From: a bacterium
Lineage (GTDB): Bacteria; 4484-113; JAGGVC01
Direction: 5' to 3'
NCBI GenBank assembly: GCA_039961635.1
Contig: JABRWB010000041.1
Coordinates: 1,448 to 65,447 of the forward strand
Length of the DNA: 64,000 nt
The notes under the pieces: generated by a model
The model's database searches: none
Told to the model about the DNA's origin: nothing
Seen by the model: the letters and a program-made list of their open reading frames with translations, nothing else
Shown here: in pieces, positions 1-64,000 of the stretch
Position numbering within the stretch: the stretch's first letter is position 1
Layout: each line of letters starts with the position of its first letter
Position numbers and translations under genes: made by a program

Positions 1-732
1 TATCGTCGTATCGCTTTCGTGGCCGACGCCGCTTATGGTCGGAATCGTGCAATCGGCGAGCGCGCGCGCAAGCGCTTCGTCGTTGAAGCACCACAAATCC
101 TCGATGCTCCCCCCCCCGCGCGCGATTATCAGCGCGTCGAATCCATCCGGATCAGCCTGCGCGAGCGCGACCGCGCGGATAAGTTCCGCGGCCGCGCCGT
201 CCCCCTGCACGAGCGACGGAAAAAGCTTGAGCTCGACGTGGGGCGCGTTGCGCGCATGGACGTTAAGCATATCCTGCAGCGCCGCGGCCTTAGGCGAAGT
301 GACGATTGCCAGCCGGTGGGGAAGGGCGGGAATCGGAATCTTGCGCTCCGAGTCGAAAAGCCCCTGCGCCTTAAGCTTTTCCTTCAGTTTTTCATACGCG
401 ACCGCAAGCTCGCCCGCGCCGCGCGGGATTACTTCGTAAACCGTGAGCTGGTACTCGCCGCGCGGAAGGTATACGGTTACCCGGCCGGAGCAAACTACCT
501 CGTCGCCGTCCTTGAGCTTGATGCGCTGCGCGCCCGAAGCGCCGTTGAACCATGCGCACCGCACCTGGCTTTCCTTGTCCTTGAGCGTGAAGTAAACGTG
601 GCGGTCGTAGATTTTCAATCCGCTGATTTCGCCTACGACGGATACGGCCGCAAGCGCCGGCTCGTTTTCGAGCAGGCTTTTTACGAGCGTGGTCAGCTCG
701 GTTACGGAAATCGTTTTGCGCGCGAACGACAC
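1..732 (-). CDS. xseA: Exodeoxyribonuclease VII large subunit, N-terminal ~243 aa; the gene runs off the window start. GTG start at 732..730.
   Basis: Reverse-strand translation VSFARKTISVTELTTLVKSLLENEPALAAVSVVGEISGLKIYDRHVYFTLKD...LPHRLAIVTSPKAAALQDML reads as the XseA N-terminal OB fold followed by the catalytic core. It is open to position 1. The plus-strand ORF 19..828 is its antisense artefact. Confidence 0.75.
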   Translation of the reverse strand, partial: MSFARKTISVTELTTLVKSLLENEPALAAVSVVGEISGLKIYDRHVYFTLKDKESQVRCAWFNGASGAQRIKLKDGDEVVCSGRVTVYLPRGEYQLTVYEVIPRGAGELAVAYEKLKEKLKAQGLFDSERKIPIPALPHRLAIVTSPKAAALQDMLNVHARNAPHVELKLFPSLVQGDGAAAELIRAVALAQADPDGFDALIIARGGGSIEDLWCFNDEALARALADCTIPTISGVGHESDTTI

Positions 733-741
733 GCCGCTATT

Positions 742-2913
742 TTACACGCGGCGAAACGACAAAAACCGCGCGGCGGCGATCAGAGCCGCAAACACTATGT
801 ATGGAAGAAATATTGCCGGGGGCGATAATTTTTTGTTGTACCTGAATTTAAGCGTATGCTTGCCTGCCGGTATTTCCACGCCTTGAAAAGCCGCGTTCAC
901 CTTGAATATATTTACCGGCGTGTCGTCGAGCAACGCGCTCCATCCGGGATACCAGCTCACCGCGCGTACGAATATCTTGTCAGTATCGCAGGCGATTTCG
1001 AAGGAATCCTCGCCTGGCCTTTCGCCTTTCACAAGTCTAACCGAAGAGAAACCCTCAAGCGACGGTTTCACCGATATTTCATTCGTTCCCATTGCAAGCT
1101 GATCAAGGTAAACGGGATATGAATCCGCAATTCGCTCCAGAATTTCGTCTTGCGATGCAAGCTTTTCGTACGCGCCGCAGAGGTAGTATCCGGGCTTCGG
1201 CGGTTTCGTGATGGGCGACGGGTAGCTCGGAACAGCGCCGAGCCACGCGACCATCTCCGACTTGCGTTCGTCTTCTAAATTCGAGCCGTCGCTTGAAAGC
1301 GCGGTATCGCAAAATTTCTTGTAATCATTCAGCACAAGTTCGCCCGCCCATCCGACGCTGGGGATTCCCGCGAGCCATGGATAGCAAGGCTTCGCGAATT
1401 CAACATCCGATTCCTGCGAGCCGAGGTCGGGGCGTTTTTCTCCTTCCTCGTAATAAATCCGCAGGCCGGGGTCGTTACGGGCCAACAACGCGAACCAATG
1501 TGGAACCGGCAACGCGGCCTCCGCGCTTGATGTCAAATTGAATTTGGAATGAAACCATAACAGCGGCCAGACGGACAGCGCGAACATCGCGACAGCGATC
1601 AGCGCTGCAGAAAATTTGCTGTTTGAAGCGCGCCGTATGAGCAAATCGAATCCGATTGCCGCAAGCCCCGCGGCCATCAACACGTCCGGAATGATGAACC
1701 GTGCTGGAATCCGCGAGGCGCCGAATCCCGGAATGATATAAAACAGAGCGTAAACTCCCGCCCATTTTCCCAGAGCAAGAATGAAATAAGCGATATCGCA
1801 GGCGACGAGCAGCTTAACGGACTCGGCCGCCCGGCCGAAAAAAGAATCCAGCTTCGGCGCAGCCTTCCAAAAGCGGATGGCAAAAACGAAAGCGGCAAAC
1901 GCGGCAATAAGCGGAACGGGGCCGATGAAACTCACAAACTCGACGAATCCCTGCGGGCCGCGGTAATCCGGCGACTGCCAAGAATTCGCGGGCCCGAAAA
2001 AGAACGGATACAAATATGTCAGCGCCATGTGCGGCGGGTAGCTGTACGAGAGAAAGTCGGCAAGCGTAAATCCGGCGCGGTTGGAATGGCGGAGCAGTTC
2101 GACAGTCGGCCAAATGCACAATCCGGCGGAAAGCCCGGCGACAATTGCGGGTGCGACGGGTGCAATCAATATTGCCACTAAAGATTTTCCGATGCCGCGG
2201 CGTGAAATGACGCCATACGCAAAAATAAATATCGCCGCGCTGATGATCGATATCATCGTCATCTGCGGATGCCCGGCGAATATGGAAATTAATATTGCGA
2301 ATCCGGTCGCGACAAAATATACAAATCGTTTTTTTTCAGCGGATTCCGCGACGGCAAGCGAGCCGAAGATTATCCAAGGCATCCACGAGACTGCGGCGAC
2401 CAGATTCAGGTGCCCAAGATGTGCGGTCAGCGGCCCGGAAATCATGAATATCGACGCGCCGAACGCAGAAGCGGAGATGGATAACCTTAGCCTGCGGAAC
2501 AAGAACAGCGCGCCGAGACCTGCAAAAAATGTCGAGAGTGCCGCGCCGATGTTGATCGCGGTCCAAGTGTCGAATACTCTGTAGAGCAGTAGATTCGGCG
2601 GATAAAGCGGCCCGATCTGGCCTTCCGCGAACAGCGGGAAGCCGCACGCCTGGCCGGGATACCAGTAAGGCAGCCGCCCGGCTTTCAGTTCCTGCGAATA
2701 GAACAGCCGCCACGGGTAGTTCTGGTAAAGAATATCGCCGGAGGGGGAGTATACGTCGCCCAGGAAAAGCGTGCTCAAGTGGAAAACGAGCGTGAGGAGC
2801 ACGAGAAAAATGATTGCACCGGCAAGTGCGCGGTCTAGCTTCACCGGAAGGATTTTAGCACCGGGCTTGGCTCTAATTGGGTAAAATAACCCGCGGCGGG
2901 AACAGCATTCCAT
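742..2913 (-). CDS. Large polytopic membrane protein (723 aa), YfhO/GT-C glycosyltransferase-like; function uncertain.
   Basis: More than 12 predicted TM helices, an aromatic/Pro-rich periplasmic loop (YWYPGQACGFPLFAEGQIGPLYPPN) and a large C-terminal soluble domain. Strong GC3 bias. Its stop lies 9 nt upstream of the xseA start. Confidence 0.55.
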   Translation of the reverse strand: MECCSRRGLFYPIRAKPGAKILPVKLDRALAGAIIFLVLLTLVFHLSTLFLGDVYSPSGDILYQNYPWRLFYSQELKAGRLPYWYPGQACGFPLFAEGQIGPLYPPNLLLYRVFDTWTAINIGAALSTFFAGLGALFLFRRLRLSISASAFGASIFMISGPLTAHLGHLNLVAAVSWMPWIIFGSLAVAESAEKKRFVYFVATGFAILISIFAGHPQMTMISIISAAIFIFAYGVISRRGIGKSLVAILIAPVAPAIVAGLSAGLCIWPTVELLRHSNRAGFTLADFLSYSYPPHMALTYLYPFFFGPANSWQSPDYRGPQGFVEFVSFIGPVPLIAAFAAFVFAIRFWKAAPKLDSFFGRAAESVKLLVACDIAYFILALGKWAGVYALFYIIPGFGASRIPARFIIPDVLMAAGLAAIGFDLLIRRASNSKFSAALIAVAMFALSVWPLLWFHSKFNLTSSAEAALPVPHWFALLARNDPGLRIYYEEGEKRPDLGSQESDVEFAKPCYPWLAGIPSVGWAGELVLNDYKKFCDTALSSDGSNLEDERKSEMVAWLGAVPSYPSPITKPPKPGYYLCGAYEKLASQDEILERIADSYPVYLDQLAMGTNEISVKPSLEGFSSVRLVKGERPGEDSFEIACDTDKIFVRAVSWYPGWSALLDDTPVNIFKVNAAFQGVEIPAGKHTLKFRYNKKLSPPAIFLPYIVFAALIAAARFLSFRRV

Positions 2914-2931
2914 CTGCGACCGTCCAATCTA

Positions 2932-3771
2932 TTGCTCATGCCCGCACCGCATTTCAATTGGGACGTAATCTGGAACGCGCTGGCGATCCTCGTCTGGCTC
3001 GGCCAGGCGCGCTGGGTGCAGCTCGACGCCGAGCGCAAGTACGGCCGCGGCCGGTTCTGGGGGCTTGTGGCGCTGTGCTTCCCGTTCGCCGGCATCGTAG
3101 CCTACCTGATGTTCCAGCACACTTCGCTTGTCGAAATAGACATGTTCGACGCGGAGATGAGCTGGCAGCTTGCAGACACGGTGCAGGTGAACGGCCGCCG
3201 CCCGGCCCGGCTGACCGCGAAGCGCGGCTTCGGATACCGGCGCCCCGGCCCGTCCGGCCCGACGCGCGCCGACAAGCTCAAGGCGAAGGAGTTGCGGGAG
3301 CGCGCCGAACGGATTGCGCTTACGAATCCACTGCTTGCGAAGGAACTTCGGGAGAACGCCGACCTTTTGGATCCGCCAAAGCCGCCCAAAAAGCCGTGGA
3401 AGGTGCGCTGGAAGGAGTTCTGGCTGCTTCGGCGGGACGCGGCAAGCCTGCGCCGAAGCCGCAAGGCCGAGCGCCGGGAGTGGCTTAAGCGCCCGAAAAA
3501 GCTGCGCACTCACGAGCTGTTCATGAAAAAACTGTCCGAGACGCCGTATGTGGATCCAACGATGGAGGGGCTGCTGTTCGAGGGGCAGTACGAGGTGGCC
3601 CGCGAGCGTGCGACAATCAACCTGCAGATCGCGGAGGAGGAGGGCGATTCGAGGAAGCGCGTGACGTACCGGCGCTACCTTGACCAAATAAGCAAGCTGT
3701 CGAGGATTTACCTGCCGGGCGAGGAGAACCTGAGCACGGACATCGAGAGGTACCATCTGGGGGAGGAGTAG
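2932..3771 (+). CDS. Membrane protein with an N-terminal PLDc_N-like two-helix domain and a long, highly charged (R/K/E-rich) helical C-terminal tail.
   Basis: WNALAILVWLGQARW...GRGRFWGLVALCFPFAGIVAYLMF matches the small TM domain found at the N-terminus of cardiolipin synthases. The rest is low-complexity charged sequence. The opposite-strand ORF 2929..3816 is R/L-rich antisense noise. Confidence 0.6.
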   Translation: MLMPAPHFNWDVIWNALAILVWLGQARWVQLDAERKYGRGRFWGLVALCFPFAGIVAYLMFQHTSLVEIDMFDAEMSWQLADTVQVNGRRPARLTAKRGFGYRRPGPSGPTRADKLKAKELRERAERIALTNPLLAKELRENADLLDPPKPPKKPWKVRWKEFWLLRRDAASLRRSRKAERREWLKRPKKLRTHELFMKKLSETPYVDPTMEGLLFEGQYEVARERATINLQIAEEEGDSRKRVTYRRYLDQISKLSRIYLPGEENLSTDIERYHLGEE

Positions 3772-3798
3772 GGGAATTTCGTGTAAAATAGCGCGGAT

Positions 3799-4623
3799 AT
3801 GAAATCGTACATCCATGTATTCGTAGTTCTCGTTATTGCAATCGTAATCTCATTTGAAGCGGCAGCATGCCAGCCGGTGCCCGGGGGCGCGACGAAAAAG
3901 GAGCTGATAGAGGCGTGCGAGAAGGGGGACTTGGAAAAGGTTAAGTCAATCCTTTCCAAATCTCCCGAACTAGTTAATGCAAAACATGTAAGGCTTGAAG
4001 TGGATGAATCCGGAAAGGACAGAATTACTTTCAATCGTGAGCTCACGCCCCTCATTGCAGCCATAATCGCCGATAAGCAATTTGTAGTTGAATACCTGCT
4101 AAGCAAAGGCGCGGACGCGAATATCACAGTCAGACTTTTATATAACGAGAAGGTAAATGGAAAGCCTCAAAGGGGAGTTGTCCCTGCAGAACAGATAATG
4201 GGACCTCTGCAAGTAGCAGCTTCGAATGGACAAGCAGAAATCTGCATCGTTCTTATTGGCGGTGGTGCCCAAGTAAATGCCGTAATGTCGCCTGAAAAGG
4301 TTTCAGCCCTTCAACTTGCTTTGATGTCCGTGAAAATGCAGGAGTTCAACAAAGAGATTTTTCCGAATTCAGATGGTCTCAAAACCGTTCGCCTTTTGGT
4401 TGACGAAGGAGCGGACTTGAATGTCCGGCAAAGCGAGTCCGGAAATTCTCTACTTCATTCACTAGTTTTAAGTGAGGAAATGGATGCCGCGCTAATCTTG
4501 ATTAAAGGTGGAGCTGATCTGAACGCACGCAACAATGATGGCCTTACTCCATTAGGTATGGCCAAAAAGTACAAGAAAAACAAAATGGCTGCATTCTTAA
4601 AGAAGCATGGGGCGAAAGAGTAG
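3799..4623 (+). CDS. Ankyrin-repeat lipoprotein (signal peptide plus AAAC lipobox, at least 4 ANK repeats).
   Basis: MKSYIHVFVVLVIAIVISFEAAAC signal/lipobox. ANK repeats include TPLIAAIIADKQFVVEYLLSKGADANI and DGLTPLGMAKKYKKNKMAAFLKKHGA. The gene is visibly more AT-rich than its flanks. Confidence 0.8.
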   Translation: MKSYIHVFVVLVIAIVISFEAAACQPVPGGATKKELIEACEKGDLEKVKSILSKSPELVNAKHVRLEVDESGKDRITFNRELTPLIAAIIADKQFVVEYLLSKGADANITVRLLYNEKVNGKPQRGVVPAEQIMGPLQVAASNGQAEICIVLIGGGAQVNAVMSPEKVSALQLALMSVKMQEFNKEIFPNSDGLKTVRLLVDEGADLNVRQSESGNSLLHSLVLSEEMDAALILIKGGADLNARNNDGLTPLGMAKKYKKNKMAAFLKKHGAKE

Positions 4624-4653
4624 CCATGGCGATAATGCCTATTAATGCTCAAT

Positions 4654-7263
4654 TTAATTCTCAAACCCCTGCTCCACCCATATCCCCTTCCACGCGTCGG
4701 CTTCCAGTATCTCCGCGATGCTTCCCGGCAGGTCGCAGAAGAACCCGTACTCCTTCCAGACTGTAATGAGATTGTTGGCGTTCGTGCGAGCCGGTGCAGC
4801 GCTCTCAGCCACCTCGGATTCGCCGGATTCCGAAGCTGCGGCACCGGCTGCGATCGAAGCCGCGACATCCCAGTTATAGCTATCCACATCCCCGCCCTCG
4901 TCTATGAACATCGACAGCGACGAACCGCCGTGGTAGTCGTTTCCGCCCGCGCGCGCCTGGCCCGGCGGGTAGTCGTATATATCCCGCCCGCCGCCGTCGC
5001 GGAAGATGCACAGCGAGTTGTGCGCGCTCGCGCCCTGCGAAAAGCCGGTTCCGCCCTCGTAGCGGTCGTCGCCGAACGAATCGTAGAAGTAAGTGACGCA
5101 CTCGTCCCACGCAAGCCCCTGCGCCACGCCCTGCCGCGTCTGGTACAGGTCGTCGCCGCCGTAATTGAGGAACACGCCGACGGCCTGGTGCGCCGAGAAG
5201 CCCTGGTTGTAGCGGCTGCCGACGAAGTGGTCGTTCCCGCCTTCGTCGTAGTAGAATCCGAGGCCGAAGTAGTAGCCACCGCCCTGCGAGAAATTGCCCG
5301 CTTCGCAGTAGTCGTCGCCGCCCAGGTCTATCACTCCAGCGATCCCGCCAGAGGCGTACTGGCGGAAGCCGTCCGCGCAGCCCTGGCTCCAGGAATCGAA
5401 AATGCCGGGGTCGCCGTAGTTCGTGGGGTTCACCCCTTTGGCGTAACGGTAGTCGTCGCCAGCGCCGTCCACGAGAAAGCTGACGGCCTTTGCGCCGGCG
5501 AACGCCTGGGATTTCAGATGCGCTTCGCAGCGGTCGTCGCCGGAGACGTCGTACAGGATGCCGGTGCCGAAAATGCTAGCCGCCTGGCAGAACGCCTGGC
5601 CGCGGTAGCTGTCGTTCCCCGCCGCGTCAACGAGCGCGCCGCAGCCGAAAAAGCCCGTGCCCTGCGCCCAGTTCATCCCGATGTAAGAATCGTCGCCTTC
5701 GAGGTCCACAAGCAGCCCGCAACCGAGGGAGCCGGAGCCCTGCGAATAGGGCAGCGTGGACTCGTAGGCGTCGTCGCCGCCGAAGTCGATCAGGACGCCG
5801 ACGGGGTGCCGGGGCGAGATTCCGCTGCCCGCGGTCGTCGAATAGAAATCGTCGCCGCCGAGGTCGATGACGAGCAGGTCGTGGCGGTACTGCGCCGGGT
5901 CGGTGGGCAGGTTGCGCCAGGTGCGGCCGGTTCCCTGAATGACGATCCATCCGAACGGAGTTTCCTTTTCGTAAAGGACAGGCTGGTCGAGCTTGCCGGC
6001 ATAAATACGCTTCAAGTTCGATTTCAACTCGTCCAGGTAATAGGGCTCCTGGAAAACCAGCAACTTCGCTTGAGCCGCCAAGAGCTTGCTGTATTCGATT
6101 TTTCTGGAAATTGCTATCAGCTTTGCGTTGTCTCGGAACCTGCGCTTGTCAGCATCTTCGTTGATGTAATTGTCCGCCGCAAACGCGTCAGCAAGACCGG
6201 CGCGATGTTCTGCGACAAAGGCTTTTTCCTCGTCGGACAAAGCAGAAAAAGCCTCGGACACTAATTCCGCAGCTTCTTTGAAGCGATTTTCCCAGTATGT
6301 GGTGTAGTTATCAATCGTGATATTGACGGGCATCTGCGCCATCCAGGATGTCGCCGCGTCGTTTTTCAGCATCCAGCTTGCGGTGGAATGTATTCCGTCA
6401 AATCCCCAAATCGTTTTCAAACCGCAGGATTTTAAATCGGCTTCAACAAGTTTTATGCACCTATCCATGGTGAAGCCGTCGCGCAGAATCAGTGAGACCA
6501 GATGGCTCCTGAATCCATCGTCGGGGCTAGCCCGGTTGTTCAGCCGCACAAACAGGTCATCAAATTGGGTTTGAGTGCCTGACGCGCTTGTCAAAATCTG
6601 CGCCAAATATCGAAGGTTGATTTCCGCATCTGTCATTGGATATGGAGAAGTCGTTTCGTTTGCATTTGCGCAGAGCGTATTCCATAGCTGCTCATTAGGC
6701 GGAATCGTCCCCGCGCCGCCTTCCGGGCGAGGGCCGAGGATAACGGTGAATTCAAGCGTGCGCGATTCGTTTATGGCTTCGAGCTTCACGACGTCGCCGG
6801 GCTTTGAGTGCGCGAGGATGTCCGGGTAATCCTCCAGCGGGAATTCGGTCGGGTATTCGACGCCGTTCACCGTAACGATCAGTTGCGGTCCCGGTCGAAA
6901 AACTTTCACGGCGAGCGAATCGCCGACGTGCTTAGATTTAAGCGCGTCCTGAAGCTGCTGGTTGTACGTCGCGACATCCGCGCCGAGTTCCTTTCCGTCG
7001 AGCGCGAGTATCACGTCTCCGGAGCGAAGTCCTGCTTTGTACGCTGGCGAGTCCAATACGGGATCGATCGCAAGTCCCGGCGGATCGGTGGAATTGGACA
7101 TATTGATGCCCATGTAAACGTTGTCCGTGGCGATGGCGGGGCATAGAGCGGATGCTACGACAAGGATGGCCGCAAAAACACAAATTACCGCATGATTTGC
7201 GGCGCATGCGGCGGTCAACAAATGCAAGCACTTTCCCATGGCGCTCTCCCGTGCAGGAATCAC
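4654..7263 (-). CDS. Secreted PDZ-domain protein with a helical middle region and about 12 tandem ~26-aa GGDDxY...QGxG repeats (predicted beta-solenoid).
   Basis: N-terminal signal peptide. PDZ motif GLRSGDVILALDGKELG. Repeat units such as LVIDLGGDDFYSTTAGSG, LIDFGGDDAYESTLPYSQGSGSLGCG, LVDLEGDDSYIGMNWAQGTGFFGCG, FLNYGGDDLYQTRQGVAQG and FYDSFGDDRYEGGTGFSQG. Extreme GC3 bias; the antisense ORF 4645..6264 was rejected. Confidence 0.8.
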   Translation of the reverse strand: MIPARESAMGKCLHLLTAACAANHAVICVFAAILVVASALCPAIATDNVYMGINMSNSTDPPGLAIDPVLDSPAYKAGLRSGDVILALDGKELGADVATYNQQLQDALKSKHVGDSLAVKVFRPGPQLIVTVNGVEYPTEFPLEDYPDILAHSKPGDVVKLEAINESRTLEFTVILGPRPEGGAGTIPPNEQLWNTLCANANETTSPYPMTDAEINLRYLAQILTSASGTQTQFDDLFVRLNNRASPDDGFRSHLVSLILRDGFTMDRCIKLVEADLKSCGLKTIWGFDGIHSTASWMLKNDAATSWMAQMPVNITIDNYTTYWENRFKEAAELVSEAFSALSDEEKAFVAEHRAGLADAFAADNYINEDADKRRFRDNAKLIAISRKIEYSKLLAAQAKLLVFQEPYYLDELKSNLKRIYAGKLDQPVLYEKETPFGWIVIQGTGRTWRNLPTDPAQYRHDLLVIDLGGDDFYSTTAGSGISPRHPVGVLIDFGGDDAYESTLPYSQGSGSLGCGLLVDLEGDDSYIGMNWAQGTGFFGCGALVDAAGNDSYRGQAFCQAASIFGTGILYDVSGDDRCEAHLKSQAFAGAKAVSFLVDGAGDDYRYAKGVNPTNYGDPGIFDSWSQGCADGFRQYASGGIAGVIDLGGDDYCEAGNFSQGGGYYFGLGFYYDEGGNDHFVGSRYNQGFSAHQAVGVFLNYGGDDLYQTRQGVAQGLAWDECVTYFYDSFGDDRYEGGTGFSQGASAHNSLCIFRDGGGRDIYDYPPGQARAGGNDYHGGSSLSMFIDEGGDVDSYNWDVAASIAAGAAASESGESEVAESAAPARTNANNLITVWKEYGFFCDLPGSIAEILEADAWKGIWVEQGFEN

Positions 7264-7347
7264 CGGACTTCGGCAGCGACATTATAGTCCGATGGGCGGT
7301 TTCACCCGCTGCTGGCGGCTGAAACGTAGAATTGTTCGGCCGATATA

Positions 7348-8604
7348 ATGGAGAGGATGTCCGCCAAGCCTTCATCCGAGCTTGCCGCGCACGGCGGCGA
7401 ACCATTTTGCCGGGAGCTTATCCCGCTTTATCGGCGCGCATACGATCCGGTGGAGCTTGCCGCGCTGGAGGAATGCCTGCGCTCCGGGTGGGTCACGCGC
7501 GGCCCGAAAACCGTCGAATTCGAGAGGGCGTTTGCATATTATCTCGCAAGAGGAACGAAGAACGGAGAGTCGGCGGGAAATTCCCGCGGTTTGTTTGCGC
7601 TTGGGCTGAACTCCTGCACCGCGGCGCTGCATACCGCGTTGCATTGCGAAGGGATCGGCCCTGACGACGAGGTAATCACGACGCCGATGACGTTTGCCGC
7701 GACGGTCAACGTAATCGAGCATGTCGGCGCGACGCCCGTGCTTGTGGATATTCATCCGGATACGCTGTGTATTGACGAGGAAAAAATCGAACGGGCGATT
7801 ACGAATCGGACGAAAGCGATAATTCCCGTGCATTACGCGGGGCATCCATGCGAGCTTGACGCGATATCGGATATCGCGGAGCGGCATGGTCTTACGGTTA
7901 TCGAGGACTGCGCGCATGCGGTTGAGGCGGAATACCGCGGCAGAAAAATGGGCGGATTTTCGCCGTACTCATGCTTCAGCTTTTACGCGAACAAGAATCT
8001 CTCGACAGGGGAGGGGGGGATGCTTGTCTGCCGCGACGAAGAAACGAAAGCCAGGGCGATGGTCGTCTCGCTCCACGGGATGAGCCGAAACGCGTGGCAA
8101 AGGTACGAAGGTAGCCGGTTCGAATTGTACGATATCGAGCGCGCGGGATTCAAATACAACATATTCGACCTGCAGGCGGCGCTTGGGCTGGTGCAGCTTG
8201 GCAAGCTCGATGAAAACTGGAAAAAGCGTCTCAGGCTGTATGAGCGATATTGCTCGCTGCTCGCGGATGTGCCGGGAATCGAGCCGCTTCAGGTGCGGGA
8301 TCATGTAAAGAGCGCGCATCACATATTTCCCTGCCTTCTGGATTTGGACAAAATTACGGTCGGCCGCGACGAATTTCTTTCGTTACTGCTGGCTGAAAAC
8401 GTCCAGGGATATGTCCATTTCCGCCCGATATTCGAATTCAGATATTACAAGGACAAATACGGCTGGCGGGCAGAAGATTGGCCTGTCGCGGCAGACGCTG
8501 GCATGCGCGTTTTGTCGCTGCCGTTCTATCCGTCGATGACTGACGAAGAGATGGATTCGGTCGTCGGCGCAGTGCGCAAGGTTCTTGCGGCGGTATCTAT
8601 ATAG
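7348..8604 (+). CDS. DegT/DnrJ/EryC1/StrS-family PLP-dependent aminotransferase (aminosugar biosynthesis type).
   Basis: LEECLRSGWVTRGPKTVEFERAF...VIEDCAHAVEAEY...SFYANKNLSTGEGG, which includes the PLP-lysine motif. An alternative ATG at 7357 sits directly after a TATAAT (7344-7349), so a leaderless start is possible. Confidence 0.85.
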   Translation: MERMSAKPSSELAAHGGEPFCRELIPLYRRAYDPVELAALEECLRSGWVTRGPKTVEFERAFAYYLARGTKNGESAGNSRGLFALGLNSCTAALHTALHCEGIGPDDEVITTPMTFAATVNVIEHVGATPVLVDIHPDTLCIDEEKIERAITNRTKAIIPVHYAGHPCELDAISDIAERHGLTVIEDCAHAVEAEYRGRKMGGFSPYSCFSFYANKNLSTGEGGMLVCRDEETKARAMVVSLHGMSRNAWQRYEGSRFELYDIERAGFKYNIFDLQAALGLVQLGKLDENWKKRLRLYERYCSLLADVPGIEPLQVRDHVKSAHHIFPCLLDLDKITVGRDEFLSLLLAENVQGYVHFRPIFEFRYYKDKYGWRAEDWPVAADAGMRVLSLPFYPSMTDEEMDSVVGAVRKVLAAVSI

Positions 8605-8710
8605 CAGTTTTTCATCCCCTTCGGCCAAATCAAAAAGCAAGCCGTGCAGAATCCGGTTGTATAATCGCACCGTGTTTTTTCGGCGAGTTCCTGCAGCTTC
8701 CTACGATTGG

Positions 8711-9289
8711 GTGATTGCCGGGCTGGGCAATCCAGGCGAGCGGTACAAGGCCACGCGGCATAACCTTGGATTCATGGTGGTGGACGCGTTAGCTGAGCGG
8801 TGGAAGGCGGGAAATAAACACCAGCGATGTCAAGGCGAGGTGCGCGAGGCGCGGATCGAGGGCAAGGCTGTGCTGCTCGTCAAACCGATGACGTTTATGA
8901 ACGGAAGCGGGCTGTGCGTCGGCCCGCTGATGAGACGGAACAAAGGCGCATCTCTGATTGTGGTTTTCGATGATGTGAACCTTCCGCTGGGCAAAATGCG
9001 GCTGCGGGCCGACGGCAGCGCGGGCGGGCACAAAGGCGCTGAGAGCGTTATCCGCCACTACAAGAGCGCATTTTACCGCGTAAGGTTGGGCATAGGCGGC
9101 GGCGAATTGGAATACCTTTCGGATTGGGTTTTGGAGCCGTTCGAGCCGGAGGAAATGCCAACTGTGCTTGCCATGGTGGCCGCGGCTGTTGTCAAAATCG
9201 AGGAGATTGTTACGAAAGGTTGGGAATATGCTGTAACAGCCGGAAACACGGTTAATTACGTCAAAGGTACTGTGGAGAGTCAGTTATGA
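8711..9289 (+). CDS. pth: Peptidyl-tRNA hydrolase.
   Basis: VIAGLGNPGERYKATRHNLGFMVVD...KPMTFMNGSGLCVGP...VVFDDVNLPLGKMRLRADGSAGGHKG are the canonical Pth motifs. A GTG at 8711 gives the typical x-LIVGLGNPG N-terminus. The in-frame ORF opens at 8585 and an alternative GTG lies at 8672. A TTGTATAAT -10-like element is at 8657-8665. Confidence 0.75.
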   Translation: MIAGLGNPGERYKATRHNLGFMVVDALAERWKAGNKHQRCQGEVREARIEGKAVLLVKPMTFMNGSGLCVGPLMRRNKGASLIVVFDDVNLPLGKMRLRADGSAGGHKGAESVIRHYKSAFYRVRLGIGGGELEYLSDWVLEPFEPEEMPTVLAMVAAAVVKIEEIVTKGWEYAVTAGNTVNYVKGTVESQL

Positions 9290-9783
9290 ATGACCTGTTC
9301 TATCTTGCTGATTTGCTCGAGCAAAGGCATATTATCGAAAAGTCGATTTCAGACATCATACGCGGTCCGGCATACAAGGTTAACGTAGCCGAATATTTGG
9401 CGATTAGGGTTTTCGATATCCAGGCCGCGGGCCGCGGCCACCCCGGGGGCATGGAAGGCTGGTTTGCTTCAGGCCCGCTTTCAGGCCGATCCGTAAAAGT
9501 AAAGGCTTTCGCGCGCAACGAATATTACCTCGATATTCCGGCGGCCCACGCGCCCGAATATTACCTTGTGTTCATACACGGAGGCGCGCTGCTGGTGAGT
9601 ACTTTATATTTAATCAACATTGGGAATTTGCTGAAGGATTTGCAAAAGCGCGGCGCCCTGATTGGAGGTGCGACGAATTTGCCGCGCAGCTTCTGGGACG
9701 ATTCCGAGTTGTTTCCAAGGCAGATAAGCCGCGAGCTTATCCTGTCGCCGGAACAACATCATATGCTTTCGATTTTTGCATAG
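9286..9783 (+). CDS. Hypothetical protein (165 aa) of unknown function, translationally coupled to pth by an ATGA overlap.
   Basis: Codon usage matches its neighbours. Its start overlaps the pth stop. No motif recognised. Confidence 0.55.
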   Translation: MNDLFYLADLLEQRHIIEKSISDIIRGPAYKVNVAEYLAIRVFDIQAAGRGHPGGMEGWFASGPLSGRSVKVKAFARNEYYLDIPAAHAPEYYLVFIHGGALLVSTLYLINIGNLLKDLQKRGALIGGATNLPRSFWDDSELFPRQISRELILSPEQHHMLSIFA

Positions 9784-9786
9784 GGG

Positions 9787-10725
9787 GTGATGCCAGTGGC
9801 TATCAGCGTTTTAAGCGTTTCTCTCGGAAGCTCCAAGCGGGACAAAAAAGTTTCCACGGCGCTTTTAGGAGAACAGGTCATTATTGAAAGGCGCGGCACC
9901 GATGGCGATATTAACGCCGCCATCCGGCTGATCCGCGAAATGGACGGAAAGGTGGACGCGATCGGTCTCGGCGGGATTGATCTTTACTTATGGGTCGGAG
10001 ACCGCAAATACGTCGTCAGAGATGCGCTTAAAATGGCGCAGGCGGCCAGGAAATCGCCTGTTGTGGACGGCAGCGGTCTAAAAAACACGCTTGAGCGGCG
10101 CACCGTAGAGTGGCTGGCGCAAAAGTTCGAGGGTACTCCAAAACTTTCGGATTCGCGGGCGATGATGACTAGCGGCATAGACCGCACGGGAATGGCGCAA
10201 TCGTTATGGAAATACTGCAGAAGCGTCGTTTTCGGCGATCTTGCATTCGCCTTGGGAATCGGGATACCCATTCGTAGTCTGAAAACGTTGTTCTTCCTTG
10301 GCAGCGTGCTGCTGCCCATTGTCACGCGCCTGCCGTTCACATGGATTTATCCGACGGGCGAAAAGCAGGAGAAACAAACTCCGAAGTATCCAAAGTTGTT
10401 CGAGAGCGCCGACTGGATATGCGGCGACTTTCATTACATAAAGCGGTACGCGCCGTCAAATTTGAACGGCAAGGTGATTCTTACAAACACGACAACAGAA
10501 GAAGACGTGACAATGCTCGCAGGCCGGGGCGTGAGATGGCTTGTTACGACAACTCCCGTTTTCGAGGGCCGGAGCTTTGGAACCAATCTTCTGGAAGCGT
10601 GCATCGTCGCGTTGATCAAGCGCTCGCACAGCGAGGGATATTTGCCGACATTAGCCGATTACGAAGCGTATTTGAACAAGCTGGAAATCACACCATCGGT
10701 TCGCGCATTGGATAAGGCAAATTAA
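9787..10725 (+). CDS. Hypothetical protein (312 aa), possibly Rossmann-like and distantly AroM-like; unknown function.
   Basis: Begins 4 nt after the previous gene. The N-terminus PVAISVLSVSLGSS...DAIGLGGIDLY has a beta-alpha-beta character. No confident family assignment. Confidence 0.55.
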   Translation: MMPVAISVLSVSLGSSKRDKKVSTALLGEQVIIERRGTDGDINAAIRLIREMDGKVDAIGLGGIDLYLWVGDRKYVVRDALKMAQAARKSPVVDGSGLKNTLERRTVEWLAQKFEGTPKLSDSRAMMTSGIDRTGMAQSLWKYCRSVVFGDLAFALGIGIPIRSLKTLFFLGSVLLPIVTRLPFTWIYPTGEKQEKQTPKYPKLFESADWICGDFHYIKRYAPSNLNGKVILTNTTTEEDVTMLAGRGVRWLVTTTPVFEGRSFGTNLLEACIVALIKRSHSEGYLPTLADYEAYLNKLEITPSVRALDKAN

Positions 10726-11585
10726 TCCGAATTTGCGGTGCGGACGATTTCGACTTGGTGCGGGAATGGTATTTCTATCGCGTTTGCGCGGAATAACTCG
10801 ACCACGTCCTGTTGCATTCTCCGTTGAAGTTCATGCTGTTTGCCGGGCTTGACCTTTATCGCGATAAAGTATTCCACTCCGGAATCTTTAAGCGAATTGA
10901 CTCCGAGAATTTCCGGCTCGCCCAGGATGTAATCCAATTCCTTCATCAATCCCAACGAATACTCGCTTAACAAGGTTCTTACTTTGTCGAAGTCGGTAGA
11001 GTAAGCAACATCCACTTTCAAAAAAGCGCGGGCGAATCCTTTGGACAAAACGACCAAGGTGGAAACCTGGGAATTAGGTATTACGTGAATTGAACCGTCG
11101 AAGGCCACAAGTTTGATATTTCTTAGTCCGAGCCGTTCAACGGTGCCGACATGTTCCCCTACTTTGATCACGTCGCCAACGCCAAATTCGCCTTCAATCA
11201 GAATGAAGTAGCCGGCGATCACATCCTTTACAAGCTCTTGGCTGCCAAAACCGATTGCCAGCCCCAAAATTCCCGCGCCTGCAAGTAACGGCCCCAGGTC
11301 TACTCCGAACTCGGACAGCACCAGCAGGCTGGCAATAAAAACGACCACATACCTGTAAAGATTCCGCAGCACTCCGCTGACTGTGCGCACGCGTTCGGCT
11401 ATTCCTGGTTCGGATTCAAGACGCTTGGAAGCCCTGTCCGCGATTCGCTTGGACAGAAGATTGCCCGCCGCGAGCGCGATCCAAGAACCTACAATAATCA
11501 AAACAATTCTTGCGCCGTGCGCCAGATAACCGGTTACAACCGGAGTCAGCCATTCGGTGGTTACACGGACGGGCAGGTCTTCCAT
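10722..11585 (-). CDS. mscS: Small-conductance mechanosensitive channel (MscS family).
   Basis: 3 TM helices, then GAGILGLAIGFGSQELVKDVIAGYFILIEGEFGVGDVIKVGEHVGTVERLGLRNIKLVAFDGSIHVIPNS, the MscS beta-domain signature. Confidence 0.85.
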   Translation of the reverse strand: MEDLPVRVTTEWLTPVVTGYLAHGARIVLIIVGSWIALAAGNLLSKRIADRASKRLESEPGIAERVRTVSGVLRNLYRYVVVFIASLLVLSEFGVDLGPLLAGAGILGLAIGFGSQELVKDVIAGYFILIEGEFGVGDVIKVGEHVGTVERLGLRNIKLVAFDGSIHVIPNSQVSTLVVLSKGFARAFLKVDVAYSTDFDKVRTLLSEYSLGLMKELDYILGEPEILGVNSLKDSGVEYFIAIKVKPGKQHELQRRMQQDVVELFRANAIEIPFPHQVEIVRTANSD

Positions 11586-11747
11586 CGCTGCATCCTCAAA
11601 AAAGACGCAACATGTTATCAGGTTCCAATTCCGTCCACTATCATTCCTGGCAGCTCTTTACCGCTAGCAGAGGAATAATCAGCCAGGCGAGTCCTTTCAC
11701 GAAAAAGAACACAGCGCCAGCAATGCCGACTCTGGCAAGCCATTTTT

Positions 11748-12075
11748 TCAAGTGGTAATCACCTCATAGGTTCTGAAATCGGACGAAAGCGGAGACTCTT
11801 CTCCCCTCGCTTTGGCCTCCTTGATATCTTCGAATCCGCGCTGGTGGCCTTCGATGAATTCCGGTGAACCTACCCAAGCCTTGAAATTTTCCTCGGATTC
11901 CCAGTGGCTTACTATCAGATAACTGTCTCCGTCCTTTTTGGGACGAAGTACTTCCATACGAATAAAACCAGGCATTCTGTCGATCGCGCGCGCGCGCGTC
12001 TTGAACAGGTACTCGAATTTCTCCCTATAGTGCTCCTTGCACGTGATGTAATTGATTGCAACGAACAAACCATAC
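11748..12075 (-). CDS. Antibiotic-biosynthesis-monooxygenase (ABM) domain protein; start codon uncertain (TTG?).
   Basis: PGFIRMEVLRPKKDGDSYLIVSHWESEENFKAWVGSPEF shows the ferredoxin-like ABM fold pattern. The N-terminal 60 aa of the full ORF (to 12269) is R-rich junk, so the start is placed internally. Confidence 0.55.
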
Positions 12076-12154
12076 CTCCAGAAGATGAAATTGCGAAATT
12101 GAAAGTTCCGCGGCCCATCCCTTCGGGAAAGCCCGCTATTTCTACCCCGAATTA

Positions 12155-12174
12155 CCGAAATTATGTAATTTCGG
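12155..12174. promoter_or_regulatory. Perfect 9-bp inverted repeat CCGAAATTA-TG-TAATTTCGG in the divergent ABM/gspF intergenic region; candidate operator.
   Basis: Read directly. It sits about 50 bp upstream of the gspF ATG. Confidence 0.35.
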
Positions 12175-12223
12175 CGGCAACCACCGGCTAATTGTCCGGA
12201 GAGCTGATGGGGTAAAATGATTT

Positions 12224-13408
12224 GTGCCCACCTACAGGTACGAAGCCCGCGATATGGACGGCCGGTCAAGCTCCGGCACCATTGAAGCGGAATCGCAGGA
12301 CGCCGCTGTTGGCAGGCTGCTTGACGGCGGACTTTTCGTCCACCGGATTAGGGAATCTGCAGGCCAAATCTACCATTCCGAAGGTGGAACCTCGACCTTC
12401 AGCTACGGCCAAGGCTGTTTAAGCGCGATTGCCGGAAGCATCATCCCTTTCGTGACGCTGGGCGAGCTTGCGCTTGTGACAAGGGAACTGGCATCGGGCG
12501 TAGGAGCAGGATTGAACCTCGCGCATGCCATTTCGGCCGTCCTGGAAGGCTCGCTTTCCCCGATGATGCAAGGCGCTCTGCGCGACATTTCGACACGAAT
12601 CCAGTCGGGTGACACATTCGAGGAAGCTCTGGCCAGGCATCCGCGCATCTTCAACAAGATGTACAGAGGAATGATCAAGGCGGCGGAAGGAAGCGGTACG
12701 CTCGATATCGTGCTGGCCAACCTCGCTCAGTTTCTGGAGGAAGAAGTCGACCTTCGGCGGCGCGTGCAGGGCGCGCTGATTTATCCATCCATTGTGTTCG
12801 TAGTCGCGCTTGGTGCGGCATTCATCCTGGCGTGGTTGGGTTATTTCGGCATGAGCCTGTTCAGCGTGATGGTTGCAGCCGCGGTTGCAGTCGTCGCAAT
12901 TTGGCTGCTCGGCAAGAACCGTCACGTGGCTGCAATGTTCCGGCTGGTACTCTCGGTAACTCCGGGAATTGGCGGAATGATCGCGACGGCGGGTGTGGCG
13001 CGCACGTGCCTCGCCCTCGGGACTATGATCAAAAGCGGGGTACCATACCTTGAAGCGCTGGATATGGCAAAAGACGCGGCGAACCATCACGGCATAGAGC
13101 AGGCGCTTTCGGTCGTTTACAGCGAAGTCAGCCGTGGCGAGCAGCTTTCAACCAGCCTTGCCAAAAGCAGGATTTTCCCAAGCGTTCTTCGCCACCTGGT
13201 GGCCGCGGGGGAGCATGCGGGCAGTGTTGACGATATGCTGTTCAAGGTTTACCAGTACTTGCAGGGCGAACTTCAATACAGGACAAGGGCGATGCTTACT
13301 ATGATCGGCCCCTTGTTCACAATCCTGTTCGGCGCGCTCGTGCTATACATCGCGCTGATGTTTTGGTCGGGGTATTTTGAAAAAATCATGTCGGCGGCGG
13401 GATCGTGA
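12224..13408 (+). CDS. gspF: Type II secretion / type IV pilus inner-membrane platform protein (GspF/PilC family).
   Basis: N-terminus MPTYRYEARDMDGRSSSGTIEAESQDAAVGRLLDGGLFV plus two GspF-type domains with TM segments. No GspE/PilB ATPase is adjacent. Confidence 0.8.
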   Translation: MPTYRYEARDMDGRSSSGTIEAESQDAAVGRLLDGGLFVHRIRESAGQIYHSEGGTSTFSYGQGCLSAIAGSIIPFVTLGELALVTRELASGVGAGLNLAHAISAVLEGSLSPMMQGALRDISTRIQSGDTFEEALARHPRIFNKMYRGMIKAAEGSGTLDIVLANLAQFLEEEVDLRRRVQGALIYPSIVFVVALGAAFILAWLGYFGMSLFSVMVAAAVAVVAIWLLGKNRHVAAMFRLVLSVTPGIGGMIATAGVARTCLALGTMIKSGVPYLEALDMAKDAANHHGIEQALSVVYSEVSRGEQLSTSLAKSRIFPSVLRHLVAAGEHAGSVDDMLFKVYQYLQGELQYRTRAMLTMIGPLFTILFGALVLYIALMFWSGYFEKIMSAAGS

Positions 13409-14160
13409 AACGAAGCCTCGACGCGGTTGAACATTTTGCGGTGGATTTAGTCCGGCTTCAGGCGGGATGGGCAATCACCACGCTCGTGCTTGCCATCCAG
13501 GTTGTGGCTGTCGTGTTTTTCTCGGCTGCAGCGCCCGAAATTAAAACGCTTGATCAACAGGCGGCTTGGGAATCGGAGGTTCTTCGCTGGTTGTTGATTC
13601 CGGGAATTGTTTGCCTCTATCTCAAAGCTTGCCTGTATCTGTGGCGTTCGACCGCCCCAAAAGGAAATGCCTTGCACGCCCAATCGGTGCCGCGGACTTA
13701 CTCTCAAGCCGCAGGTGCGACGATTGTCGTGCTTTCGATTGACAATGCAATACTTTTGCTCGTTCCATTGGCCTTCGGCTTTGGAGATTACCTGTCGGTT
13801 TTGGAGAGAGGCGTGCAGATTTTTGCATTCGTTTCTTCCGGTACTGCGGTTGCAGGTTTGCTGTTCATCAAATTAGCACCGCGCCAGCCCCTTTTCGCGC
13901 CGATTTATTTCGCCTGGATGCTTTTGTTGGAATATGCGCAGGTCTGGCTTTCCCGCGAACATCCGGAATTGCCTTTGTTCAACGATTTGTTCGCTTGGAA
14001 TCGAATTTTTCCAAGTTTGGCGACGCAGACGACGACGTTGAAGCTCGACTCATTTCAGATCTACGAGCTTCTGTTTGCTTCCGCCATAACGGTCGCGGTC
14101 GCACTGGCTTTGATTACGGCGGTTCACGGAAAAATAAAAAGTGCAGCTAGCGGTTCCTGA
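13405..14160 (+). CDS. Polytopic membrane protein (about 7 TM), unknown function, translationally coupled to gspF.
   Basis: ATGA overlap with the gspF stop. Hydrophobic helices throughout. Contains SIDN...GFGDY. Confidence 0.6.
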   Translation: MKRSLDAVEHFAVDLVRLQAGWAITTLVLAIQVVAVVFFSAAAPEIKTLDQQAAWESEVLRWLLIPGIVCLYLKACLYLWRSTAPKGNALHAQSVPRTYSQAAGATIVVLSIDNAILLLVPLAFGFGDYLSVLERGVQIFAFVSSGTAVAGLLFIKLAPRQPLFAPIYFAWMLLLEYAQVWLSREHPELPLFNDLFAWNRIFPSLATQTTTLKLDSFQIYELLFASAITVAVALALITAVHGKIKSAASGS

Positions 14161-15241
14161 CCCGGAACAAGTATGCTCCTGCCGCGGCGACAATCGCGTT
14201 CGGAATCCAGCTTGCCAAAAGCGGCTGGATGGCACCTGCCTGACCAAGTTTCATCGCCACGACCGTTATTACATAGTAAACAAGCACAATCAAAACCGCG
14301 ATGCCCATTCCCGTTCCACCCGTCGTCCGAGCTGCGCTTATCGCGAGAGGAAACGCTATGAGAACAAAAAACACGCTGGCAAAGGGAGTGGAGAATTTGA
14401 AGTAATACTCGACGCGCGCCTTTGCGGCTTCGCGTTCAAGACCTTCCCTTTGCAAATCGTTGATATATGCCCGAAGCTCCGATATGCTCATTTCAAGGCT
14501 TGTCTTCGCCTTACGGGTCAGCCCGGACGGTTTGATTTCGAGTTCGCGTATATCAAGGATATCGAAAGTGGACGTAAGAACCGAGCCTTCCTGCATTACT
14601 TGGTAGCGCGAGCCGTTATGGAATACCCAATGATCCTCCTGCCAGACGCCCGTTTCTGCCGTAATCCAAGAGCTGCGCTGGTCGGTGGGGCCGAAATTGA
14701 AAAACTTTATTCCCGTCAGCTTGTCTCCCTCAAGCTTTTCAGCGAGCAAAAGAAAGGTGAGCTGCCCGCCTTCGTAGAAAGGCAAGACGAGGTTTTCCTG
14801 ATTCACCGCTCCTGTCTTGCGCAATAAAACTTCGTTCTTAATGCGGACGATTGCGCTGTTGGCGCCCGGCGCGACGCCTTCTGAAAGGAAAAAAGTGATG
14901 CCGGCTGCAGCAACCCCGAAGTAGGCAACTGCGGCTGCAGCCCTTAAAAGCGAAATCCCTGCCGCTCTAAGAGCAATTATCTCGGAATCGTTGTTTAGGC
15001 GGCCGATCCCAAGCAGTGTTCCCAAAAGCACCGACATGGGGAACGAAAGTGCAACAACTTGAGGAATACCCAAAAGAACAAGCTTTGCGAAAAGCGAGAA
15101 GGGCAGGTTGAACTTGATCATGAAGTCCAGGGTGGACTTAAGCATCGTCGCCGATACGATGAGAATTGAAAAGCTGAATAGCCCGAATAAAAAGGGCTGC
15201 CAAACTTCGCCAAGAATGAGCCGGTCAACCCTTTTGAACAC
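14147..15241 (-). CDS. LptF/LptG-family LPS export permease (YjgP/YjgQ).
   Basis: MFKRVDRLILGEVWQPFLFGLFSFSILIVSATMLKSTLDFM...IALRAAGISLLR is the canonical N-terminal motif. 6 TM helices plus a periplasmic beta-jellyroll. Confidence 0.8.
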   Translation of the reverse strand: MFKRVDRLILGEVWQPFLFGLFSFSILIVSATMLKSTLDFMIKFNLPFSLFAKLVLLGIPQVVALSFPMSVLLGTLLGIGRLNNDSEIIALRAAGISLLRAAAAVAYFGVAAAGITFFLSEGVAPGANSAIVRIKNEVLLRKTGAVNQENLVLPFYEGGQLTFLLLAEKLEGDKLTGIKFFNFGPTDQRSSWITAETGVWQEDHWVFHNGSRYQVMQEGSVLTSTFDILDIRELEIKPSGLTRKAKTSLEMSISELRAYINDLQREGLEREAAKARVEYYFKFSTPFASVFFVLIAFPLAISAARTTGGTGMGIAVLIVLVYYVITVVAMKLGQAGAIQPLLASWIPNAIVAAAGAYLFRVRNR

Positions 15242-15322
15242 GAACGCATTCTAACACAGTAAACCGACGCAAATAGGATAATCAAATCCCAATGTTGTTC
15301 GAATGCGGATTCCATTTGACAG

Positions 15323-15808
15323 GTGATTCCTGAAGGCTATCATGAATGCGTGGGACTTACGCGCTATCAAATCGCGGTTGCAGTTCTCGCGCTTACATTG
15401 GTTTCGGGCGGCGTGTTCATTTACTCGATGAACCAGCTTTCCAGTCCTCCTCCGCAGGACAGCTCCGCCATCGTGGATCGTAGGATGGAGACGGCTTCAT
15501 CTCTTCCCACGTCGCCGGCAATCGTTTCTCCACAGCCAGCCGGTGCAGAGCACTTGGCCGCCGCGGAAAAGCCCGCACCAAAATCGTCCTCCGCCAAAAA
15601 GCAGCCGCCTAAGAGCCCGATCAACATAAATACGGCGAAAGCGGAGGACCTCCAGCAGCTTCCGGGTATCGGACCGGTTCTTGCCGAGCGGATTATTCAA
15701 TATAGAAACGAAAACGGCTTTTTTGCTTCTCCTGATGATTTGATAAACGTTAAAGGGATCGGAGAGAAAAAGCTCGCAGATATATTACCCTACGTGAGGG
15801 TGCAGTGA
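15323..15808 (+). CDS. comEA: ComEA-family helix-hairpin-helix DNA-binding protein (membrane anchored).
   Basis: [55 protein letters not shown] is the tandem HhH signature. Confidence 0.8.
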
Positions 15809-16113
15809 CCGGCGCTCCGAAATTTGAAGAACGCGGTATCGGGATTGAATTTGCCGTCAGGGCAATTCCCGGTGCCGGCAAGAACGAAATTGCCGGCGCT
15901 TACGGCGACGCCGTTAAGGTCAGAGTCGTTGCGCCGCCGGAGAAGGGCAGAGCGAACAGAGAAATCGAGAAGCAGCTGGCGGGGTGGCTTGGAATCCCTG
16001 CCAAGAACGTGACAGTAACTGCGGGCGCCGCGACGCGGGATAAGCGCGTGCGCGCGGTGGGTATAGATGCGTCAACCTTTGCCGAAAAACTGGCGGCATT
16101 GAGATGCAAATAG
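15805..16113 (+). CDS. DUF167/YggU-family protein.
   Basis: [51 protein letters not shown] matches the UPF0235 pattern. Confidence 0.7.
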
Positions 16114-16135
16114 CGGATTTTTGGGATTTGGCCGG

Positions 16136-16360
16136 CTACTTCGCGTACTTTTTTATTACTTCGTCCGGTATCCGTACGCCTTTGTTCGTAAAAGAGCGCA
16201 GGAAACGCGTAGAAACCTTCAGCCGAACCTTTCGACCATCCTGGTAAAGTGTGACGGACTGGAGGTTCGGGTTGAACCTGCGCTTGGTCTTCCGCTGCGA
16301 GTGCGAAACGTGATGCCCCGTCAACGGAGCTTTACCGGTTACCTGACAACGCTTACCCAT
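16136..16360 (-). CDS. rpmB: 50S ribosomal protein L28.
   Basis: MGKRCQVTGKAPLTGHHVSHSQRKTKRRFNPNLQ... A GGAGG SD lies 7 nt upstream. Confidence 0.95.
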   Translation of the reverse strand: MGKRCQVTGKAPLTGHHVSHSQRKTKRRFNPNLQSVTLYQDGRKVRLKVSTRFLRSFTNKGVRIPDEVIKKYAK

Positions 16361-16400
16361 ACAAATACCTCCAGGTGTGGCCTGACGGCCGGAAGCGGGG

Positions 16401-16429
16401 ATTATAACAATAGCTCCGCCGCTGTCAAG
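16401..16429 (-). promoter_or_regulatory. Near-consensus sigma70 promoter for rpmB (TTGACA-N17-TATAAT on the minus strand).
   Basis: Minus-strand read: cTTGACAgcggcggagctattgtTATAATcc, then GGAGGT and the ATG about 35 nt downstream. Confidence 0.6.
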
Positions 16430-16446
16430 AGTGCTCGGCCCGGATT

Positions 16447-17514
16447 TTACCCGCCAAAATGGCGATAGGCAACGCTGCTTGCGGAGACAAGCTCATCCGC
16501 AAGTTCGTCATCCCTATGGAAAATGTCAAGGAATTCCTGAAGGAACTGTGCCTCAAATTCACCGAGTGCAATGAGCACCACTCCATCGGTTGTTTTCACC
16601 GCATACACCATCGGCCGCTTATCATGTTTATCCTGAAGCAGCTTTGCCAGTTCGGAATTTTTGGTTTGAAAAACGCTTACGACAAGGGAAGGGTCGTCTC
16701 CCGTGAAAATCATCTGGAATACTAGATTGTGCTTGAGGTTGTGAGGAATAAGTTCCTCAAAAGCGAATCCCTCAGGAATTTTGGTGAATTCAGGCACCAG
16801 GGGTCTCCACGCGTTTGCCGCGGAAATCGCTCCGTCGTGCCTGAAGCTGGGCAAGGGTGACTTGTTTTCGAATCCATACGGTATATCGAAAAGCGAGTTG
16901 TCGATATCCGCGACATGGATGAATTTCAAATCGTCAAGCACTTCAAAGGTCAGCAGCTTGCGATTATCCACCAACAATTCCAGCTTTAGCGGAAAGCCGC
17001 TGTCGGCGGATATCCAGACTTTGCGCACCATTCGTCCGGGAATGGCGACTATCCAAGTCCTTTTGCTGCCGTATTTCCCTTCGGACACGGTTGCATTTTC
17101 AAGCAATGCTGCCTGTCGGCCGCCGATGTTTATCCATTCCTGAATTCCGCCCCAGCCGCGTGGATCGTTGACCGCGATTTTTCTGCTCCTGTCCACAAGA
17201 TATCTGCGGTCTTCGACGCGGATGAAGTAAATATCTACGTCCTTCAAATCGCCTTCGGCATCCCTTACCTGGGGCTGTATTAGAGACTTGCCTGGGACGT
17301 GGATAATTCGCTGAAATACTTCCTTTGTGCCGCGCGAGCCCCTGGATTTTACAATTCGAATCGTGCAGGAATAGGCGCTACTTTCAAGTGTGTGGCGTAC
17401 TTTGGAAAGCAGCTCTTCCGCTGTTGGATTCTTAGCCGCGACAGGCGCAGTGGCCGAAAAGATAAACATTAAGCTCGCGGCCAAGGATGCGGCTTTTGGC
17501 GAAAGCAATTTCAT
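16447..17514 (-). CDS. Periplasmic RseB/MucB-like (LolA-fold) protein. It is the third gene of the ECF sigma operon.
   Basis: Signal peptide MKLLSPKAASLAASLMFIFSATAPVAA. About 355 aa. Sits immediately downstream of the sigma/anti-sigma pair with overlapping stop and start. Confidence 0.5.
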   Translation of the reverse strand: MKLLSPKAASLAASLMFIFSATAPVAAKNPTAEELLSKVRHTLESSAYSCTIRIVKSRGSRGTKEVFQRIIHVPGKSLIQPQVRDAEGDLKDVDIYFIRVEDRRYLVDRSRKIAVNDPRGWGGIQEWINIGGRQAALLENATVSEGKYGSKRTWIVAIPGRMVRKVWISADSGFPLKLELLVDNRKLLTFEVLDDLKFIHVADIDNSLFDIPYGFENKSPLPSFRHDGAISAANAWRPLVPEFTKIPEGFAFEELIPHNLKHNLVFQMIFTGDDPSLVVSVFQTKNSELAKLLQDKHDKRPMVYAVKTTDGVVLIALGEFEAQFLQEFLDIFHRDDELADELVSASSVAYRHFGG

Positions 17515-18050
17515 TTGCCGCCGCTCTCCTCCAACGGCGCCGGAACAATCTCAAGCTCGTCTGGATTTACGGCTGAGTAAAGCATCCCGTTCATTTCCGA
17601 TTCGGCAAGCCTGTGGCTGTCAACCGCGAAACGGAGAAACTCGTCCGCAGTTATTTCCGAATTGACGAGTATTGATGAAGAATTACCGGTTTGTGCATTG
17701 CGATCGAAATCCGCGGAAACATAAAATTGCGAGTTGTCCGGCGCAAGTGCGCGCGATGCAAAGGGGATGCCGAGCCAGATAATCGCGGCGAAAACGCCCA
17801 AAAGCGATCCGAAAAAGGCAAGCCGAACGGCGCCCCGTCTGACGTTGTCGCGTTTCCTGAGTTTGATTGCCGCGCCTATTCTGGTTTCAAGGTATGGAGA
17901 AGGTTCGTCGCGGACAATATTCGCGACCGCAAGCTTAAGTTCGCGCTGCTCATTAAAACGGTGCCGGCATTCAGGACAAACATCAAGATGTCTGCGAATC
18001 TTTTGGGCAAGATCGGCGTTCTTAATAGCACCGTCAAGATATGGATCCAT
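17511..18050 (-). CDS. Anti-sigma factor (zf-HC2 zinc-finger type, single TM).
   Basis: HLDVCPECRHRFNEQRELK is a CxxC...H zinc-finger motif. TM segment AVRLAFFGSLLGVFAAIIWLGI. Start placed at MDPYLDG, 24 nt after the sigma-factor stop. Confidence 0.65.
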   Translation of the reverse strand: MDPYLDGAIKNADLAQKIRRHLDVCPECRHRFNEQRELKLAVANIVRDEPSPYLETRIGAAIKLRKRDNVRRGAVRLAFFGSLLGVFAAIIWLGIPFASRALAPDNSQFYVSADFDRNAQTGNSSSILVNSEITADEFLRFAVDSHRLAESEMNGMLYSAVNPDELEIVPAPLEESGGK

Positions 18051-18073
18051 ATGATGTTTCAGATAATTGCAGT

Positions 18074-18673
18074 TCACTGGGTTGCATCTCCTTCGCTGAA
18101 TCCCGTAGACTCCAAAAGCTCGCGAAGCTTCTTTCGGGCATAAAAAATCCTGGACTGCACCGTACCGAATGGAATCGAAAGCGAATCGGCGATTTCTTGG
18201 TAGGACATACCTTCGAGATCGCAAAGCACTAAGACGTTTCGCTGCTGGTCGTTCAACATATCAAGGCATTTTCGAACGTGCTTTCTGGTGTGCTCTCGCG
18301 TAAGCTCGGCCTTCGGATTTCCGACGTCAACGAATGTCTCGCGGATGCTATCCTCGGTATCGACAACTTGCGGCTTTTTCTTCCGAATAAAATCGAGCGT
18401 CACGTTGTAGGCGATTCTGAAGAGCCAGCTTTTGAAGCTTGCGTTGTTCTTCAAGCTTCGCAAGTTGAAATACGCTTTTACGAACACATCCTGGGCGAGA
18501 TCTTCCGCATCTTCATTGTTTTTGACCATTCCACGAATGAAATGGAAAACCCTGCGATGGTAGGCGCGCACAAGTTGACCGTAAGCGGATTCGTCTCCGC
18601 GGCGGGCGAGTTCGACGATTTCGGCTTCATGGCCGATTTCGTCTAGTATGCCCGTTGACAGGTTGTTGCACAT
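18074..18673 (-). CDS. ECF (group IV) RNA polymerase sigma factor, RpoE-like.
   Basis: Region 2: LVRAYHRRVFHFIRGMVKNNEDAEDLAQDVFVKAY. Region 4: MSYQEIADSLSIPFGTVQSRIFYARKKLREL. Start placed at MCNN, giving 199 aa. Confidence 0.85.
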   Translation of the reverse strand: MCNNLSTGILDEIGHEAEIVELARRGDESAYGQLVRAYHRRVFHFIRGMVKNNEDAEDLAQDVFVKAYFNLRSLKNNASFKSWLFRIAYNVTLDFIRKKKPQVVDTEDSIRETFVDVGNPKAELTREHTRKHVRKCLDMLNDQQRNVLVLCDLEGMSYQEIADSLSIPFGTVQSRIFYARKKLRELLESTGFSEGDATQ

Positions 18674-18879
18674 AAGCAAATTTGGAACCGCTCGAGCCAC
18701 ATCCAAAAAGACGAAAAAGCCGCCCCCTTGTTCATCATTATAGGCCACGAACGAAAAATCGGTGGAACAACCCGGTTTGCGTAAATGGAGTGCCTGTCTG
18801 GCCCTAAACTGGGTTATACATCTTCAGGCTTGTGAATCCTAGAGCAACAGTTCACTTTAAGAATGATGCCGAACCGATT

Positions 18880-18895
18880 TGTGAACCTGGTCACT
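18880..18895. promoter_or_regulatory. CRP/FNR-family-like site TGTGA-N6-TCACT upstream of the citrate synthase promoter.
   Basis: ttTGTGAacctggTCACTttt. The centre is about 81 bp upstream of the predicted TSS, a class I position. Confidence 0.3.
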
Positions 18896-18934
18896 TTTTT
18901 GAGCTACTGCTTTTGTTCACAATGTTTCTTTGCG

Positions 18935-18962
18935 TTGGATTGGGCTTGACTAGTGATATAAT
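18935..18962 (+). promoter_or_regulatory. Sigma70 promoter for citrate synthase (TTGGAT-N16-TATAAT).
   Basis: gcgTTGGATtgggcttgactagtgaTATAATattc. The overlapping TTGACT has only a 5-nt spacer and was rejected. Confidence 0.5.
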
Positions 18963-19048
18963 ATTCAAGGTGCAATGCTATGCCGCATCTGAAGTTTGTT
19001 AGTGAAACGGCTTACAAAGCACCTTACAGAACCCCAAGGAGGACCGAT

Positions 19049-20341
19049 ATGTCCAAGCTTCACGAAAAACTCGCCAAGATCATCCCCCCCTTGCGCGAGG
19101 AGATTAAAAATCTTGTGAAAACCCACGGAGAGGTCAAAATCAGCGAAGTTAACGTGGGGCAGGCCTACGGCGGAATGCGGGGGGTTAAAGGCCTGATTTG
19201 TGACACTTCGCTTGTTGAGCCGGACACCGGGCTTGTTATCCGCGGCTACCCGATCCTGGACATCAAGGACAAGTTGCCGGAGGAAATTTTCTGGCTTTTG
19301 GTCACCGGTGAGCTTCCGAGCAAGGAAGAGTTGGAGGATCTGCAAAAGAACCTCGCCGAGCGAAAAGGCGTTCCAGCTTACATCTGGGATGTTCTGCGTG
19401 CAATGCCAAAGGGCACCCATCCGATGGTGATGCTTGACGCCGCGATACTGGTTCTGGAAAACGAAAGCCAGTTCCGCAAACGCTACGATGAAGGGATGAA
19501 GAAAGACGAATATTGGGAACCGATGCTTGAAGACGCGCTTAACATAATCGCGTGGATACCTGAAGTCGCCGCGGGCGTGTACCGCATCCGCTACGAAAAG
19601 GGCGACCTGATTCCATCGGACAAGAATTTGGACATGGGCGCGGATTACGTTAAGATGCTCGGGTTTGACGATCCCACGGGCGAGTTCGCCAACTTGATGC
19701 GTCTGTATTTGACGCTTCATAGCGATCATGAGAGCGGCAATGTCAGCGCCAACACCTGCCACACGGTCGGCAGTGCGCTAAGCGACGCCTACTACGCAGT
19801 CAGCGCCGGACTGAACGGGCTTGCAGGTCCATTGCACGGTTTGGCCAACCAAGAATGCCTCAAATGGGTGCTCGACGTAAAGGAAAAGTTCGGAGGAGTT
19901 CCTTCGGAAGAGGAGCTAAGGCAATTTAGCTGGGATACTCTCAATGCCGGCCGCGTCATTCCGGGATATGGCCACGCAGTTCTTAGGATTACCGACCCTA
20001 GATTCACGGCGTTTCACGGTTTCGGCTTGCGGGTATGCCCGGAGGATCCGGTTTTCAAGATCGTCGCGCGAGTTTACGAAGTAGTGCCCAAGGTCCTGAC
20101 CGAAATGGGTAAGGCGAAGGATCCTTGGCCGAACGTGGATGCGGCAAGCGGGTGCCTGCTCTATTATTTCGGCCTGCGCGAGTTCGACTACTATACGGTT
20201 CTCTTCAGCGTGAGCCGCGCGATGGGTATGCTTGCCCAGCTCGTATACAATCGGGCGATCGGCACTCCGATTACGCGTCCGAAGAGCGTGACGACCGAAT
20301 GGATTAAGAAGCAGGTTGCAAAAGCGGAAGCCGCCGGGTAA
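19049..20341 (+). CDS. Citrate synthase, eukaryotic/mitochondrial type.
   Basis: GGMRGVKGLICDTSLVEPDTGLVIRGYPI matches the mitochondrial CS motif GGMRGMKGL. Start placed at ATG 19049, preceded by AAGGAGG. The ATG at 18980 would fall at or before the TSS. Confidence 0.85.
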   Translation: MSKLHEKLAKIIPPLREEIKNLVKTHGEVKISEVNVGQAYGGMRGVKGLICDTSLVEPDTGLVIRGYPILDIKDKLPEEIFWLLVTGELPSKEELEDLQKNLAERKGVPAYIWDVLRAMPKGTHPMVMLDAAILVLENESQFRKRYDEGMKKDEYWEPMLEDALNIIAWIPEVAAGVYRIRYEKGDLIPSDKNLDMGADYVKMLGFDDPTGEFANLMRLYLTLHSDHESGNVSANTCHTVGSALSDAYYAVSAGLNGLAGPLHGLANQECLKWVLDVKEKFGGVPSEEELRQFSWDTLNAGRVIPGYGHAVLRITDPRFTAFHGFGLRVCPEDPVFKIVARVYEVVPKVLTEMGKAKDPWPNVDAASGCLLYYFGLREFDYYTVLFSVSRAMGMLAQLVYNRAIGTPITRPKSVTTEWIKKQVAKAEAAG

Positions 20342-20401
20342 CCGGATAAACTTGGCTGAACTTCCTTTCGCGGAGCCGGTGCTAAGGCATCGGCTCCGTT
20401 C

Positions 20402-21049
20402 TTATTTACGCTTCCAGAGAAAGAATTCGTTGTTGAACTTTCGAAAAACGGCAGGAAGTTTTTCGACCAACCGGAAACACTCCTCCACAGCCCGTGCGTT
20501 TACAGTCAAATCGCCCCTGTGGATGATCATGTTACGTGAGCGTACAAAGTACTCAAAGCGTGCGACCGTGTTTGCCTCACCTATTTTTTCGGCCGCATCG
20601 TCAAAATAAACACGCGAAAGAGCGTGAAACAGCCGCTTTTTTCTTTCGAAGCTTCTTGCTTCGTCGACGATAAAGTCGGTCAGATCCCCCGAAACGCCGA
20701 TGTTGAGCAAATGGTACGCGTACAGTTCCTCGAACATCAGCTCGTATGCCGTCACGAATAAGTTCACCACCATGCTTTTCACATTTTCGTCGGGCACATG
20801 AAAAAGCAAATGAATGGATTGTAGGAGTGGCTGATAGTTGACGTTTACAGGAAAGCTTTGCCGGTAGCGCCCCCTGTCGGCGCAGTTGGGACAGGCTACG
20901 CTTCCATCGTAAAAGTCGTGCTGGCGGCCCACATAGCCGCACATGATGCAGCGGAAGCGGACCTGTCTTTCGGCCCATTCCCGCGCGTGCGTCTTGAGCG
21001 AGCCGATGGATAACTCTTCGATTTCCACGGAAAGATAGTAGCACCCCAA
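20402..21049 (-). CDS. Hypothetical protein with an N-terminal CxxC...CxxC zinc ribbon and a C-terminal helical domain.
   Basis: CIMCGYVGRQHDFYDGSVACPNCAD. No recognised catalytic motif. Confidence 0.5.
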   Translation of the reverse strand: MGCYYLSVEIEELSIGSLKTHAREWAERQVRFRCIMCGYVGRQHDFYDGSVACPNCADRGRYRQSFPVNVNYQPLLQSIHLLFHVPDENVKSMVVNLFVTAYELMFEELYAYHLLNIGVSGDLTDFIVDEARSFERKKRLFHALSRVYFDDAAEKIGEANTVARFEYFVRSRNMIIHRGDLTVNARAVEECFRLVEKLPAVFRKFNNEFFLWKRK

Positions 21050-21087
21050 GAATGGAATGCTTTAATTGTGAGCCTGCCGGGGAAAGT

Positions 21088-21158
21088 AGCCCTAACGGGA
21101 CTCGAACCCGTGTTTTAGCCTTGAGAGGGCTACGTCCTAACCACTAGACGATAGGGCC
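21088..21158 (-). tRNA. tRNA-Glu, anticodon CUC.
   Basis: Reverse complement GGCCCTATCGTCTAGTGGTTAGGACGTAGCCCTCTCAAGGCTAAAACACGGGTTCGAGTCCCGTTAGGGCT. Cloverleaf with a 7-bp acceptor stem (one G-U pair), a TAGCC/GGCTA anticodon stem with loop CTCTCAA, and a GGTTCGAGTCC T-arm. CCA is not encoded. Confidence 0.8.
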
Positions 21159-21221
21159 TTGAGAGCGGGAGATAGTACCAAAAGCGGGCTTCGGGTGCAA
21201 CATTCGGCCGCAAAACCGAGG

Positions 21222-21959
21222 ATGTATAATCGGAGCGTGTTCTTTTTGCCATTAAGAGACGAGAATCCAAGCTACGGCCTGCCGATTGTCGTGCTTTTGT
21301 TGATTGCAATCAACGTCTATGCTTTCTACCTGGAAATTACGTTCAGCGGGGGAATGGAAGCGGCGGTATTCACATGGGGGGCGATACCGAAGGAGCTTGT
21401 GACCTTTAGGGACTTTCCGCCCGCTACCGGCCTGCCGGTCTATCTGAACATTTTCACTTCTATGTTCATGCACGGCGGATTGATGCACTTAATAGGCAAC
21501 ATGTGGTTTTTGTGGTTGTTCGGCGACAACTGCGAGTATGTAATGGGTCGGCTTGGATTTGCGGGTTTTTACTTACTTTGCGGAATTGCGGCAACAATCG
21601 CCCAGGTGGTGCTTTCGCCACTGTCGGACGTTCCAATGGTAGGGGCAAGCGGCGCTATTGCGGGAGTGATGGGCGCCTACCTGGTTTACTATCCCGCGGC
21701 CAGAATTTACAGTCTTATGTGGCTTTTTGTATTCGTGAGGTTCGTATACATTCCGGCTGCGCTTTTTCTGATTGTTTGGATTGTTTTCCAGATATGGAGC
21801 GCGATGGGGGACCAACTTACCGGGGGAGGCATCGCGTACGGCGCGCATATCGGAGGATTCGCAGCAGGTTTGCTGCTTGCAAAAGCCTTTATGGCCAGAA
21901 AGTCTCCGCCGCGTGGCAAACACTACGGCTGGACGCGCCGAATTTATGATTTCGACTAA
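21222..21959 (+). CDS. Rhomboid-family intramembrane serine protease.
   Basis: FMHGGLMHLIGNMWFLWLFG, the active-site motif GASGAIAGVMGAY, and AHIGGFAAGLL carrying the catalytic His. Confidence 0.8.
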   Translation: MYNRSVFFLPLRDENPSYGLPIVVLLLIAINVYAFYLEITFSGGMEAAVFTWGAIPKELVTFRDFPPATGLPVYLNIFTSMFMHGGLMHLIGNMWFLWLFGDNCEYVMGRLGFAGFYLLCGIAATIAQVVLSPLSDVPMVGASGAIAGVMGAYLVYYPAARIYSLMWLFVFVRFVYIPAALFLIVWIVFQIWSAMGDQLTGGGIAYGAHIGGFAAGLLLAKAFMARKSPPRGKHYGWTRRIYDFD

Positions 21960-22022
21960 TTTTCCCGGCAGGCATTCAAGCGTTTGAAGCTGGTATTACT
22001 CGATGGGGGTAGTATTTCTTCC

Positions 22023-23381
22023 ATGAAGCGGATTCGGATAATCGGTGCCGGAATAGCTGGGAGCGAGGCAGCTTGGCAATGCGCGCGCCGCGGCGTCCAA
22101 GTTGAGCTATGGGAAATGCGTCCCCACACCATGCCGCCCGCACACCGCACATCAGGATTTGCCGAGCTAGTCTGCAGCAATTCTTTTAAAAGCAAAGATC
22201 CGCATACCAGTGCAGGTCTCTTGAAGGAAGAATTGAGGATGCTGGGCTCGCTTATACTCGATTGTGCGGAGGCGGAGGCGCTTCCCGGCGGTACGGCGCT
22301 GATGGTTGATCGCGAACGGTTTTCCGCCAGAGTGACCGAAGCAATTTCATGTAATCCCTTGATTCATGTCATCCGCGGGTCGGTCGACAATATCGCGGAA
22401 TTTGCAGCCGAATCCGGCAACGATCCGGTGATTGTCGCAGTCGGGCCAAACACAACCGATAATTTTTGGAGAAGTTTGGACGCGTTTCTTGGCTCAGAAA
22501 GACTGCATTTCTTCGATGCAACCAGCCCAATTGTCTCTGCAGATTCGCTGAAATTCGACCGCATTTTCGAGGCGTCAAGATACGGCAAGGGGGAAAACGA
22601 AGGTTACTTAAATTCACCGATGGACAAGGATGAATATGTTAGATTCAGAGAGGAGCTGCTCTCGGCCGAATTGGTACCTCTAGGACATGGCGAGGAGCTT
22701 AGCCTGTTCGAAGGATGTCTGCCCATCGAAGAGCTTGCGCGCCGCGGCGAAGATGCGATGCGATTCGGGCCGCTGAAACCCGTAGGTTTTGTGGATCCGG
22801 TAAAGGGCAGGGAACCGTACGCAGTCGTGCAACTCCGCCAGGAAGATTCGATGAGGGCGGCTTATTCGCTTGTCGGATTTCAAACCCGGCTTAAATTTCC
22901 CGAGCAGGAACGCGTTTTGTCCTTGATTCCCGGTCTCGAAAAGGCGAAGTTTTTAAGGCATGGAAGAATGCACAAAAACACCTACATAGATGCTCCGAAG
23001 CTGCTTTATCCGACGCTTCAATATCGTGCTAATCCCAATTTGCTCTTCGCCGGACAGATTACAGGACTGGAAGGTTATCAATCCGCGGCAGCGACCGGAT
23101 TGGTGGCGGGATTGAACGCCGTGCGAATAGTCTCGGGAGCGGAACCCTTGCGAATCCCGGAGAAAACGGTAATCGGCGAAGCGCTTCGTTGGATGACCGA
23201 TTTCGGCAACAAGGAATACAGGCCGACTGCGCCGGTTTTCGGCATGTGGAAGGATGTTCCAAAATTGAAAAAGAAAGACCGGGCCGAATGGTTCATTAGA
23301 AGGAGCAGGGAAGGAATTGCAAAAATCGCCGCAGATATTGCAGCCAAGTCCGAAACGGAATTTCGATATGTCGATACTTAA
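22023..23381 (+). CDS. trmFO: Methylenetetrahydrofolate--tRNA-(uracil54-C5)-methyltransferase TrmFO.
   Basis: MKRIRIIGAGIAGSEAAWQCARRGVQVELWEMRP...TSGFAELVCSNSFKS. Confidence 0.9.
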   Translation: MKRIRIIGAGIAGSEAAWQCARRGVQVELWEMRPHTMPPAHRTSGFAELVCSNSFKSKDPHTSAGLLKEELRMLGSLILDCAEAEALPGGTALMVDRERFSARVTEAISCNPLIHVIRGSVDNIAEFAAESGNDPVIVAVGPNTTDNFWRSLDAFLGSERLHFFDATSPIVSADSLKFDRIFEASRYGKGENEGYLNSPMDKDEYVRFREELLSAELVPLGHGEELSLFEGCLPIEELARRGEDAMRFGPLKPVGFVDPVKGREPYAVVQLRQEDSMRAAYSLVGFQTRLKFPEQERVLSLIPGLEKAKFLRHGRMHKNTYIDAPKLLYPTLQYRANPNLLFAGQITGLEGYQSAAATGLVAGLNAVRIVSGAEPLRIPEKTVIGEALRWMTDFGNKEYRPTAPVFGMWKDVPKLKKKDRAEWFIRRSREGIAKIAADIAAKSETEFRYVDT

Positions 23382-24513
23382 TCCAACACTTGCGGACATG
23401 TCTTCTTATCCCATTGAACTCCTGGATTATGAGCTTCCGTCCGAGCTGATAGCGCAGGAGCCCCTGGACGATAGATCGGCGTCAAGAATGCTCCATGTAA
23501 TCCGCAATTCCGGCGAGATAATTCACAGAAATTTCCGTGATCTTCCTAAGCTGCTTAGGATTGGGGATGTATTGGTGCTGAACGACAGCAAGGTGATTCC
23601 CGGAAGAATCCGCGGACGCAAACTCACCGGCGGCTCGGTGGAAATCGTCGTACTGAAGGAGATGGATGAATATCGGTTCGAAGTAATCGCCGAAGTGCGG
23701 GGAGGATTGAAGAAAGGCGATAGATACTTGCTTGTGAACGATTTTCTGATCGAGGTCGAATGGGCGGAGCAAGGAGGCCCGCGTGGAATAATAAAAGCAA
23801 CGGCCTACTTGCCCAAATGCCACGATGAAGAGCAATTCAAACTCGATGACATGCATCCTGCGGCCGAATTGGAGGAGCCGTTATTTCTCGAAATGTTTTA
23901 TTCCGGCGGGGAAATGCCCATTCCACCATACATCAAACGTCAGTCGGAATTTCCCGACCGATATCAGACGGTCTACGCGCTAAACAGGGGTAGCGCGGCC
24001 GCTCCTACCGCCGGATTGCATTTCACGCAAGAGGTTCTTGACGAAATCGCGAGGCGCGGCGTTGATATCCAGCGAATCACTCTGCATATAGGCATTGGAA
24101 CGTTTTTGCCGATAAGGTCAGAGGATTTGGCCATGCACAAAATGCATAAGGAGGAATATCGCGTCTCCGAAGAAGCAGCCGAGGCGATTATAAAAGCAAT
24201 CCGCGAAGGCCGGCGGATCGTTGCAGCAGGCACAACTACCGTGCGCACGCTCGAAGCTGTATTCTCGCCGTGCAATTGCTCGGTGGACGGTACACCTTTC
24301 AAATTAAAAGGCGAAACGGATTTGTTCATCTTTCCCGGCTACAATTTCAAAGTAGTTGGTGCAATGTTAACCAACTTTCATTTACCGAAAAGCACTTTGC
24401 TGGCAATGGTGTATGCGTTTGGGGGGCGGAACGTGATAAGAAACGCCTATCAATCGGCCATCTCGGAACGCTACCGCTTTTATTCGTTCGGCGACTGCAT
24501 GCTTATAGAGTGA
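23368..24513 (+). CDS. queA: S-adenosylmethionine:tRNA ribosyltransferase-isomerase.
   Basis: LLDYELPSELIAQEPLDDRSASRMLHV...TAGLHFTQEVLDEIARRGVDIQRITLHIGIGTF. Overlaps the trmFO 3' end by 14 nt. Confidence 0.9.
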   Translation: MSILNPTLADMSSYPIELLDYELPSELIAQEPLDDRSASRMLHVIRNSGEIIHRNFRDLPKLLRIGDVLVLNDSKVIPGRIRGRKLTGGSVEIVVLKEMDEYRFEVIAEVRGGLKKGDRYLLVNDFLIEVEWAEQGGPRGIIKATAYLPKCHDEEQFKLDDMHPAAELEEPLFLEMFYSGGEMPIPPYIKRQSEFPDRYQTVYALNRGSAAAPTAGLHFTQEVLDEIARRGVDIQRITLHIGIGTFLPIRSEDLAMHKMHKEEYRVSEEAAEAIIKAIREGRRIVAAGTTTVRTLEAVFSPCNCSVDGTPFKLKGETDLFIFPGYNFKVVGAMLTNFHLPKSTLLAMVYAFGGRNVIRNAYQSAISERYRFYSFGDCMLIE

Positions 24514-24571
24514 TGAAAAATCGTTGAGATTCTGCGCCCGAAAAGTCAAACGCCAAACATTAATGTTTTTG

Positions 24572-26815
24572 CTACTTAAAGTAGTGGCATTCCCGGCAGG
24601 ATTTATCCGGATAATGCGCCTCGTCCTTGTCGGCATGGCACATTTGGCAGTTTTGCCTCGGCACCTCCCGCCAGGCGTGGTTTGCGTGGCAGGTCATACA
24701 GCTTTGATGACCATCGCGAACGTGCAGCCCCTTGGATGTCATATCCGCATGGCAAGACGCGCAGCTTTCGGGATCCGCCTTCCACTCGTGTGTCGCATGG
24801 CACATTGCACAGTTGTTTTTGATGCTCTCCTCGTTTGCCTGAAGCTTGTCCGCGTGGCACATCGTGCAAGATGGCATTTCAGTCTTGCTGAATGAGTGGG
24901 CTGCGTGGCACATCGTGCACGTCGTCATTTTCGATTTCAAGTTGGTTTCCGCAATGTCCGCATGACAAGTCGCACAGGCTACTTCCGGCTTGGGCGTCCA
25001 GTTGTGGTCAGCATGGCAGAAAGAGCAGGATACATGCGGCCCGGAGGAAGTTTCATCCGCTTTATCCGCATGGCAGCTAGCGCAATCCAGCGTCCGAGTC
25101 CAGGTATGAGGGATGTGGCACAGCGCGCAGTTTGCTTTGAATTGACCTGAAGAGGCGTTGCCGTTATCCACCTGCGATGGATGGCAGGTCTTGCAGGCTC
25201 CCGGCGGTTCGGGAGACCAGTTGTGCCCCGCGTGGCACATTGCACACTCGGGCATTCCAGCCGTGGCAGTGTCGGTTCCGATGTCTGCGTGGCAGGACAG
25301 ACACAAAATAGGCTCGGGTTTCCACAGGTGATCGGAATGACAAAGCGCGCAATCCGCCTTTACGTTGTTCAGCGACGCCAGACCGGAATCGCGCACGTCA
25401 GGATGACATTGGCCGCAGAACTTGCTGTTCCGGAGAGTGTGAACCGCGGCCATCTGGAATTCGTTCAGCTTCAGAGCTTTGTCGGCCTTTTGCTTCGCTA
25501 CTTCCGCTTCGGAGATTTCTAAGATTTGAGCAAGTTCCGCGTCCGTTGCCGCGGGAAGATTGGGCTTCCAGGTGTGTGGATTGTGGCAGAGGCTGCAATC
25601 CGCTTTGGCGGGCAGTTCTTTGGAATTGGCGACCGGGCTGTGATGGCAAGCGGCGCAAGACTGCCAGCCCTTGAAGCTGCCTTCGTGGGTGTTGTGGCAA
25701 ATGGCGCAGTTTTGCATTTTGCCTTTGAGCACTTCCTTGACAACTGGAGCATGGCAGCTGCGGCAAGTTGAGGATCCTCTGGGCGCTTTCCACGTGTGGT
25801 TCTGGTGGCATGACAAACATTGCTTATGTTTGGAAGGAATGCTGGAAGCGGGCACCGCGCCCGGATAAATGGCTCTTGAGTGGCATTCGAGGCATTTGGA
25901 TGGAGCTGCAACCTTCCAGTCGGAAATCGCGTGGCAGCTAAGGCAATCTTTGTGCTTCGCCGGTGCCGATGCGGGAGCGAAACGCTCCTTCCAGCCCGGT
26001 TCGTGGCAGCTTGCACAAGTACCGGTTTTGAAATTGCCCAGATAATGTGGGCTATGACATTGGATGCAGTTCTTGGGGTGGAATGGGAAGTTGTGTTCAA
26101 GCACTTCCGTTGTTTGGGTATGGCACTGCGTGCAAAACTCGGCGTTTCCGACGTTGGTCCAGGAATGGGGCTTGTGGCACTGAACGCAGGATTGATGTCC
26201 CGGATTGGAAGTCTGGCCCGGCTTATAAACCGCATGGCAGTTCAGGCAGGTAGAAGACGTAATCTCGTAACTTTCGTCGTGTGGATTGTGGCAACTCTTG
26301 CAGGATATTGCCATCGCAGCATCGGGGGAAAAGAAATCCTTGTTAATTTCAGTCTGCAGTGGTTCGGCGTGGCATATCTGGCAGTCGTTGAATTCGGGAA
26401 CAAGCTCCATTCCCGTTTTTTGGACTTTGAAAACGTGACAAGCCCAACAATGGTTTTTTGCCTGTTCGCTGGTGAAATGGCCTTCAGCGTGGCATTCGAG
26501 GCATTTTTTGGGATCGGGCAGCTCCAGGAAGTTGTCGGTGTTGTGGCACGTTGCGCATTCCATCCGCTCTTTGAGTACGTGGGAGCCGTGGCCGGGCGTG
26601 TTGGGAAGGGATTTCCACAGGTCTGCGGAAATTCCGGCAGGAGGTGTTTCGGAAAATTCGGAGACGGGCACTTTGGCGGCGTTGTGCTTGTCCTGACCGC
26701 CACACGTGGTCAATATCAAGATAGCCGGCAGAAGAAAAAAAAGACGCAAATCTGCGCTCGATTTGAGCGAGATTTGCGACCAAAAACGAAGCTTGGTTGG
26801 CGACGGCAGGGTCAT
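24572..26815 (-). CDS. Multiheme cytochrome c with 33 CxxCH motifs (747 aa), signal peptide or lipoprotein.
   Basis: 33 CxxCH motifs counted by eye, CATCH first and CRECH last. Spacing is regular at 10-22 aa. A 55-aa helical linker follows heme 17. The C-terminal half has an alternating 12/14-aa repeat CxxCHADHNW...CxxCHAD. Confidence 0.9.
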   Translation of the reverse strand: MTLPSPTKLRFWSQISLKSSADLRLFFLLPAILILTTCGGQDKHNAAKVPVSEFSETPPAGISADLWKSLPNTPGHGSHVLKERMECATCHNTDNFLELPDPKKCLECHAEGHFTSEQAKNHCWACHVFKVQKTGMELVPEFNDCQICHAEPLQTEINKDFFSPDAAMAISCKSCHNPHDESYEITSSTCLNCHAVYKPGQTSNPGHQSCVQCHKPHSWTNVGNAEFCTQCHTQTTEVLEHNFPFHPKNCIQCHSPHYLGNFKTGTCASCHEPGWKERFAPASAPAKHKDCLSCHAISDWKVAAPSKCLECHSRAIYPGAVPASSIPSKHKQCLSCHQNHTWKAPRGSSTCRSCHAPVVKEVLKGKMQNCAICHNTHEGSFKGWQSCAACHHSPVANSKELPAKADCSLCHNPHTWKPNLPAATDAELAQILEISEAEVAKQKADKALKLNEFQMAAVHTLRNSKFCGQCHPDVRDSGLASLNNVKADCALCHSDHLWKPEPILCLSCHADIGTDTATAGMPECAMCHAGHNWSPEPPGACKTCHPSQVDNGNASSGQFKANCALCHIPHTWTRTLDCASCHADKADETSSGPHVSCSFCHADHNWTPKPEVACATCHADIAETNLKSKMTTCTMCHAAHSFSKTEMPSCTMCHADKLQANEESIKNNCAMCHATHEWKADPESCASCHADMTSKGLHVRDGHQSCMTCHANHAWREVPRQNCQMCHADKDEAHYPDKSCRECHYFK

Positions 26816-26867
26816 CTGTCTAAACAGGGACAGGCGCCCAGGGACGCCGTCCGGGGCTTGAGAATTA

Positions 26868-28151
26868 CTACCGGTTTCCCAAAACCACCTTCGTATAGTA
26901 CAGCATCAGCAGGCCGTAAGCAAACACCAAAGCCCCCAAAATCAAAACTGTGCGCTTGGCCTGTCTGCCCCGCGAAATCAGTTTCGTGGTGAAAGACTTG
27001 ATTTCCATGTAAATGGATTCGGCCTCTTTGTGGTTGTCGGAAATGAGCTTTCCATCGACTGAATGCTGGAGGCCGCGCGCCGTAAGCAGTTTCGTGGTTA
27101 TTTCTTCCACCTTTGGAAGCATATCGGTCATACTTAAATGCGTAGTTTTTTCCGTTTCTTCAACTAGTGTAAGACACTCCTCGTGAAGCTCGTTTAGTCC
27201 GGCAAGCGATGTTTTTATCGTGTTAATCGTTGCGTACGCCGCGCTTTTGGTGTCGTGGCACGATAAACATCCGCCTTTTTCGGTTGATGTTATGAACTCG
27301 TCGGTAGGTTTTTTAAGCTTGTGATTATCGTGGCAAGTTATGCAGCGAGGAAAGCTCATAGCTTTGAAGGCTTCATTGTGAGGCCCTTGCGCGTAATATT
27401 GCTCGGTTCGAAGATGGCAAGAGCCGCATACATTCACGACAGAATCTACTCCCGGAGGCGCAGCGCCGTGATAGCCGTGGCAGGAAGTGCATACCGGTGC
27501 GGCTGTTTCCTTCTCCTTGAAAAGCAGTTCGCCATGCCGGCCGGCCATGTAATCGCTCACTATATCGGCGTCTATTCCATAGGCGGACATTAGCGATTTA
27601 TCTGCATGGCATTTGCCGCAGGTTGCAGGGATGTTTTCGTGATGCGTGGATGACTGCGGATTTGACGCTGGAGCAATTAAGTGCGGCGAATGGCAGTCCG
27701 AGCAGAATGCAACATTCATGTCGCCGTTTTCAAAAAAGCGCTTGCCGTGAATACTCGTTTTGTAAAGTTCAAGCTGATCGGTGCGCATATTTCCGAACTG
27801 CTTCATGTATTCCGGGTTTGCATGGCATTTCGTGCAGGTATCAAGTATCTGGCCGCCGGTCGGCTTGCCGACGAAACCAATTGCAGGATCCATCGCGACC
27901 GCCACGTCTCCTGAAGTTGGATCGCCTCCATGACAATCAACGCAACCCAGTCCCTTATCCCAGTGCGTGCTTTTTTTGAAATCCTGAACCAATTTCAGAT
28001 ATTTGCCTCCCATTTTTTCGTGGCAGGCGATACAACTATCCGAGCGTTTCCCTACAACCTCTTGAGCCAAGGCGGGTTTGGTCAAGAATAACAATAAAAG
28101 AGCAGTTATCGGCAAAAAAACCTCGCGAAATGCGATTCTAGGAGTTTTCAC
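26868..28151 (-). CDS. Nonaheme cytochrome c with N-terminal signal peptide and C-terminal TM anchor.
   Basis: 9 CxxCH motifs (CIACH...CLSCH), a coiled segment, then TVLILGALVFAYGLLMLYYTKVV. Confidence 0.9.
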   Translation of the reverse strand: MKTPRIAFREVFLPITALLLLFLTKPALAQEVVGKRSDSCIACHEKMGGKYLKLVQDFKKSTHWDKGLGCVDCHGGDPTSGDVAVAMDPAIGFVGKPTGGQILDTCTKCHANPEYMKQFGNMRTDQLELYKTSIHGKRFFENGDMNVAFCSDCHSPHLIAPASNPQSSTHHENIPATCGKCHADKSLMSAYGIDADIVSDYMAGRHGELLFKEKETAAPVCTSCHGYHGAAPPGVDSVVNVCGSCHLRTEQYYAQGPHNEAFKAMSFPRCITCHDNHKLKKPTDEFITSTEKGGCLSCHDTKSAAYATINTIKTSLAGLNELHEECLTLVEETEKTTHLSMTDMLPKVEEITTKLLTARGLQHSVDGKLISDNHKEAESIYMEIKSFTTKLISRGRQAKRTVLILGALVFAYGLLMLYYTKVVLGNR

Positions 28152-28582
28152 GAATAATACCCCCAGATTGTGAAAGTGATATAGAAAATCACAAATGCCA
28201 AGCCGGCGAGTGAAACCAGCGGCCTTTTGATGGGGTGCTGTGCATCTGCCGGAGTGCGATCAAGCCACGGCAGTAAAGCAACCGCCAGGAAAAACAGGCC
28301 GGAGATAATGATCGTAAACGGCTTGTTGAAATCTTGAATGCCGGCGAAGTCTTTTGGAACCACTTTTAATAGTTGATAAACCGCCAGAAAATACCACTCA
28401 GGCTTTATGTGGGTTGGAGTCGTGAAAGGGTCTGCGGGAGGTTCGAGCCCTTTTACGTATAAGCCGCACAAAATTACAATCAGGCCTAGGCAAAAAATCG
28501 CCACCGCCATTTCGGTTAAAAGGTGCGTCGGCCAAAACCTTGGCCCAACGACTTTTTCTCCTGGACGCGGATGGTAAACCAC
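28148..28582 (-). CDS. Cytochrome bc-complex subunit IV (PetD-like; equivalent to the C-terminal part of cytochrome b).
   Basis: PFTTPTHIKPEWYFLAVYQLLKVVPKDFAGI is the subunit IV / cyt b C-terminal signature. 3 TM helices. Confidence 0.75.
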   Translation of the reverse strand: MVYHPRPGEKVVGPRFWPTHLLTEMAVAIFCLGLIVILCGLYVKGLEPPADPFTTPTHIKPEWYFLAVYQLLKVVPKDFAGIQDFNKPFTIIISGLFFLAVALLPWLDRTPADAQHPIKRPLVSLAGLAFVIFYITFTIWGYYS

Positions 28583-28591
28583 GATGACCTC

Positions 28592-29287
28592 CTAAAGCGG
28601 GCCTGAAATGCCCTGGCGCCTGATCATAAGGAAATGACCAAGCATAAAAACAAGCGTCCCCAAAGGAAGAAAGACAACGTGCAACATGAAAAACCTGGTT
28701 AAAGTGTCGCCGGATACCGTGGCTCCGCCCCTTAAAAGCACTATAAGAAGGTTTCCAAGCGCAGGCGGGGGCACGGCCTTAGCCAAATCGGTGCCGACAG
28801 TAGTCGCCCAGTAGGCAATTTGATCCCAAGGAAGCAGGTATCCCGTGAAACCGAATAAGAGTCCGATTAAGAGCAATACCACCCCACTGACCCAAGTCAT
28901 CTCTCGCGGTGCTTTGTAGCTTCCTGTAAAGAAAACCCGCGCCATATGGAGGAAGAGAAACACAATGAACAAGTTCGCGCACCAATGGTGGACGCTTCTG
29001 ACAAACCAGCCGAAGCTGACCTCGGTAGCGATGAATCTAACCGAGTTATATGCCTCTGAAACTGTTGGCTTATAGTAAAGAAGCAAAAGAATTCCGCTTA
29101 CAAGCTGGATGCCGAACATCAAAAAGGTCAAGCCGCCAAGGCAGTACATCCAGTTTGTTGCGTGCAATGGGACGATCTGGTTGGCTTGCGCGCGCCACCA
29201 TTCCCGCCATTCGAACCGTTCCTCGAACCAGTCGCCTACCCGCCAACTCCAAGGCCTTTCAGATTTGCTTTGAGGAGATGCGCTCAT
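28592..29287 (-). CDS. Cytochrome b6-type subunit (short cytochrome b N-terminal domain).
   Basis: WMYCLGGLTFLMFGIQLVSGILLLLYYKP...VRSVHHWCANLFIVFLFLHMARVFFTGSYKAPREMTWVSGVVLLL...LPWDQIAYWA. The His ligands for hemes bL and bH are present. Confidence 0.85.
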   Translation of the reverse strand: MSASPQSKSERPWSWRVGDWFEERFEWREWWRAQANQIVPLHATNWMYCLGGLTFLMFGIQLVSGILLLLYYKPTVSEAYNSVRFIATEVSFGWFVRSVHHWCANLFIVFLFLHMARVFFTGSYKAPREMTWVSGVVLLLIGLLFGFTGYLLPWDQIAYWATTVGTDLAKAVPPPALGNLLIVLLRGGATVSGDTLTRFFMLHVVFLPLGTLVFMLGHFLMIRRQGISGPL

Positions 29288-29748
29288 GACACCTCCGCCC
29301 CAACGAAGATTTTTCCTTCCCGTATTACCACTTTGTATTGCTTAAGATCCCTGGGTGAGGGGCCGGCGATCAACTTGCCGTCGAACGTGAACCGTGCGCC
29401 GTGGCAGGGACAATCAAGTTCATTGCTTGCAACGTCGACCATGCAGCCAAGGTGAGGACATTTTTTTTCTAGTGCTTTTAACGCTCCATCGGCAAGGAAT
29501 ACGATAATCGGGACGCCATCAGATCCCATTACAGTTTTGGGAGAACCGTCGCCCACCGACCCCTCGGGGCCCACCTCGATCAGTTCGTTTTTCTCCGACG
29601 TTCGTTTGGGTGGAATAAGGATGTTGAGTAAGGGGAAGCAAATGATGAATGCAAGGCCGAGGAAAGAGCTCCCAAGAAGCCATTCGACAGCCTTGCGACG
29701 AGCCTCATTGGACTCGTCAGCATGCCCTGGTTCGAATTCCTTTACCAC
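29284..29748 (-). CDS. Rieske [2Fe-2S] iron-sulfur protein (possible Tat substrate).
   Basis: CPHLGCMVDV...CPCHGARF are the Rieske boxes. N-terminal EARRKAV followed by a TM helix. Confidence 0.85.
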   Translation of the reverse strand: MVKEFEPGHADESNEARRKAVEWLLGSSFLGLAFIICFPLLNILIPPKRTSEKNELIEVGPEGSVGDGSPKTVMGSDGVPIIVFLADGALKALEKKCPHLGCMVDVASNELDCPCHGARFTFDGKLIAGPSPRDLKQYKVVIREGKIFVGAEVS

Positions 29749-29820
29749 TATTAACCTCCGAATCGGGGAAACACAGAGCCATAAAAATGCTAGTGGTGTT
29801 TTCTCAACTTGTCAACAGTT

Positions 29821-29854
29821 ATCGGTAAATCGGTACCTTTTTATTGATATCGGT
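29821..29854. repeat. Three copies of ATCGGT(A) in the divergent Rieske/NAGPA promoter region; possible regulator binding sites.
   Basis: gttATCGGTAaATCGGTAcctttttattgatATCGGTttgact, read directly. Confidence 0.3.
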
Positions 29855-29855
29855 T

Positions 29856-29884
29856 TGACTATCACGAGGAGCTCGCTTATCATC
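29856..29884 (+). promoter_or_regulatory. Candidate sigma70 promoter TTGACT-N17-TATCAT for the downstream plus-strand gene.
   Basis: TTGACTatcacgaggagctcgctTATCAT. The ORF's first ATG (29890) is too close to the TSS, so the start was moved to 29917. Confidence 0.4.
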
Positions 29885-29916
29885 CCGTTGTGTTTTCGGG
29901 GCCGATACGTTTATTT

Positions 29917-31086
29917 ATGTTTGCCGCCACCGCTTTCTGGTGGGCGGCCGCGCTGTTTTTTTGTCTGCCGTCAAAGATTGCTTCAGCTTGGGAACTGGAC
30001 AAGACATGGCGCCGCAATATCGCCGACGGCGTTGAATTTGTACATTACAGGATGATTTTCGAGCGTGGGCCGGCGCACATTTTCGTCGTCGAGGTTGATC
30101 CGCTCAGTTCGTATAGCCTTAAGCCGGTTATAGCAAATAACCGAATAGGTTCCTTGGAAGAAGTTGGCTCGATCGCCAAGAGAGCAGGGGCGGTGGCTGC
30201 CATCAACGGCGGATTCTTTGACACCAAAACCAATTTACCGGTTGGGTTAATCGGTGTTAAACACCGACTTTTATACAACCAATGGCTTAACCGGGCCGTA
30301 CTGGGAATTGACGAAAAGGGCTTCGCGAGTTTTGGCACTTTCAGGGTTAGCGCCGAGCTTTACTTTCCGGATGTGGACAAGTCGGTGCCAATTCACGGCA
30401 TCAACCGCCCGAGAAAGGAAGGCGATTTAATTGTATTCTATCCGGAGTTCGGACCATCAACAAAAACGAACGAATGGGGCGTGGAAGTTCTCTGCAGGCG
30501 CATCAGTCCCACTTCAACCTACTACCCCTTTGCGGTTCTCGAACCGGAGAGGTATCTAATTCAGGAAGTAAACAGGAACAACACAAGAATTCCAAGCGAT
30601 GGCATGGTGCTTTCCTTCCATTCGTCCATACTAAAGGGCCTTACTTGGCTGGACAAAGTGATGCTTGGCGAGGAAGTAATTGTGCGAACGAACCTGCCAA
30701 AGGAGTGGGATTCCTTTCCATACCTACTGGGCGGGGGCCCGATGCTTGTAAAAGAAGGTAGGCTGGTTTTGGATCCAGCAAAAGAAGGATTCAAAGCGTC
30801 GTTCAATTACCCTACTGCAAGAACCGCCGTAGGAAAAACCGTCAGCGGGAAAATACTCATCGTCGTGGTTGACTCTGGTTCGAAGGATTACAGTATCGGC
30901 GCCACCTGGACGGAGCTGGCCTATGCGATGATTGGCCTGTATCCACTATCCGACTTGATGGGCTTTGATGGCGGCGGGTCGTCCACCATGTTCGTAGACG
31001 GCAAAGTTGTAAACGAGCCCAAAGACGGCGCTTCAAGGCGCGTCAGCAATATTTTGGCGGTAGTGCCTTTCGACGAGTTTCTTTAA
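29917..31086 (+). CDS. Phosphodiester glycosidase (NAGPA-like, DUF2233) family secreted protein.
   Basis: Signal peptide. AINGGFFDTKTNLPVGLIGVKHRLLYN...GFDGGGSSTMFVDGKVVNEP are the family signatures. Confidence 0.75.
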   Translation: MFAATAFWWAAALFFCLPSKIASAWELDKTWRRNIADGVEFVHYRMIFERGPAHIFVVEVDPLSSYSLKPVIANNRIGSLEEVGSIAKRAGAVAAINGGFFDTKTNLPVGLIGVKHRLLYNQWLNRAVLGIDEKGFASFGTFRVSAELYFPDVDKSVPIHGINRPRKEGDLIVFYPEFGPSTKTNEWGVEVLCRRISPTSTYYPFAVLEPERYLIQEVNRNNTRIPSDGMVLSFHSSILKGLTWLDKVMLGEEVIVRTNLPKEWDSFPYLLGGGPMLVKEGRLVLDPAKEGFKASFNYPTARTAVGKTVSGKILIVVVDSGSKDYSIGATWTELAYAMIGLYPLSDLMGFDGGGSSTMFVDGKVVNEPKDGASRRVSNILAVVPFDEFL

Positions 31087-31095
31087 ACCGGGCCG

Positions 31096-31431
31096 CTACA
31101 GCTCAAAATGCAGGGGGTGGGATCCATCAGGCTCTACATCCACTTCCTGTTCCCCAAGCAAGTTGCCTTGAAAATCCATACATTTAACGGTGTAATGCCC
31201 CGGGGGTAGCCCAGTAATCGTGTACACGCCGTCGACTGCCTGGCCTTGGCTGACTTCCTCGCCTTTGTCATTGACCGCCACCAGAGTGGCGCCATATGGG
31301 TTGCCATCCTTGCGGACACTGCCGGTTATTTCACCGGGCGGCGGCTCCGAGCAGGAAACCAAATATGCCGCCAACAACAACAGCGCCGCAAAAGCGATTG
31401 AAATGCGTCTGAAATTCATCATTACCTCCAA
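31096..31431 (-). CDS. Small lipoprotein with a carboxypeptidase-regulatory-like (CarbopepD_reg) beta-sandwich.
   Basis: LLLLAAYLVSC lipobox. ITGSVRKDGNPYGATLVAVNDKGEEV...GVYTITGLPPGHYTV. Confidence 0.55.
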   Translation of the reverse strand: MEVMMNFRRISIAFAALLLLAAYLVSCSEPPPGEITGSVRKDGNPYGATLVAVNDKGEEVSQGQAVDGVYTITGLPPGHYTVKCMDFQGNLLGEQEVDVEPDGSHPLHFEL

Positions 31432-31455
31432 AGCAAAAATACAGTATAGCGCAGT

Positions 31456-32640
31456 CTAAGTGGCGCTTGAATGCTTTTCGAGCAGCGGCATCGCCTCAGC
31501 TATACGCCTGAGGGCCTCCTTGATGTTTTCCTTGCTGTTGGCGTAGGAGAACCGCAGGAACCCTTCTCCGTGTTCACCGAAGGCGGTTCCAGCCAAACAG
31601 GAAACGCCCGCATTGTAAAGTAGATGGTCTGCAATATCCCGCCCAGACCTTCCGAAGCTAGAAAAGTTGGGGAACACGTAAAAAGCGCCCTTCGGCATCA
31701 GACAAGAAACCCCTTCAATAGCGTTAAGTCCGTCTACTATCAAATCCCGGCGCTCTTTGAATTCGCGTACCATATCTTCCACCGCTGTTTGATCTCCATG
31801 AAGCGCTTCCGCACCGGCGATTTGCGTAAATGCAGCGGTGCACGATGCCGCATTCGTCATCAGTCGCTCCAACTTGGCGGCAAGCTCCTCGTTGCAGACG
31901 GCGTATCCTAGCCTCCAACCAGTCATTGCATATGTCTTGCTGTGGCCATCAAGCAAGATCACGCGCTTGAGCGGATTATCGGTATTCATTATGCTGAAGT
32001 GCTCGCCTTCGTAAACGATCCTGCTGTAAATCTCGTCGGACAGAATGTAAAAGTCGTGCTTTTCGGCCAACTCGGAAATAGCAATGATATCTTCTTTGGC
32101 CAGCATTCCGCCGGTAGGATTCTGGGGCGAATTGATGAAAACCAGCTTCGTTTTCGGGGTTATCAGCGACTTGAGCTCGTCAATGTCGAATCTGAATTCG
32201 TTTTTTTCCCTTAGAATGATCGGAATAGACTTCGCTCCAAGGAACGTAGAAACGCTTTCATACGCCGGGTAACCGGGGTTCGGGTAGATCACTTCGTCAC
32301 CCTCGTCCACGAGCGCAAGCGCGGTAAGAAATACGACGGGTTTCGCCCCCGGCATAATTACAACGTTTTTGCCCGATAACTGCACTCCGTAGCGGTTCGA
32401 AACATATTCCGCGTACTTTTCACGCATTTCTCTTAATCCCGCTGAGGGAGTATAGTGCGTGTAACCGTTTTCCAAGGCCCAATGAGCCTTATCGATTATG
32501 TTGCGCGGAGTTGCGAAATCAGGTTCTCCGATTTCCAGATGGACAATGCTTTTTCCCTGGGCTTCGAGCTCCTTCGCCTTTGCAAGAGTAACAAAAGCCG
32601 TCTCGGTTCCCAGCTTTGACATTCTCGATGCGAACTTCAT
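31456..32640 (-). CDS. Class I/II PLP-dependent aminotransferase (aspartate/aromatic aminotransferase type).
   Basis: EIGEPDFATP...NSPQNPTGGML...DEIYSRIVYEG...GHSKTYAMTGWRLGY, which includes the PLP lysine. Confidence 0.85.
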   Translation of the reverse strand: MKFASRMSKLGTETAFVTLAKAKELEAQGKSIVHLEIGEPDFATPRNIIDKAHWALENGYTHYTPSAGLREMREKYAEYVSNRYGVQLSGKNVVIMPGAKPVVFLTALALVDEGDEVIYPNPGYPAYESVSTFLGAKSIPIILREKNEFRFDIDELKSLITPKTKLVFINSPQNPTGGMLAKEDIIAISELAEKHDFYILSDEIYSRIVYEGEHFSIMNTDNPLKRVILLDGHSKTYAMTGWRLGYAVCNEELAAKLERLMTNAASCTAAFTQIAGAEALHGDQTAVEDMVREFKERRDLIVDGLNAIEGVSCLMPKGAFYVFPNFSSFGRSGRDIADHLLYNAGVSCLAGTAFGEHGEGFLRFSYANSKENIKEALRRIAEAMPLLEKHSSAT

Positions 32641-32692
32641 TCCATTCCTCCAAAGCTCTCGTGGGATGAAGCGGCCGCATCGAATACGAAGT

Positions 32693-34039
32693 TTACGACG
32701 CGGCAGCTTGCCTTTTGGCTCCCAAATTCACCTTACAGGCAAGCAAACCCGTTATGAGCTTCGGATAAAAATCCGTGCTCTTTTGGGGCATCACTTCCCC
32801 GTTGCCAGCGACTTCTCGAATCTGACTCAGCTTTGTCGGATTCATCAAAACCGCCAGCTGGTGCGTACCGGAATTGACCTTTGCAAGCGCCGAAATTGCC
32901 GATCTATCGTAGCTGATATTGGTTTTCGCAGCTTGGGCTTCCTTCGATATGCCAAGCAAATGTTCCAATACCACTTCGTGGAGCACGGCAACGTCCAGCG
33001 ACCGCCATGCCTCGCTCCTTTCGGGCGCGAGGCGGCGCATAATATCATGGTCCGAAAGCTCGCACAGATAAAAGCGCCCGCCCATATAAAATCCAAATGC
33101 ATTGCGGCCCAGCTTATCGGAGCGGGATTTCATCTCGGCCGCCAATTCATCCAGGCTGCGCATTTCGGCTATCGCGAAGTATTGCCGAATCTGGCTTATG
33201 AAATCACCTGGGTTGAAATGCGCCAAGTTAAATAGCACTCTGTGGGTCGGCAAAACCACAAGTCCGGGATCGCTCATTCCAACCAGCGTCATCATTGCGA
33301 ACCGCGGATTATGCCCGTCAGGGCCTCCTATGTATTCGGCCATTCTTGCGTTGCGGTAATTCAAAGCCGTTTCGTACCTGTGGTGGCCATCGGCTATAAA
33401 AAGCTGTTTTCCCAAGAGCAGGTTTTGGATCGTACTAATAGTATCCGGGTGCGTAATCGCCCAAACCCGATGAACCACCTGGCCGTCTTCCTCGATTGTT
33501 GCTTCCATTTCCGGTTCACTTATGCAGGCTTCAGCCAACAAGGAAGCGACCTCGTTGTCGGGATCCGGGTAAAGCTGAAAAATTTGCCCGAGATGAGCGT
33601 CTAGCGCCATCAACAACTTGAATCTATCTTGTTTGGGCGCGTCGAGCGTTCTTTCATGCGGCTTTACGCCTCCGGTTCCGTAATCCTGAAGCTCCACCAT
33701 GCAGCACAAGCCGCGCCTCGTGAATTCAGTTCCGCCAACTTGAAATATTTGGTGGTAGACGTAAAGCGCAGGTCGATCGTCTTCGCGCAAAACGCCTGAT
33801 TCAAGCCATCTCTTCCAAGTTTCCGCGGCACGCGAATAGACATCGTTTCCTTCCGAGTCGCCAGTTTGTGGTATTCCCTTGCTTATCCGGCAAATGTTAA
33901 ATTCACTTTTGGCGTAGTAAGCATCCTGCATCGCTGGAGTTATTTTGTCGTAGGGCAGTGCGACTACATCGGAGAGATTACCAACCAATTCGGTGGAAAA
34001 TCTGGTTGCTCGAAAAGGTTCTATTTTTGCCATTGGCAT
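32693..34039 (-). CDS. DUF1015-family protein.
   Basis: MAKIEPFRATRFSTELVGNLSDVVALPYDKITPAMQDAY is the typical DUF1015 N-terminus. Confidence 0.65.
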   Translation of the reverse strand: MPMAKIEPFRATRFSTELVGNLSDVVALPYDKITPAMQDAYYAKSEFNICRISKGIPQTGDSEGNDVYSRAAETWKRWLESGVLREDDRPALYVYHQIFQVGGTEFTRRGLCCMVELQDYGTGGVKPHERTLDAPKQDRFKLLMALDAHLGQIFQLYPDPDNEVASLLAEACISEPEMEATIEEDGQVVHRVWAITHPDTISTIQNLLLGKQLFIADGHHRYETALNYRNARMAEYIGGPDGHNPRFAMMTLVGMSDPGLVVLPTHRVLFNLAHFNPGDFISQIRQYFAIAEMRSLDELAAEMKSRSDKLGRNAFGFYMGGRFYLCELSDHDIMRRLAPERSEAWRSLDVAVLHEVVLEHLLGISKEAQAAKTNISYDRSAISALAKVNSGTHQLAVLMNPTKLSQIREVAGNGEVMPQKSTDFYPKLITGLLACKVNLGAKRQAAAS

Positions 34040-34059
34040 ACCTCAGGAACGGGGCGCGC

Positions 34060-34071
34060 CCCCGGAATATC
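34060..34071. promoter_or_regulatory. 12-bp perfect palindrome GGGGCGCGCCCC just upstream of the DUF1015 start and downstream of the dehydrogenase stop.
   Basis: Read directly. A GC-only hairpin, attenuator or operator candidate. Confidence 0.25.
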
Positions 34072-34114
34072 AATGTTTAAGGTGCTTGCGCGGATTTTGC
34101 GTAAGCGAGCGGCG

Positions 34115-35050
34115 TTAAACCGAGGCTGACTTTTCGGAAGCAAAGTACTCTCGGAGTATAGACGCAACTTCGTTTCCGACCCGGCCTTGCCCTTCGGCGG
34201 TTTGGGCTCCGATGTGGGGAGTCAAAACAACATTGTCCAATCCGTCGAAGGGAAACTCCGTTGGCGGTTCGCTGCCGAAAACATCCAGCGCAGCTCCTGC
34301 AATCTTGCCTTGGCGCAGCGCTTCCGCTAGCGCCTTTTCATCAACGATTCCGCCTCTCGCGCAGTTGATAAGAAACGCTGTTGGCTTGACTAGGGCAAGT
34401 TTATCGGCATTAATCAAATTGTGGGTTTCCTCGGTGTGTGGTGTGTGAATTGAAATATAGTCAGACCGGGACAACAAATCGTCAAGGGCGGCCGCTTCGA
34501 TTGGCACGTCGGAAATGCCTGTTACGTCCACGTAGGGATCGAAGCCTATCACCTTCATCCCCAGGCCTATTGCTCGCCGTGCCGTTTCAATTCCAATCCT
34601 GCCTACGCCGATCAATCCTAGAGTTTTTTGCCAGAGCTCAACACCGGCAAATGCCTTTTTTTCCCATTGATGCGCCTTCATAGAATTAACGGCGGGAACT
34701 ATTTTTCGCGCCAGGGCGAACATGCAGGCGATCGCAAGCTCGGCGACCGATACGCTGGATGCGGCCGGCGTATTTTTCACTTCGATGCCCTTCGCTTCAG
34801 CAGCGTTGCAGTCAATATTGTCTACCCCGACGCCACCGCGCACGATTAGCTTTAGCGAGTCGGAAGCATCAATGACGGCAGCAGTCACCTTTGTGCGCGA
34901 CCGGACGACAATAGCGTCCATTCCTTTCACCGCAGTAAGCAACTGCTCGGGAGTGATTTCCGGATTGTAAACAACCTCAAGGTATGGGCACGCTTTGATC
35001 TCCTCAAGCGGTCCTTTGGACATCGAATCGCATATTAAAACTTTCGCCAT
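34115..35050 (-). CDS. D-isomer-specific 2-hydroxyacid dehydrogenase (phosphoglycerate dehydrogenase / hydroxypyruvate reductase type, no ACT domain).
   Basis: MAKVLICD...GMDAIVVRSRTKVTAAVIDA...GGVGVDNIDCNAAEAKGIEVKNTP...GLIGVGRIGIETARRA (NAD-binding site)...CARGGIVDE. Confidence 0.8.
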   Translation of the reverse strand: MAKVLICDSMSKGPLEEIKACPYLEVVYNPEITPEQLLTAVKGMDAIVVRSRTKVTAAVIDASDSLKLIVRGGVGVDNIDCNAAEAKGIEVKNTPAASSVSVAELAIACMFALARKIVPAVNSMKAHQWEKKAFAGVELWQKTLGLIGVGRIGIETARRAIGLGMKVIGFDPYVDVTGISDVPIEAAALDDLLSRSDYISIHTPHTEETHNLINADKLALVKPTAFLINCARGGIVDEKALAEALRQGKIAGAALDVFGSEPPTEFPFDGLDNVVLTPHIGAQTAEGQGRVGNEVASILREYFASEKSASV

Positions 35051-35105
35051 CTGCTTGCCTCCTTTGTATGTTCGCGCGATGCGCGGCGAATGGGAAACGA
35101 ACTAG

Positions 35106-36278
35106 CTATCCGGCTGCGGCCTTGGCCGCGCTTCCGATTAGATCCTCAAGAAGTATTTCTTCGGCTACTTTGACTCCCTTTCCCAATTCGATATCGACGC
35201 CGAATTTCTTCATGGCCATTTCGAATGCCGCGACGGCCATAATCGTATCGAAATGGTCTTGATATCCGAGGTGGCCGATTCGAAGGATTTTGTCCTTGTA
35301 TTCATCCTGGCCTGCGGCGAAGTAAACTCCCCAGTTGCCGCGGACATACTTAGCAACCTTTGAAGCGGGGACGGATTCAGGGAGCAATATAGGAGTCAAA
35401 ACGTCGCCTGGGCTCTTGGCGTTCAGGATCTCGAACCCCAAGGATTTGGCAGCGCTTCGCACGGCTTCGCCTTGGATGTGGCAGCGGTGTATCACGTTCT
35501 CCAGACCTTCCTCCAATATCATGTCCAGAGCGACTGCAAGTTGCTGGTAAAGGCTGACATTGCTTGTCCACGGATGGGTGTGATCGGCATCGTTTTTAAT
35601 GGCCGCTTGCAGGTTGAAGTAAAAGGCACGACGTTTTGTGTTGTTGACCTTTTCGGTAGCCTTGGGATTGAGGGAAATGAAAGCGAGCCCGGGTGGAAGC
35701 ATGAAACCCTTCTGGCTGCCCGAAAGCAAAACGTCCAACCCCCAAGCGTCCATCGGGCATTCCATCGCGGTCAGGCCGGAAATTCCGTCCACGACAATCA
35801 TCATTCCGGCGTTATGGGCAACTTCCGCCATTTCTCTGATTGGATTCCTTATTCCGCTGGCCGTTTCGTTCAATTGGGTAAAAATCGCAACTGCGTCCGG
35901 GCACTCCGAGATGGCTTTTTCGAGCTTGTCAATCGAACTGCAATCGTCCCAGCCATACTTGACTTCGTGAACAACGCAATCGTATGCCTTGCCGATCTTC
36001 CCCCAGCGCTCCCCAAACTTGCCTCCGTTGAAGGTGATCATCTTTTCGCCAGGACCGATTAGGTTGGAAACAGCAGCCTCCATCGCGCCGGTTCCGGTGG
36101 ACATAAGAACAAGCACGGGGTTTTCTGTAACAAAAATCTTCTTCAATGCCGCTGCGACTTTGTCGTAAATAACCTTGAATTCATCCGTGCGATGGTGAAT
36201 CATATCCTTCGCACCGGCGAGAGCGACATCTCCCGGCACCATTGTTGGGCCGGGCGTAAACAGGTGCACTTTCTTCAT
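35106..36278 (-). CDS. Class V aminotransferase (archaeal-type phosphoserine aminotransferase or serine-glyoxylate/pyruvate aminotransferase).
   Basis: MKKVHLFTPGPTMVPGDVALA...MSTGTGAMEAAVSNL. GGAGG SD 7 nt before the ATG at 36278. Co-oriented with the dehydrogenase. Confidence 0.8.
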   Translation of the reverse strand: MKKVHLFTPGPTMVPGDVALAGAKDMIHHRTDEFKVIYDKVAAALKKIFVTENPVLVLMSTGTGAMEAAVSNLIGPGEKMITFNGGKFGERWGKIGKAYDCVVHEVKYGWDDCSSIDKLEKAISECPDAVAIFTQLNETASGIRNPIREMAEVAHNAGMMIVVDGISGLTAMECPMDAWGLDVLLSGSQKGFMLPPGLAFISLNPKATEKVNNTKRRAFYFNLQAAIKNDADHTHPWTSNVSLYQQLAVALDMILEEGLENVIHRCHIQGEAVRSAAKSLGFEILNAKSPGDVLTPILLPESVPASKVAKYVRGNWGVYFAAGQDEYKDKILRIGHLGYQDHFDTIMAVAAFEMAMKKFGVDIELGKGVKVAEEILLEDLIGSAAKAAAG

Positions 36279-36490
36279 TTCAGGCCTCCGTGAGACGGTC
36301 AAGGCGATCGGCGGAAATGATTCCGCGTCAGGCCTCTCATCTGGCGATTGTACTAAAGGAGCTTGTGAAATGGAGATTTTGTGAAGCTAGTGCATAAGTT
36401 CTCATGAATGCGAATGTGAACCCTACGCCAAGAGCCATAAACCGCAAAGGTAGATCAAATCGGCCGCCGGCTGTAATTCGAACCACCAAA

Positions 36491-37486
36491 TCACAATATA
36501 CCGCAATTTTCCCAAAGTACGGTTCGGAGGTTTTCGGCGGCTGCTCTGGCGGCATCGGCAAATCCCTTTTCGCCAAATCGCTCGTATTCTCTGGACTTAT
36601 ATGCGTATATCACGCCCCTGCTGGCGTTGAAAATTGCTCCGGTTCCGTCCGCTCTTGTAAAGCACCTGGCGTCTTCCGGCTTTCCACCTTGCGCGCCAAT
36701 ACCGGGCACCAGAAACCAGGCGTTCGGCAGAATTTCCCTAATCCGGCGGCCTTCTTCCGGGTAAGTGGCGCCAGTGACCGCTCCAATCGAAGAAAAACCT
36801 GACTCCCCGGTTTTGTCCGAGCCCCATTTTGCAATCAACTGCGCGGTTTTCTCCCATATTCGCTCGTTTCCGGATTTCAAATCCTGAAATTCTACGGCAC
36901 TTTTATTGCTCGTTCTGCAAAGAACGAACGCACCCTTACCGTTTTCAAAATAAGGGGCGAACGAAGCGACTGTGTCCCATCCCAAATAAGGCGCCAGGGT
37001 AACCGCATCGCATTCGAGGGTGTTTGGCACTCCAGCAGGCGTTACCGATGCAAGCCAAGCGCGGGCATAGGCGTCGCTTGTAGTTCCTATGTCCCCCCGC
37101 TTGACGTCCATAATCACGATCAGTTCCCTGTTGCGCGCTCGCGCAAGTATGTCACCCAAAATTCTGTATCCGGCCGGGCCAAGCTGTTCAAAAAAAGCAA
37201 TCTGCGGTTTCACGGCGCATGCAAAGTCGGCCGTAGAGTCGATAATTTCGATGCAGAACTTTCTTACGCCCGTGTAAACGGCGCGGGCAAGACTTTTGTC
37301 TTCCCTTCCCGGTCCCAGGGAATCGGGGCTGAATCCACTACGAATTTCGGACAGCAATGGAGAAGGCAAGTCTTCAGGGCGCGGATCCAGCCCGATTACA
37401 AGAACGGATTTTTTTTGCATAACCGACCGGAGCAACCTGTCGCCGAAATTTGTTTTTGCCGCACGTTCCGAAATGTTTTGGTTCAT
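36491..37486 (-). CDS. pyrF: Orotidine-5'-phosphate decarboxylase, type 2 (long form).
   Basis: LVIGLDP...KPQIAFFEQLG...DVKRGDIGTT...PGIGAQGG. Start placed at MNQNIS (37486). Confidence 0.85.
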   Translation of the reverse strand: MNQNISERAAKTNFGDRLLRSVMQKKSVLVIGLDPRPEDLPSPLLSEIRSGFSPDSLGPGREDKSLARAVYTGVRKFCIEIIDSTADFACAVKPQIAFFEQLGPAGYRILGDILARARNRELIVIMDVKRGDIGTTSDAYARAWLASVTPAGVPNTLECDAVTLAPYLGWDTVASFAPYFENGKGAFVLCRTSNKSAVEFQDLKSGNERIWEKTAQLIAKWGSDKTGESGFSSIGAVTGATYPEEGRRIREILPNAWFLVPGIGAQGGKPEDARCFTRADGTGAIFNASRGVIYAYKSREYERFGEKGFADAARAAAENLRTVLWENCGIL

Positions 37487-37616
37487 CCCGATGTTACCGC
37501 CTACTAAGGAGATGGAAATTCGATTATACGAGGCTTTCCCGGCATTACAAGGACTTGGCCTAATTAGATGCAATTCGCAATCTTTCTTCCAATTCGAATA
37601 AGTTGATGCAGTTGTA

Positions 37617-37644
37617 AAATTTATGCTTGCTGACGCATAAATTC
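37617..37644. promoter_or_regulatory. Inverted repeat AAATTTATGC-N8-GCATAAATTC upstream of the pilin gene; candidate operator.
   Basis: Read directly. A weak sigma54-like GG-N9-GC (cGGCttgcttGCttat) follows at about 37660-37675. Confidence 0.35.
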
Positions 37645-37702
37645 ACGGGTATTATTAATCGGCTTGCTTGCTTATGGGCAGGCGCTATTTCAGGAGCCAT
37701 CC

Positions 37703-38089
37703 ATGATTAATTCCCGTTCGAGCGGATTTACGCTTATCGAGCTGATGATTGTAGTGGCGATAATCGCGATTATCGCGGCAACCGCGGTGCCGATAATGCT
37801 TGCATCTAGACAACAAGCGCAAATCAAGTCGGTTATCAGTACGCTACGCAACATTTCGTCGGCGGAGGAAGCCTTTTATCCCAAAAACTGGATTTACGGG
37901 GATTTCATAACGCTTCAAACGAATGGTTTTCTAGATGCACGCTTCTCCGCTAATTCCGTAGAAATGTTCGGATACACGATTGAGATTTCCCTCACAAACG
38001 GAGGTCAGGGTTTCACCGTGGTGGCAACACCCTCCTTCGACGGTCCAACATTCACGTTGACGGAAGACTACGCCATAACCGAATCGTAA
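37703..38089 (+). CDS. Type IV pilin / T2SS pseudopilin (class III signal peptide).
   Basis: MINSRSSG|FTLIELMIVVAIIAIIAATAVP is a prepilin cleavage/methylation motif. Confidence 0.75.
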   Translation: MINSRSSGFTLIELMIVVAIIAIIAATAVPIMLASRQQAQIKSVISTLRNISSAEEAFYPKNWIYGDFITLQTNGFLDARFSANSVEMFGYTIEISLTNGGQGFTVVATPSFDGPTFTLTEDYAITES

Positions 38090-38106
38090 GAAAATTCCGG
38101 TCGCCG

Positions 38107-38781
38107 TCATTTCCAAATCGGATCGCCGTATCGGGGCACAGCGATCGCGCAAAACCTGTTGCGCCTTACTCCTTCGATAGCCAGCCTTAAAAACGCCTGC
38201 ACTTTGGCGTCACTGTGAACGTGGGCAAAGTGGGTGCCGGGAACCAGTATTCTTTGTTGAAAGCCTGCTTGTGCATCGTCATCGAGTGCAATCAGCTCGG
38301 CGTAAGCCATCGCGGAATCACACAATTTGTCAAAAGTGGTTTCAGAAGGGCCGTATTTCCAAGGCGTGCGCGGATCGAATAGTGGATCTTCTGAATCCTT
38401 AAGGCCAACGGCGAAAAATACTTTGCCTTTTCCTCCTTCGCGAACGGCGGCGATTTTTTTCGGATCCGCTATACAAGAATATCCAAGAACCGCAAGAGAG
38501 TCCACCTGGACAATCGGTACGCCGATTGATGATGCAAGCCCGTTCGCAAATGAAATACCGGTTCTCAGCCGAATAAACTTTCCCGGCCCTACGCCTACGG
38601 CTATATGGGTAAGCATATCCGGGCGCAGTCCGAAATCCGACAGTAAACCGGCGACGGATTGCTTTAAAGCCTCGTTTTTTGACTTGTCAAATTCAATTTT
38701 GACCTCTGCCTCTTCCCCGTCCAAATGAACGGCCAAAATACACGTCGGGCCGCTCGTATCAATTGCTAACAGCTTAACCAA
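38107..38781 (-). CDS. tsaB: tRNA threonylcarbamoyladenosine biosynthesis protein TsaB.
   Basis: MVKLLAIDTSGPTCILAV...GVGPGKFIRLRTGISFANGLASSIGVPIVQVDSL. Confidence 0.8.
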   Translation of the reverse strand: MVKLLAIDTSGPTCILAVHLDGEEAEVKIEFDKSKNEALKQSVAGLLSDFGLRPDMLTHIAVGVGPGKFIRLRTGISFANGLASSIGVPIVQVDSLAVLGYSCIADPKKIAAVREGGKGKVFFAVGLKDSEDPLFDPRTPWKYGPSETTFDKLCDSAMAYAELIALDDDAQAGFQQRILVPGTHFAHVHSDAKVQAFLRLAIEGVRRNRFCAIAVPRYGDPIWK

Positions 38782-39241
38782 GAATCAATTCTCCAAGTTC
38801 AGCGCTTATTTCACTGGACGTAGCATTTTGAACTATCTCAAATTCAACGGTACGTTTGTCGCTATTGGCATACTCGAATCGAACTATTAAACCTCCGTAT
38901 TCCGCGTGGTTTTCCAGCCGGTCCGCCCATTCGCAGATCACCAGCCAGGAGTCGTCAAAATATTCCAGAAGACCAAGCTCCCTCATTTTCTCGATTCCGG
39001 ACATTCTGAAAAGATCCAAATGAACGGCGCGGATTCTGCCGTCGATGTATTCTTTAGCAACCAAATATGAAGGAGACGTTGCTTGTTCGGACGCCCCGAT
39101 TCCTTTCAGCAGGCCCTTTGCAAACACCGTTTTTCCGGCACCCAGCGGCCCGATTAGCCAGAAATTGAGCGGCCGCGCAATTCTGGAAGCTATATCGAAT
39201 CCAAGCTGGAACATGCATTCGCGCGAATCAAAAATGCGCAC
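38774..39241 (-). CDS. tsaE: tRNA t6A ATPase TsaE.
   Basis: FWLIGPLGAGKTVFAKGLLKGIG...SPSYLVAKEY is a Walker A plus the TsaE SPT/Y motif. Confidence 0.8.
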   Translation of the reverse strand: MRIFDSRECMFQLGFDIASRIARPLNFWLIGPLGAGKTVFAKGLLKGIGASEQATSPSYLVAKEYIDGRIRAVHLDLFRMSGIEKMRELGLLEYFDDSWLVICEWADRLENHAEYGGLIVRFEYANSDKRTVEFEIVQNATSSEISAELGELILG

Positions 39242-39260
39242 GGATGAAGTATACCAAGCA

Positions 39261-40166
39261 TTACCGAATTACTCGGTTTCTCAAATCGCCCAGAACCGCC
39301 TTGGTTAGGTCACGTCCTGAAGGAATTAATACATAATCGCTTGATGTACGTGCTGCCCATCGGGAAAGCTCGGATTGAAGTTCCGCCAGCCTTTCGACAT
39401 ACATCTTGAATACTGAACTTCCCATGCTAACTTCCACTCGTTCGCCAGATTCGGAATCCAGCAGCTCCAAATCGCCGGACAATTCCGGCTTTATTTCTTC
39501 TGGAAGAAGCACTTGGATAAGCGCCACCTGGTTTCCTCTGCCGACAAGCCCGGAAAGCGCACGAGCGGGAAAAGGAAACAGAAAGTCGGAAATAATCGCG
39601 ACAACGCCCGGCGCTTGTTTAAGTGCAAGGAACTCGGCTACCGCCTGAACAAGCGACGTTTTCCCGTCAGCCTTTTGCGCCTCGAGTATTTTGAACAGGT
39701 GGACGAATTTGCTGCGCCCGCGTGTCGGTCTTTGAATCACACCAAGGTCGGTATCGAAAACGGCTACCGATACCCTTTCCAGGTTTGAAAGCGAGATATA
39801 TGCCAACGCCGCGGCGAGCCTTCGTGCGTAATCGAACTTGGGCGGCGTGCCGAACGACATCGATTTCGAGGAATCCACGAGAAGGTACAGCGTCAAATCC
39901 TCCTCTTCGACGAACAACTTTACGAAATAGCGTTCTATCCGACCATAGAGGTTCCAATCGATTCGCCTGATATCGTCGCCCGGCATGTATTGCCTGAAAT
40001 CGTGGAATTCAACACTCTGTCCGAGCTTTCGGCTGCGTTTTTCCCCTCGGAGCTTGCCTCGAAACATCTTTTTGGCGATTATCTGCAGTTGCTCAAGCTG
40101 GGACATGAATGCGGCATCAAAAAGAGCTGAAGCCGAATCAGTAGGTTGAGTATTCGAAGTTTCCAC
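39261..40166 (-). CDS. DUF58-domain protein (vWA-like partner of MoxR ATPases).
   Basis: FHDFRQYMPGDDIRRIDWNLYGRIERYFVKLFVEEEDLTLYLLVDSSKSM. Confidence 0.75.
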   Translation of the reverse strand: METSNTQPTDSASALFDAAFMSQLEQLQIIAKKMFRGKLRGEKRSRKLGQSVEFHDFRQYMPGDDIRRIDWNLYGRIERYFVKLFVEEEDLTLYLLVDSSKSMSFGTPPKFDYARRLAAALAYISLSNLERVSVAVFDTDLGVIQRPTRGRSKFVHLFKILEAQKADGKTSLVQAVAEFLALKQAPGVVAIISDFLFPFPARALSGLVGRGNQVALIQVLLPEEIKPELSGDLELLDSESGERVEVSMGSSVFKMYVERLAELQSELSRWAARTSSDYVLIPSGRDLTKAVLGDLRNRVIR

Positions 40167-40194
40167 GAATCGATTTTACCAGCCCCAGGTATCC

Positions 40195-41577
40195 CTAATC
40201 CCGGGAGTCGCCAGAATATCTTTCCGGCCACAACTTCTTAAGCTTTTCGGCCAGCTTCGCCTCATAACCGCGGGAAGACGGCCTATATAACACACTTCCA
40301 TCTATTTCATCCGGCAAGTACTTCTGCGGGCTGAAGGCTCCCGGGTGATCGTGCTGGTAGTCGTAATCCTTTCCGTATCCCAGCTCTTTCATCAGTCTTG
40401 TCGGCGCATTGCGGATGTGCAAAGGAACCGGCAGGCTGCCGGTGTCCTCGATTAGCCGGCGGGCCGTACCAACCGCGAGGTACGCCTTGTTTGACTTCGG
40501 GGCGCATGCCAAGTATATGGCCAGCTCTGCAAGGTGAACGTCGCACTCCGGCAGCCCCACGAACTCGACGGCGTCTTTCACCGCGACGGCAAGCACGAGT
40601 GCATTTGGATCGGCCAATCCGATATCCTCCGCCGCCATCCGAATCATCCTTCGTACAAGGTATTTCGGGTCTTCGCCTCCCGCAAGCATACGCATCAGCC
40701 AGTAAAGCGCACCGTCAGGATCGCTTCCCCGAACCGCCTTGTGCAGAGCACTTATCTGGTCAAAATGCTCCTCGCCCTCCTTGTCGTAGCGCACGGCCTT
40801 TTCCTGCAGCGCTTCCTTCAGAAGTTCCTCCGTAAGCTCCACGGTGGCCGGTTCGTAATCTTTAGCTTCCGGATGTCTTGCTAAATAAATCTCGACTGCA
40901 AGCTCGAGCGTGTTGAGTGCAAATCTTGCATCGCCGTCAGACACCTGCGCAATTCTATGCAGGTCTTGGTCGGACACTACTATTTTGAGCGTTCCAAGGC
41001 CGCGCTCGGTTTCCGAAAGAGCGTTTTGCAATATCGAAACTATTGAATCGGCATTCAGAGGCTGCAAAACCAATACTTTGCATCTTGATAGTAGCGGCCC
41101 GATAACCTCGAAGCTCGGATTCTCGGTTGTTGCACCGATAAGCGTGATTGTCCCGTTTTCGACATGGGGCAGGAACGCGTCCTGCTGGGCTTTGTTGAAC
41201 CGATGAATCTCGTCAACGAAAAGGATCGTTGGCTTTCCGAACATGGATCGGTGGGTACCGGCCTTATCAACGACCTCTTTTACATCCTTGATGCCGCTCG
41301 TAACCGCGGATAGTTTAATAAACTGCGCTCCTGTCGCTTCCGCGATTATGTTGGCAAGCGACGTTTTTCCACATCCCGGCGGCCCCCAAAGTATCAGCGA
41401 TGGCATATTGTCGCTGACAATCAGATTCCGCAGCAATTTGCCCTCGCCGACTAAATGCTCCTGTCCTGCGAACTCGTCGAGCGTCCGAGGGCGCATCCTT
41501 TCGGCTAATGGCGCGTTTAACCCAGCCACAAGCCAATTATAAGCGCATCTTCGGATGTGGGATCTTATCGGACGCAA
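40195..41577 (-). CDS. rarA: Replication-associated recombination protein A (AAA+ ATPase).
   Basis: [20 protein letters not shown]...[19 protein letters not shown]...[20 protein letters not shown]. Confidence 0.85.
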
Positions 41578-41655
41578 TTTCGATTTGTGAACTCATACCT
41601 TTTAAATTCCGTCTTGAAATGCTGTCCGACTGACGTTACCTTGAGGTACAATCGG

Positions 41656-41669
41656 GCCGGGATCCGGGC
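41656..41669. promoter_or_regulatory. 14-bp perfect palindrome GCCGGGATCCGGGC in the rarA / lptC-like divergent region.
   Basis: Read directly. A CGATTTGTGAAC 12-mer at about 41581 is identical to one at about 18874. Confidence 0.25.
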
Positions 41670-41714
41670 CGGTTGCAATTTCAGCCCGCAAAGGAACCCT
41701 TCGGCAAGGGGAAA

Positions 41715-43961
41715 ATGGTATTAAAACAAGATATAAGCCGCGCGCGTGCTTTTGCGTCCGTTGCGCGAATAACCAAGGCGGTCTTGGCAATCGTCACTAT
41801 TGCCGCGGTTATTGGCGGCGTCAATCTGATTTTCTACAATTCTGAACGCGAAATAAACGCCATTGTCAACAGGCCACGCCAGGCGAAATACAGCATCGCG
41901 CTAAACGAGAACCGGGCTACGGGTATAAACGATCGCGGGGAAATCGTCTGGGAAATCGAGAGTGAAAAAGTGACCGTTTCCGCACGCGAAGACCAGTATG
42001 AATTTCATAAGGCTACCGCCCGGTTTTTTGACAGCCAGGGTCCGAACCTGTATATCGAAGTCGAGAAAATCGTGTACGACGAGCCTTCCCAGGATCTTCA
42101 TCTTCTTGGCGGAGTGCACCTTTTAACCAGAGATGAAATGGCCGTCTCAACCGAGGAAGTCCACTGGCGGCACTATTCCAATCAATTCATCTTTCCGAAG
42201 CAGGTCGAACTTCGTACAAAGGAAGGAAATTTGGTTTCCGCAGATTACATGCACGGGGATAAAAACCTTCGCCAGCTTTTCTTCGTGGGTCATTGCCAGA
42301 TTAAAATCATTGAACTCAAAGACACAAAATTCATTAGCGACCGCGAGCTTACGAAAACACAGCTCAAGCTCCAGGACTTCAAAAACATCTTCATTTCGGC
42401 AGACAAGGTCTATTACGACAAGGAGCTCGAGGTTACTGTCGCTGTAAGTTCGTTTTCCGACAAACAGTATAATGTGACCGATCCCCGGACAGGAATGCCG
42501 GTTGAAATCGACTACGGCGACGAGCCGCCCGGTCAGATTTATTTTCGGAAGGGAGAAATCGAGCTGGTCGCCAATCACGTGGAAGTCCATCAAAAGGACT
42601 CCTGGGCGAAATGCTACGGCAACGTGCAAATGAGGATCAATCCAGCGGAGATTAAGCCAAACGACGCTCCCGCCCTGCGTTCGATGAAAAAGCGTACGAC
42701 CCTGATTACCGCCAACGACATAGAATACTTTTGGGATTCGGACTACGCGCGCACGTACGGCAGAAGCGTTGTCATGCAAGACGATCGCAGGGCCGGCGCC
42801 TGGGGAGTCACCTATTACGGCAAGTTCCAGGATGACGAAACCGGCCAATTGCGCAAGGTTGTGTGGCTGGATGACGAGATTTTTATTTTTCAAGGCAGCG
42901 GAGAGTGGCTTAAGGAAGACGAGGTTCTAAAAGATTTTAAAAATCCGGATGTCGAGAAGATGTTATTTGAGGCGGTCAAAGTCACCGGCGATAAAGCCGT
43001 GTTGTTTCTTGATTCGGCGGATATTTACGGAGCCGGAAACGTCCGCGTGAGGCAAAAAGATAAAATCGCGACTTGCGACGAGATGCTGTTTGACGACAAG
43101 AAAAAGAAATTCACATGTCAAGGACACGTCCTGTACGTCAACAAGAAGGATGAAAGTTTTACGGGCGAGCAGATCATCTTTTTCTCGGATTCTGACGACA
43201 TCGAGGTAAACGGCAAAGCCGACGCTTCGATAAGAATCCCGCCGAAGTACACGAAAAAATTTGACGAAGTTAAGCGCAGTCTGGCGGAACGCGGTGCAAA
43301 AAACACATCCGACGAAGAGGCCGTCGCGATTGCCGAAGCGGAGCGGGCCAAGTGGCGCGAGGAGAACAAGCCCTGGGAATTTCTGCCCGGATGGATTGAC
43401 GACGTGCTGCTGCCGGGATTTGGCAAAGGAAGCCGTCCCTTATTTCCAGAAGCCCCGGCTGAAGCGTTTTCGGCGGACGGATTTGATTGGATGCAGAGAT
43501 TGTCGGGCGACGAGGTAGGAATTACACCGTGGAAAAAGGACGGCGCGGCGCCGGGCCAACCCGGATTTGGCCGTTCCGGTGATGCCGAGGTTCTTCCCGA
43601 AGGCATTCCCTTGGCTCCGCCGCAAGTTTCGGGACTTTCGGGGCGAGATGCGGTCAGCGAAAAGAGGCGCGAACTCGGATTGGAAGATCCAAGAGAGGTT
43701 CCGGGGCGATTGCCGCTCTCCCCTCCGACCGGAGGCGAGTTCATTCCCCCTCCAATAAAGGAATCTGGCGAAAAAAGTGCAGACGGACCACTGGAGCTTT
43801 TTTTCAAACTCCAGGACGATATGAATTCAAGGCACGACAACTCATCAGGAGACTCAGGTAAATCGGGCGAATCCAACGACATTCCAGCCGACAGCGGTAA
43901 CAAAAGAGATCCGGGCGATGCGATTGTCATCGAACCGCGCAAGGATGTGGATGACAAATGA
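41715..43961 (+). CDS. Giant LptC-like protein: N-terminal TM anchor, multiple OstA/LptC-like beta-jellyroll repeats, and a Pro/Gly/Glu-rich disordered tail (about 750 aa).
   Basis: TM segment AVLAIVTIAAVIGGVNLIFY, then alternating-hydrophobic beta patterns typical of LptC/LptA (GGVHLLTRDEMAVSTEEVHW...). Start placed at ATG 41715 with a GGGGAAA SD. The six-frame track's TTG start (41673) was rejected. Confidence 0.55.
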   Translation: MVLKQDISRARAFASVARITKAVLAIVTIAAVIGGVNLIFYNSEREINAIVNRPRQAKYSIALNENRATGINDRGEIVWEIESEKVTVSAREDQYEFHKATARFFDSQGPNLYIEVEKIVYDEPSQDLHLLGGVHLLTRDEMAVSTEEVHWRHYSNQFIFPKQVELRTKEGNLVSADYMHGDKNLRQLFFVGHCQIKIIELKDTKFISDRELTKTQLKLQDFKNIFISADKVYYDKELEVTVAVSSFSDKQYNVTDPRTGMPVEIDYGDEPPGQIYFRKGEIELVANHVEVHQKDSWAKCYGNVQMRINPAEIKPNDAPALRSMKKRTTLITANDIEYFWDSDYARTYGRSVVMQDDRRAGAWGVTYYGKFQDDETGQLRKVVWLDDEIFIFQGSGEWLKEDEVLKDFKNPDVEKMLFEAVKVTGDKAVLFLDSADIYGAGNVRVRQKDKIATCDEMLFDDKKKKFTCQGHVLYVNKKDESFTGEQIIFFSDSDDIEVNGKADASIRIPPKYTKKFDEVKRSLAERGAKNTSDEEAVAIAEAERAKWREENKPWEFLPGWIDDVLLPGFGKGSRPLFPEAPAEAFSADGFDWMQRLSGDEVGITPWKKDGAAPGQPGFGRSGDAEVLPEGIPLAPPQVSGLSGRDAVSEKRRELGLEDPREVPGRLPLSPPTGGEFIPPPIKESGEKSADGPLELFFKLQDDMNSRHDNSSGDSGKSGESNDIPADSGNKRDPGDAIVIEPRKDVDDK

Positions 43962-45352
43962 AGTCTGTCAGTTTGTCGGCTTCAAAATTGATTGCTTGTT
44001 TGGTGTTACTTTTATTCGCATTGCAGTTTGCGCTTGGCACGCGGGCGTTGGCCCAAGAAAGTGGCGCGGATTCCACTGAGTACGGCGAATCAGAACCGGA
44101 GCAGGGCAAGTACACGCGGCGCGGATTTGTCCGGATGTTTATCCCCAATGGGCGGATTACCGGCAATACAACCGACAAGCTTTATCATGTGGAAGGCGGC
44201 CTTGAAGTTTATTACTTCGATGTCAAGATTACGGCGGACGAGGCGGATATTGACCAAAACACCGAAACTGCCACGCTTTCCGGAAATGTTTTTTTCGAGG
44301 ATCCGGAATATCGAATCACTTGCAACAAGCTTTTTGTGGATTACAAAAACAACTGGATGAGCGCGGAAGGATTCGTGCAGTTCAACCGGTACAACGAAGG
44401 CAAGGCCAAAGTCGTTGAAACTCTGTCCAAGCGCAACCGTTTGATTACAGTGTTGAAAAACAAAACAACCAAAGTTTATTGTGGCAAGCTCAATTACAAT
44501 TGGGATACTGAAGACTTTTCGGCAGAAGGCGAAGTCAAGGTTGTACAGGAAGGTCTGACAATAGAAGCTTCCGAAATGAGCTACGAAAAGGCAACCGGCA
44601 ATTACTCGTTGTCTGGAGATGTCGTCTTGGTAATGGACAACTACGACTGGCTTTACCAGGCAAAGGTGGTAGCGCAGGAAGATGCGGACTTGGTCAAATC
44701 CCTAACCAAACGCAAGACGACGATCAAGTGCGAAAGCATGCTTGTGAACGACGAAAATGGCAACGTGCGCTGTCTTAAGGGGACCGGAGAGGACCGCGTG
44801 ACTGTGGATCAGGGCGATAAAAGGCTTGAATGCGACGATTTGGCGGTTGACGATGCAAAGAAAACAATGACAACCAAGGGCAATGTCAAATACTGGCAAA
44901 AGGACGGCAACTGGCTCGTCGAAGGCGGCCTTATTAAACGGGAAGAAGCGGAGAAGGAACTTCTTGACGAAATACAGGAACCGATGACAATCCTAGCCGA
45001 AACCATGCTTTTTGATTATGACAAGCGTAAGATGGAAGGCCTGGCGGGAGATGGTGAAACAATCAAAATCGAAGGCCGAAAGGGCAGGGGAGCCCAATCG
45101 AAGAAAATGACCTTCGACGACAAGGAAAAGCTTCTTGAAATGTCCGGCGGCGTGATTATTAATTCCGGCGAGGAATTTCTTTATTGCGATTCATTGTCGG
45201 CTGATACAGACAACAAGGTATATATTTTCAGCGGGGACGTGGACGGATTTTTCATGTATCAGAACCGCGAAAAGAAGGGCGAAGCCGAAGAAATCGCGCC
45301 AGCGGATTCGGGCAACGCTAATGGAAGTCAATCCCGCGAGTCGACGCGGTAA
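43958..45352 (+). CDS. Extended LptA/OstA-like periplasmic protein (464 aa, signal peptide), translationally coupled to the LptC-like gene.
   Basis: Signal peptide. OstA_N-like pattern LSGNVFFEDPEYRITCNKLFVDYKNNWMSAEGFVQF repeated several times. ATGA overlap with the upstream stop. Confidence 0.55.
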   Translation: MKSVSLSASKLIACLVLLLFALQFALGTRALAQESGADSTEYGESEPEQGKYTRRGFVRMFIPNGRITGNTTDKLYHVEGGLEVYYFDVKITADEADIDQNTETATLSGNVFFEDPEYRITCNKLFVDYKNNWMSAEGFVQFNRYNEGKAKVVETLSKRNRLITVLKNKTTKVYCGKLNYNWDTEDFSAEGEVKVVQEGLTIEASEMSYEKATGNYSLSGDVVLVMDNYDWLYQAKVVAQEDADLVKSLTKRKTTIKCESMLVNDENGNVRCLKGTGEDRVTVDQGDKRLECDDLAVDDAKKTMTTKGNVKYWQKDGNWLVEGGLIKREEAEKELLDEIQEPMTILAETMLFDYDKRKMEGLAGDGETIKIEGRKGRGAQSKKMTFDDKEKLLEMSGGVIINSGEEFLYCDSLSADTDNKVYIFSGDVDGFFMYQNREKKGEAEEIAPADSGNANGSQSRESTR

Positions 45353-45379
45353 CGCGCGCCGTCCGGCGCTGGTTTGAGC

Positions 45380-45601
45380 CTAGAACTCCGCGTGAAAATG
45401 CTGGTCAAGGATGGCCTGCAGCTTGTTCCAGTGCCCGACTTCTTCTTCGGCCAATTCGAGCATAAGCGCCTTGATGCCGGGATCGTCTACGTTTTCGGCA
45501 ATTTTGCGGTAAACGGCTTCCGCCTTTCGCTCCTGGCGCTGGGCGAAATGAATCGCATCCACCGGATCTGAAAAAGTGAACTCGGTCGAGTGTCCTTCCA
45601 T
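45380..45601 (-). CDS. Two-helix ferritin-like (rubrerythrin/EncFtn-like) mini-protein, 73 aa.
   Basis: AIHFAQRQERKAEAVYRKIAE...LMLELAEEEVGHWNKL gives an ExxH diiron half-site. Confidence 0.5.
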   Translation of the reverse strand: MEGHSTEFTFSDPVDAIHFAQRQERKAEAVYRKIAENVDDPGIKALMLELAEEEVGHWNKLQAILDQHFHAEF

Positions 45602-45622
45602 TTGGCGCTCCTTAATTGACTA

Positions 45623-46282
45623 CTAAAATTGGACAGCATCCTCCGCATCTGCGGAAAAATATTTCGCCATATACTCGCCGAGAATTCTTTTAAGCGAGTC
45701 ATGGCATTTGGTGCAAGCCGTACCAGCCTTGGTTCTGTTTTGCAAACCCGCGAAATCACGTACTCCTTCCAGAACAGCTTCTTCTATGTCGTTGTCGGTC
45801 ACCTGCAAGCATTCGCATATCACCGCGGAAGGCTTGTCGATGACCTTTTCCGACATTCCAATCCGAGTATAATAGTCATTTATTGCGGCTCTAAGCGCTT
45901 TATCTCCAAGCACGCTGCAGTGAATTTTATGCTCAGGCAAACCGCCGAGCTTTCTAAGTATGTCCCTGGGCGTTAGTGCTCGAGCCTGTTCCAACGTCAT
46001 GCCGCCATCCTCAAGTACGACTTCGCTCATCATTGAAGTGGATGCGATGGCGCTTGCGCAGCCGAAGGTCTTCCATCTCAGATCCCGAATGCGGCCCGAG
46101 TCGCGGTCAACCTTAATCCAAACACGCATCATATCACCGCATACCGGAGAACCGACCGTGCCGATACCGTCCGCGGATGCGTCCCAGTCCGCGGTGTCCG
46201 AATAAAGGGCGTTGCGCGGGTTGAGGAAATGGTCCTTAACCACCTCTCCATAAAGCCAGTCCATCATGTCGAATTCTGCCAT
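45623..46282 (-). CDS. NifU-like Fe-S scaffold: an IscU-type domain fused to a BFD-like [2Fe-2S] domain.
   Basis: GSPVCGDMMRVWIKVD...KIHCSVLGDKALRAAINDY is IscU. ICECLQVTDNDIEE...GTACTKCHD is the BFD CxC...CxxC. Start placed at MAEFDMMDW. Confidence 0.75.
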   Translation of the reverse strand: MAEFDMMDWLYGEVVKDHFLNPRNALYSDTADWDASADGIGTVGSPVCGDMMRVWIKVDRDSGRIRDLRWKTFGCASAIASTSMMSEVVLEDGGMTLEQARALTPRDILRKLGGLPEHKIHCSVLGDKALRAAINDYYTRIGMSEKVIDKPSAVICECLQVTDNDIEEAVLEGVRDFAGLQNRTKAGTACTKCHDSLKRILGEYMAKYFSADAEDAVQF

Positions 46283-46301
46283 TTGCGAAGACCTCGAAAA
46301 A

Positions 46302-47471
46302 TCAAGTCCTGCTGGGTATCGAATACACTTCCAGTCTGAGCCTGTCTTCAGATAAAGCAAGCACTTTCTTTGAATCAAGGCTGAACAGATACTGGGCGCA
46401 TCCATCCTGCACAAGGATTTCGCGGCGGGTGTCAAGCTGCATAATCCACAGGTCTTTTGAATCCGAGTATTCAGGCGGTTCGCCAATACGTTCGGGTATC
46501 CGCAAGTATCCTAGCCATTTGCGGTCCGGCGTCAGACTTGGTTGCAGTTCGTATCCCGAATGCTTGACCAGAACTTGATTTTCCTTTTTTTCGAGGTTGA
46601 AAGTGGAGATGTCCGACTCGTCAAGAAAATCCAGCACCCCGTCCTTGTTTGTATCCCTCGAAACCAGACTGAAGTAAATATCCTTGCCCGAATCGGTTAT
46701 GAACATACTGTGAACGTAGGGAAAAAGCCCCAGAATCGAAGCAGAGTTCTCGTAAAAATCGTATTTCAGAATGTAGTGATCCGCAGGATACTCTCCACGG
46801 AAGCTCCAGCAGTCAATAATAAGGGCATCCAATTCAAAGCTGTACACGATTTCGTCAATTAGGTCAGCGTTGTCCTTGACCACCAGCGCAACAAAGCTGT
46901 TCGTGTTCAAAGAGAGTCTGGCAATCGAAGTCGGCTCGTTTGGAAACAGGTATGGAACCGCTGCGACGTAAAGATACTGGTCGGTCGGATCCCAGGCAAA
47001 TTCCTTAACCCAGAAATTATCCGGCATGTGCTCAAAATTCACAAGTTTCGGCTCGCCGTCCTTAAGGCTGATAACGCGGAAAAACGGCCTGACGGCGGGA
47101 TCCGAAAATGGTTCGTAAAACAGAAGATAATTATGTCCTGGCGACACCGAAAGCTTTAGATTGGAAATGTTTGTGCCGCTCGGAAACAATTTTTCAAGCT
47201 GGGTTGCCGTAATGACCTTGCTGCGGGTGCCATCGTGAATGTTGTGCTTCCACAGGATGCTTCCGTTTGGATTGATTGCATACAGCAACACGTTGTTTTC
47301 GTCGAACCACGCAAACGTGGATATGCGGCTTCCGTCGTTGAATGAGATCGTCCGCGCGTAAGGATTATCCGCCAACGCCGGAGAGATCGAATTCATCAAA
47401 AACACGAGCATCCAAGATGCGAAGCGAAACAATAACGTCTTTTGCATGGGGCACTTATTATACAGGTACAC
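46302..47471 (-). CDS. Secreted beta-propeller (TolB/PD40-like) protein of unknown function.
   Basis: Signal peptide. Repeated beta-strand, Trp/Asp-rich blades. Confidence 0.5.
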   Translation of the reverse strand: MYLYNKCPMQKTLLFRFASWMLVFLMNSISPALADNPYARTISFNDGSRISTFAWFDENNVLLYAINPNGSILWKHNIHDGTRSKVITATQLEKLFPSGTNISNLKLSVSPGHNYLLFYEPFSDPAVRPFFRVISLKDGEPKLVNFEHMPDNFWVKEFAWDPTDQYLYVAAVPYLFPNEPTSIARLSLNTNSFVALVVKDNADLIDEIVYSFELDALIIDCWSFRGEYPADHYILKYDFYENSASILGLFPYVHSMFITDSGKDIYFSLVSRDTNKDGVLDFLDESDISTFNLEKKENQVLVKHSGYELQPSLTPDRKWLGYLRIPERIGEPPEYSDSKDLWIMQLDTRREILVQDGCAQYLFSLDSKKVLALSEDRLRLEVYSIPSRT

Positions 47472-47509
47472 CTTGGCGAAATCGTCCTAATAAGCGCACG
47501 AGCATCAAA

Positions 47510-50500
47510 TCAGGTTACTTCGACTGCCACACCGGGAGTAAGAAAAACCAACTTGGCCGAATCCACCGGCCCCAATCCTGCTTCAACCGCCTTGATGTAG
47601 ACCCACATTTGGAGGAAGTAATTCTCGGCTCTTCCATTTACTTCTGCCATGTCAACCGCGTCCGTTTTCCAGTCAACCAAAATTCTGCGTCGGTCGCATT
47701 CAAAAATCAAGTCCACCGCGCCTTGAGCCACCACGAAATCATCGTCATTAAGCATTACAATTGAGGGGCTGATTGCGGATGATTGCGGCATGTTTGGATT
47801 TGCCAGTGCCGTTAGGGCTCTTAATGCTCTTGGTTCTGATGCGAAGTCCTCTCTATTTAACCTTAACAAAAATCTCCATTCTGTTCTTGCAAATCCTTTC
47901 CCGCTTAAAAAACGCCCAAGCGGCGTTTCCAGAAAAGAATGAATCCGATTCATTTCTATATTGCTTGCATCTGATTCGGCGATTTTGCCCAGAGAAACGA
48001 GCTCCGCAAGAGTTTCTTCCGGATTTATACCGACACCACAACCGAATGGCAAATTGGACATGAGAATGTGAACCGCCGAGCCGAGTCGAAGCGAGTCATT
48101 GCGCAGATTGTGTGAATTTCGCGAGGCATCCCTCGGTTCGAACGATTCGGCGATCATTCGCAAACCTTCCGGATCGTCGTATTTGGATAGGGACGATGCG
48201 CTTATCTTTCGCGGAATGCTTATCGTTGAAGAAAATGGATACTTAAAGAGCACGGCATCGGGAATCTTCAGTTCCGCTTCATTCAACGGAGTTACATCCA
48301 TGCCAAGTTCGGTTTTAAGAGCAAGGTTGGGAAGTGTCTCTTTTCCGATTGCAGCCTTCAGCTCGGATTCCCGGAACACATCGCAGCTCAAATCCGCATC
48401 CAAGCCTTGCGGCGCAATCCCACCAATTTGAACGCCGATTGATTCCAGGGCCGCGTAAACAGGTTTTGCCTCAATAAAAATGGGCATTAGCCAATCCATA
48501 AAGTTGCAGGCTTCGTCCCGTTCCCTTATACATTCGTTTTTGGCGGTCCTCCTCGCTGCATAGCTTACCTTGAAGGCGGATTCGCGTACCGAACCGACCA
48601 TTATCAGCCGTTCTCTTGCGCGCGTTAGGGAAACGTAAAGTTTTCTAGCCTCCTCCTCAAGCATTTTGTGGCGCAGCGCCCGTTCGACAATGCGGTAAGG
48701 AGGAGATGGATAGGTAGCGTGGCGGTTGGGGTGAAGTAACCTGCAACCAAAACCAATTTCACGATCGAAAATTACGGCTCTTTTCGATTCATCGAATCTG
48801 AATTTATGTCCCAAACCGGCTGCGATCACTATCGGAAACTCAAGCCCCTTCGCTTGATGAATGCTTGTGATTTGAACTCGGTCTCCGACCGCCGATGTGG
48901 GAAGTTCGATTTTGTCTTCCGCCGACGCTTTTTTAATCAAATCTCCGAGTCCTCCCGGCGGCATGGATTCCGAAATTCCGGCGAACCATTCCAGTCTGGA
49001 GCTTGAATCCGCTGTCCCGTAACCGAGCCGGGCAAGGCTGTCCAGATTAGAATCGCGTATAGTTTTCAGCACCACTTCAGACAACTCATCCGACTGGGCA
49101 GTTTGGCGCATTTCAGTAAGCCATTCCAGGAAACGCTCAATTTTCAATCGCTCTTCAGTTGCGAATCGCATAAGCTCCTCTGATGGAGCACTTTCGCCCA
49201 AGGCCTCTGAAAGAACTGTCAGAACTTGATTATAACCCTTGCTGGTGACCGAAGACACAACTGCATCGAACAGCAGCTCGCAATGTTCCATTGAGCTTCT
49301 GATGGCAAGAAGGTAGTCAGGCGTTAGGCCGACCAAAGGACCGAGCAAAACCGCAGAAAGCGGAATATCCTGCAACGGATTGTCAATAACGCGCAATATG
49401 CTTAACAGATCCCTAGACAATGGATCGGACATAAGTTGCGCGCTACCTCCTGCTGAAAACCAGAACGGAATTCCGTAACGGCCGAACACCTCCGCATATG
49501 TATCCACCCAATTGACCGGTGCGGACAAAATAAGGGCTACGTGCCTGAACGATATCGGGACAGGCCTTTTCTGCCCATCATTTTCTTCGATTACTTTAAT
49601 TGCAGGCACCGAATTAACCAACGATAAAATTTCCCTGGCGACAAGTGATGCCTCCAGCTCTTTGCGGGATAAGTCGGTTTCTTCAAAGTCGCCGCCCGCA
49701 TTTTCCGTATCAAAATCATCGTTTTCAACCTCTTTGTCGTCTACGCGAGTTCCCGATGACAAAATAAGCTTCAACGATACGTGCGGAGTTACGCATCCGG
49801 ATGCGCACTGGCTCAATTCATTTCCAGCGCCACTTATAAGCTTGTGTCCATCGCAATAGTCAATCCCGCCGAAATTCTCGGAAAAAATCCGTGAAAAAAC
49901 AGCGTTTACCACGTCTATTACGGGTTTGACGCTTCTGAAATTATCGGGCAGGTCGATTAAACTGGACGATTCATCTTTGCCCTTTCGGATAAGGTTCAAT
50001 CGGTTAACAAATAAATCCGGCTCGGCATGCCTGAAGCGATAAATGCTTTGCTTTACATCGCCAACCATAAAAAACATTTTCGCGCGTTGCGACAGGCATT
50101 CGAAAATCGCATCTTGAATAGGGCTGGTGTCCTGATATTCGTCAATAAGAATATGATCGAATCTGTCGGCCAAAACTTCGGCCACATGCTTGTTGCTTGC
50201 CGCTGTTTCGGCTAATAAAGTATGTGCGTATCTTTCCAGGTCGGAAAAATCCAGCATTTTCAAGCGTAGTTTGATTTTCGAAAAGCACTCCGTGTACTTG
50301 TAAACCAAATCTATTAATTCGGGCAATATCTGCGAGGACGAAAACTTTTTCAATTCAGAAAGTATGATAAGCTCCGGAACCAGCCACGTTTTTCTAAAAT
50401 CGGACTTTATCCTGTTTCTAAATTTCACCCAAGACTCCTTAGTTCGATCCAGCTCGTAAATGTTACACTTCGCAGGATAGCGGGGAGTCCAGCTTGCGCC

Positions 50501-51325
50501 CGAAAGAAAGTCATTCATTGCGCCGGTTTTTTCCGTATCCATTGACAGAAATTCAGACAGCAGCTTTACATCGTTGTAAATTGCCTCGCGCCATGCTGCC
50601 GGTATCGCCGACTTTCTGAATTCCGTTTCGAACCATTCAAGTTCGCGCCTGATTTTCTCTATTTCCGCTGTTAAAGCATCTTTGTAAAGCTTACCCCAAG
50701 TCGTGTGCCAAAAACTTTCCGCTGACTTTACTTCATCGTAGAGGCCAAGCCAATATTTGCTTCTGGCTCTCGGCTGGGGCAGTTTTTCGAAAAAATCCGC
50801 CAAATCAAGCACCAAAGTATGCAGCCATTCATCGCCCCTGCCTGTGCCGAATGACCTCAACAACTGCGCATAGCGCTTTTGTCCAGCTTTGCTACTGGCC
50901 ATTTCGGCGATTGTCTTGCCAATAGCGATTTCTTTTAAATTGCGTGACTTATCCTCATCTAGAATTGCAAAGTCCGCGGGAAGAGACAACGGTCCTGCGA
51001 ATTCCCGTATAAGCTGCAAACAAAAAGAATGTATCGTACCAACAGGCGCTTGGGTGATTCTAGGGATCAAAAGCTCCAAATTGCGATCGTTCGATTCAAC
51101 GAGCCTGTTTATTACGCCAATCTTGAGTTGAGACGCTGCTTTTCTGGTGAAAGTAATTGCCAGAATCCGCTCCGGTGCGTTTCCTTCAATTAGCAGTTTT
51201 AAATATCGCTGAATAAGAACGCTAGTTTTTCCCGCTCCAGCAGCAGCGCTTACAAGTATCCGGCGATCGACGGCCTCGATCGCTTTGCGCTGACTCATTG
51301 TCCAGTTCACCGGGCCATTTTTCAT
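47510..51325 (-). CDS. addA: AddA/RecB-type helicase-nuclease (UvrD-like helicase plus C-terminal PD-(D/E)xK nuclease).
   Basis: ILVSAAAGAGKTSVLIQRYLKLL (Walker A)...DEYQDTSPIQ...VDLIFECDRRRILVDWKTD (nuclease motif). Confidence 0.85.
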   Translation of the reverse strand: MKNGPVNWTMSQRKAIEAVDRRILVSAAAGAGKTSVLIQRYLKLLIEGNAPERILAITFTRKAASQLKIGVINRLVESNDRNLELLIPRITQAPVGTIHSFCLQLIREFAGPLSLPADFAILDEDKSRNLKEIAIGKTIAEMASSKAGQKRYAQLLRSFGTGRGDEWLHTLVLDLADFFEKLPQPRARSKYWLGLYDEVKSAESFWHTTWGKLYKDALTAEIEKIRRELEWFETEFRKSAIPAAWREAIYNDVKLLSEFLSMDTEKTGAMNDFLSGASWTPRYPAKCNIYELDRTKESWVKFRNRIKSDFRKTWLVPELIILSELKKFSSSQILPELIDLVYKYTECFSKIKLRLKMLDFSDLERYAHTLLAETAASNKHVAEVLADRFDHILIDEYQDTSPIQDAIFECLSQRAKMFFMVGDVKQSIYRFRHAEPDLFVNRLNLIRKGKDESSSLIDLPDNFRSVKPVIDVVNAVFSRIFSENFGGIDYCDGHKLISGAGNELSQCASGCVTPHVSLKLILSSGTRVDDKEVENDDFDTENAGGDFEETDLSRKELEASLVAREILSLVNSVPAIKVIEENDGQKRPVPISFRHVALILSAPVNWVDTYAEVFGRYGIPFWFSAGGSAQLMSDPLSRDLLSILRVIDNPLQDIPLSAVLLGPLVGLTPDYLLAIRSSMEHCELLFDAVVSSVTSKGYNQVLTVLSEALGESAPSEELMRFATEERLKIERFLEWLTEMRQTAQSDELSEVVLKTIRDSNLDSLARLGYGTADSSSRLEWFAGISESMPPGGLGDLIKKASAEDKIELPTSAVGDRVQITSIHQAKGLEFPIVIAAGLGHKFRFDESKRAVIFDREIGFGCRLLHPNRHATYPSPPYRIVERALRHKMLEEEARKLYVSLTRARERLIMVGSVRESAFKVSYAARRTAKNECIRERDEACNFMDWLMPIFIEAKPVYAALESIGVQIGGIAPQGLDADLSCDVFRESELKAAIGKETLPNLALKTELGMDVTPLNEAELKIPDAVLFKYPFSSTISIPRKISASSLSKYDDPEGLRMIAESFEPRDASRNSHNLRNDSLRLGSAVHILMSNLPFGCGVGINPEETLAELVSLGKIAESDASNIEMNRIHSFLETPLGRFLSGKGFARTEWRFLLRLNREDFASEPRALRALTALANPNMPQSSAISPSIVMLNDDDFVVAQGAVDLIFECDRRRILVDWKTDAVDMAEVNGRAENYFLQMWVYIKAVEAGLGPVDSAKLVFLTPGVAVEVT

Positions 51326-54300
51326 TGGACTCCCTCCAATTCCCGCTTCATAAGGGAGATAACTGATTCTTTATCGCCCGCTTTCCCAGCTAATCTCACA
51401 ATGTCGTGTGAAGGATTCATCCTGCACACGGAAGCATAGTTGCAATAATCGCAAAGACAGTAATTGCCCACTTTTACGGGCGCGACCGCGATTCGACCTT
51501 CCGCTATCTCGGACAGGATTCTGCGCAAATATGCGGTGAACCAGTCGAATAAAGTTTTCCAGTCGCCCGCCCCTATCACGTCTATTTTATTTTGATATCC
51601 GAATCCTCCATTTTTATTAAAGTATATTGAATAGTATTTTGACCAGCCTGTTGCAGACTTATCCAATAACCTTGCCGCATGTTCGCTTATTAGGCCGCGC
51701 GATTTACGCATTATTCCCTTATCTTCTCCAGCATCTTCGAACGTTGGCCGCGAATAAATATCGGGCGAAATGTGAAACCACAGCAACGCGCCTACTTTTG
51801 GCCGCGGCGGGTTATCGGCTACGCCAATTGCTTGAACAATGTTCCCGGCCAACATTTCAAGTGCATACCCATAAAATAAAAGCTGTATATCCAGGCCGTG
51901 AAACAACTTATCCCACGAAATTTTTTTTAGGCCGCTTTTATAATCCACGACTGCAAGGCATCCGCTGTTGGCCTCCAAGTCAATTCTATCAATCCTTCCA
52001 GAAACCAAAAACCGAACATCGTCCACTTCAATTTTTACTTGTGGAAGCGCCCCTTCTTGATTACCAAGCCATTGTTCTGCAAGCAGTGGGTCGAAAAGGC
52101 CCGCATTCAGCGTTTGAAGAATTATAAGGAAAGTTTTTTTGACATCACGTTTGATTTGATCTTGAAGAAGCTTGAATGCCGGAATCCTGCTCCAGTCGCA
52201 AGATGCATCATTAAGGACATAAGTTGCGGCTTCATCCATCAGTGCAAGCAATGCAGATTGGTCGCCACCCCTCCAACAAAGCTTGCGAGTAAGTGATTCT
52301 GTAAGGGTTTTCTCCAGAATTGCGTGATATATTGCGCCTAGGGATAGCGAGTCCGGCCGCCCCTCGGGCCTGTTAAACAACCTTAGGTCGGCCTCGGCGA
52401 AGTAAGCAAACGGGCAAGCTGAATACTTTTCCAATCTGGTTGGCGATATCCGATTGCAGTATTTGACTCGGAGAGCGGTTCCCCATTTATGAAGTTTTGC
52501 CGCGGCAGGAGGAGCCTGCAAATTCAATGTTTCGGCCAATCTCACTTCGCCATTTGAAGGAACCAGTAATTCCCTCTGCATGCCTTTGGATTGAAGATAA
52601 GATGCGAACTCAATAGGTGTTACGGCTTCGCTTAAATTGCGGGGCGTTTCGGGCACGTCGTTTTCCTCGATTCTTCCGGCAGCCCAATCGGGAAGCATCG
52701 AAAGCAACGGAGAAGGAACAGCTTCAGAGGATTCCCTTATTGGAATAGTCACGGTCAAGCTATTTGAAGCGCGAGTGCATGCAACGTAAAACAAATATCT
52801 TTCCATAATAAACCTGCTGACGCCGTCTCCTTCCAGCGGAAATCCCTGTTGCCGCAAATATAATTTTTCCTCTTGCGTGATTAATCCGCCATCCCCGCCT
52901 TTGAGTGGAAATCGTTCGTCAATAAGTCCAAGAAGGAAAACATGTTTTGGAGATTCCTGGCGGCCGCGCTCGATTTCAGAGACAATTACTTCATCCAGTG
53001 CGGGCGGCGGAATTTTTGCTTTTGCATCCGATACGGCAGCTTCAAATAGTTCACTGAACATTCTAACTGACATTTTTTCGTCACCGCACAAAACGCCTAT
53101 TTCATGCAGCGTCCTTACGGCCAAGTTATAAGCTTCAAGCTCAATAATATCTCCGCGCACGCGCTCTTCGATTCCGGGGAACAGCATTTTTACTATTCCC
53201 TGCATCTCATATTCAAATTCAGGCGCAGTTAGGGGACGAGTGATTCTAGAACCATATTCGCCTAGTGAAATCAGAAAGGCAGCCAAATGAGTTTCATGCG
53301 CCGGCTCAAATTCGCCAACAAGCTTAACTGAATGCTCGCATATTCCTTCGTTTGGCACAGCAAAACGAAGCAAAAGATTTTCAAGTCTGTCTGTGGATTC
53401 GAGCGGCACACCGGAATGCGGATTTCGCAGAAGCGACAACATGCTGCGCCTGTCGGGTTCAACCGCAAAATCGAGAAGATCTGAAAACAACCTAAGAGCA
53501 GGTCTGACGGCCAGCGGCCGCGGGCAGTCCAGAAAAAAGGGTATGTCGTATTTGGGAAAGCAATCCGAAATCAATCTTCGATACGGCTCAAGAGACCTGG
53601 ACACGACGGAAATATCTTTGTACCTTACACCCGAGCAAACAAGCCGCCTAATTTCCCTGGCGACAAACCTGATTTCGGCAGATGATGTCGGGACGGCTAC
53701 AAGCCGGAAATCCCTGATTTGCGAGCCTGGCAGCTTCTGTCTGGGCAGGTTATTTGGGGACTTCCTTCCTTGTCTAATGCCGATTTCAAGCGCGTTAAGT
53801 TCGGGTGCTTCGGCGAATCTCCATGTCTTCCGCTCAAGATTAAGGTATTCTCGCTCGATCTTAAACGCCGATGCCATCGAATCCAGAGCAAAGTACGTGG
53901 CCAATGGATATCCCAGTGGCGATGTATCAATTCGATCCCTGGGATTATCTTTATTCTTCCCGCTCGGCGATAGATCGGACGGATTCATAAGAAGAGCAAT
54001 TGTCGTTTGCCTGGAGCCTTGAACAAGCGCACGAATAACGCTTAGTTCGCCCGCCGTAAACCTACTGAAGCCGTCAATCCATAGGCGAAGTGTCCGTTTC
54101 GACAGAAGTTTGGGAATATCACCAGCCAAAATCTCCAATCCCGCGGTGTCATCAACAAGGTTGCGGGATTCCAGTTCCGAATTCAATTTTGCCGCGAGAT
54201 AACTGATGTAATTTATTTTGGAGTGCAACCAAGGTCTTTGGGATGCATCTGCCGCCTCGGCAAGCATTTCCAAAGGAAATCCGCATCTTTTGCATTCCGA

Positions 54301-54678
54301 AATCAAATCCAGAATTTGATCCATTTGCCCGGTACCTGCGGTACCGGTGCTCGCCAAAAACGGGGGCATTTGTTCATCGGCAAGAATCCTGAAAAGCAAC
54401 AACCGCTTAATATTAGGATCGGCGAGTTCTTGTTTAGGCTCGTAGCCAAGAACACGCGGGAGCATTTTGAAACCGGTTATGGCCAAATCGCTGATGACGG
54501 GAGATTTCGATTTTGAAAGGAGCAGCCGCTCGTACTGCGCGGTGGCTTGATCGGGAACCAGCAAAATCATAAGTGATTCCCGGTCCGCACGGTTTGCCGC
54601 GATATCCAATATATCCCGCGCGATTTCGTGCGTTTTCCCGCTGCCTGCAGGTCCTATGATGAATTTTAGTTTAGCCAT
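51322..54678 (-). CDS. addB: AddB-type helicase-nuclease subunit with a C-terminal Fe-S-cluster nuclease domain.
   Basis: MAKLKFIIGPAGSGKTHEIA...C-terminal CLCDYCNYASVCR cysteine cluster. 4-nt overlap with addA. Confidence 0.8.
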   Translation of the reverse strand: MAKLKFIIGPAGSGKTHEIARDILDIAANRADRESLMILLVPDQATAQYERLLLSKSKSPVISDLAITGFKMLPRVLGYEPKQELADPNIKRLLLFRILADEQMPPFLASTGTAGTGQMDQILDLISECKRCGFPLEMLAEAADASQRPWLHSKINYISYLAAKLNSELESRNLVDDTAGLEILAGDIPKLLSKRTLRLWIDGFSRFTAGELSVIRALVQGSRQTTIALLMNPSDLSPSGKNKDNPRDRIDTSPLGYPLATYFALDSMASAFKIEREYLNLERKTWRFAEAPELNALEIGIRQGRKSPNNLPRQKLPGSQIRDFRLVAVPTSSAEIRFVAREIRRLVCSGVRYKDISVVSRSLEPYRRLISDCFPKYDIPFFLDCPRPLAVRPALRLFSDLLDFAVEPDRRSMLSLLRNPHSGVPLESTDRLENLLLRFAVPNEGICEHSVKLVGEFEPAHETHLAAFLISLGEYGSRITRPLTAPEFEYEMQGIVKMLFPGIEERVRGDIIELEAYNLAVRTLHEIGVLCGDEKMSVRMFSELFEAAVSDAKAKIPPPALDEVIVSEIERGRQESPKHVFLLGLIDERFPLKGGDGGLITQEEKLYLRQQGFPLEGDGVSRFIMERYLFYVACTRASNSLTVTIPIRESSEAVPSPLLSMLPDWAAGRIEENDVPETPRNLSEAVTPIEFASYLQSKGMQRELLVPSNGEVRLAETLNLQAPPAAAKLHKWGTALRVKYCNRISPTRLEKYSACPFAYFAEADLRLFNRPEGRPDSLSLGAIYHAILEKTLTESLTRKLCWRGGDQSALLALMDEAATYVLNDASCDWSRIPAFKLLQDQIKRDVKKTFLIILQTLNAGLFDPLLAEQWLGNQEGALPQVKIEVDDVRFLVSGRIDRIDLEANSGCLAVVDYKSGLKKISWDKLFHGLDIQLLFYGYALEMLAGNIVQAIGVADNPPRPKVGALLWFHISPDIYSRPTFEDAGEDKGIMRKSRGLISEHAARLLDKSATGWSKYYSIYFNKNGGFGYQNKIDVIGAGDWKTLFDWFTAYLRRILSEIAEGRIAVAPVKVGNYCLCDYCNYASVCRMNPSHDIVRLAGKAGDKESVISLMKRELEGVQ

Positions 54679-54808
54679 ATTTATGCCGCTTCGTTGCCGC
54701 GGAATAAGGATTATACAAGCCCCGGTCGGGTACAATCTGCACGTGCCGGCAATCAACGATTCAGGGAAACCTCCGGGCAGCTTTCCGCCGCCTTCCCGGT
54801 TTCACAAA

Positions 54809-56338
54809 ATGGACGACAGGCTTGTCGTCGACAGGAACGCGGTAAATTTCACTCTTCGCGGATTTCTGATACTTATAGCAGGCGGATTTGCAATTTTGCT
54901 TCTGGCCCAGGCGATCAGCATGCTGTTCGCCCCTCCGAACTTGTCCAGGATGTCGGACAATCAGCTGAAGAAGTTGTCCAAGAAGGTTAAATCTGCCTTG
55001 GGATCCGGTGCCGGGGTAATAGCTTCGCGTTATGAAAACGGACGCTCAAAGATGTATGCATATCCTCTTTCGCAAGAAAAGCCAATTTTGTTGGATGTCG
55101 CGTATTCGATGAGCGGCGGCACCAGTTTCATGTCCAGGTACGAAAACGCGTTCGACTACTTGCGGGAGGATAGGCATCCGGTTGACATTCTGGATCATGT
55201 TAAATTGCTTTTGCAGAATATCGCTGGCCTATTCGGAAGGGAAAACAGTCCGAACTTAGCGTTGCAAATGTATCCATCGGTTTACAGCCGTTTTGTAATT
55301 AGACTGGACGATTTCAATATCGCTTCCGGGGAGAAGTTTTCACTGCCTCCTGACCCAAGAGGAAGCACTGCAAGGGCGATTGTGATTCCTGATCCAAGCG
55401 GCCGCAACCTCTTTATCTGTCGCTCTGACGGCCCGCTGTTTTTCGACGGGAAAACCGGAGAAAAAGAAGTTACCATCGAAATGGCGCCAGCGGATCAACT
55501 TGGAGGATACAGCGCGCCCGCGGTGACGCGCAGATTTAAAATTAAACTGCCTGAATTGAACGGGTCTCGGGAGCCGATCAGGAACATAATCCGTCCGCTT
55601 CAGGGCGCGAAAAACGGGGTGTATTTTGTATTTTACACAGTCGGGGGGGAAAAACAGGTGATTGTTCAAAGCGGTATTATATTTTGCAGTATGTTGGACG
55701 ATACAGGCGCAAAAATGGTTGCGCATTTGGTTCCAGAACACGTTGCGCAAAATGGTGAGCTGGTCAATACTTTTGTCATAGCTACTTACGTGGAATCAAC
55801 AGGGACATTGCTTGGTGTTGTCGAAAATCTTTGGGAGGATGGATATTATAGGATAATGGCTAGCTTCGATCCAATGAGCAGCATGTTTAAACCGCTGTTC
55901 AAGGTGGGTTGGGATTCGACCGGCGGGCTTATAGACTACAAATTGGACGAATACTTTTTTTTCACTTCCAAAAAGCCGGAACAAGCATCAAGCTTTCCAT
56001 TTCGAAAAACGTCGTTTCGCGATGAGAACGAAGCCGTAATCGGTATGGATTCCGCCGGACCGGACGCAAATTACATTCTTTGCAGGTTGAATTTGAAATC
56101 GTTCACTTTAAAGGAGATTATAGCCACTTCTGCGAACGTGCGCGGCTTTCGAACAATGGGATACGGTTATTCCACGCCGGTTTTTACTCTTTCGGAAACA
56201 ACCAGGGAAGTTATTTACGCCGATCAGCACAAGCTGATGTCGGTCGATTACGAGGGCGGAGTCCCCAGGACTATTGCAGATGATGGTTCCGGCAACTGGA
56301 ACATGCTTTGGTCAATCGAGGCAAATCCGGATGGTTGA
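54809..56338 (+). CDS. Membrane-anchored periplasmic hypothetical protein (about 510 aa).
   Basis: TM segment LRGFLILIAGGFAILLLAQAI, then a mixed alpha/beta domain. No motif recognised. Divergent from addB. Confidence 0.5.
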   Translation: MDDRLVVDRNAVNFTLRGFLILIAGGFAILLLAQAISMLFAPPNLSRMSDNQLKKLSKKVKSALGSGAGVIASRYENGRSKMYAYPLSQEKPILLDVAYSMSGGTSFMSRYENAFDYLREDRHPVDILDHVKLLLQNIAGLFGRENSPNLALQMYPSVYSRFVIRLDDFNIASGEKFSLPPDPRGSTARAIVIPDPSGRNLFICRSDGPLFFDGKTGEKEVTIEMAPADQLGGYSAPAVTRRFKIKLPELNGSREPIRNIIRPLQGAKNGVYFVFYTVGGEKQVIVQSGIIFCSMLDDTGAKMVAHLVPEHVAQNGELVNTFVIATYVESTGTLLGVVENLWEDGYYRIMASFDPMSSMFKPLFKVGWDSTGGLIDYKLDEYFFFTSKKPEQASSFPFRKTSFRDENEAVIGMDSAGPDANYILCRLNLKSFTLKEIIATSANVRGFRTMGYGYSTPVFTLSETTREVIYADQHKLMSVDYEGGVPRTIADDGSGNWNMLWSIEANPDG

Positions 56339-56352
56339 TTTTAGGCAATGGT

Positions 56353-57156
56353 CTATTTAACGCGAATCCACTCGTGAGTGATACCTTCTTTTGAAACCCT
56401 TACCACCACGAATCCGTGTTCTGGCTTTCCGAATTTGTACTTCGAATACAGGCCCGCGCCGCCGCCGGCGCTGATGATGAAATCGGTTCCGTCGATTTCC
56501 ATAGAATCATAGAGGTGTATATGTCCGAGGAACACCATCGGGCATGCGGCTGCCCTTATCAAGGACATCACTTGGTCTTGGTCCTTCCCGCCGTCCATGG
56601 AATGAACTTTCCATCGTCCCACGGCAGGCGGTTTGTGAAAAGCAACGAAACATGTTTTTTCATTATTGATGTATTTATGAGCAAACGCGAGGGCCTCCCG
56701 CGAAAACTCTCCCGTCGAGTTATCCAACCCGATGAATCGGCAGCTTCCGTACTCGAAATACCAGTTTGGCTCTCCAACTCGCCGTTTCCAGTTCGCCAAT
56801 CCGCGCTCTCTGTCGTGATTGCCGGGGACATGTACGATGGGCACGCTCAACGTCTCAATTAACTTGGCATAAGCATCGAATTCGGAGCTATCGCCGTGAT
56901 TGACCAAATCGCCCGTGTTAAGAATGAACAGCGGCTTATATGACAACGCCTGTTCAAGAATCTCGCGGTACACCGCATCGCCGCTGCGGTTGTCGCCGAC
57001 GACAATGAACGTGAATCCGCCATCGACCCCGCTTTTGTCCGACCAGATTGCGCGGATGTTCTCTGCAAGCGATAGCGGCGCGGCGGCCAGCGGAACTCCG
57101 AGAGAGCACCACAAAGCTGCGAGCAGGATTGAAAATCTTCTCAAATGAACGCGCAT
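56353..57156 (-). CDS. Secreted calcineurin-like metallophosphoesterase.
   Basis: Signal peptide. FIVVGDNRSGD...LNTGDLVNHGD...GNHD...GHIH are the metal-ligand motifs. Confidence 0.8.
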   Translation of the reverse strand: MRVHLRRFSILLAALWCSLGVPLAAAPLSLAENIRAIWSDKSGVDGGFTFIVVGDNRSGDAVYREILEQALSYKPLFILNTGDLVNHGDSSEFDAYAKLIETLSVPIVHVPGNHDRERGLANWKRRVGEPNWYFEYGSCRFIGLDNSTGEFSREALAFAHKYINNEKTCFVAFHKPPAVGRWKVHSMDGGKDQDQVMSLIRAAACPMVFLGHIHLYDSMEIDGTDFIISAGGGAGLYSKYKFGKPEHGFVVVRVSKEGITHEWIRVK

Positions 57157-57235
57157 GACAGCCGTTTATACCAGACCTGCATCCAGCACAGCTTAAAGAA
57201 ACTCGATTGGAAGAGTGGTTTGTTCAAAAGCAGCG

Positions 57236-58714
57236 CTAAACCTCCAGTCGCCCCATAATTTCTTCCTTTTCTGCTTCTTCAATTTCCATTATGTCTCGCT
57301 TGATCTCGCGCCTCGCGACACCGGTACGCATTGCCGCCATCGCCACTTCCCGCGCCACCAACTTTGGTACATTCCGGTTGAACACCGTAGGGATAATGTA
57401 ATCCTGCCCCAACTCGTCCGGAGTAACGCTGGAGGCTATCGCTCGTGCTGCCGCCTGCTTCATCTCTTCATTGATGTCCCTCGCACGTGCGTCAAGTGCT
57501 CCGCGCATTATGCCGGGGAAGCACAGTACGTTGTTTATCTGGTTGGGATAATCGCTTCGTCCGGTTGCCATTATTGCTACGTGCCCCCAGGCCTCCTCCG
57601 GCATTATCTCGGGAACCGGATTTGACATTGCGAAAACTATTGGATCCTTGTTCATTTTCTTCACGTCTTCAAGCGTGATTATTCCGGGTCCGGAAAGTCC
57701 AAGAAACAGGTCTGCGCCTTTCATGGCGTCGTGAATAGTGCCTTTGCGATTCTCCTGGTTGGTGTTTTCGGCATACCACTGCTTGGCGAAATTATCGCCC
57801 AAGTCCGACCGTTCTTTGCAAATTATGCCCTTTCTGTCGCAGCCGATGAAATGGCTTACACCCATGGACATGAGCATCTTTGTGCAAGCCACGCCGGCTG
57901 CTCCCACTCCGGCCACCACCACGTGCAGGTCTTCGATTTTCTTCCCGGTGATTTTTAGGGCGTTAATAAGTGCGGCGGCCACAACAACGGCGGTACCGTG
58001 CTGATCATCGTGGAAAATCGGTATGTCTGTTTCTTTCTTCAGTCTATCCTCGATGTAAAAACAGCGCGGCGCGCTGATATCTTCAAGGTTTATCCCTCCG
58101 AACGTCGGAGCAATCATCTTGCAGATTTCAACTATCTTGTCAGGGTCTTTAGTATCCAGGCAGATCGGAAAGGCGTCTACCCCGCCAAACTCCTTGAACA
58201 GCATTGCCTTTCCTTCCATCACAGGCATCGCGGCTTCTGGGCCGATGTCCCCAAGTCCCAACACCGCGGTTCCATCAGAAACAACGGCAATCATGTTTTT
58301 CTTTATGGTCAGCGCCCACGCCTTTTCCTTGTCATGGTGGATTGCCATGCACACGCGCCCGACCCCCGGCGTATAGGCCATTGAAAGGTCATCCCGCGTT
58401 TTAACCGGCACGCGGTTGGCAATTTCGATTTTGCCTCCCAGATGGATTAGAAACGTCCTATCACTCCAAGAGCGGACGTTCACACCCTCCATCGATTTGA
58501 CCGCGTCGATTACCTGTTTCGCGTGTTCAAAGCTCGTGCAATCTACGGTGAAATCGCGGATGGACTTGTCCTTTTGCACCTGGACGATATCAATGGCGCC
58601 TATGGAGCCATCCACTTCGCTGATCTTCTCCAGGATCTTTGCGAGCGTGCCCGGGACGCGGACATGCTCGACGCGCAACGTCACACTGTAACTGGCACTG
58701 GGTGTTACTCCCAT
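57236..58714 (-). CDS. NAD(P)-dependent malic enzyme with an N-terminal ACT-like domain.
   Basis: An ~80-aa ACT-like N-terminus, then MAYTPGVGRVCMAI...AVVSDGTAVLGLGDIGPEAAMPVMEGKAMLFK...VVAGVGAAGVACTKML. Confidence 0.85.
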   Translation of the reverse strand: MGVTPSASYSVTLRVEHVRVPGTLAKILEKISEVDGSIGAIDIVQVQKDKSIRDFTVDCTSFEHAKQVIDAVKSMEGVNVRSWSDRTFLIHLGGKIEIANRVPVKTRDDLSMAYTPGVGRVCMAIHHDKEKAWALTIKKNMIAVVSDGTAVLGLGDIGPEAAMPVMEGKAMLFKEFGGVDAFPICLDTKDPDKIVEICKMIAPTFGGINLEDISAPRCFYIEDRLKKETDIPIFHDDQHGTAVVVAAALINALKITGKKIEDLHVVVAGVGAAGVACTKMLMSMGVSHFIGCDRKGIICKERSDLGDNFAKQWYAENTNQENRKGTIHDAMKGADLFLGLSGPGIITLEDVKKMNKDPIVFAMSNPVPEIMPEEAWGHVAIMATGRSDYPNQINNVLCFPGIMRGALDARARDINEEMKQAAARAIASSVTPDELGQDYIIPTVFNRNVPKLVAREVAMAAMRTGVARREIKRDIMEIEEAEKEEIMGRLEV

Positions 58715-58836
58715 CTTATTACCTCCGTAAGTAATCGTGCGGGAACCGCACAGGGCATGATGATACTACTTCCGGCGCGCGTGGAAGAATTGCCAAGGGC
58801 AGGGAGGGCATTAGCCGTTTGTAACAAAGCGACAGG

Positions 58837-60033
58837 CTATATGCTTGATTTTGCAATCTGCGTGACGGCGTTCACAGAGTATTCGATTTCTTCCTTCGTA
58901 TTGAAGCATCCAACGGAGAACCGCACTGTTCCGCCCTGATTCTTCGTGCCGATCATCTCGTGGGCCAGCGGCGCACAATGAATGCCAACCCTGTTTGAAA
59001 TTCGAAAGTCTTCGGCAAGCCTTCTGCCAACTTCCGAAGGCGCCATACCGGATAAGTTAAAGCTGACCGATCCACCATGACCATCGAACGCGGATGAAAG
59101 CCCGTAAACAACGACTCCATCTATCGAAGTCAGTCCTGACAGCAGTAGATCGGTCAGCGACTCCAAATGTTTTTTTAAGTCGGGGATACCGCGGTTCTCG
59201 ATGTAATCCAATCCGGCGGCAAGGCTTCTTACGCCCGGCATATTAATCGTTCCGGCCTCGTAATACTGGGGAAGGGCTTCAGGATGGCGCATTGACTCGC
59301 TCAAGAATCCGGTTCCGCCGATCCGAAGCGGCTTCACTTTGTATCCTTCAGCAATGTACATCAGCCCGGTTCCCTGAATCCCTAGGAGCGCCTTGTGTCC
59401 CGGGCAGGCGAAAAACGCCGCGCCCAGCTCATCGAGGTCGATTTCCAGATGTCCCGCCGCTTGCGAGCCATCCAGCAGCACCGGGATTCCAAATTTCGAT
59501 GCTTCGGTTATCACTTCCCGGTAGGGCTGAATGGAGCCAATTACATTTGAAACCATATTGCAGCAGACAAGCTTGCTGTTCGGTTTGACAAAGTCTTTTA
59601 TCGATTCGGGATATACGCGTCCGAAGGAATCATGCGGCAATACGTCAAACGAAACGGAGCGCGTCCTTGACAGTTCCTCAAGCGGCCTGAGAACGCTGTT
59701 ATGCTCCAGCGGCGTAATCAAGACGTGATCGCCTGCTCCAAGCCAACCGAAGAGAATTGTAGACAAACCGTCCGTTGCGCTGTATGTGAAGTTCAGCCTG
59801 TTGGAGTCCTTAATTCCGAAAAATCTTGCCAGTCTTGAGCGCGTATCCGAAAGCAGTTTGTTTGTCTCGCTGCTGCCGGCGCCGAGCCCGCGCGTAGGCG
59901 AACCGGCATTCGTGCGGATAAATTCATTTACGGCATCGTAAACCCCTTGCGGCTTTGGAAAGCTAGTAGCGGCATTGTCCAGGTATACCGCTATGCCCCC
60001 GGTATGCAGCAGGTCGTTCGCGCAAACGCTCAG
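58837..60033 (-). CDS. Class V aminotransferase / cysteine-desulfurase-like PLP enzyme; no canonical start codon for the N-terminal domain.
   Basis: In-frame upstream sequence [35 protein letters not shown]... then ...[10 protein letters not shown]. There is no ATG/GTG/TTG between the in-frame stop (60061-60063) and codon 80. The first candidate is a CTG overlapping the tatA stop (CTGA). Confidence 0.6.
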
Positions 60034-60251
60034 TTCGAATCCCCGCCTTCGCCCACGGAATCATCCTTCACAGGTTCCGCGGGCTTTTCTTGCACGGCAT
60101 CGGGTTTCGCCGGCTCATCCTTTACTGCAGATTTGAACTCCTTTATTCCCTGGCCGAGACCTTTGAACAGGCGCGGAATCTGTGTTCCTCCGAAAAGGAC
60201 AAGAACCGCCAACAGAATCAGCAGAAGTTCCTGCGAGCCAAAACCGAACAT
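60030..60251 (-). CDS. tatA: Twin-arginine translocase subunit TatA/E.
   Basis: [40 protein letters not shown]. Confidence 0.85.
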
Positions 60252-60327
60252 TTCAGTCTCCCGCGCCGCAAGTGGGCAATTCCATTATACACTCCGCAGC
60301 CGTGGCAAGAGAACCAACACAAGTGTA

Positions 60328-62214
60328 CTAACTTCTATCGAACGTAACCTCCTCGATGGGGCAATTCGTAAGTTGCGGTGCTCGGTCCATCGGCGTCAGC
60401 TTGAGATTCTTCACATAAGGTTGAACGAGCATAGTGGGGGAATTGACGAACAATAAAACCCAGGGCGCATCTTCCAGGGCGATCGATTCCGCCCGTCTGT
60501 AGAGATCCGCGCGCAGGTTTTGATCTACGGTGCGCTGTGCCTCGCGCACAAGTTTGTCGAATTCAGGATTGCTGTATCTAGATATGTTGCCAGGCGCGCC
60601 TGCCTGGGAAGAATCCAGCAGCGTAAACAGCCAGTTGTCGGGATCGGGATAATCCGCAAGCCACGTGTTTTGGCAAAAGACGGTTTCGCCTGCGTAAACC
60701 TGCTCCAGAAACGTTCCCCAATCCTTCCTGTTTATTTCTATGTTGATTCCGATGTTGCGCAAGTCCTCCTGTACGGCAACCGCAATTTTGTTACGGAATT
60801 CTTGGTTGTCTATGTTCAGCGTGATTGTTGGCAGACCTTGCCCCCCAGGGTATCCCGCTTCCGCCAACAGCTTTTTCGCAAGTTCGATGTCGTATTTGTA
60901 TCCGGGCGAGTCAGCCCAGTAATAAAAAGTACCTTCAGGGACGTAGCTGTCCATTCGCTTAAACTTGCCTTCGAGGATATTCGCGATGATGTCGTCTTTG
61001 TCGATTGCGTGATTGATTGCTTTCCGAAGCAGCTTGTTATCTTTAAACGGTGGCTTGGAACAATTAAAGCAATATCCATACATATCCATCGCCGGCCGGG
61101 TCATCAGATTAGCCGCCAGGATATCGTCGCGCTTCACCTCGCCCATCCGTCCGCTGGGCACATCGGTGTGCTCCAGCTGGCCGTTTTTAAATTCCTCGAA
61201 CCTGGTGTTTTCATCGCTGATTATCCTGAACAAAAGCTTGTCAACACCCGGCGGTTTGCGGAAGTGAAGCCGGTTTGCGGCAAGCAGAACGCTCACGTCC
61301 GCTTCCCAGGATTGAAACATGAACGGCCCTGTGCCCACGGGATGCTGCCCGAAATCATCCGCGTATTTCTCAACTTCCTCTTTGGGAACAACGTAGCAGT
61401 TCGTCATCCCAAGCACCATTAAAAACGGCGCGTAGCCCTCTTCGAGCTCAATTTGAAGCGTGGCGTCGTCCGGTGCAGTAATGCCAGCCACTGTCGGGGG
61501 CGCCAAGGCTTTCCCCTTCAGTGAGTTCAATTCCGCTGTCAATTCCGCGCTAAGCGAAGTCGCTTTGGCCTTCACAGCCGCGGCTAGCAAGTTCTCGCAT
61601 TTCCGGGGGTCAGCACCTTCGGCAAAAGTAACATATTTGATTGTGTCTGCAATACTGGCAAGGGTTTCATGAAACTCCGGTTTGTCACCTTGGTTTGCGA
61701 TGAGGAAATCTATCTGTGCAGGAAAGCTGCGGCTGAAGTAATACGCGCGCGCGCCTTTGATGGGATAAAGAAGTCCCGCCCGCTCGCTTTGAGTTGCCGG
61801 ATTGAGCAGCCTTGTGAACGAATAAACGAAATCCTGCGAAGTTACCGTTCTGCCGTTGTGAAACTTAACGCCTTCTTTCAAGTAAAACTTCCACGTCTTT
61901 CCGTCCGGACTTGCCTCCCATTTATCGGCGATGCTAGGCGAAACGCGCCCGTCGGCGTCAAATCTAACCAATCCGTCAAAGATTCTTCGTGTAACCGAGT
62001 CGGACACAGTGTCGGTCACATGCGCTGGATCGAGCGTCATCGGATTGGAGGGTATCGGAAAGCGGTATACGTCTTCCTGCAGCGCGTCCGAGGTGTCAAC
62101 GGTCTGTCCGGAAAGTTTTCTTGACTCGTCACCTCCGTTCGGCGACGGGCAGCCGAACATCGTAAATGTCCCCAAGATCAAGCTCAACAGACAAATCACA
62201 AGAGGATTCTTCAT
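60328..62214 (-). CDS. ABC transporter substrate-binding lipoprotein, family 5 (peptide/nickel/opine type).
   Basis: Lipobox FGCPSP. SBP_bac_5 motifs IADKWEASPDGKTWKFYLKEGVKFHNGRTVTSQDFVYSF. ATG at 62214 preceded by AAGGAGA. Confidence 0.8.
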   Translation of the reverse strand: MKNPLVICLLSLILGTFTMFGCPSPNGGDESRKLSGQTVDTSDALQEDVYRFPIPSNPMTLDPAHVTDTVSDSVTRRIFDGLVRFDADGRVSPSIADKWEASPDGKTWKFYLKEGVKFHNGRTVTSQDFVYSFTRLLNPATQSERAGLLYPIKGARAYYFSRSFPAQIDFLIANQGDKPEFHETLASIADTIKYVTFAEGADPRKCENLLAAAVKAKATSLSAELTAELNSLKGKALAPPTVAGITAPDDATLQIELEEGYAPFLMVLGMTNCYVVPKEEVEKYADDFGQHPVGTGPFMFQSWEADVSVLLAANRLHFRKPPGVDKLLFRIISDENTRFEEFKNGQLEHTDVPSGRMGEVKRDDILAANLMTRPAMDMYGYCFNCSKPPFKDNKLLRKAINHAIDKDDIIANILEGKFKRMDSYVPEGTFYYWADSPGYKYDIELAKKLLAEAGYPGGQGLPTITLNIDNQEFRNKIAVAVQEDLRNIGINIEINRKDWGTFLEQVYAGETVFCQNTWLADYPDPDNWLFTLLDSSQAGAPGNISRYSNPEFDKLVREAQRTVDQNLRADLYRRAESIALEDAPWVLLFVNSPTMLVQPYVKNLKLTPMDRAPQLTNCPIEEVTFDRS

Positions 62215-62284
62215 AAGAAATCTCCTTTTTCCGGACAAATCCCGAGTCCGCGCACGGTTTTGCTCCGTTTCCATCCGACTGCTT

Positions 62285-64000
62285 CTATTTTTGGCTGCCG
62301 ATTGGCTGCGCATCGCTGGACGTCCTTTCGTTGTCTACTTGTGTTTGAGCGGTAATGCTCTCGCCTACCTCCGGCGGGCTGGTGGCCGATTTTTGTGGAA
62401 AGCTTTGCCGGGCCTCTTCGTCAATCCAGACTTTGGTTAAATCCGCGTTAGGCAGACTTGCGTCGGTATCCATGCCGGAAAGCTTCACGCCCTTCACCCA
62501 AGGCTTGATCAATACGTTGTTGGTTTGGGCAAAGCAGAAAATCCACGGAGCGTCTTCCAGCACCATCTGCTCGATCTGCCAGTAGAGCTGTCTGCGCTTG
62601 TTCCGATCGAACGAGGTACGCGCCTCCTCAATAAGCTTGTCAACCTCTCGGTTGCGGTACCACGCAAAGTTGCCGCTCGCGCCGCGCTGGCTTGAGTGAA
62701 GCAGGGTAAATATGAGATTGTCCGGATCTGGAAAGTCGTAAACCCAACCCAGCCGATGAAAAGCGAGACGGTTGCTTTCCATAGCGTCGATGAACGTAGC
62801 CCACTCCATCGGAACAAGGTCGACTTTTACGCTTATGTTCTTGAGATCGCCCTGGATTTCCTGCGCGATTGTCGGATTGTCGCCCTGGGGATTGTATGTC
62901 AAATTTACCCTGTCCAAGAACAGCCCTTGCGGGTGACCGGCCTCGGCCAAAAGCTCCATCGCCTTACCGGGATCGAAATAATATTTCGGCCTCAGTTTGG
63001 TTTCGGGATTTGTCCAATCCCCCATGCTGGGCGGAATCAAGCCCACGAACGGACGAAACCGGCCTTCAAGCACCACATCGCAGATGTAGTCACGATCAAT
63101 TGCATAATTTACCGCCTGCCTTAGCGCGTTTTTATTCTGAAAGACCTCTTCGCGCCAGGGGTCTTTGGTTAGGTTAAGTACGAAAAACTGCACGGCTAGC
63201 AAATCGACGCGCTTGAGTTCTTCGGAATATAGAGGATCGTTTTTAAGGCGGTTGTATTGCCCGGTCGGAACGTTGCAGGTATCCAGGTCACCGGATGCAT
63301 ACATCTGAAATTGAGTATTGCGGTCGGGAACTATAAGATAGGTTACTTTTGACAGCTTGGATGCGGCACGCTCGGGCTGGTCGAACGCCTCCAGGACAAT
63401 TTGCCTGTCCGCATCCCATTTGGCTAGCCGGAACGGCCCTGTTCCCACAGGATTTCTCCCGAAATCATCAGGATCCGCGAGCTCGGCGATAGCTTCTTTG
63501 GGTATTGGAGAAAAGTTGACCATGGCCATCTGGTCCACAAAGGGGCCATAAGGCTCCGCAAGCTTTACTTCAAATGTGTAAGCATCAGGAGCGTTCAGAC
63601 CCGACACTTTTTGGGGCGGCGCAACCTTCGAGGAATTTGTTTGCAGGAACTCGATCACGGATTGAGGAACTGATTTTGGATCCCTTTTCATCCCGGACTC
63701 TATTGCTTTTTTGAACTCAGTCGTGTCCACCTCTTCCAAAAACGCCACATAATCTATTGTGTCGGCAAGGCGTTCAAGTGTGTTCTTGGGCTCGCCTTCG
63801 TCCTCGAATTTGCCGGCCAAAAGATAACTGGCGGTTGCGGGAAATTGGCGGCTGTAAAAATATTCTTTGGCGCCTTCCACAACGAACAGCAGGGAACCGC
63901 GCTCGCTGCTGGTTTCAGGATCCAAAAGTCTAGTGAAGCTGTATACAAAGTCCTCTGCGGTGCATTTTCTGCCGTTGTGGAAACGAATATCTTTTTTTAA
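62285..64000 (-). CDS. Second family-5 substrate-binding protein, paralogous to the downstream one; its 5' end runs off the window.
   Basis: The same domain order as its neighbour (RFHNGRKCTAEDFVYSFTRLLDPETS...). Reading continues in-frame past 63925 to the window end. Confidence 0.8.
   Translation of the reverse strand, partial: LKKDIRFHNGRKCTAEDFVYSFTRLLDPETSSERGSLLFVVEGAKEYFYSRQFPATASYLLAGKFEDEGEPKNTLERLADTIDYVAFLEEVDTTEFKKAIESGMKRDPKSVPQSVIEFLQTNSSKVAPPQKVSGLNAPDAYTFEVKLAEPYGPFVDQMAMVNFSPIPKEAIAELADPDDFGRNPVGTGPFRLAKWDADRQIVLEAFDQPERAASKLSKVTYLIVPDRNTQFQMYASGDLDTCNVPTGQYNRLKNDPLYSEELKRVDLLAVQFFVLNLTKDPWREEVFQNKNALRQAVNYAIDRDYICDVVLEGRFRPFVGLIPPSMGDWTNPETKLRPKYYFDPGKAMELLAEAGHPQGLFLDRVNLTYNPQGDNPTIAQEIQGDLKNISVKVDLVPMEWATFIDAMESNRLAFHRLGWVYDFPDPDNLIFTLLHSSQRGASGNFAWYRNREVDKLIEEARTSFDRNKRRQLYWQIEQMVLEDAPWIFCFAQTNNVLIKPWVKGVKLSGMDTDASLPNADLTKVWIDEEARQSFPQKSATSPPEVGESITAQTQVDNERTSSDAQPIGSQK

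Follow-up and report, generated by a model that had tools for sequence, protein, structure and literature searches.

In the canonical RTX beta-roll (PF00353, HemolysinCabind), as in Pseudomonas alkaline protease, stacked Asp residues need bridging Ca2+ and folding follows export; without Ca2+, carboxylates stacked 4.8 Å apart destabilise the fold (PMC6891781). Region IV (RIV) of the Marinomonas primoryensis ice-binding adhesin MpIBP (PDB 3p4g) is a non-canonical, one-sided Ca2+ beta-roll, a continuous roll of 12 coils in which every coil supplies one Ca2+ turn, X-G-T-G-N-D, followed by X-U-X-U, with Ca2+ on one edge only (PMC6891781). Right-handed parallel beta-helices are extracytoplasmic folds with three short strands in each coil of 22 to 28 aa and loops beside conserved polar residues. 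Periplasmic proteases of the HtrA/DegP/DegS and Ctp/Prc types join PDZ domains to a protease domain (S1C or S41). The protein analysed here, encoded in a window of 64,000 nt (the whole stretch of DNA analysed), shares features with each of these systems, and its solenoid defines a large, multi-phylum family that is unnamed and missing from Pfam, NCBIfam and solved structures.

The gene lies on the minus strand, as do all features of the protein given below. According to the ORF list and translation, the ORF has 869 codons at 4654 to 7263, with GTG at 7263 as the first codon. Translation probably starts at Met9 (ATG 7237 to 7239), because an SD-like box, GGGAGAG, sits 5 nt upstream of ATG 7239 and the N-termini of homologs line up there. 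From Met9 to the stop at 4654 to 4656, the coding sequence (4654 to 7239) would specify 861 aa, as against the 869 aa given in an earlier note on this DNA. No second copy of the gene was found within the window. Reading from the N-terminus, the Sec signal peptide is followed by PDZ and helical domains, a beta-hairpin that probably caps the solenoid, the 12 coils, a linker and finally a small C-terminal domain.

The Sec-type signal peptide (aa 9 to 45, MGKCLHLL...ALCPAIA; 7129 to 7239) aligned with the K/R-hydrophobic-AxA signals of 17 homologs, with predicted cleavage after A-I-A (CPAIA|TD), in agreement with the secreted protein that had been proposed. Export signals were present in 246 of the 294 full-length family members. 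The single PDZ domain proposed earlier was also recovered (aa 48 to 178; 6730 to 7122), matching Pfam PDZ_2 (PF13180) at aa 50 to 132 with an E-value of 9.6e-11 (42.3 bits, cutoff 27) and PDZ_6 (PF17820) with an E-value of 6e-8 (32.7 bits, cutoff 27), and the top NCBIfam, PDB and Foldseek matches were PDZ domains of HtrA, DegP and CtpB. Its carboxylate-binding loop is present (YMGI, aa 50 to 53), the hydrophobic-Gly-hydrophobic column Y-[LIM]-G-[IVL] is conserved, and Gly52 is at least 90% conserved among 20 homologs. PDZ type, intact loop and export are thus shared with the HtrA and Ctp proteases; unlike these, however, the protein has no peptidase Pfam domain, and NCBIfam HtrA/Ctp models aligned over the PDZ part only, at 10 to 30 bits against cutoffs of 150 to 800.

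The PDZ domain is followed by an all-helical domain (aa 186 to 424; 5992 to 6708). In the AlphaFold2 (AF2) model, DSSP placed helices at model residues 182 to 412, mostly with pLDDT of 88 to 98 and with low-confidence loops near model residues 190 to 200 and 290 to 300. At about 240 aa the helical region is shorter than the 300 aa or so given in the earlier note. Two motifs, DL..RL......DD..RL..V.Y..RD and AF..LS.EE..FL, recur in family members that lack the PDZ domain. Across the family the helical domain is poorly conserved. Its profile matched no PDB sequence (best E-value 0.04) and it had no Pfam match. Next comes a beta-hairpin and loop (aa 425 to 460; 5884 to 5991) with a conserved T..G..h.G.G motif and strands at model residues 421 to 427 and 430 to 435; standing ahead of the solenoid, the hairpin is probably its N-terminal cap. 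Beyond the solenoid, an Ala/Ser/Glu-rich low-complexity linker (aa 801 to 830; 4774 to 4863) is shared only with the two nearest relatives, P0002 and P0003, and is probably disordered, given the AF2 pLDDT of 54 to 58. The small C-terminal domain (aa 831 to 869, NLITVWKEYGFFCDLPGS...AW..IW; 4657 to 4773) was modelled as a beta-hairpin and a helix (strands at model residues 824 to 836, helix at 841 to 853, pLDDT 87 to 95). This domain, which has a conserved GW.EHGFF.DLPGSL motif, is specific to the PDZ clade and was found in 38 of 206 family proteins.

The solenoid itself (aa 461 to 800; 4864 to 5883) comprises 12 repeat units starting at aa 464, 490, 517, 544, 569, 596, 644, 670, 697, 725, 753 and 785, with a period of 25 to 28 aa except for a 48-aa coil 6, which carries an insertion, and a 32-aa unit 11. 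This bears out the dozen or so imperfect repeats of about 26 aa recognised in the sequence beforehand. Each coil follows one plan, beta1 (x-G-h-h-h-D), a turn (x-x-G-[D/N]-D), beta2 (x-Y-x), a loop, Q-G, beta3 and a corner, with the consensus h-h-h-D-x-x-G-x-D-x-Y...Q-G. The motif D..G.D.[YFHC] occurred 9 times, compared with a mean of 0.09 to 0.15 and a maximum of 3 to 4 in 20,000 shuffled sequences, and the excess persisted when the Gly/Asp-rich region alone was shuffled. The alternation of hydrophobic with Gly/Asp positions is strictly periodic, and 48 residues of the solenoid are acidic compared with 14 basic. Across 195 proteins, D6, G9, D11 and Y13 of the repeat were at least 90% conserved in most coils, and G9 and D11 at least 97% in coils 1 to 11. 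AF2 folded the coils into a regular beta-solenoid with coil pLDDT of 97 to 98 in the full-length model (overall pLDDT 90.1, pTM 0.90), and modelling the domain alone gave 88.4 and 0.89; these models drew on shallow alignments of 59 and 22 sequences, and AlphaFold readily builds solenoids from repeats. DSSP of the model assigned each 26 to 28-aa coil a beta1 of 6 aa, a beta2 of 3 to 4 aa, and a beta3 of 3 aa. Because the model is a solenoid, its single G-x-D turn per coil is stacked along the length of the predicted domain. The beta-solenoid suggested by the earlier note, which had named AlphaFold as a check and predicted disorder as the outcome that would count against it, thus emerged as a confident prediction, and the fold and the family are well supported.

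To place the solenoid, Pfam, NCBIfam, PDB sequences and structures were searched. Pfam returned no match for it among 123 family members (59 and 64), and NCBIfam gave nothing beyond PDZ. The solenoid-domain profile matched no PDB sequence at E ≤ 10, the single-coil profile gave chance-level matches only (E ≥ 0.59) that included no repeat protein, and searches of PDB sequences with the full protein and the family profile retrieved only PDZ domains, plus HEAT repeats owing to other family members. Foldseek of the repeat region, which had also been proposed as a check, yielded non-significant, generic beta-helix matches only. By HMM, the repeat is neither an RTX nonapeptide nor an FG-GAP or bactofilin repeat, as had been surmised, and VCBS and other named Gly/Asp repeats gave no match either. 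The view that it has no name stands, the match to an existing Pfam family that would have overturned it not having been found. The literature yielded no account of a family that joins a solenoid of this kind to PDZ or HEAT, and the combination is not listed in a 2019 survey of microbial PDZ architectures.

Whole-length matches to the solenoid were found in 4,346 representatives of 50%-identity clusters from many diderm phyla. The domain is encoded by species-representative genomes of many phyla, at least 575 in number, and the habitats of the family include anammox reactors, groundwater and marine sediment. An ortholog is present in the cultured bacterium Amphritea balenae JAMM 1525. Family proteins are mostly exported, and those sampled are annotated "hypothetical protein". 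The module always aligned as a single end-to-end stretch, and because it does so in thousands of proteins, the alignments indicate a fixed 12-coil module of about 340 aa and not a free, variable tandem-repeat array. By Pfam, only PDZ, HEAT/Arm and, rarely, TPR domains are fused to it in family members, all of them protein-binding. Many members lack PDZ, some carry C-terminal HEAT repeats in its place, and the commonest form has neither. Judged from these architectures, the PDZ domain is an optional accessory and the helical domain and solenoid form the conserved core, which must have a function of its own because the commonest form lacks both PDZ and HEAT.

Conservation within the solenoid points to a specific site. 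Coil 6 is 48 aa long, as opposed to 26 to 28 aa for other coils, owing to an insertion of about 21 aa (segment aa 605 to 640, YRYAKGVNPTNYGDPGIFDSWSQGCADGFRQYASGG; 5344 to 5451) that is retained in the family consensus and that bears Q627, conserved in 100% of 195 solenoid domains, and R634. Arg634 (5362 to 5364, codon verified) is coil-specific, His692 (5188 to 5190) occupies the corner after beta3 of coil 8, three residues ahead of the next beta1, and Asp720 (5104 to 5106, codon verified) lies in the corner of coil 9; each is 99% conserved in 195 proteins from many phyla. His692, Asp720 and His748 share the same corner position in successive coils. From the repeat register we deduce that Arg634, His692 and Asp720 probably cluster in space, and the handedness of the solenoid and the facing of its Asp ladder are likewise deduced from the register. 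The set suggests a candidate binding or catalytic site. It is unlikely to serve just interdomain packing, because the helical domain is poorly conserved, while the near-invariant polar residues could alternatively be structural, for example by binding a metal or by forming a hydrogen-bond network in the interior. A Ser-His-Asp protease triad in the solenoid was considered and dropped, no Ser being invariant across the family.

Our preferred reading, to which we give an even chance of being right, is of an exported beta-helix of the cell envelope, stabilised by Ca2+, with a specific Arg/His/Asp site and optional targeting by PDZ. The protein would be periplasmic or envelope-located, with a conserved core made up of the helical domain and then the fixed 12-coil solenoid. 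In each coil, a single acidic turn of six residues, D-x-x-G-[D/N]-D, would lead into a Tyr that points inward, a combination equivalent to the latter half (G-x-D-x-U) of the RTX nonapeptide. Stacked along one edge of the solenoid, these turns would most probably bind a line of Ca2+ ions that offsets the charge of the carboxylates. Folding of the domain would then have to await export, as it does in MpIBP RIV, a one-sided beta-roll. The insertion in coil 6 and the corners of coils 8 to 10 would display Arg634, His692 and Asp720 on a rigid platform, forming a ligand-binding or catalytic site that may act on an envelope glycan or protein; both the role of the site and its substrate are putative. 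The HtrA-type PDZ domain would link the core to a partner protein, in all likelihood by way of a C-terminal tail, and in other members a C-terminal HEAT array may take over this targeting role.

Calcium binding by the turns is predicted by analogy with RTX and MpIBP. Like MpIBP RIV, the solenoid is extracytoplasmic and continuous over 12 coils, with one six-residue turn per coil ending in G-[N/D]-D and an x-U-x stretch after it that places a hydrophobic residue inward. However, the MpIBP coil has 19 aa and two strands, whereas the coil described here has 26 to 28 aa and three. MpIBP also forms part of a T1SS adhesin of 1.5 MDa; the protein described here, about 860 aa long, is Sec-exported and has PDZ and helical domains. 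Among all solved structures 3p4g gave the highest TM-score, in a match that was not significant (TM 0.35 to 0.36 by query and 0.43 to 0.45 by target, rmsd 8.6 to 8.9 Å, E-value 2 to 6, probability 0.1 to 0.2). With canonical RTX rolls the solenoid shares the G-x-D-x-U turn and strand signature, and its stacked Asp residues are likened to theirs. As neither the single-coil nor the whole-domain profile detected MpIBP, the coil profile retrieved no RTX protein from the PDB and HemolysinCabind gave no Pfam match at E ≤ 1, the resemblance of the turns is a motif-level analogy only.

An alternative that we consider unlikely is the scaffold or protease adaptor proposed in the earlier note, in which the solenoid is a rigid spacer or docking surface with no specific small site and the PDZ or HEAT domains recruit a periplasmic protease or its substrates. 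The HtrA/Ctp type of the PDZ domain, the exclusively protein-binding fusion partners, and the lack of a catalytic domain or metabolic operon context all fit such a role. Yet neither PDZ nor HEAT is present in the commonest family form, and no protease gene was a conserved neighbour at 76 family loci or in a Pfam scan of 70 adjacent genes. The 99% conservation of the coil-specific Arg634, His692 and Asp720 in 195 proteins from many phyla would be unusual for a spacer and speaks against a passive scaffold.

It is rather improbable that the solenoid is a strongly diverged, pectate-lyase-like right-handed beta-helix that processes a polysaccharide of the envelope or the extracellular space as a lyase, hydrolase, esterase or C5-epimerase, with catalytic Arg/His/Asp and Ca2+ as cofactor. 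Carbohydrate enzymes with a beta-helix fold typically use Arg/His/Asp/Tyr chemistry, in line with the conserved Arg/His/Asp set, and the three strands per 26 to 28-aa coil and the elaborated loop beside conserved polar residues also speak for this reading. The non-significant Foldseek list is likewise one of right-handed beta-helices, comprising pectate lyases, PL6 alginate lyases, pectin methylesterases, binding regions of serine-rich-repeat adhesins, and TPS/FHA domains, but with TM-scores of 0.14 to 0.30 and E ≥ 0.95. No member of the Pfam Beta_helix clan (NosD, Pectate_lyase_3, Pectate_lyase and others) matched any of the 123 family proteins, and pectate-lyase-like families lack the invariant D..G.D.Y turn that the solenoid repeats in each coil. 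Moreover, family genes were never set in polysaccharide gene clusters (76 loci, 70 adjacent genes), and carbohydrate-active enzymes are not usually fused to PDZ or HEAT.

We regard as very unlikely a surface adhesin or an ice- or mineral-binding protein that uses a flat, Ca2+-decorated solenoid face in the manner of MpIBP RIV: the best TM-score and the single acidic turn per coil favour it, but the family spans many phyla and habitats, copy number and length are fixed whereas adhesins expand, anchoring and autotransporter domains are lacking, and the conserved residues are a local set and not a repetitive binding face. A canonical RTX protein (a toxin, adhesin or enzyme that binds Ca2+ and leaves the cell by type I secretion) is extremely improbable and membership of that family is refuted, since the acidity of the domain and the likeness of its G-x-D-x-[aromatic] turn to the second half of GGxGxDxUx are set against a period of 26 to 28 aa with no GG-x-G first half and no 9 or 18-aa periodicity, the missing HemolysinCabind and single-coil matches, an N-terminal Sec signal in place of a C-terminal T1SS signal, and no T1SS genes next to the gene or at the relatives' loci examined. 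Equally remote is a prediction artefact, in which AlphaFold, known to over-regularise repeats and here given shallow alignments, forced a Gly/Asp-rich low-complexity or disordered region into a solenoid, as 195 sequences from many phyla preserve the length and register of the module at each position, the hydrophobic and Gly/Asp periodicity is strict, pLDDT reaches 97 to 98 with pTM 0.9, and disordered regions do not keep particular Arg, His and Asp residues 99% identical.

An unlikely but far-reaching extension of our preferred reading, the exported envelope beta-helix, is that the helical-domain and solenoid core represents a new, widespread class of exported envelope enzyme in diderms, a Ca2+-laddered beta-helix with an undescribed Arg-His-Asp type of active site, which PDZ or HEAT domains guide to protein substrates or partners in some lineages. 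If so, the envelope of Planctomycetota, anammox bacteria, Desulfobacterota, Bdellovibrionota, phyla of the FCB group and some Proteobacteria would be maintained with the help of a component so far overlooked. Whether enzyme or receptor, such a core would bear on the envelope biology of poorly studied Planctomycetota, anammox bacteria and candidate phyla, and even a mere rigid spacer would give protein designers a new and useful solenoid scaffold. A domain definition would annotate thousands of proteins now called "hypothetical protein" or "PDZ/HEAT domain-containing protein", and the near-invariant Arg/His/Asp set offers experimenters a precise target. Next to the RTX and MpIBP architectures, the solenoid would also stand as a third among probable Ca2+-dependent beta-rolls, with coils of 26 to 28 aa that each have three strands and a single acidic turn.

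No catalytic domain, operon partner or named homolog in the family lends independent support to an enzymatic role. Clustering the ORFs of 80 genome loci revealed no conserved operon partner, and of the 86 Pfam families detected in 70 adjacent same-strand genes, none was present in more than 5. A role in anti-phage defence or on mobile elements was rejected, as PADLOC models matched 0 families at E ≤ 0.1 and no relatives were found on plasmids or phages. The best non-self neighbour cluster, at 8 of 76 loci, was confined to the Brocadia clade. The DegT aminotransferase gene that the earlier note had placed downstream, and whose co-occurrence elsewhere it had suggested checking, lies at 7348 to 8604 on the plus strand and is in fact transcribed divergently from the minus-strand solenoid-protein gene. 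It was a neighbour, again divergent, only in the closest relative examined, and was absent around P0013, P0036 and P0027, so the link was dropped. On its 3' side, the solenoid-protein gene is flanked by a convergent ankyrin-repeat gene (3799 to 4623, plus strand).

The solenoid gene, an 869-codon ORF in the window's ORF listing at 4654-7263, lies on the minus strand rather than the plus strand, and its product belongs to a large, multi-phylum, exported and entirely unannotated protein family. Its longest reading opens at GTG 7263. Because an SD-like box, GGGAGAG, stands 5 nt ahead of ATG 7239 (Met9) and 17 homologs have N-termini that align at that residue, we take Met9 as the true start, which would give a product of 861 aa. 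The public JGI call for the identical protein P0001 starts at Met51 (819 aa; window 7111-7263, minus strand, involved), and therefore lacks the signal peptide. The N-terminus, MGKCLHLL...ALCPAIA/TD, aligned with the K/R-hydrophobic-AxA signals of homologs and is a Sec-type signal, in keeping with the secretion first proposed. The GC content of the gene is 59.1% versus 52.0% for the whole window, a difference that probably stems from the codons (GGN, GAY, and GCN) in which the Gly/Asp/Ala-rich solenoid abounds; the same excess may alternatively reflect horizontal acquisition.

Pfam detected a single PDZ domain (PDZ_2, E 9.6e-11, aa 50-132), as expected from the earlier note, and NCBIfam and PDB sequence searches recovered HtrA/DegP/Ctp proteases through their PDZ portions only, at scores far under the family cutoffs. 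A full-length AlphaFold2 (AF2) model built from a 59-sequence alignment (mean pLDDT 90.1, pTM 0.90) comprised an N-terminal signal helix, a PDZ fold (residues 45-167 in model numbering, i.e., ORF numbering minus 8), an all-helical domain (182-412), a β-hairpin (421-435), a regular β-solenoid (454-780, block pLDDT mostly 95-98), a linker modeled with low confidence, and a small C-terminal domain of a hairpin and a helix. Modeling the solenoid alone (22 sequences) gave the same fold (pLDDT 88.4, pTM 0.89), so that the β-solenoid suspected at the outset is predicted by two models. The linker that joins the solenoid to the C-terminal domain, 30 residues rich in Ala, Ser, and Glu (aa 801-830; window 4774-4863, minus strand), was found only in the window protein and in P0002 and P0003, the two relatives nearest to it, where it is longer still.

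The repeat is genuine, and the original estimate of about 12 copies was accurate. Twelve units start at aa 464, 490, 517, 544, 569, 596, 644, 670, 697, 725, 753, and 785, with a period of 25 to 28 aa except for a 48-aa unit bearing an insertion and the 32-aa unit 11. The motif D..G.D.[YFHC] occurs nine times in the protein, where 20,000 shuffles gave an expectation of 0.09 to 0.15 and a maximum of 3 to 4, and the excess persisted when shuffling was confined to the Gly/Asp-rich region. According to DSSP, each coil of the solenoid model has three strands: β1 (x-G-h-h-h-D) leads through a five-residue turn (x-x-G-[D/N]-D) into β2 (x-Y-x), followed by a loop ending in Q-G, the three-residue β3, and a three-residue corner. 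Eight of the protein's 16 Cys residues fall within the solenoid (aa 461-800); several are kept in the PDZ clade, e.g., C629 and the G-C-G that opens coils 3 and 4, and, given export, could form disulfides stapling neighboring coils.

An initial search returned 59 relatives, 14 of them full-length (46 to 55% identity). These came from MAGs labeled Planctomycetota or "bacterium" and were named, where at all, "PDZ domain-containing protein" or "hypothetical protein"; others had the solenoid alone in common and carried HEAT repeats. Of the 59, 54 aligned with a local HMM of the repeat region over its full length (positions 2-339). Searching 1.84 billion cluster representatives exhaustively with A3, a profile of the solenoid only, gave 4,346 matches at E ≤ 1e-3, 3,834 at E ≤ 1e-10, and 2,517 at E ≤ 1e-30. 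Among the 150 matches listed, nearly all were one stretch over the whole module, in proteins of 370 to 1,198 aa, and the solenoid is therefore a fixed 12-coil domain, not an array that can expand, which revises the tandem-repeat description given previously. The best 120 profile matches, mostly minimal proteins of 620 to 670 aa and including Zixibacteria, Calditrichaeota, and Ignavibacteria, had no precomputed Pfam domain and, if named, were "hypothetical protein."

In a census of 206 collected members, about 82 combined PDZ, helical domain, and solenoid, some of them also having the C-terminal domain, and about 27 had the helical domain and solenoid; in the remainder, the N-terminal ~270 aa had diverged but retained helical-domain motifs (D.FRL..V..L...P), with C-terminal HEAT/Arm repeats in 29 of 64 such proteins scanned. 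The pairing of PDZ and solenoid emphasized earlier thus holds for this protein, but the PDZ is accessory and missing from many members. A signal peptide or lipobox was present in 246 of 294 full-length members. Scanning species-representative genomes recovered at least 575 loci in Planctomycetota (including Brocadia and Kuenenia), Phycisphaerae, Desulfobacterota, Bdellovibrionota, Verrucomicrobia, Lentisphaerota, Gamma-, Alpha-, and Betaproteobacteria (including the isolate Amphritea balenae), Nitrospirae, Nitrospinota, Latescibacterota, WOR-3, Gemmatimonadetes, Spirochaetia, and Eisenbacteria, while a search of plasmids and phages found no relatives.

The repeat proved as nameless as initially supposed. 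Across 123 members scanned, no Pfam family covered the solenoid, and its profile matched no PDB sequence even at E ≤ 10. A 27-column single-coil profile, which sums weak repeated matches, retrieved no RTX or other repeat protein, and a helical-domain profile search gave no match. Foldseek against the PDB matched only the PDZ of the full model. For the solenoid model it listed generic β-helices (SRRP adhesins, FHA/TPS domains, tapirin, tailspikes, PL6 lyase, and pectin methylesterase) with a best E of 0.95; the top TM-scores in that list (0.36/0.45) belonged to region IV of the Marinomonas ice-binding adhesin MpIBP (3p4g), a Ca2+-dependent antifreeze β-helix. The fold class is already known and the family itself is without annotation; we have high confidence in the fold and in the family.

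To distinguish scaffold from coil-specific residues, 195 solenoid domains were aligned to the HMM. The Asp ending β1, the turn Gly and second Asp, and the β2 Tyr were 90 to 100% conserved in nearly every coil, and the Q-G ahead of β3 was also common. Two near-invariant Asp per coil are stacked over 11 to 12 coils, in a solenoid with 48 acidic and 14 basic residues. Given these stacked pairs, the charge, and export to a compartment with Ca2+, we propose with moderate confidence a one-sided Ca2+ ladder along the solenoid, which would make folding Ca2+-dependent once the protein is exported. In RTX proteins, Ca2+ bridges aspartates stacked 4.8 Å apart, and without it carboxylate repulsion destabilizes the fold; in MpIBP region IV, twelve 19-aa coils form a continuous roll, and each coil has one Ca2+-binding turn (X-G-T-G-N-D, then X-U-X-U), on a single edge (PMC6891781). 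The latter is a precedent for one acidic turn per coil, and the second half of the RTX nonapeptide GGxGxDxUx matches the G-x-D-x-Y of the solenoid coils, although the proposed ladder is an analogy of motif and architecture, not demonstrated homology.

Arg634, which lies in the coil-6 insertion, His692, and Asp720 stood out among coil-specific residues with 99% conservation each; Asn749 was 89% conserved, while Tyr664 (98%) and Tyr685 (97%) look like core residues by register. His692, Asp720, and, in the PDZ clade, His748 each lie three residues ahead of the next β1, and therefore occupy the same corner in coils 8, 9, and 10. Such residues might be kept merely for interdomain packing, which is unlikely because the helical domain itself is poorly conserved (mean column identity 33%, just three near-invariant columns). 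Instead, we read the Arg634/His692/Asp720 set as a candidate for a specific binding or catalytic site, with low confidence in any particular biochemical function. PDZ and HEAT, both protein-binding modules, are interchangeable at opposite ends of the core, and their most plausible role is to target or tether it.

The gene is solitary in the window. On its 3′ side, a convergent ankyrin-repeat gene (3799-4623, plus strand, 274 aa, Ank_2 E 4e-19) ends 30 bp away, with no terminator-like hairpin in the gap by simple scan. The DegT aminotransferase gene on the 5′ side, once suggested as a co-occurring partner, is divergent and was retained only beside the closest relative examined, being absent beside relatives P0013, P0036, and P0027, and is irrelevant. 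ORF clustering across 76 loci found no neighbor common to more than eight, those eight being one clade, and 70 adjacent co-directional genes fell into 86 Pfam families with a maximum recurrence of five; hence, operon context gives no inference of function. In the anammox (Brocadia/Kuenenia) clade, a ~316-aa gene lies directly downstream on the same strand at eight loci, and a separate ~315-aa cluster takes the same position in five Desulfobacterota loci (conserved downstream genes occur at L045, L049, L050, L058, L062, L066, L076, and relatives); both might be lineage-specific partners. Radical SAM proteins were the commonest immediate neighbor (5 of 70 adjacent genes, loci L007-L086) and VanZ-like proteins appeared three times, counts too few for an association.

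Elsewhere in the window, several sizeable putative ORFs (165 to 560 aa) had no Pfam match at E ≤ 1e-3 or 1e-5: 54656-56338, 9787-10725, 9286-9783, and 13405-14160 on the plus strand, and 16447-17514 and 2929-3816 on the minus strand. LptC-like and LptA/LptD_N-like domains are combined in a 762-aa protein (41673-43961, plus strand) that far exceeds the length of LptC and LptA, usually separate proteins, and may form a fused periplasmic bridge for LPS transport. A 747-aa multihaem cytochrome (24572-26815, minus strand) has cytochrome c7/c3 modules together with an MtrC/MtrF-like domain II/IV, which suggests that this Planctomycetota-like genome encodes the ability to carry out extracellular electron transfer. 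At 47510-54756 (minus strand) lies an ordinary AddAB recombination pair whose stop and start codons overlap: an AddA-like UvrD helicase (1271 aa) and an AddB-like PD-(D/E)XK nuclease (1144 aa).

Follow-up and report, generated by a model that had tools for sequence, protein, structure and literature searches.

A Rieske/cytochrome b6-type gene cluster with a nonaheme cytochrome c subunit adjoins the gene for a 33-heme lipoprotein

Five adjacent genes in a 64,000-nucleotide stretch of bacterial DNA (hereafter, the window) raise the question of whether a quinol-oxidizing complex can be wired directly to an exceptionally long chain of hemes. The first-pass annotation of this DNA described a Rieske 2Fe-2S protein, a cytochrome b6-type subunit, subunit IV (SuIV), an anchored nonaheme cytochrome c and a cytochrome c with 33 CxxCH motifs, and proposed that they belong to an unconventional quinol oxidoreductase that feeds a heme wire. 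An ORF check of the window recovers all five open reading frames on the minus strand between positions 24572 and 29748, and the locus is organized as follows.

29787-29815, minus strand: candidate promoter, TTGACA-17-TAGCAT, approximately 40 nt upstream of the Rieske start
29284-29748, minus strand: Rieske 2Fe-2S subunit (154 aa, GTG start, one transmembrane segment, N-terminal RRK motif)
28592-29287, minus strand: cytochrome b6-type subunit (231 aa, four transmembrane segments)
28148-28582, minus strand: SuIV, corresponding to the C-terminal part of cytochrome b (144 aa, GTG start, three transmembrane segments)
26868-28151, minus strand: nonaheme cytochrome c (427 aa, GTG start, nine CxxCH motifs, C-terminal anchor)
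26816-26867, minus strand: spacer of 52 nt between the nonaheme and 33-heme genes
24572-26815, minus strand: 33-heme lipoprotein cytochrome c (747 aa, ATG start)

The named parts agree with the annotation in coordinates, Pfam matches and topology, and the counts of 9 and 33 CxxCH motifs are exact. The HMM searches that had been suggested as a check match the subunits to Rieske (PF00355, E = 1.6e-13), Cytochrome_B (PF00033, 2.4e-58) and Cytochrom_B_C (PF00032, 3.6e-16), as well as to multiheme families. Elsewhere in the 64-kb window, six-frame ORFs of at least 60 aa contain only two isolated CxxCH motifs, and therefore chance is excluded as the origin of the 9 and 33. Orthologous clusters from other metagenomes, whose proteins are 49-79% identical to these, have unchanged gene lengths and motif counts of exactly 9 and 33, as expected for real genes under selection. 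The cluster is flanked by NAGPA and QueA, which are housekeeping neighbors.

The genes had also been described as tightly packed with 4-nt overlaps. This holds for the Rieske/b6 and SuIV/nonaheme junctions only, since 9 nt separate b6 from SuIV and 52 nt separate the nonaheme gene from the 33-heme gene. Clear ribosome-binding sites of the GGAGG type precede the Rieske, b6 and SuIV genes, and a weaker G-rich stretch (GGGGG) occupies the corresponding position before the nonaheme gene. No terminator-like site was found in the 52-nt spacer, whose predicted RNA fold is no more stable than shuffled sequences (z = -0.47). The promoter-like site ahead of the Rieske gene is only a candidate: it matches at 10 of 12 positions, and sites of this kind occur in the region just as often as shuffling predicts.

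Judging from cofactor motifs, the first three genes encode a genuine Rieske/b6-type complex. Both cluster-binding boxes of the Rieske subunit are intact (CPHLGC at aa 97 and CPCHG at aa 113, nt 29386-29460). The b6-type subunit, which matches solved b6 chains with an E-value of 5.9e-70, carries the heme ligand pairs His100/His114 and His203/His218, whose spacings of 14 and 15 follow the b6 pattern. Its Cys49, within YCLGG (aa 48-52; Cys at nt 29141-29143), is a candidate attachment site for heme ci. The Qo motif PEWY is present in SuIV (aa 61-64, nt 28391-28402) and is conserved in orthologues. The redox signature of the Rieske protein is A-F, which is devoid of both hydrogen-bond donors (the Ser and Tyr that raise the potential), and the low-potential G-F class of Rieske proteins likewise lacks these donors (PMC4122944). 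This signature suggests a Rieske protein of the low-potential type and, on that basis, menaquinol as the substrate.

The nonaheme protein presumably replaces cytochrome f or c1 in this complex. Its start codon overlaps the SuIV stop by 4 nt, which we count towards its being the c subunit, and its C-terminal transmembrane segment (aa 401-419, nt 26895-26951) resembles the anchors of cytochromes f and c1. After a signal peptide, the nine hemes occupy one domain (aa 40-299); a helical hairpin comes next (aa 304-364), and then a long helix that leads into the anchor. The protein has the traits of a large family: a length of about 420 aa, nine CxxCH motifs, eight distal His residues plus an invariant Met, a C-terminal transmembrane segment and a gene located right after that for cytochrome b. 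This family is found in at least 596 species genomes from many phyla. Among 80 loci examined, 77 encode a cytochrome b somewhere in the locus, and 66, spread over many phyla, have the order Rieske, cytochrome b, nonaheme protein. The four-gene core is thus common in uncultured bacteria and far more ordinary than the annotation implied, and our literature search turned up no study of its biochemistry or structure.

The 33-heme protein, by comparison, is rare, with three close clusters among 1.84 billion representatives. Its signal peptide ends in the lipobox LTTC (aa 35-38, nt 26702-26713), which is conserved in orthologues, and Gly occupies position +2 after the lipobox Cys. The hemes extend from aa 87 to aa 744, one for about every 22 aa, mostly as diheme units of the form CxxCHxxHxW...CxxCH, and the last lies three residues from the C-terminus. 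Owing to a lineage-specific helical insert of 55 aa (aa 412-466, nt 25418-25582), heme motifs 17 and 18 are 60 residues apart. Exactly 33 motifs are retained at 49% identity, and a full-length alignment of 28 sequences from the wider family (700-790 aa) reveals that 32-34 hemes are kept. Invariant heme motifs and a C-terminal CxxCH-x-F-x end are shared throughout this wider family, and both are present in the 33-heme protein. Pfam reports Cytochrome_C7 and c3 matches, and the only matches to solved structures are marginal sequence matches to small tetraheme cytochromes (E about 1e-3). The AlphaFold model has a pLDDT of 51 and is unusable, and so it lends no support to a 'wire' geometry.

A functional link between the 33-heme protein and the Rieske/b6 complex is plausible from gene neighborhoods. 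The adjacency of the 33-heme gene to the Rieske, b6 and nonaheme genes is kept in three related lineages despite different downstream flanks, as in L082 and L083-85, where the downstream gene is another one. The four-part order recurs in a MAG labelled Deltaproteobacteria (L090), where identity is 28% and the cytochrome b is not split. More broadly, a quinol dehydrogenase lies within a few genes of 33-heme family members in six of eight distinct contexts, and these enzymes are of the Rieske/cytochrome b, NapC/NirT-like or cytochrome b561-like type. The proposed pairing with a 33-heme partner therefore gains from this recurrence, but the five genes do not form an obligate unit. In a close relative (L093), the 33-heme gene sits between the same flanking genes (NAGPA on one side, QueA-TrmFO on the other) and the four complex genes are absent, which means that the linkage is not obligatory and that the 33-heme gene can have its own promoter.

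This arrangement in L093 also favors a different reading of the locus, wherein the Rieske, b6, SuIV and nonaheme proteins constitute a general complex III that serves any periplasmic acceptor, and the 33-heme gene is an independently transcribed neighbor, acting as an electron store or in another pathway rather than as a dedicated partner. The 52-nt gap and the absence of a visible Shine-Dalgarno sequence ahead of the 33-heme ATG fit such a separation. So does the broader family, because a giant cytochrome with at least 20 hemes occurs within 10 kb at only 6 of the 80 nonaheme loci, and because Acidobacteriaceae, Gemmatimonadales and other lineages labelled aerobic heterotrophs commonly have the nonaheme family. 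Against this reading stand the persistence of the adjacency in three related lineages with rearranged flanks, its recurrence at only 28% identity in L090, and the quinol dehydrogenases found near 33-heme family members in six of eight contexts. We consider this explanation unlikely, although it is the strongest of the competitors.

The account that we favor, with moderate confidence, is a Q-cycle quinol:multiheme-cytochrome oxidoreductase that feeds a modular periplasmic heme wire. The substrate would be a quinol of low potential, menaquinol being the most likely, and its oxidation would take place at a Qo site formed by SuIV with its PEWY motif, cytochrome b6 and the low-potential-type Rieske cluster. 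One electron would return to the quinone pool through the two b hemes and probably heme ci, giving a proton-motive Q cycle. The Rieske cluster would hand the other to the nonaheme chain, whose single His/Met heme is the probable point of entry, and the nonaheme protein would relay it, through direct contact, to the 33-heme lipoprotein encoded alongside. The latter may serve as a modular heme wire or electron store that can pair with various quinol dehydrogenases, in this case with a Q-cycle enzyme. The window carries Lpt genes, which imply an outer membrane and hence a periplasm. Neither an outer-membrane conduit nor a terminal reductase is encoded in the 64-kb window, which also has no further cytochrome genes and no gene for a final acceptor or donor of the 33-heme protein. 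One weakness of this scheme concerns energetics. Most hemes appear to be bis-His ligated, and such hemes usually have lower potentials than a Rieske cluster near +150 mV. Onward transfer from the Rieske cluster may thus be uphill unless the potentials are tuned.

If the flow were reversed, the 33-heme wire would take up electrons from an external or periplasmic donor (for example, Fe(II), a mineral or a partner cell), and these would reach the quinone pool by way of the nonaheme protein and the Rieske/cytochrome b core. Rieske/cytochrome b complexes are reversible in principle, and their reverse operation has been discussed (PMC4122944). The same nonaheme family is also found in the cluster of Zixibacteria RBG-1 (L080), for which a comparable role has been proposed, iron oxidation being the function favored by its authors (PMC3903129). 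Nevertheless, the APWY or GPWY Qo motifs linked to reverse-operating complexes are absent here, where the motif is PEWY; the low-potential Rieske signature fits forward oxidation of menaquinol; and no outer-membrane oxidase (Cyc2, MtoAB) is encoded in the window. Electron uptake as the physiological direction is improbable in our estimation.

Finally, it is very unlikely that the nonaheme subunit is itself an enzyme, namely a membrane-anchored relative of hydroxylamine oxidoreductase and the octaheme reductases with an open catalytic heme, so that the cluster would reduce N-oxides or S-oxides with electrons from quinol and use the 33-heme protein as electron buffer. The predicted structure has long helices and appears to have a heme core like that of hydroxylamine oxidoreductase; it has no close relative among solved structures, and Foldseek returned no significant match. 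Identity to the hydroxylamine oxidoreductase/octaheme family is only 16-18%, and the subunit differs from that family in its membrane anchor and in having nine hemes, each with a conserved candidate sixth ligand. Across 115 sequences, eight His residues and Met188 are conserved as candidate distal ligands (His258 is replaced by Met in three of these), and nine ligands for nine hemes point to an electron-transfer protein in which all hemes are six-coordinate.

A bolder extension of the Q-cycle account, which we offer tentatively and regard as doubtful, is that the 33-heme proteins are fixed-length, single-polypeptide cables that bridge the periplasm and plug interchangeably into three unrelated quinol dehydrogenases, docked in this case to a proton-motive Q-cycle enzyme via a nonaheme adaptor with a hydroxylamine oxidoreductase fold. 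The lipid anchor would fix one end, possibly in the outer membrane given Gly at position +2, and the last heme would be exposed near the C-terminus. Were this true, energy conservation would be tied directly to long-range electron export or import across the cell envelope, and no diffusible carriers in the periplasm would be involved. Moreover, the retention of 32-34 hemes at 25-30% identity would reflect selection on length, as in a molecular ruler for the width of the periplasm.

In its very dense heme packing, the 33-heme protein is like long single-chain wire cytochromes, among them GSU1996, a polymer of the c7 type, and Geobacter proteins with 27 hemes. Published models of a 27-heme protein span about 350 A, compared with a periplasm width of about 170 A (PMC11492766). 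The 33-heme protein differs from such wires in its diheme repeat, in being a lipoprotein and in adjoining a Rieske/b6 complex.

No characterized system matches the five-gene combination, as the annotation had anticipated, and the assignment to unconventional Rieske/cytochrome b complexes with multiheme c subunits is the right one from gene content and Pfam matches. The phrase 'alternative complex-III-like' does not apply in its technical sense. Alternative Complex III (ActABCDEF) was rejected, as the locus has a Rieske protein and cytochrome b and contains neither a molybdopterin-like FeS subunit (ActB) nor NrfD-like subunits of the ActC/ActF type.

Two other systems had been put forward for comparison, and neither proved orthologous. 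The first is the ExtMNOPQS (Cbc6) cluster of Geobacter sulfurreducens (GSU2930-2935), which encodes a Rieske protein, a 23-kDa cytochrome b, a small membrane protein and cytochromes with 10 hemes (about 47 kDa) and 12 hemes (PMC5877670, PMC2825233). Its parts list is comparable, and neither system has been characterized biochemically. However, the match of the window cytochrome b to the ExtP model reaches 258.8 bits (cut-off 290), that of SuIV to ExtQ 14.7 bits (cut-off 150), and NCBIfam matches with E up to 10 include no Ext-family model for either window cytochrome. In Geobacter the cytochromes lie upstream, which is not the gene order seen here; the porin, rhodanese and selenoprotein genes of the Ext cluster are absent from the window; and the partner has 33 hemes rather than 12. 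Orthology was rejected on these scores, gene order and flanks, and for the 10-heme ExtN and 12-heme ExtM cytochromes on the NCBIfam matches and the flanking genes.

The second comprises the anammox clusters of Kuenenia (Kustd1480-1485 and Kuste4569-4574), with a b6-like four-helix cytochrome b, a SuIV-like protein and, where b6f complexes have cytochrome f, an anchored cytochrome c with six or eight hemes. Long helices of one of these cytochromes wrap around the complex (PMC12954380). The b6-like/SuIV/multiheme plan is the same, and our nonaheme model likewise has long helices. Yet the window cluster encodes no NAD(P) oxidoreductase subunit and no HAO-like extra subunit, and the anammox Rieske proteins carry Ser (S-Y or S-F) rather than A-F. 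Orthology was rejected by gene content, and the cytochromes were compared by their published descriptions.

The b6f complexes of cyanobacteria and chloroplasts share with the window the split into a four-helix b6 and a three-helix SuIV, the His spacing of 14 and 15, the Cys of YCLGG, PEWY and a Rieske subunit. In place of cytochrome f, the window has a C-terminally anchored nonaheme cytochrome c of a different fold, and its Rieske signature is A-F (low-potential type) rather than the S-Y of b6f. All three subunits miss the NCBIfam b6f cut-offs (280 versus 325 bits for PetB, 57 versus 250 for PetC and 48.5 versus 127 for PetD), and no photosynthesis genes are present in the window.

A further likeness is to the nonaheme modules of Acidobacteriota, Zixibacteria, KSB1, Gemmatimonadota, Ignavibacteriales and others, which share 32-40% identity, nine hemes, a C-terminal transmembrane segment and the order Rieske, cytochrome b, nonaheme protein. 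In 2013, the RBG-1 example was described as PetAB accompanied by multiheme cytochromes (PMC3903129). In most of these widespread modules (75 of 81), cytochrome b is a single chain of about 360 aa that lacks the cysteine for heme ci, and most have no giant cytochrome nearby (74 of 80). The locus is best read as a variant of a known, uncharacterized sort of complex: a minority form with a split b6 that bears the candidate heme-ci Cys, to which a 33-heme gene has been added.

The five minus-strand open reading frames that the first-pass annotation had placed between positions 24572 and 29748 were all found exactly there:

29284-29748, minus strand: Rieske protein, 154 aa
28592-29287, minus strand: cytochrome b6, 231 aa
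28148-28582, minus strand: subunit IV (SuIV), 144 aa
26868-28151, minus strand: nonaheme cytochrome c, 427 aa
24572-26815, minus strand: 33-heme cytochrome c, 747 aa

A scripted count of CxxCH motifs likewise returned exactly the 9 and 33 that had been claimed for the two cytochromes c. Elsewhere in the 64-kb window only two such motifs occur, both isolated (any reading frame, ORFs of at least 60 aa), and no other cytochromes were found in the window outside the cluster. The subunit assignments, for which HMM searches had been proposed, are matched by Pfam across the five products (Rieske, Cytochrome_B, Cytochrom_B_C and multiheme families). The reported tight packing with 4-nt overlaps holds at two junctions (Rieske/b6 and SuIV/nonaheme), whereas 9 nt separate b6 from SuIV and 52 nt separate the nonaheme gene from the 33-heme gene. 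The observations made in the first pass are confirmed, and the interpretation attached to them is partly supported. GGAGG-type ribosome-binding sites accompany the Rieske, b6 and SuIV genes; a weaker G-rich stretch (GGGGG) precedes the nonaheme gene, and the 33-heme gene lacks a site of this kind. A search of the 52-nt gap yielded neither a terminator nor a stable or structured RNA. A hydropathy scan gives one membrane helix for Rieske, four for b6 and three for SuIV, and shows a signal peptide and a C-terminal helix in the nonaheme protein. The 33-heme protein has a signal peptide that ends in a lipobox.

Judged by its sequence, the window cytochrome b is a true b6-type protein. Its match to solved b6 chains of chloroplasts and cyanobacteria (E 5.9e-70) is far better than that to bc1 cytochromes b, and its heme ligands (His100/His114 and His203/His218) are spaced by 14 and 15 residues, which is the b6 pattern. 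It also keeps the YCLGG cysteine, the counterpart of the cysteine that binds heme ci in b6f, and SuIV carries PEWY. Rieske, b6 and SuIV all score under the NCBI cut-offs for b6f proper. The Rieske protein has both cluster boxes and, at the redox signature positions two and four residues past CxCH, the pair A-F. In the classes of Kao and Hunte, G-F marks low-potential proteins (about 150 mV) and S-Y high-potential ones (PMC4122944), the potential being raised by Ser/Tyr hydrogen bonds (PMC12954380). Because the A-F pair lacks both hydrogen-bond donors, we infer that the window complex is a low-potential, menaquinol-type enzyme. Its most likely function is that of a proton-motive quinol:cytochrome c oxidoreductase, which would operate a Q cycle.

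The nonaheme protein belongs to a large family. A homology search returned 1437 relatives, and at least 596 genomes have one in a scan of a single genome for each species, which used a pattern (Cx[DST]CHG[NTS]HGA) that left out the window's own lineage, where a Tyr stands in place of a permitted residue. Hosts include Acidobacteriota, Zixibacteria, KSB1, Gemmatimonadota, Ignavibacteriales, Chloroflexota, Aminicenantes, Calditrichota, Nitrospinota and Coatesbacteria, among others. Of the 80 loci kept, 66 have the Rieske, cytochrome b and nonaheme genes in that order on a single strand, a contig end interrupts three more, and 77 include a cytochrome b. As this recurring order indicates, a very widespread Rieske/cytochrome b complex has the nonaheme protein as its regular c-type subunit. 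One example, L080 from Zixibacteria RBG-1, was recorded in 2013 as 'PetAB' accompanied by multiheme cytochromes (PMC3903129). Most cytochromes b in these loci are unsplit, about 360 aa long and devoid of the heme-ci cysteine. That cysteine occurs in 6 of 81, all of them split b6 proteins (L002, L006, L007, L010, L019 and L037), and the window form, a split b6 with the cysteine, is a minority in the family. The nearest named module, from a MAG labelled Bacillota (L002), is 38-56% identical to that of the window.

Two further arrangements were seen among these loci. A protein of ~550 aa with 11-14 TM segments and an N-terminal coiled coil recurs beside the module in L004, L008, L014, L017, L050, L057 and L069, from hosts labelled KSB1, Deferribacteres, Cytophagia, Acidobacteriota, Chloracidobacterium and Actinomycetota. 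Its gene comes directly after the nonaheme gene in all of these loci but L008, which has it between the genes for cytochrome b and the nonaheme protein. We considered that these 12-TM proteins might be heme-copper oxidases and rejected the idea, as the L004 protein is a DUF2339 member and the others appear alike by eye; the DUF2339-type protein may be an extra subunit or an assembly factor. In two Gemmatimonadota loci (L018 and L074), two Rieske/cytochrome b/nonaheme modules stand in tandem, and directly after the second is a gene for a 21-heme protein of about 665-670 aa that matches the window 33-heme protein weakly.

An AlphaFold2 model of the nonaheme protein is confident (pLDDT 90.2) and comprises a heme domain at aa 40-300 followed by a helical hairpin and then a long helix that enters the membrane, with a predicted HAO-like heme core (HAO, hydroxylamine oxidoreductase). 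Foldseek returned no significant relative of this model among solved structures, and a PDB sequence search with the protein alone gave nothing below E 0.07. The family profile has weak matches to 6r2q_A and 6i5b_A, which we take to be the decaheme MtrA chain and Thermincola OcwA, and then NrfA, NrfB and HAO sequences. Candidate distal ligands are eight non-motif histidines and Met188, which are 97-100% conserved among 115 aligned sequences (His258 is replaced by Met in three). Nine candidates for nine hemes argue for an electron relay with eight bis-His hemes and one His/Met heme.

The 33-heme protein has about 22 residues per heme, is built mainly of diheme units ('CxxCHxxHxW...CxxCH') and stops three residues past the last heme. 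A word-indexed homology search was incomplete for its repetitive CxxCH words and missed even the protein's own record (L001), so an exhaustive HMMER search of 1.84 billion representative proteins was needed. This gave 632 matches at E<=1e-3, 54 of them at E<=1e-30, and only three close clusters (43-52% identity). The wider family comprises proteins of 700-790 aa with 24-30% identity and 32-34 hemes, in whose alignment the heme motifs form invariant columns. Among the best 150 of the 632 matches, heme counts are bimodal, with peaks at 25-27 and 33 and with exactly 33 motifs in 21 proteins, so that lengths seem to fall into discrete classes and not along a continuum. A cytochrome with 33 motifs was listed, without further analysis, in a bioanode metagenome study (PMC7399161). 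The AlphaFold2 model of the window protein (28-sequence alignment; pLDDT 51, pTM 0.30) is unusable, and its sole confidently predicted part is a helical, heme-free insert of 55 aa (aa 412-466, window 25418-25582; pLDDT 82-96) within the 60-residue gap between heme motifs 17 and 18. This insert, present in all three close orthologues checked and missing from distant family members, may be a docking or dimerisation element.

The remaining window genes are housekeeping genes (citrate synthase, TrmFO, QueA, AddAB, Lpt proteins, aminotransferases and peptide-binding proteins), and the Lpt genes imply a diderm cell with a periplasm. Two adjacent plus-strand genes (41673-43961 and 43958-45352) encode unusually large proteins of 762 and 464 aa, each joining LptC-like with LptA/LptD-N-like domains, and this pair suggests that the envelope is diderm and that its LPS transport bridge is non-standard. 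The AddA/AddB-type helicase-nuclease pair (47510-54756, minus strand) measures 1271 and 1144 aa. The plus-strand ORF at 4645-6264 overlaps a minus-strand ORF (4654-7263) and is probably spurious, since the latter has PDZ domains. The sole Rfam match in the window is one tRNA gene (21087-21158, minus strand), with no rRNA. For TrmFO, even the best named relatives reach only 51-53% identity, suggesting that the lineage has been poorly sampled.

All five genes of the cluster are found together again in L082 and L083-85, with identities to the window of 65-67% for Rieske, 78-79% for b6, 78.5% for SuIV, 60-63% for the nonaheme protein and 49% for the 33-heme protein, and with exactly 9 and 33 motifs and the lipobox kept. 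These loci have the same upstream flank as the window (NAGPA, aminotransferase, DUF1015 and others), whereas the downstream neighbour is UvrC rather than QueA. The same order is seen in L090, from a MAG labelled Deltaproteobacteria, which encodes a Rieske protein, an unsplit cytochrome b, a full-length nonaheme homologue (28% identity, E 3e-53, 9 hemes, C-terminal TM) and a 32-heme family member 28% identical to the window 33-heme protein. Other family members adjoin NapC/NirT-like proteins (L086, L089) or cytochrome b561-like proteins together with nonaheme-like anchored cytochromes (L087/88, L089, L091). The latter cytochromes (L087:12465-14322, L089:5655-7645 and L091:5474-7422) have 8-9 hemes, a C-terminal TM and about 30% identity to the window nonaheme heme domain, and their membrane partners are of the cytochrome b561 type (Ni_hydr_CYTB). 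Anchored multiheme domains of one kind thus serve two unrelated quinol-oxidising membrane modules. Overall, a quinol dehydrogenase lies within a few genes in six of eight distinct contexts. Counting against an obligate linkage is L093:1-5355 (Logan SRR22388160), where a 33-heme orthologue (43% identity, lipobox) lies between NAGPA and QueA-TrmFO. Its flanks are those of the window, and the Rieske, b6, SuIV and nonaheme genes are absent from the locus; either these four were cleanly deleted there, or they were inserted in the lineage of the window.

We propose that the nonaheme subunit would contact the modular 33-heme periplasmic lipoprotein and pass electrons to it, or receive them from it, with the final partner likewise putative. 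In a published model a 27-heme protein extends for about 350 A, against about 170 A for the periplasm (PMC11492766), so by analogy a 33-heme chain could span the periplasm. Such coupling, if real, bears on how electrons cross the periplasm and on the question of whether a Q cycle and extracellular electron transfer can be coupled. The nonaheme subunit, with its HAO-like predicted core and no solved relative, is the standard Rieske/cytochrome b partner in hundreds of uncultured species, and the complex may therefore be among the commonest uncharacterised forms of 'complex III'. The 32-34-heme proteins are a distinct family found repeatedly beside quinol dehydrogenases of three different types. 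The window lineage combines a true b6-type core with both, and the five proteins of its cluster form a compact, well-defined set for expression and cryo-EM studies.

Genomes of Geobacter, anammox bacteria and Zixibacteria have been known for more than 15 years to encode Rieske/cytochrome b complexes with multiheme c subunits. The literature calls the roles of these complexes uncharacterised or unclear (PMC5877670, PMC2825233, PMC12954380), no solved structure of such a complex was found in the PDB or the literature searched, and a search of Dibrova et al. 2017 (PMC5600118) for multiheme partners found nothing. The comparison with anammox and Geobacter clusters proposed in the first pass bears out a likeness of design and parts, but not membership. 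The anammox complexes share the b6/SuIV/multiheme design, although their NAD(P) oxidoreductases are absent from the window (PMC12954380). Geobacter ExtMNOPQS/Cbc6 has a comparable parts list (PMC5877670, PMC2825233), but only the window cytochrome b comes near the Ext models; SuIV and the cytochromes c are far from them, and we rejected this assignment. The label 'alternative complex-III-like' does not stand, because Pfam finds Rieske and cytochrome b, and the cluster is not Alternative Complex III. Rather, it is a new variant of a kind of complex that is already known, though uncharacterised.

Follow-up and report, generated by a model that had tools for sequence, protein, structure and literature searches.

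A 33-heme cytochrome c encoded with a Rieske/cytochrome b6-type complex: a candidate single-chain electron conduit in an uncultured bacterial lineage

The last gene of a five-gene Rieske/cytochrome b operon, located in a 64,000-nucleotide stretch of bacterial DNA (the window), encodes an intact c-type cytochrome with 33 CxxCH motifs. On balance, we consider it probable that this protein is a lipid-anchored, single-chain electron conduit serving a Rieske/cytochrome b6-type complex that oxidises menaquinol. Several lines of evidence lean the same way: the 33 motifs in 16 di-heme units with a linker and a lipobox, the operon order, the position of the gene in what may be an electron-acceptor slot, the genomic contexts of homologs, the residues of the Rieske subunit, and the precedent of the Geobacter ext cluster.

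The 33-heme gene and its di-heme repeat

The gene and the regions of its product are as follows.
24572..26815, minus strand: 33-heme cytochrome gene (ATG start, 747 aa)
26702..26815, minus strand: predicted signal peptide and lipobox (LTT-C38-GG), residues 1-38
26558..26701, minus strand: heme-free N-terminal tether/head, residues 39-86, from the alignment of orthologs
25583..26557, minus strand: hemes 1-17 (heme 1 and eight di-heme units), residues 87-411, 19.1 aa per heme
25418..25582, minus strand: heme-free helical linker of 55 aa, residues 412-466
24575..25417, minus strand: hemes 18-33 (eight di-heme units), residues 467-747, 17.6 aa per heme

The sequence-only reading had counted 33 CxxCH motifs, and exactly this number was returned by a regular-expression search, from CATCH at residue 87 to CRECH at residue 740; when the residues of the protein were shuffled 20,000 times, chance motifs averaged 0.48, with a maximum of 5. 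All but one of the 67 cysteines lay within CxxCH (66), the exception being Cys38 of the lipobox. A motif scan of the protein detected none of the variants CxxxCH, CxxxxCH, and CxxCK. The mature apoprotein has a predicted mass of ~77.8 kDa, and 33 hemes of 0.6165 kDa each would bring it to ~98.1 kDa, to which the lipid would be added. The scores against PF14522 (Cytochrome_C7; 94.1 bits, cutoff 24.8) and PF14537 (Cytochrom_c3_2; 68.9 bits, cutoff 25) placed the protein among class III-like multiheme c-type cytochromes. The 41-aa doubled-CxxCH model (PF09699/TIGR01905) did not match it at E<=0.01, and no curated family named it, all NCBIfam matches being far under cutoff. The doubled-CxxCH model does match the nonaheme cytochrome encoded by the neighbouring gene, and many distant homologs carry precomputed PF09699 matches.

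A repetitive protein is prone to assembly collapse, and the gene might be an artefact or a pseudogene, either a collapsed or expanded repeat or a decaying relic; one strain assembly (L096) indeed had a His to Tyr replacement at heme 7. The sequence-only reading had itself pointed to a frameshift or collapse as the event that would undo its count. However, gene calling gave an identical 747-aa product on 6 contigs that originated in different sequencing runs, Tandem Repeats Finder detected no repeats in the gene DNA, and the longest direct DNA repeat was 57 nt (70% identity, spacing 219 nt). Since these contigs were assembled independently and long DNA repeats were absent, an assembly artefact does not account for the gene. 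The frame was intact, nearly every cysteine was inside a motif, and three orthologs with 43-50% identity retained the length, all 33 motifs, and the linker. An artefact or a pseudogene is already effectively refuted: the gene is real and intact.

The spacers between hemes were short (10-22 aa), as had been described, the sole exception being the 55 aa between hemes 17 and 18. The di-heme unit consisted of an A heme (CxxCH followed by 12-22 aa) and a B heme (CxxCH-x-x-H-x-W followed by 10-13 aa), namely, 2 hemes in 35-45 aa, and the whole protein was composed of heme 1 and 16 copies of this unit, eight on either side of the linker. The di-heme repeat, previously assigned to the C-terminal half, was therefore confirmed, but spans the whole protein; C-terminal units were less diverged than N-terminal ones. 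Both forms of the recurring unit proposed for the C-terminal half, CxxCHADHNWTPKP and CxxCHAGHNWSPEP, were found. The 12/14-aa alternation claimed for this half was exact for hemes 24-29 only, and approximate elsewhere (spacers from heme 18 onward: 17, 11, 14, 12, 17, 10, 14, 12, 14, 12, 14, 11, 16, 12, and 12 aa). A single duplication of one half into the other was rejected, the unit-by-unit matrix having no colinear correspondence; a local tetraheme super-repeat was observed instead (units 18/20 against 22/24, together with the 57-nt match). A recent duplication at the DNA level was ruled out by the repeat scans and the 6 identical contigs. Taken as a whole, the earlier interpretation was supported in part.

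The helical linker after heme 17 had exactly the length previously given, which was kept at 55-56 aa in all orthologs, and AlphaFold2 (AF2) predicted helices at residues 425-432, 436-444, and 452-470 (pLDDT of the block, 86-95). In the full-length AF2 model (54-sequence alignment; pLDDT 60, pTM 0.35), only this linker was confident, and a Foldseek search of the model against the PDB returned nothing meaningful. Because this model was poor, an alignment of four-unit repeat segments was built, and gave a usable AF2 model of hemes 24-31. As in a wire of the MtrA/STC/NrfB type, the polypeptide fold was superposable on MtrA, the AF2 models themselves containing no hemes. Protein length was scaled from MtrA (10 hemes per 80 A); owing to the poor full-length model, this estimate and the linearity of the chain are extrapolations.

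The proposal of a signal peptide with a possible lipobox (ILTTCGG) held up: residues 20-39 formed a hydrophobic segment by hydropathy, Cys38 and Gly39 were invariant in the orthologs, and the Cys was invariant in all five. The lipoboxes of the orthologs (LPSC, LPAC, LSGC, and LNSC) were more canonical than LTTC of the window protein, in which the -1 residue is Thr rather than Ser, Ala, or Gly. These features predict a lipoprotein and, since no Asp follows the putatively lipidated Cys, E. coli rules would sort it to the outer membrane. In the head (residues 39-86), W67, K68, and G75-H76...H79 were conserved.

The Rieske/cytochrome b operon and its distribution

The five genes of the operon are co-oriented (minus strand) and overlapping or at most 52 nt apart, in the order Rieske, cytochrome b6, subunit IV, nonaheme cytochrome, and 33-heme protein. 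Upstream of the last gene, the features are as follows.
29787..29815, minus strand: promoter-like site TTGACA-17-TAGCAT, ~40 nt upstream of the Rieske start (consensus match only)
29284..29748, minus strand: Rieske [2Fe-2S] subunit, 154 aa, one N-terminal TM helix (PF00355, E 1.6e-13)
28592..29287, minus strand: cytochrome b6-type subunit, 231 aa, 4 TM helices (PF00033, E 2.4e-58)
28148..28582, minus strand: subunit IV, 144 aa, 3 TM helices (PF00032, E 3.6e-16)
26868..28151, minus strand: nonaheme cytochrome c, 427 aa, 9 CxxCH (motif count and hydropathy)

The promoter-like site is a weak candidate for the operon promoter because such sites were no more numerous in the region than in shuffles. 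The Rieske cluster motifs (CPHLGC...CPCHGARF), with Ala and Phe at two potential-tuning positions, were conserved in three related loci (L004, L005, and L006), and NCBIfam b6f-type Rieske models matched the protein under cutoff. The cytochrome b6 gene, the start of which overlaps the Rieske stop by 4 nt, encodes the CxGG cysteine (YCLGG), which binds heme cn/ci in b6f-type complexes; it scored 280 bits against the NCBIfam cytochrome b6 model (cutoff 325) and 258.8 bits against the ExtP equivalog (NF040969; cutoff 290), and, thus, does not belong to the latter. Subunit IV holds the PEWY motif of the Qo site (in the form KPEWYFL). The cluster motifs, four-helix cytochrome b with its two His pairs, PEWY, and CxGG together predict a Rieske/cytochrome b6-type complex.

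The nonaheme cytochrome occupies the position of cytochrome c1/f, and is composed of a Sec signal peptide, 9 CxxCH motifs, a helical stalk of ~95 aa, and a C-terminal TM anchor (residues 398-425). Its family comprised 1415 relatives at E<=1e-10, among which all nine motifs were invariant; this nonaheme core is widely distributed, and in other phyla the gene lies directly after cytochrome b. Elsewhere, the nonaheme gene is followed by a monoheme cytochrome c (L100) or by no such gene (L101), suggesting that the 33-heme gene fills an electron-acceptor slot.

The 33-heme protein was rare, being found in about five lineages among 1.84 billion representatives. The same five-gene order was present in L004 and L005, and the tail of a nonaheme gene was located just upstream of the 33-heme gene in L091. 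In L090, the gene kept its syntenic position (NAGPA / gene / QueA / TrmFO), with the four Rieske/cytochrome b genes absent; therefore, linkage to the complex is not obligatory. In a natural ortholog with 25 hemes, two gaps, one removing two hemes and the other six, each preserved the register of the repeat. The 11-heme protein encoded in place of the 33-heme gene in L006 was rejected as a truncated homolog (only 23% identity); its N-terminal motifs look NapC/NirT-like by eye. More distant homologs with 27-34 hemes (~27% identity to the window clade) adjoin quinol-oxidising modules: NapC/NirT, a Ni_hydr_CYTB-type cytochrome b, or NrfD and Fer4.

There were only two multiheme ORFs in the window, and the other neighbours were housekeeping genes. 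As a marker of phylum, citrate synthase was uninformative, its identity being 68-77% to many phyla. Genes for an outer-membrane porin, a surface cytochrome, or a terminal reductase were absent from the 64-kb window and from the flanks (+/-10 kb) of the orthologs, and an MtrCAB-type conduit, with an adjacent MtrB-like barrel and surface decaheme cytochrome, was absent from this neighbourhood.

Electron flow and heme ligands

In the conduit that we propose, quinol would be oxidised at the Qo site (PEWY), and one electron would pass to the putative low-potential Rieske cluster (CPCHGARF) and then to the nonaheme subunit, which would be anchored in the membrane through its C-terminal helix and would hand the electron to the 33-heme protein. 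The 16 di-heme units of this protein would be packed in the manner of MtrA/STC, with ~18 residues per heme, giving one rod of 17 hemes and another of 16, with a small helical hinge between them. By scaling from MtrA, the estimated lengths are ~13-14 nm for each rod and ~25-28 nm for the protein as a whole. A chain of this length could span a periplasm of the Gram-negative type, running from the complex in the inner membrane to a partner located at or in the outer membrane. One end would be fixed by the lipid anchor at the N-terminus, and the acceptor (or donor) would be a partner encoded outside the window.

The 33 redox centres would also buffer charge. The protein may instead be an electron capacitor, a periplasmic store of up to 33 electrons per molecule that buffers the quinone pool when acceptors are intermittent. 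Such a role agrees with the very dense packing of hemes along the chain (one per 17.6-19.1 aa), the lack of a downstream partner encoded nearby, and the occurrence of the gene without an adjacent Rieske/cytochrome b operon, and storage is one of two rationales in the literature for very large multiheme cytochromes (PMC11492766). However, it leaves unexplained the design of two rods and a hinge, the lipid anchor, and the strict conservation and order of the 33 sites, while not being exclusive of a wire; we regard it as unlikely.

The direction of electron flow through the proposed conduit depends on potentials. The rule for Rieske proteins distinguishes Ser/Tyr from Gly/Phe at the tuning positions (PMC3509893), and the Ala and Phe residues of the window protein predict a low potential (<+200 mV). 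Bis-His hemes of the MtrA/STC type are usually at 0 to -400 mV, and electrons leaving a Rieske cluster, even one of low potential, would have to move uphill to reach them, which makes the outward direction less certain. In the reverse direction, electrons from an external or periplasmic low-potential donor would enter the 33-heme chain and flow through the nonaheme subunit and Rieske cluster to quinone; Fe(II), reduced humics, a syntrophic partner, and a periplasmic oxidase are examples of what might stand at the outer end. This flow would be downhill, and conduits of the MtrA family work in both directions in nature (PMC7198977). On the other hand, some hemes may have a higher potential owing to the Met and Lys conserved at distal-ligand positions, and the window contained no sign of lithotrophy (carbon fixation genes or Cyc2). 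Almost every Rieske/cytochrome b complex characterised so far oxidises quinol, which also counts against uptake, and we consider this direction rather improbable.

The 33-heme protein had 28-29 His outside the motifs for its 33 hemes; therefore, at least four hemes are not bis-His, and the protein differs from the all-bis-His MtrA/STC/NrfB type. At sites occupied by His in the wider family, hemes 17, 19, 23, and 29 are preceded by Lys at position -3 (K404, K486, K560, and K666, respectively), and hemes 21 and 27 by Met. In the ortholog alignment, Lys or Met was conserved at seven distal-ligand positions; Lys was invariant at four of these, and some of the non-His sites swapped Met for Lys between orthologs. 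Hemes without a His distal ligand may be active sites for a periplasmic substrate, fed by the rest of the chain; nitrite, hydroxylamine, sulfite, and tetrathionate reductases offer a likeness. The count of at least four such hemes, the invariant Lys residues, and the weak top Foldseek matches to a multiheme nitrite reductase (E 1.8) are compatible with catalysis. However, CxxCK was absent, no HAO, NrfA, MccA, or OTR domain matched at the family level, and there was no non-heme catalytic domain. Since the non-His sites were periodic in a uniform repeat and exchanged Met and Lys among orthologs, these residues appear to be axial ligands and not one active site, making an enzyme highly improbable.

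Comparison with known systems and implications

MtrA (the decaheme wire leading from the periplasm to the outer membrane in Shewanella; chain A of PDB 6R2Q), the building blocks of which are STC/CctA and NrfB, has 10 hemes, all bis-His, whereas the window protein has 33 that cannot all be so ligated. The regular di-heme period, the helical hinge at the centre, and the predicted lipid anchor of the window protein also set it apart from MtrA; its gene has no MtrB-like porin or MtrC-like partner nearby, and is tied to a Rieske/cytochrome b complex instead of CymA-type quinol dehydrogenases.

GSU1996 (the dodecaheme cytochrome of Geobacter sulfurreducens, PDB 3OV0) is likewise an elongated single chain of repeated modules, and the family profile matched the full length of 3OV0 (E 1.3e-19). 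Triheme c7 domains contain 3 hemes per roughly 70-80 aa. The comparison with polymerised c7 domains made in the sequence-only reading did not stand, the unit here being 2 hemes in 35-45 aa and not triheme, and similarity to GSU1996 did not exceed that to other multiheme families. No specific similarity to OmcS, OmcE, or OmcZ was found beyond one weak profile match (7lq5_A 'Cytochrome c', E 1.4e-5), and the predicted lipid anchor would argue against a free filament.

Linear single-chain 'nanowire' cytochromes with 27 hemes and more have been predicted in Desulfuromonadia (PMC11492766), and these are the same kind of object, with very many hemes per chain. The window clade differs from these relatives (~27% identity) in its own architecture (1+16 hemes, linker, and 16 hemes) and conserved Lys/Met sites, and comes from a different uncultured lineage, with a Rieske/b6 operon in place of NapC/NirT, CbcL-like, and NrfD modules. 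The best reading is that the 33-heme protein belongs with the known long single-chain 'nanowire-like' cytochromes, and has an operon partner and an architecture of its own.

Two precedents exist for the operon. In the Geobacter extKLMNOPQS cluster, ExtO (Rieske), ExtP (cytochrome b6-type), and ExtQ are encoded with 10-, 12-, and 5-heme cytochromes (PMC2825233, PMC5877670). As in the window, a Rieske/split cytochrome b is combined with large multiheme cytochromes, and the ext cluster has been proposed to be a quinol-oxidising entry to export; however, the window lacks the ext porin (ExtI), rhodanese, and selenoprotein genes, and the partners have 9 and 33 hemes instead of 10, 12, 5, and 4. In the anammox bacterium Kuenenia (Kuste4569-4574 and Kustd1480-1485), a b6-like cytochrome b and subunit IV are accompanied by a hexa- or octaheme c replacing cytochrome f (PMC12954380). 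The window operon shares this arrangement of a multiheme c in the place of cytochrome f, but has neither the NAD(P) oxidoreductase nor HAO-like subunits of these complexes and adds the 33-heme lipoprotein; the anammox Rieske is high-potential (>+300 mV), whereas that of the window is predicted to be low-potential. Beyond Geobacter and anammox bacteria, a literature search returned no Rieske/cytochrome b complex having a partner with nine or more hemes.

A broader possibility, which we consider less likely than not, is an undescribed respiratory module in which a low-potential, Q-cycle-capable Rieske/b6 complex would be hard-wired through the nonaheme subunit to a lipid-anchored, periplasm-spanning 33-heme wire. 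This module would support proton-motive electron exchange (extracellular or with the outer membrane) in an uncultured lineage without CymA, ImcH, CbcL, or soluble shuttles, and periodic His/Lys and His/Met hemes would tune the potential along the wire.

If the protein were only a periplasmic charge buffer, it would add another example to the very large cytochromes that have been catalogued in other phyla. Its ~18 residues per heme, strict two-heme period, and natural in-register length variants (two- and six-heme blocks) are of interest for engineering, and whether potential is tuned along a heme chain could be tested on the Lys and Met conserved at its distal-ligand sites. Most characterised electron-export chains rely on the non-proton-pumping CymA, ImcH, and CbcL together with small diffusing periplasmic cytochromes. 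If the conduit proposed here is correct, the energy conservation of a Q-cycle would be coupled directly to long-range transfer through one polypeptide wire, and such metabolism would extend to a poorly known uncultured lineage.

The 33-heme gene and its di-heme repeat

The open reading frame at 24572-26815 (minus strand) starts with ATG and encodes a 747-aa product, in which exactly 33 CxxCH motifs were counted directly, the first being CATCH (residue 87) and the last CRECH (residue 740), as claimed in the sequence-only reading; neither CxxCK nor long-loop heme motifs were found in this protein. Sixty-six of the 67 cysteines lie inside CxxCH, and the remaining one, Cys38 in the N-terminal LTT-C-GG, agrees with the proposed signal peptide with a possible lipobox. 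When residues were shuffled 20,000 times, CxxCH occurred 0.48 times on average (maximum, 5). The short spacers of 10-22 aa and the single exception of 55 aa, which separates heme 17 from heme 18, were likewise borne out. In the full-length AF2 model, which was otherwise poor (pLDDT 60), this linker alone was confidently helical.

That reading had named a frameshift, assembly collapse, or a far lower motif count as grounds for doubt. These scenarios are ruled out, because six contigs from different sequencing runs carry an identical protein, there are no long DNA repeats, and three orthologs possess all 33 motifs. Tandem Repeats Finder detected no repeats in the gene, and the direct DNA repeats were only short matches over CxxCH codons (longest, 57 nt with 70% identity). 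Three orthologs with 43-50% identity (P0001 of locus L004, L005:12464-14695, and P0121 of locus L090) retained 33/33 motifs, a 55-56-aa linker, and the lipobox cysteine. It is thus extremely improbable that the frame is an artefact, and the 33-heme lipoprotein is genuine, intact, and evolutionarily maintained. In a strain of the L005 species (L096:2288-4573; JAANMU010004325.1), the proximal His of heme 7 is replaced by Tyr (CMQCY), with 32 motifs intact, which could be a sequencing error or polymorphism. A terminator-like hairpin with a T-run at 26744-26757 (minus strand), within the signal-peptide coding region, is probably due to chance because such sites are no commoner regionally than in shuffled sequence.

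Cutting the protein at every second heme gave 16 units of 35-45 aa each; the exceptions are unit 16, which holds the linker, and the C-terminal unit of 25 aa. In the common plan, an 'A' heme (CxxCH, often with AD next) and 12-22 aa precede a 'B' heme and 10-13 aa; the latter has a second His three residues past the proximal His, usually with Trp (CxxCH-x-x-H-x-W). Since all 16 units follow this plan, the layout is heme 1 and eight units, the linker, and eight further units, and the repeat, previously assigned to the C-terminal half only, spans the whole protein. The C-terminal units are more alike than the N-terminal units (pairwise scores of 57-109 and 23-92, respectively). Units of the two halves had no one-to-one match, and a single duplication of one half was not supported. 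A tetraheme super-repeat was found locally (units 18/20 versus 22/24), together with a DNA match at 219-nt spacing. The ortholog P0002 (L091:257-2068; 603 aa), which is complete and has a lipobox, contains 25 hemes: hemes 19-20 and 25-30 are missing, and at each deletion an A heme is followed, in register, by a B heme from further along the chain. Since both deletions are in phase with the di-heme repeat, chain length evidently changes through in-register blocks, a pattern that would be expected from unequal recombination between units. Heme density is extremely high, at 19.1 aa per heme in the N-terminal half, 17.6 in the C-terminal half, and 21.5 over the mature chain, and the predicted mass of the holoprotein is ~98 kDa.

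Operon and distribution

Five co-oriented genes, overlapping or no more than 52 nt apart, end with the 33-heme gene.

Genes of the operon (window coordinates, strand, product)
29284-29748, minus: Rieske protein
28592-29287, minus: cytochrome b6, four-helix, with the heme cn-binding CxGG cysteine
28148-28582, minus: subunit IV, with a PEWY motif
26868-28151, minus: nonaheme cytochrome (427 aa, nine CxxCH) that has a Sec signal and a helical stalk and is anchored to the membrane C-terminally
24572-26815, minus: 33-heme lipoprotein

This order was also found in L004 and L005, and in L091 the anchor sequence of the nonaheme subunit recurs at the end of the gene 5' of P0002. In L090:1-2787 (a contig of Logan SRR22388160), the ortholog lies, as in the window, between a divergent upstream NAGPA gene (71% identical) and downstream QueA and TrmFO; this locus lacks the genes for the Rieske protein, cytochrome b, subunit IV, and the nonaheme cytochrome. 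Since L090 keeps the 33-heme gene and its neighbours without these four genes, co-location is usual (4/5 lineages), not obligatory. The rest of the window consists of housekeeping genes, among them one tRNA gene at 21087-21158 (minus strand) and an AddA/AddB-type helicase-nuclease pair of 1271 and 1144 aa (47510-54756, minus strand). No further multiheme genes or porin-like partner were found elsewhere in the 64-kb window.

The nonaheme family comprises 1415 relatives at E<=1e-10, with Acidobacteriota and Zixibacteria among the named matches. Its motifs were invariant (9/9) in a 36-sequence cross-phylum alignment, and the gene is directly 3' of cytochrome b in other phyla. This protein, whose family has neither a solved structure nor a curated name, apparently serves as the standard c-type subunit in a class of Rieske/cytochrome b complexes that is uncharacterised. 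The next gene encodes a monoheme cytochrome c in locus L100, and in locus L101 no more cytochromes follow (complex I genes are next); the 33-heme gene sits where other lineages encode a soluble electron acceptor. Full-length orthologs of the 33-heme protein numbered only 3 among 1.84 billion representative proteins, with 54 scoring <1e-30. Of the 80 nearest cytochrome b loci across 185,579 species genomes, L005 alone carried it (the two nearest genomes share 78% and 61% identity with the window cytochrome b), and scanning metagenomes yielded, in addition, only strains of the L005 species. Placement of the host in Planctomycetota is provisional, citrate synthase being too conserved to resolve it. 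Since the 33-heme protein is rare and the nonaheme core widespread, the former is a lineage-specific add-on to the Rieske/cytochrome b/nonaheme core.

At the next-closest cytochrome b locus (L006:5660-8735, from a record labelled Planctomycetales MAG Ww346), the nonaheme subunit is followed not by the 33-heme protein but by an unrelated protein with 11 hemes and N-terminal motifs that look NapC/NirT-like by eye. The complex seems to have an exchangeable output module.

Fold and candidate axial ligands

A single-sequence search of the PDB gave only weak matches (STC/CctA, E ~1e-3; a GSU1996 fragment, E 0.0096). The family profile matched 16-heme HmcA (1e-22), GSU1996 (1e-19), and MtrA (1e-18) about equally, which places the protein by sequence in a broad class III-like multiheme group and in no specific family. 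Membership of the GSU1996/c7-polymer group was rejected because the unit is di-heme and specific similarity is absent. Fold similarity was established for one segment, residues 574-721 (hemes 24-31), modelled with an alignment of four-unit segments from this protein and its relatives (mean pLDDT 79.7, pTM 0.61). By extrapolation from MtrA spacing, the 17-heme and 16-heme rods would measure ~14 and ~13 nm, respectively, and the total ~25-28 nm. The window also encodes a 762-aa protein that combines LptC with LptA/LptD_N domains (41673-43961, plus strand) and an adjoining 464-aa LptA-like protein (43958-45352, plus strand), both unusually long LPS-transport bridges; speculatively, these would fit a wide periplasm, a geometric problem shared with the proposed 33-heme wire.

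The mature protein has only 28-29 non-motif His for 33 hemes; bis-His ligation is therefore impossible for at least four of them. In the wider family, His occupies position -3 relative to the first B-heme Cys in 48% of cases. In the window clade, this position is His before hemes 7, 11, 13, 25, and 31; Met before hemes 15, 21, and 27, interchanging with Lys among orthologs; and Lys before hemes 17, 19, 23, and 29, invariant wherever an ortholog has the unit.

Lys/Met sites at position -3
24575-26557: residues 367, 404, 486, 521, 560, 630, and 666 of the 33-heme protein

This pattern, as expected for axial ligands, suggests candidate His/Met and His/Lys hemes, and the Met/Lys sites may raise some heme potentials.

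Electron flow and relation to known systems

A lipid-anchored, periplasm-spanning electron conduit is the best-supported reading, which we hold with slightly better than even confidence; it presumes heme occupancy and ligation, a chain that is linear throughout, and the membrane in which the anchor sits. The Rieske/cytochrome b6 complex would feed this conduit via the membrane-anchored nonaheme subunit, and we infer the contact between the two cytochromes, the flow direction, and the terminal partner. The Rieske motif CPCHGARF, conserved in L004, L005, and L006, has Ala and Phe at the two hydrogen-bonding, potential-setting positions, at which Ser and Tyr characterize high-potential and Gly and Phe low-potential clusters (PMC3509893). 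By this rule, the cluster is predicted to lie below +200 mV, as in menaquinol-oxidising complexes. Such a potential narrows the gap to MtrA-type hemes (typically, 0 to -400 mV) and does not close it; therefore, uptake from the chain via Rieske to quinone remains a live, albeit quite unlikely, rival. Charge storage, compatible with either direction, is also unlikely, and a catalytic role very unlikely.

In working mode, the protein most resembles MtrA and the uncharacterised long 'nanowire-like' cytochromes that have been predicted in Desulfuromonadia (PMC11492766). An Mtr-type porin-cytochrome system was rejected because a porin is absent and the hemes are not all bis-His. In genetic logic, the nearest systems are the Geobacter ext cluster, in which genes for Rieske and b6-type cytochrome b accompany those for 10-, 12-, and 5-heme cytochromes, and the anammox Rieske/cytochrome b complexes with their hexa- or octaheme subunits. 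The window cytochrome b scored 258.8 bits, below the cutoff of 290, and is thus not an ExtP-cluster equivalog.

Distant relatives (~27% identity, 27-34 hemes) often have an N-terminal membrane helix, not a lipobox, and likewise neighbour quinone-interacting membrane modules: NapC/NirT, a Ni_hydr_CYTB-type cytochrome b, or NrfD with a ferredoxin-like protein. The recurring theme is a very long multiheme chain together with a quinol-oxidising entry point. Since proteins with 27-57 motifs occur among the distant relatives, the interest of the 33-heme protein lies less in its heme count than in strict di-heme modularity with near-minimal polypeptide per heme, a conserved two-rod-and-hinge design, candidate His/Lys and His/Met sites, and its location, as the output gene, in a Rieske/cytochrome b6 operon.
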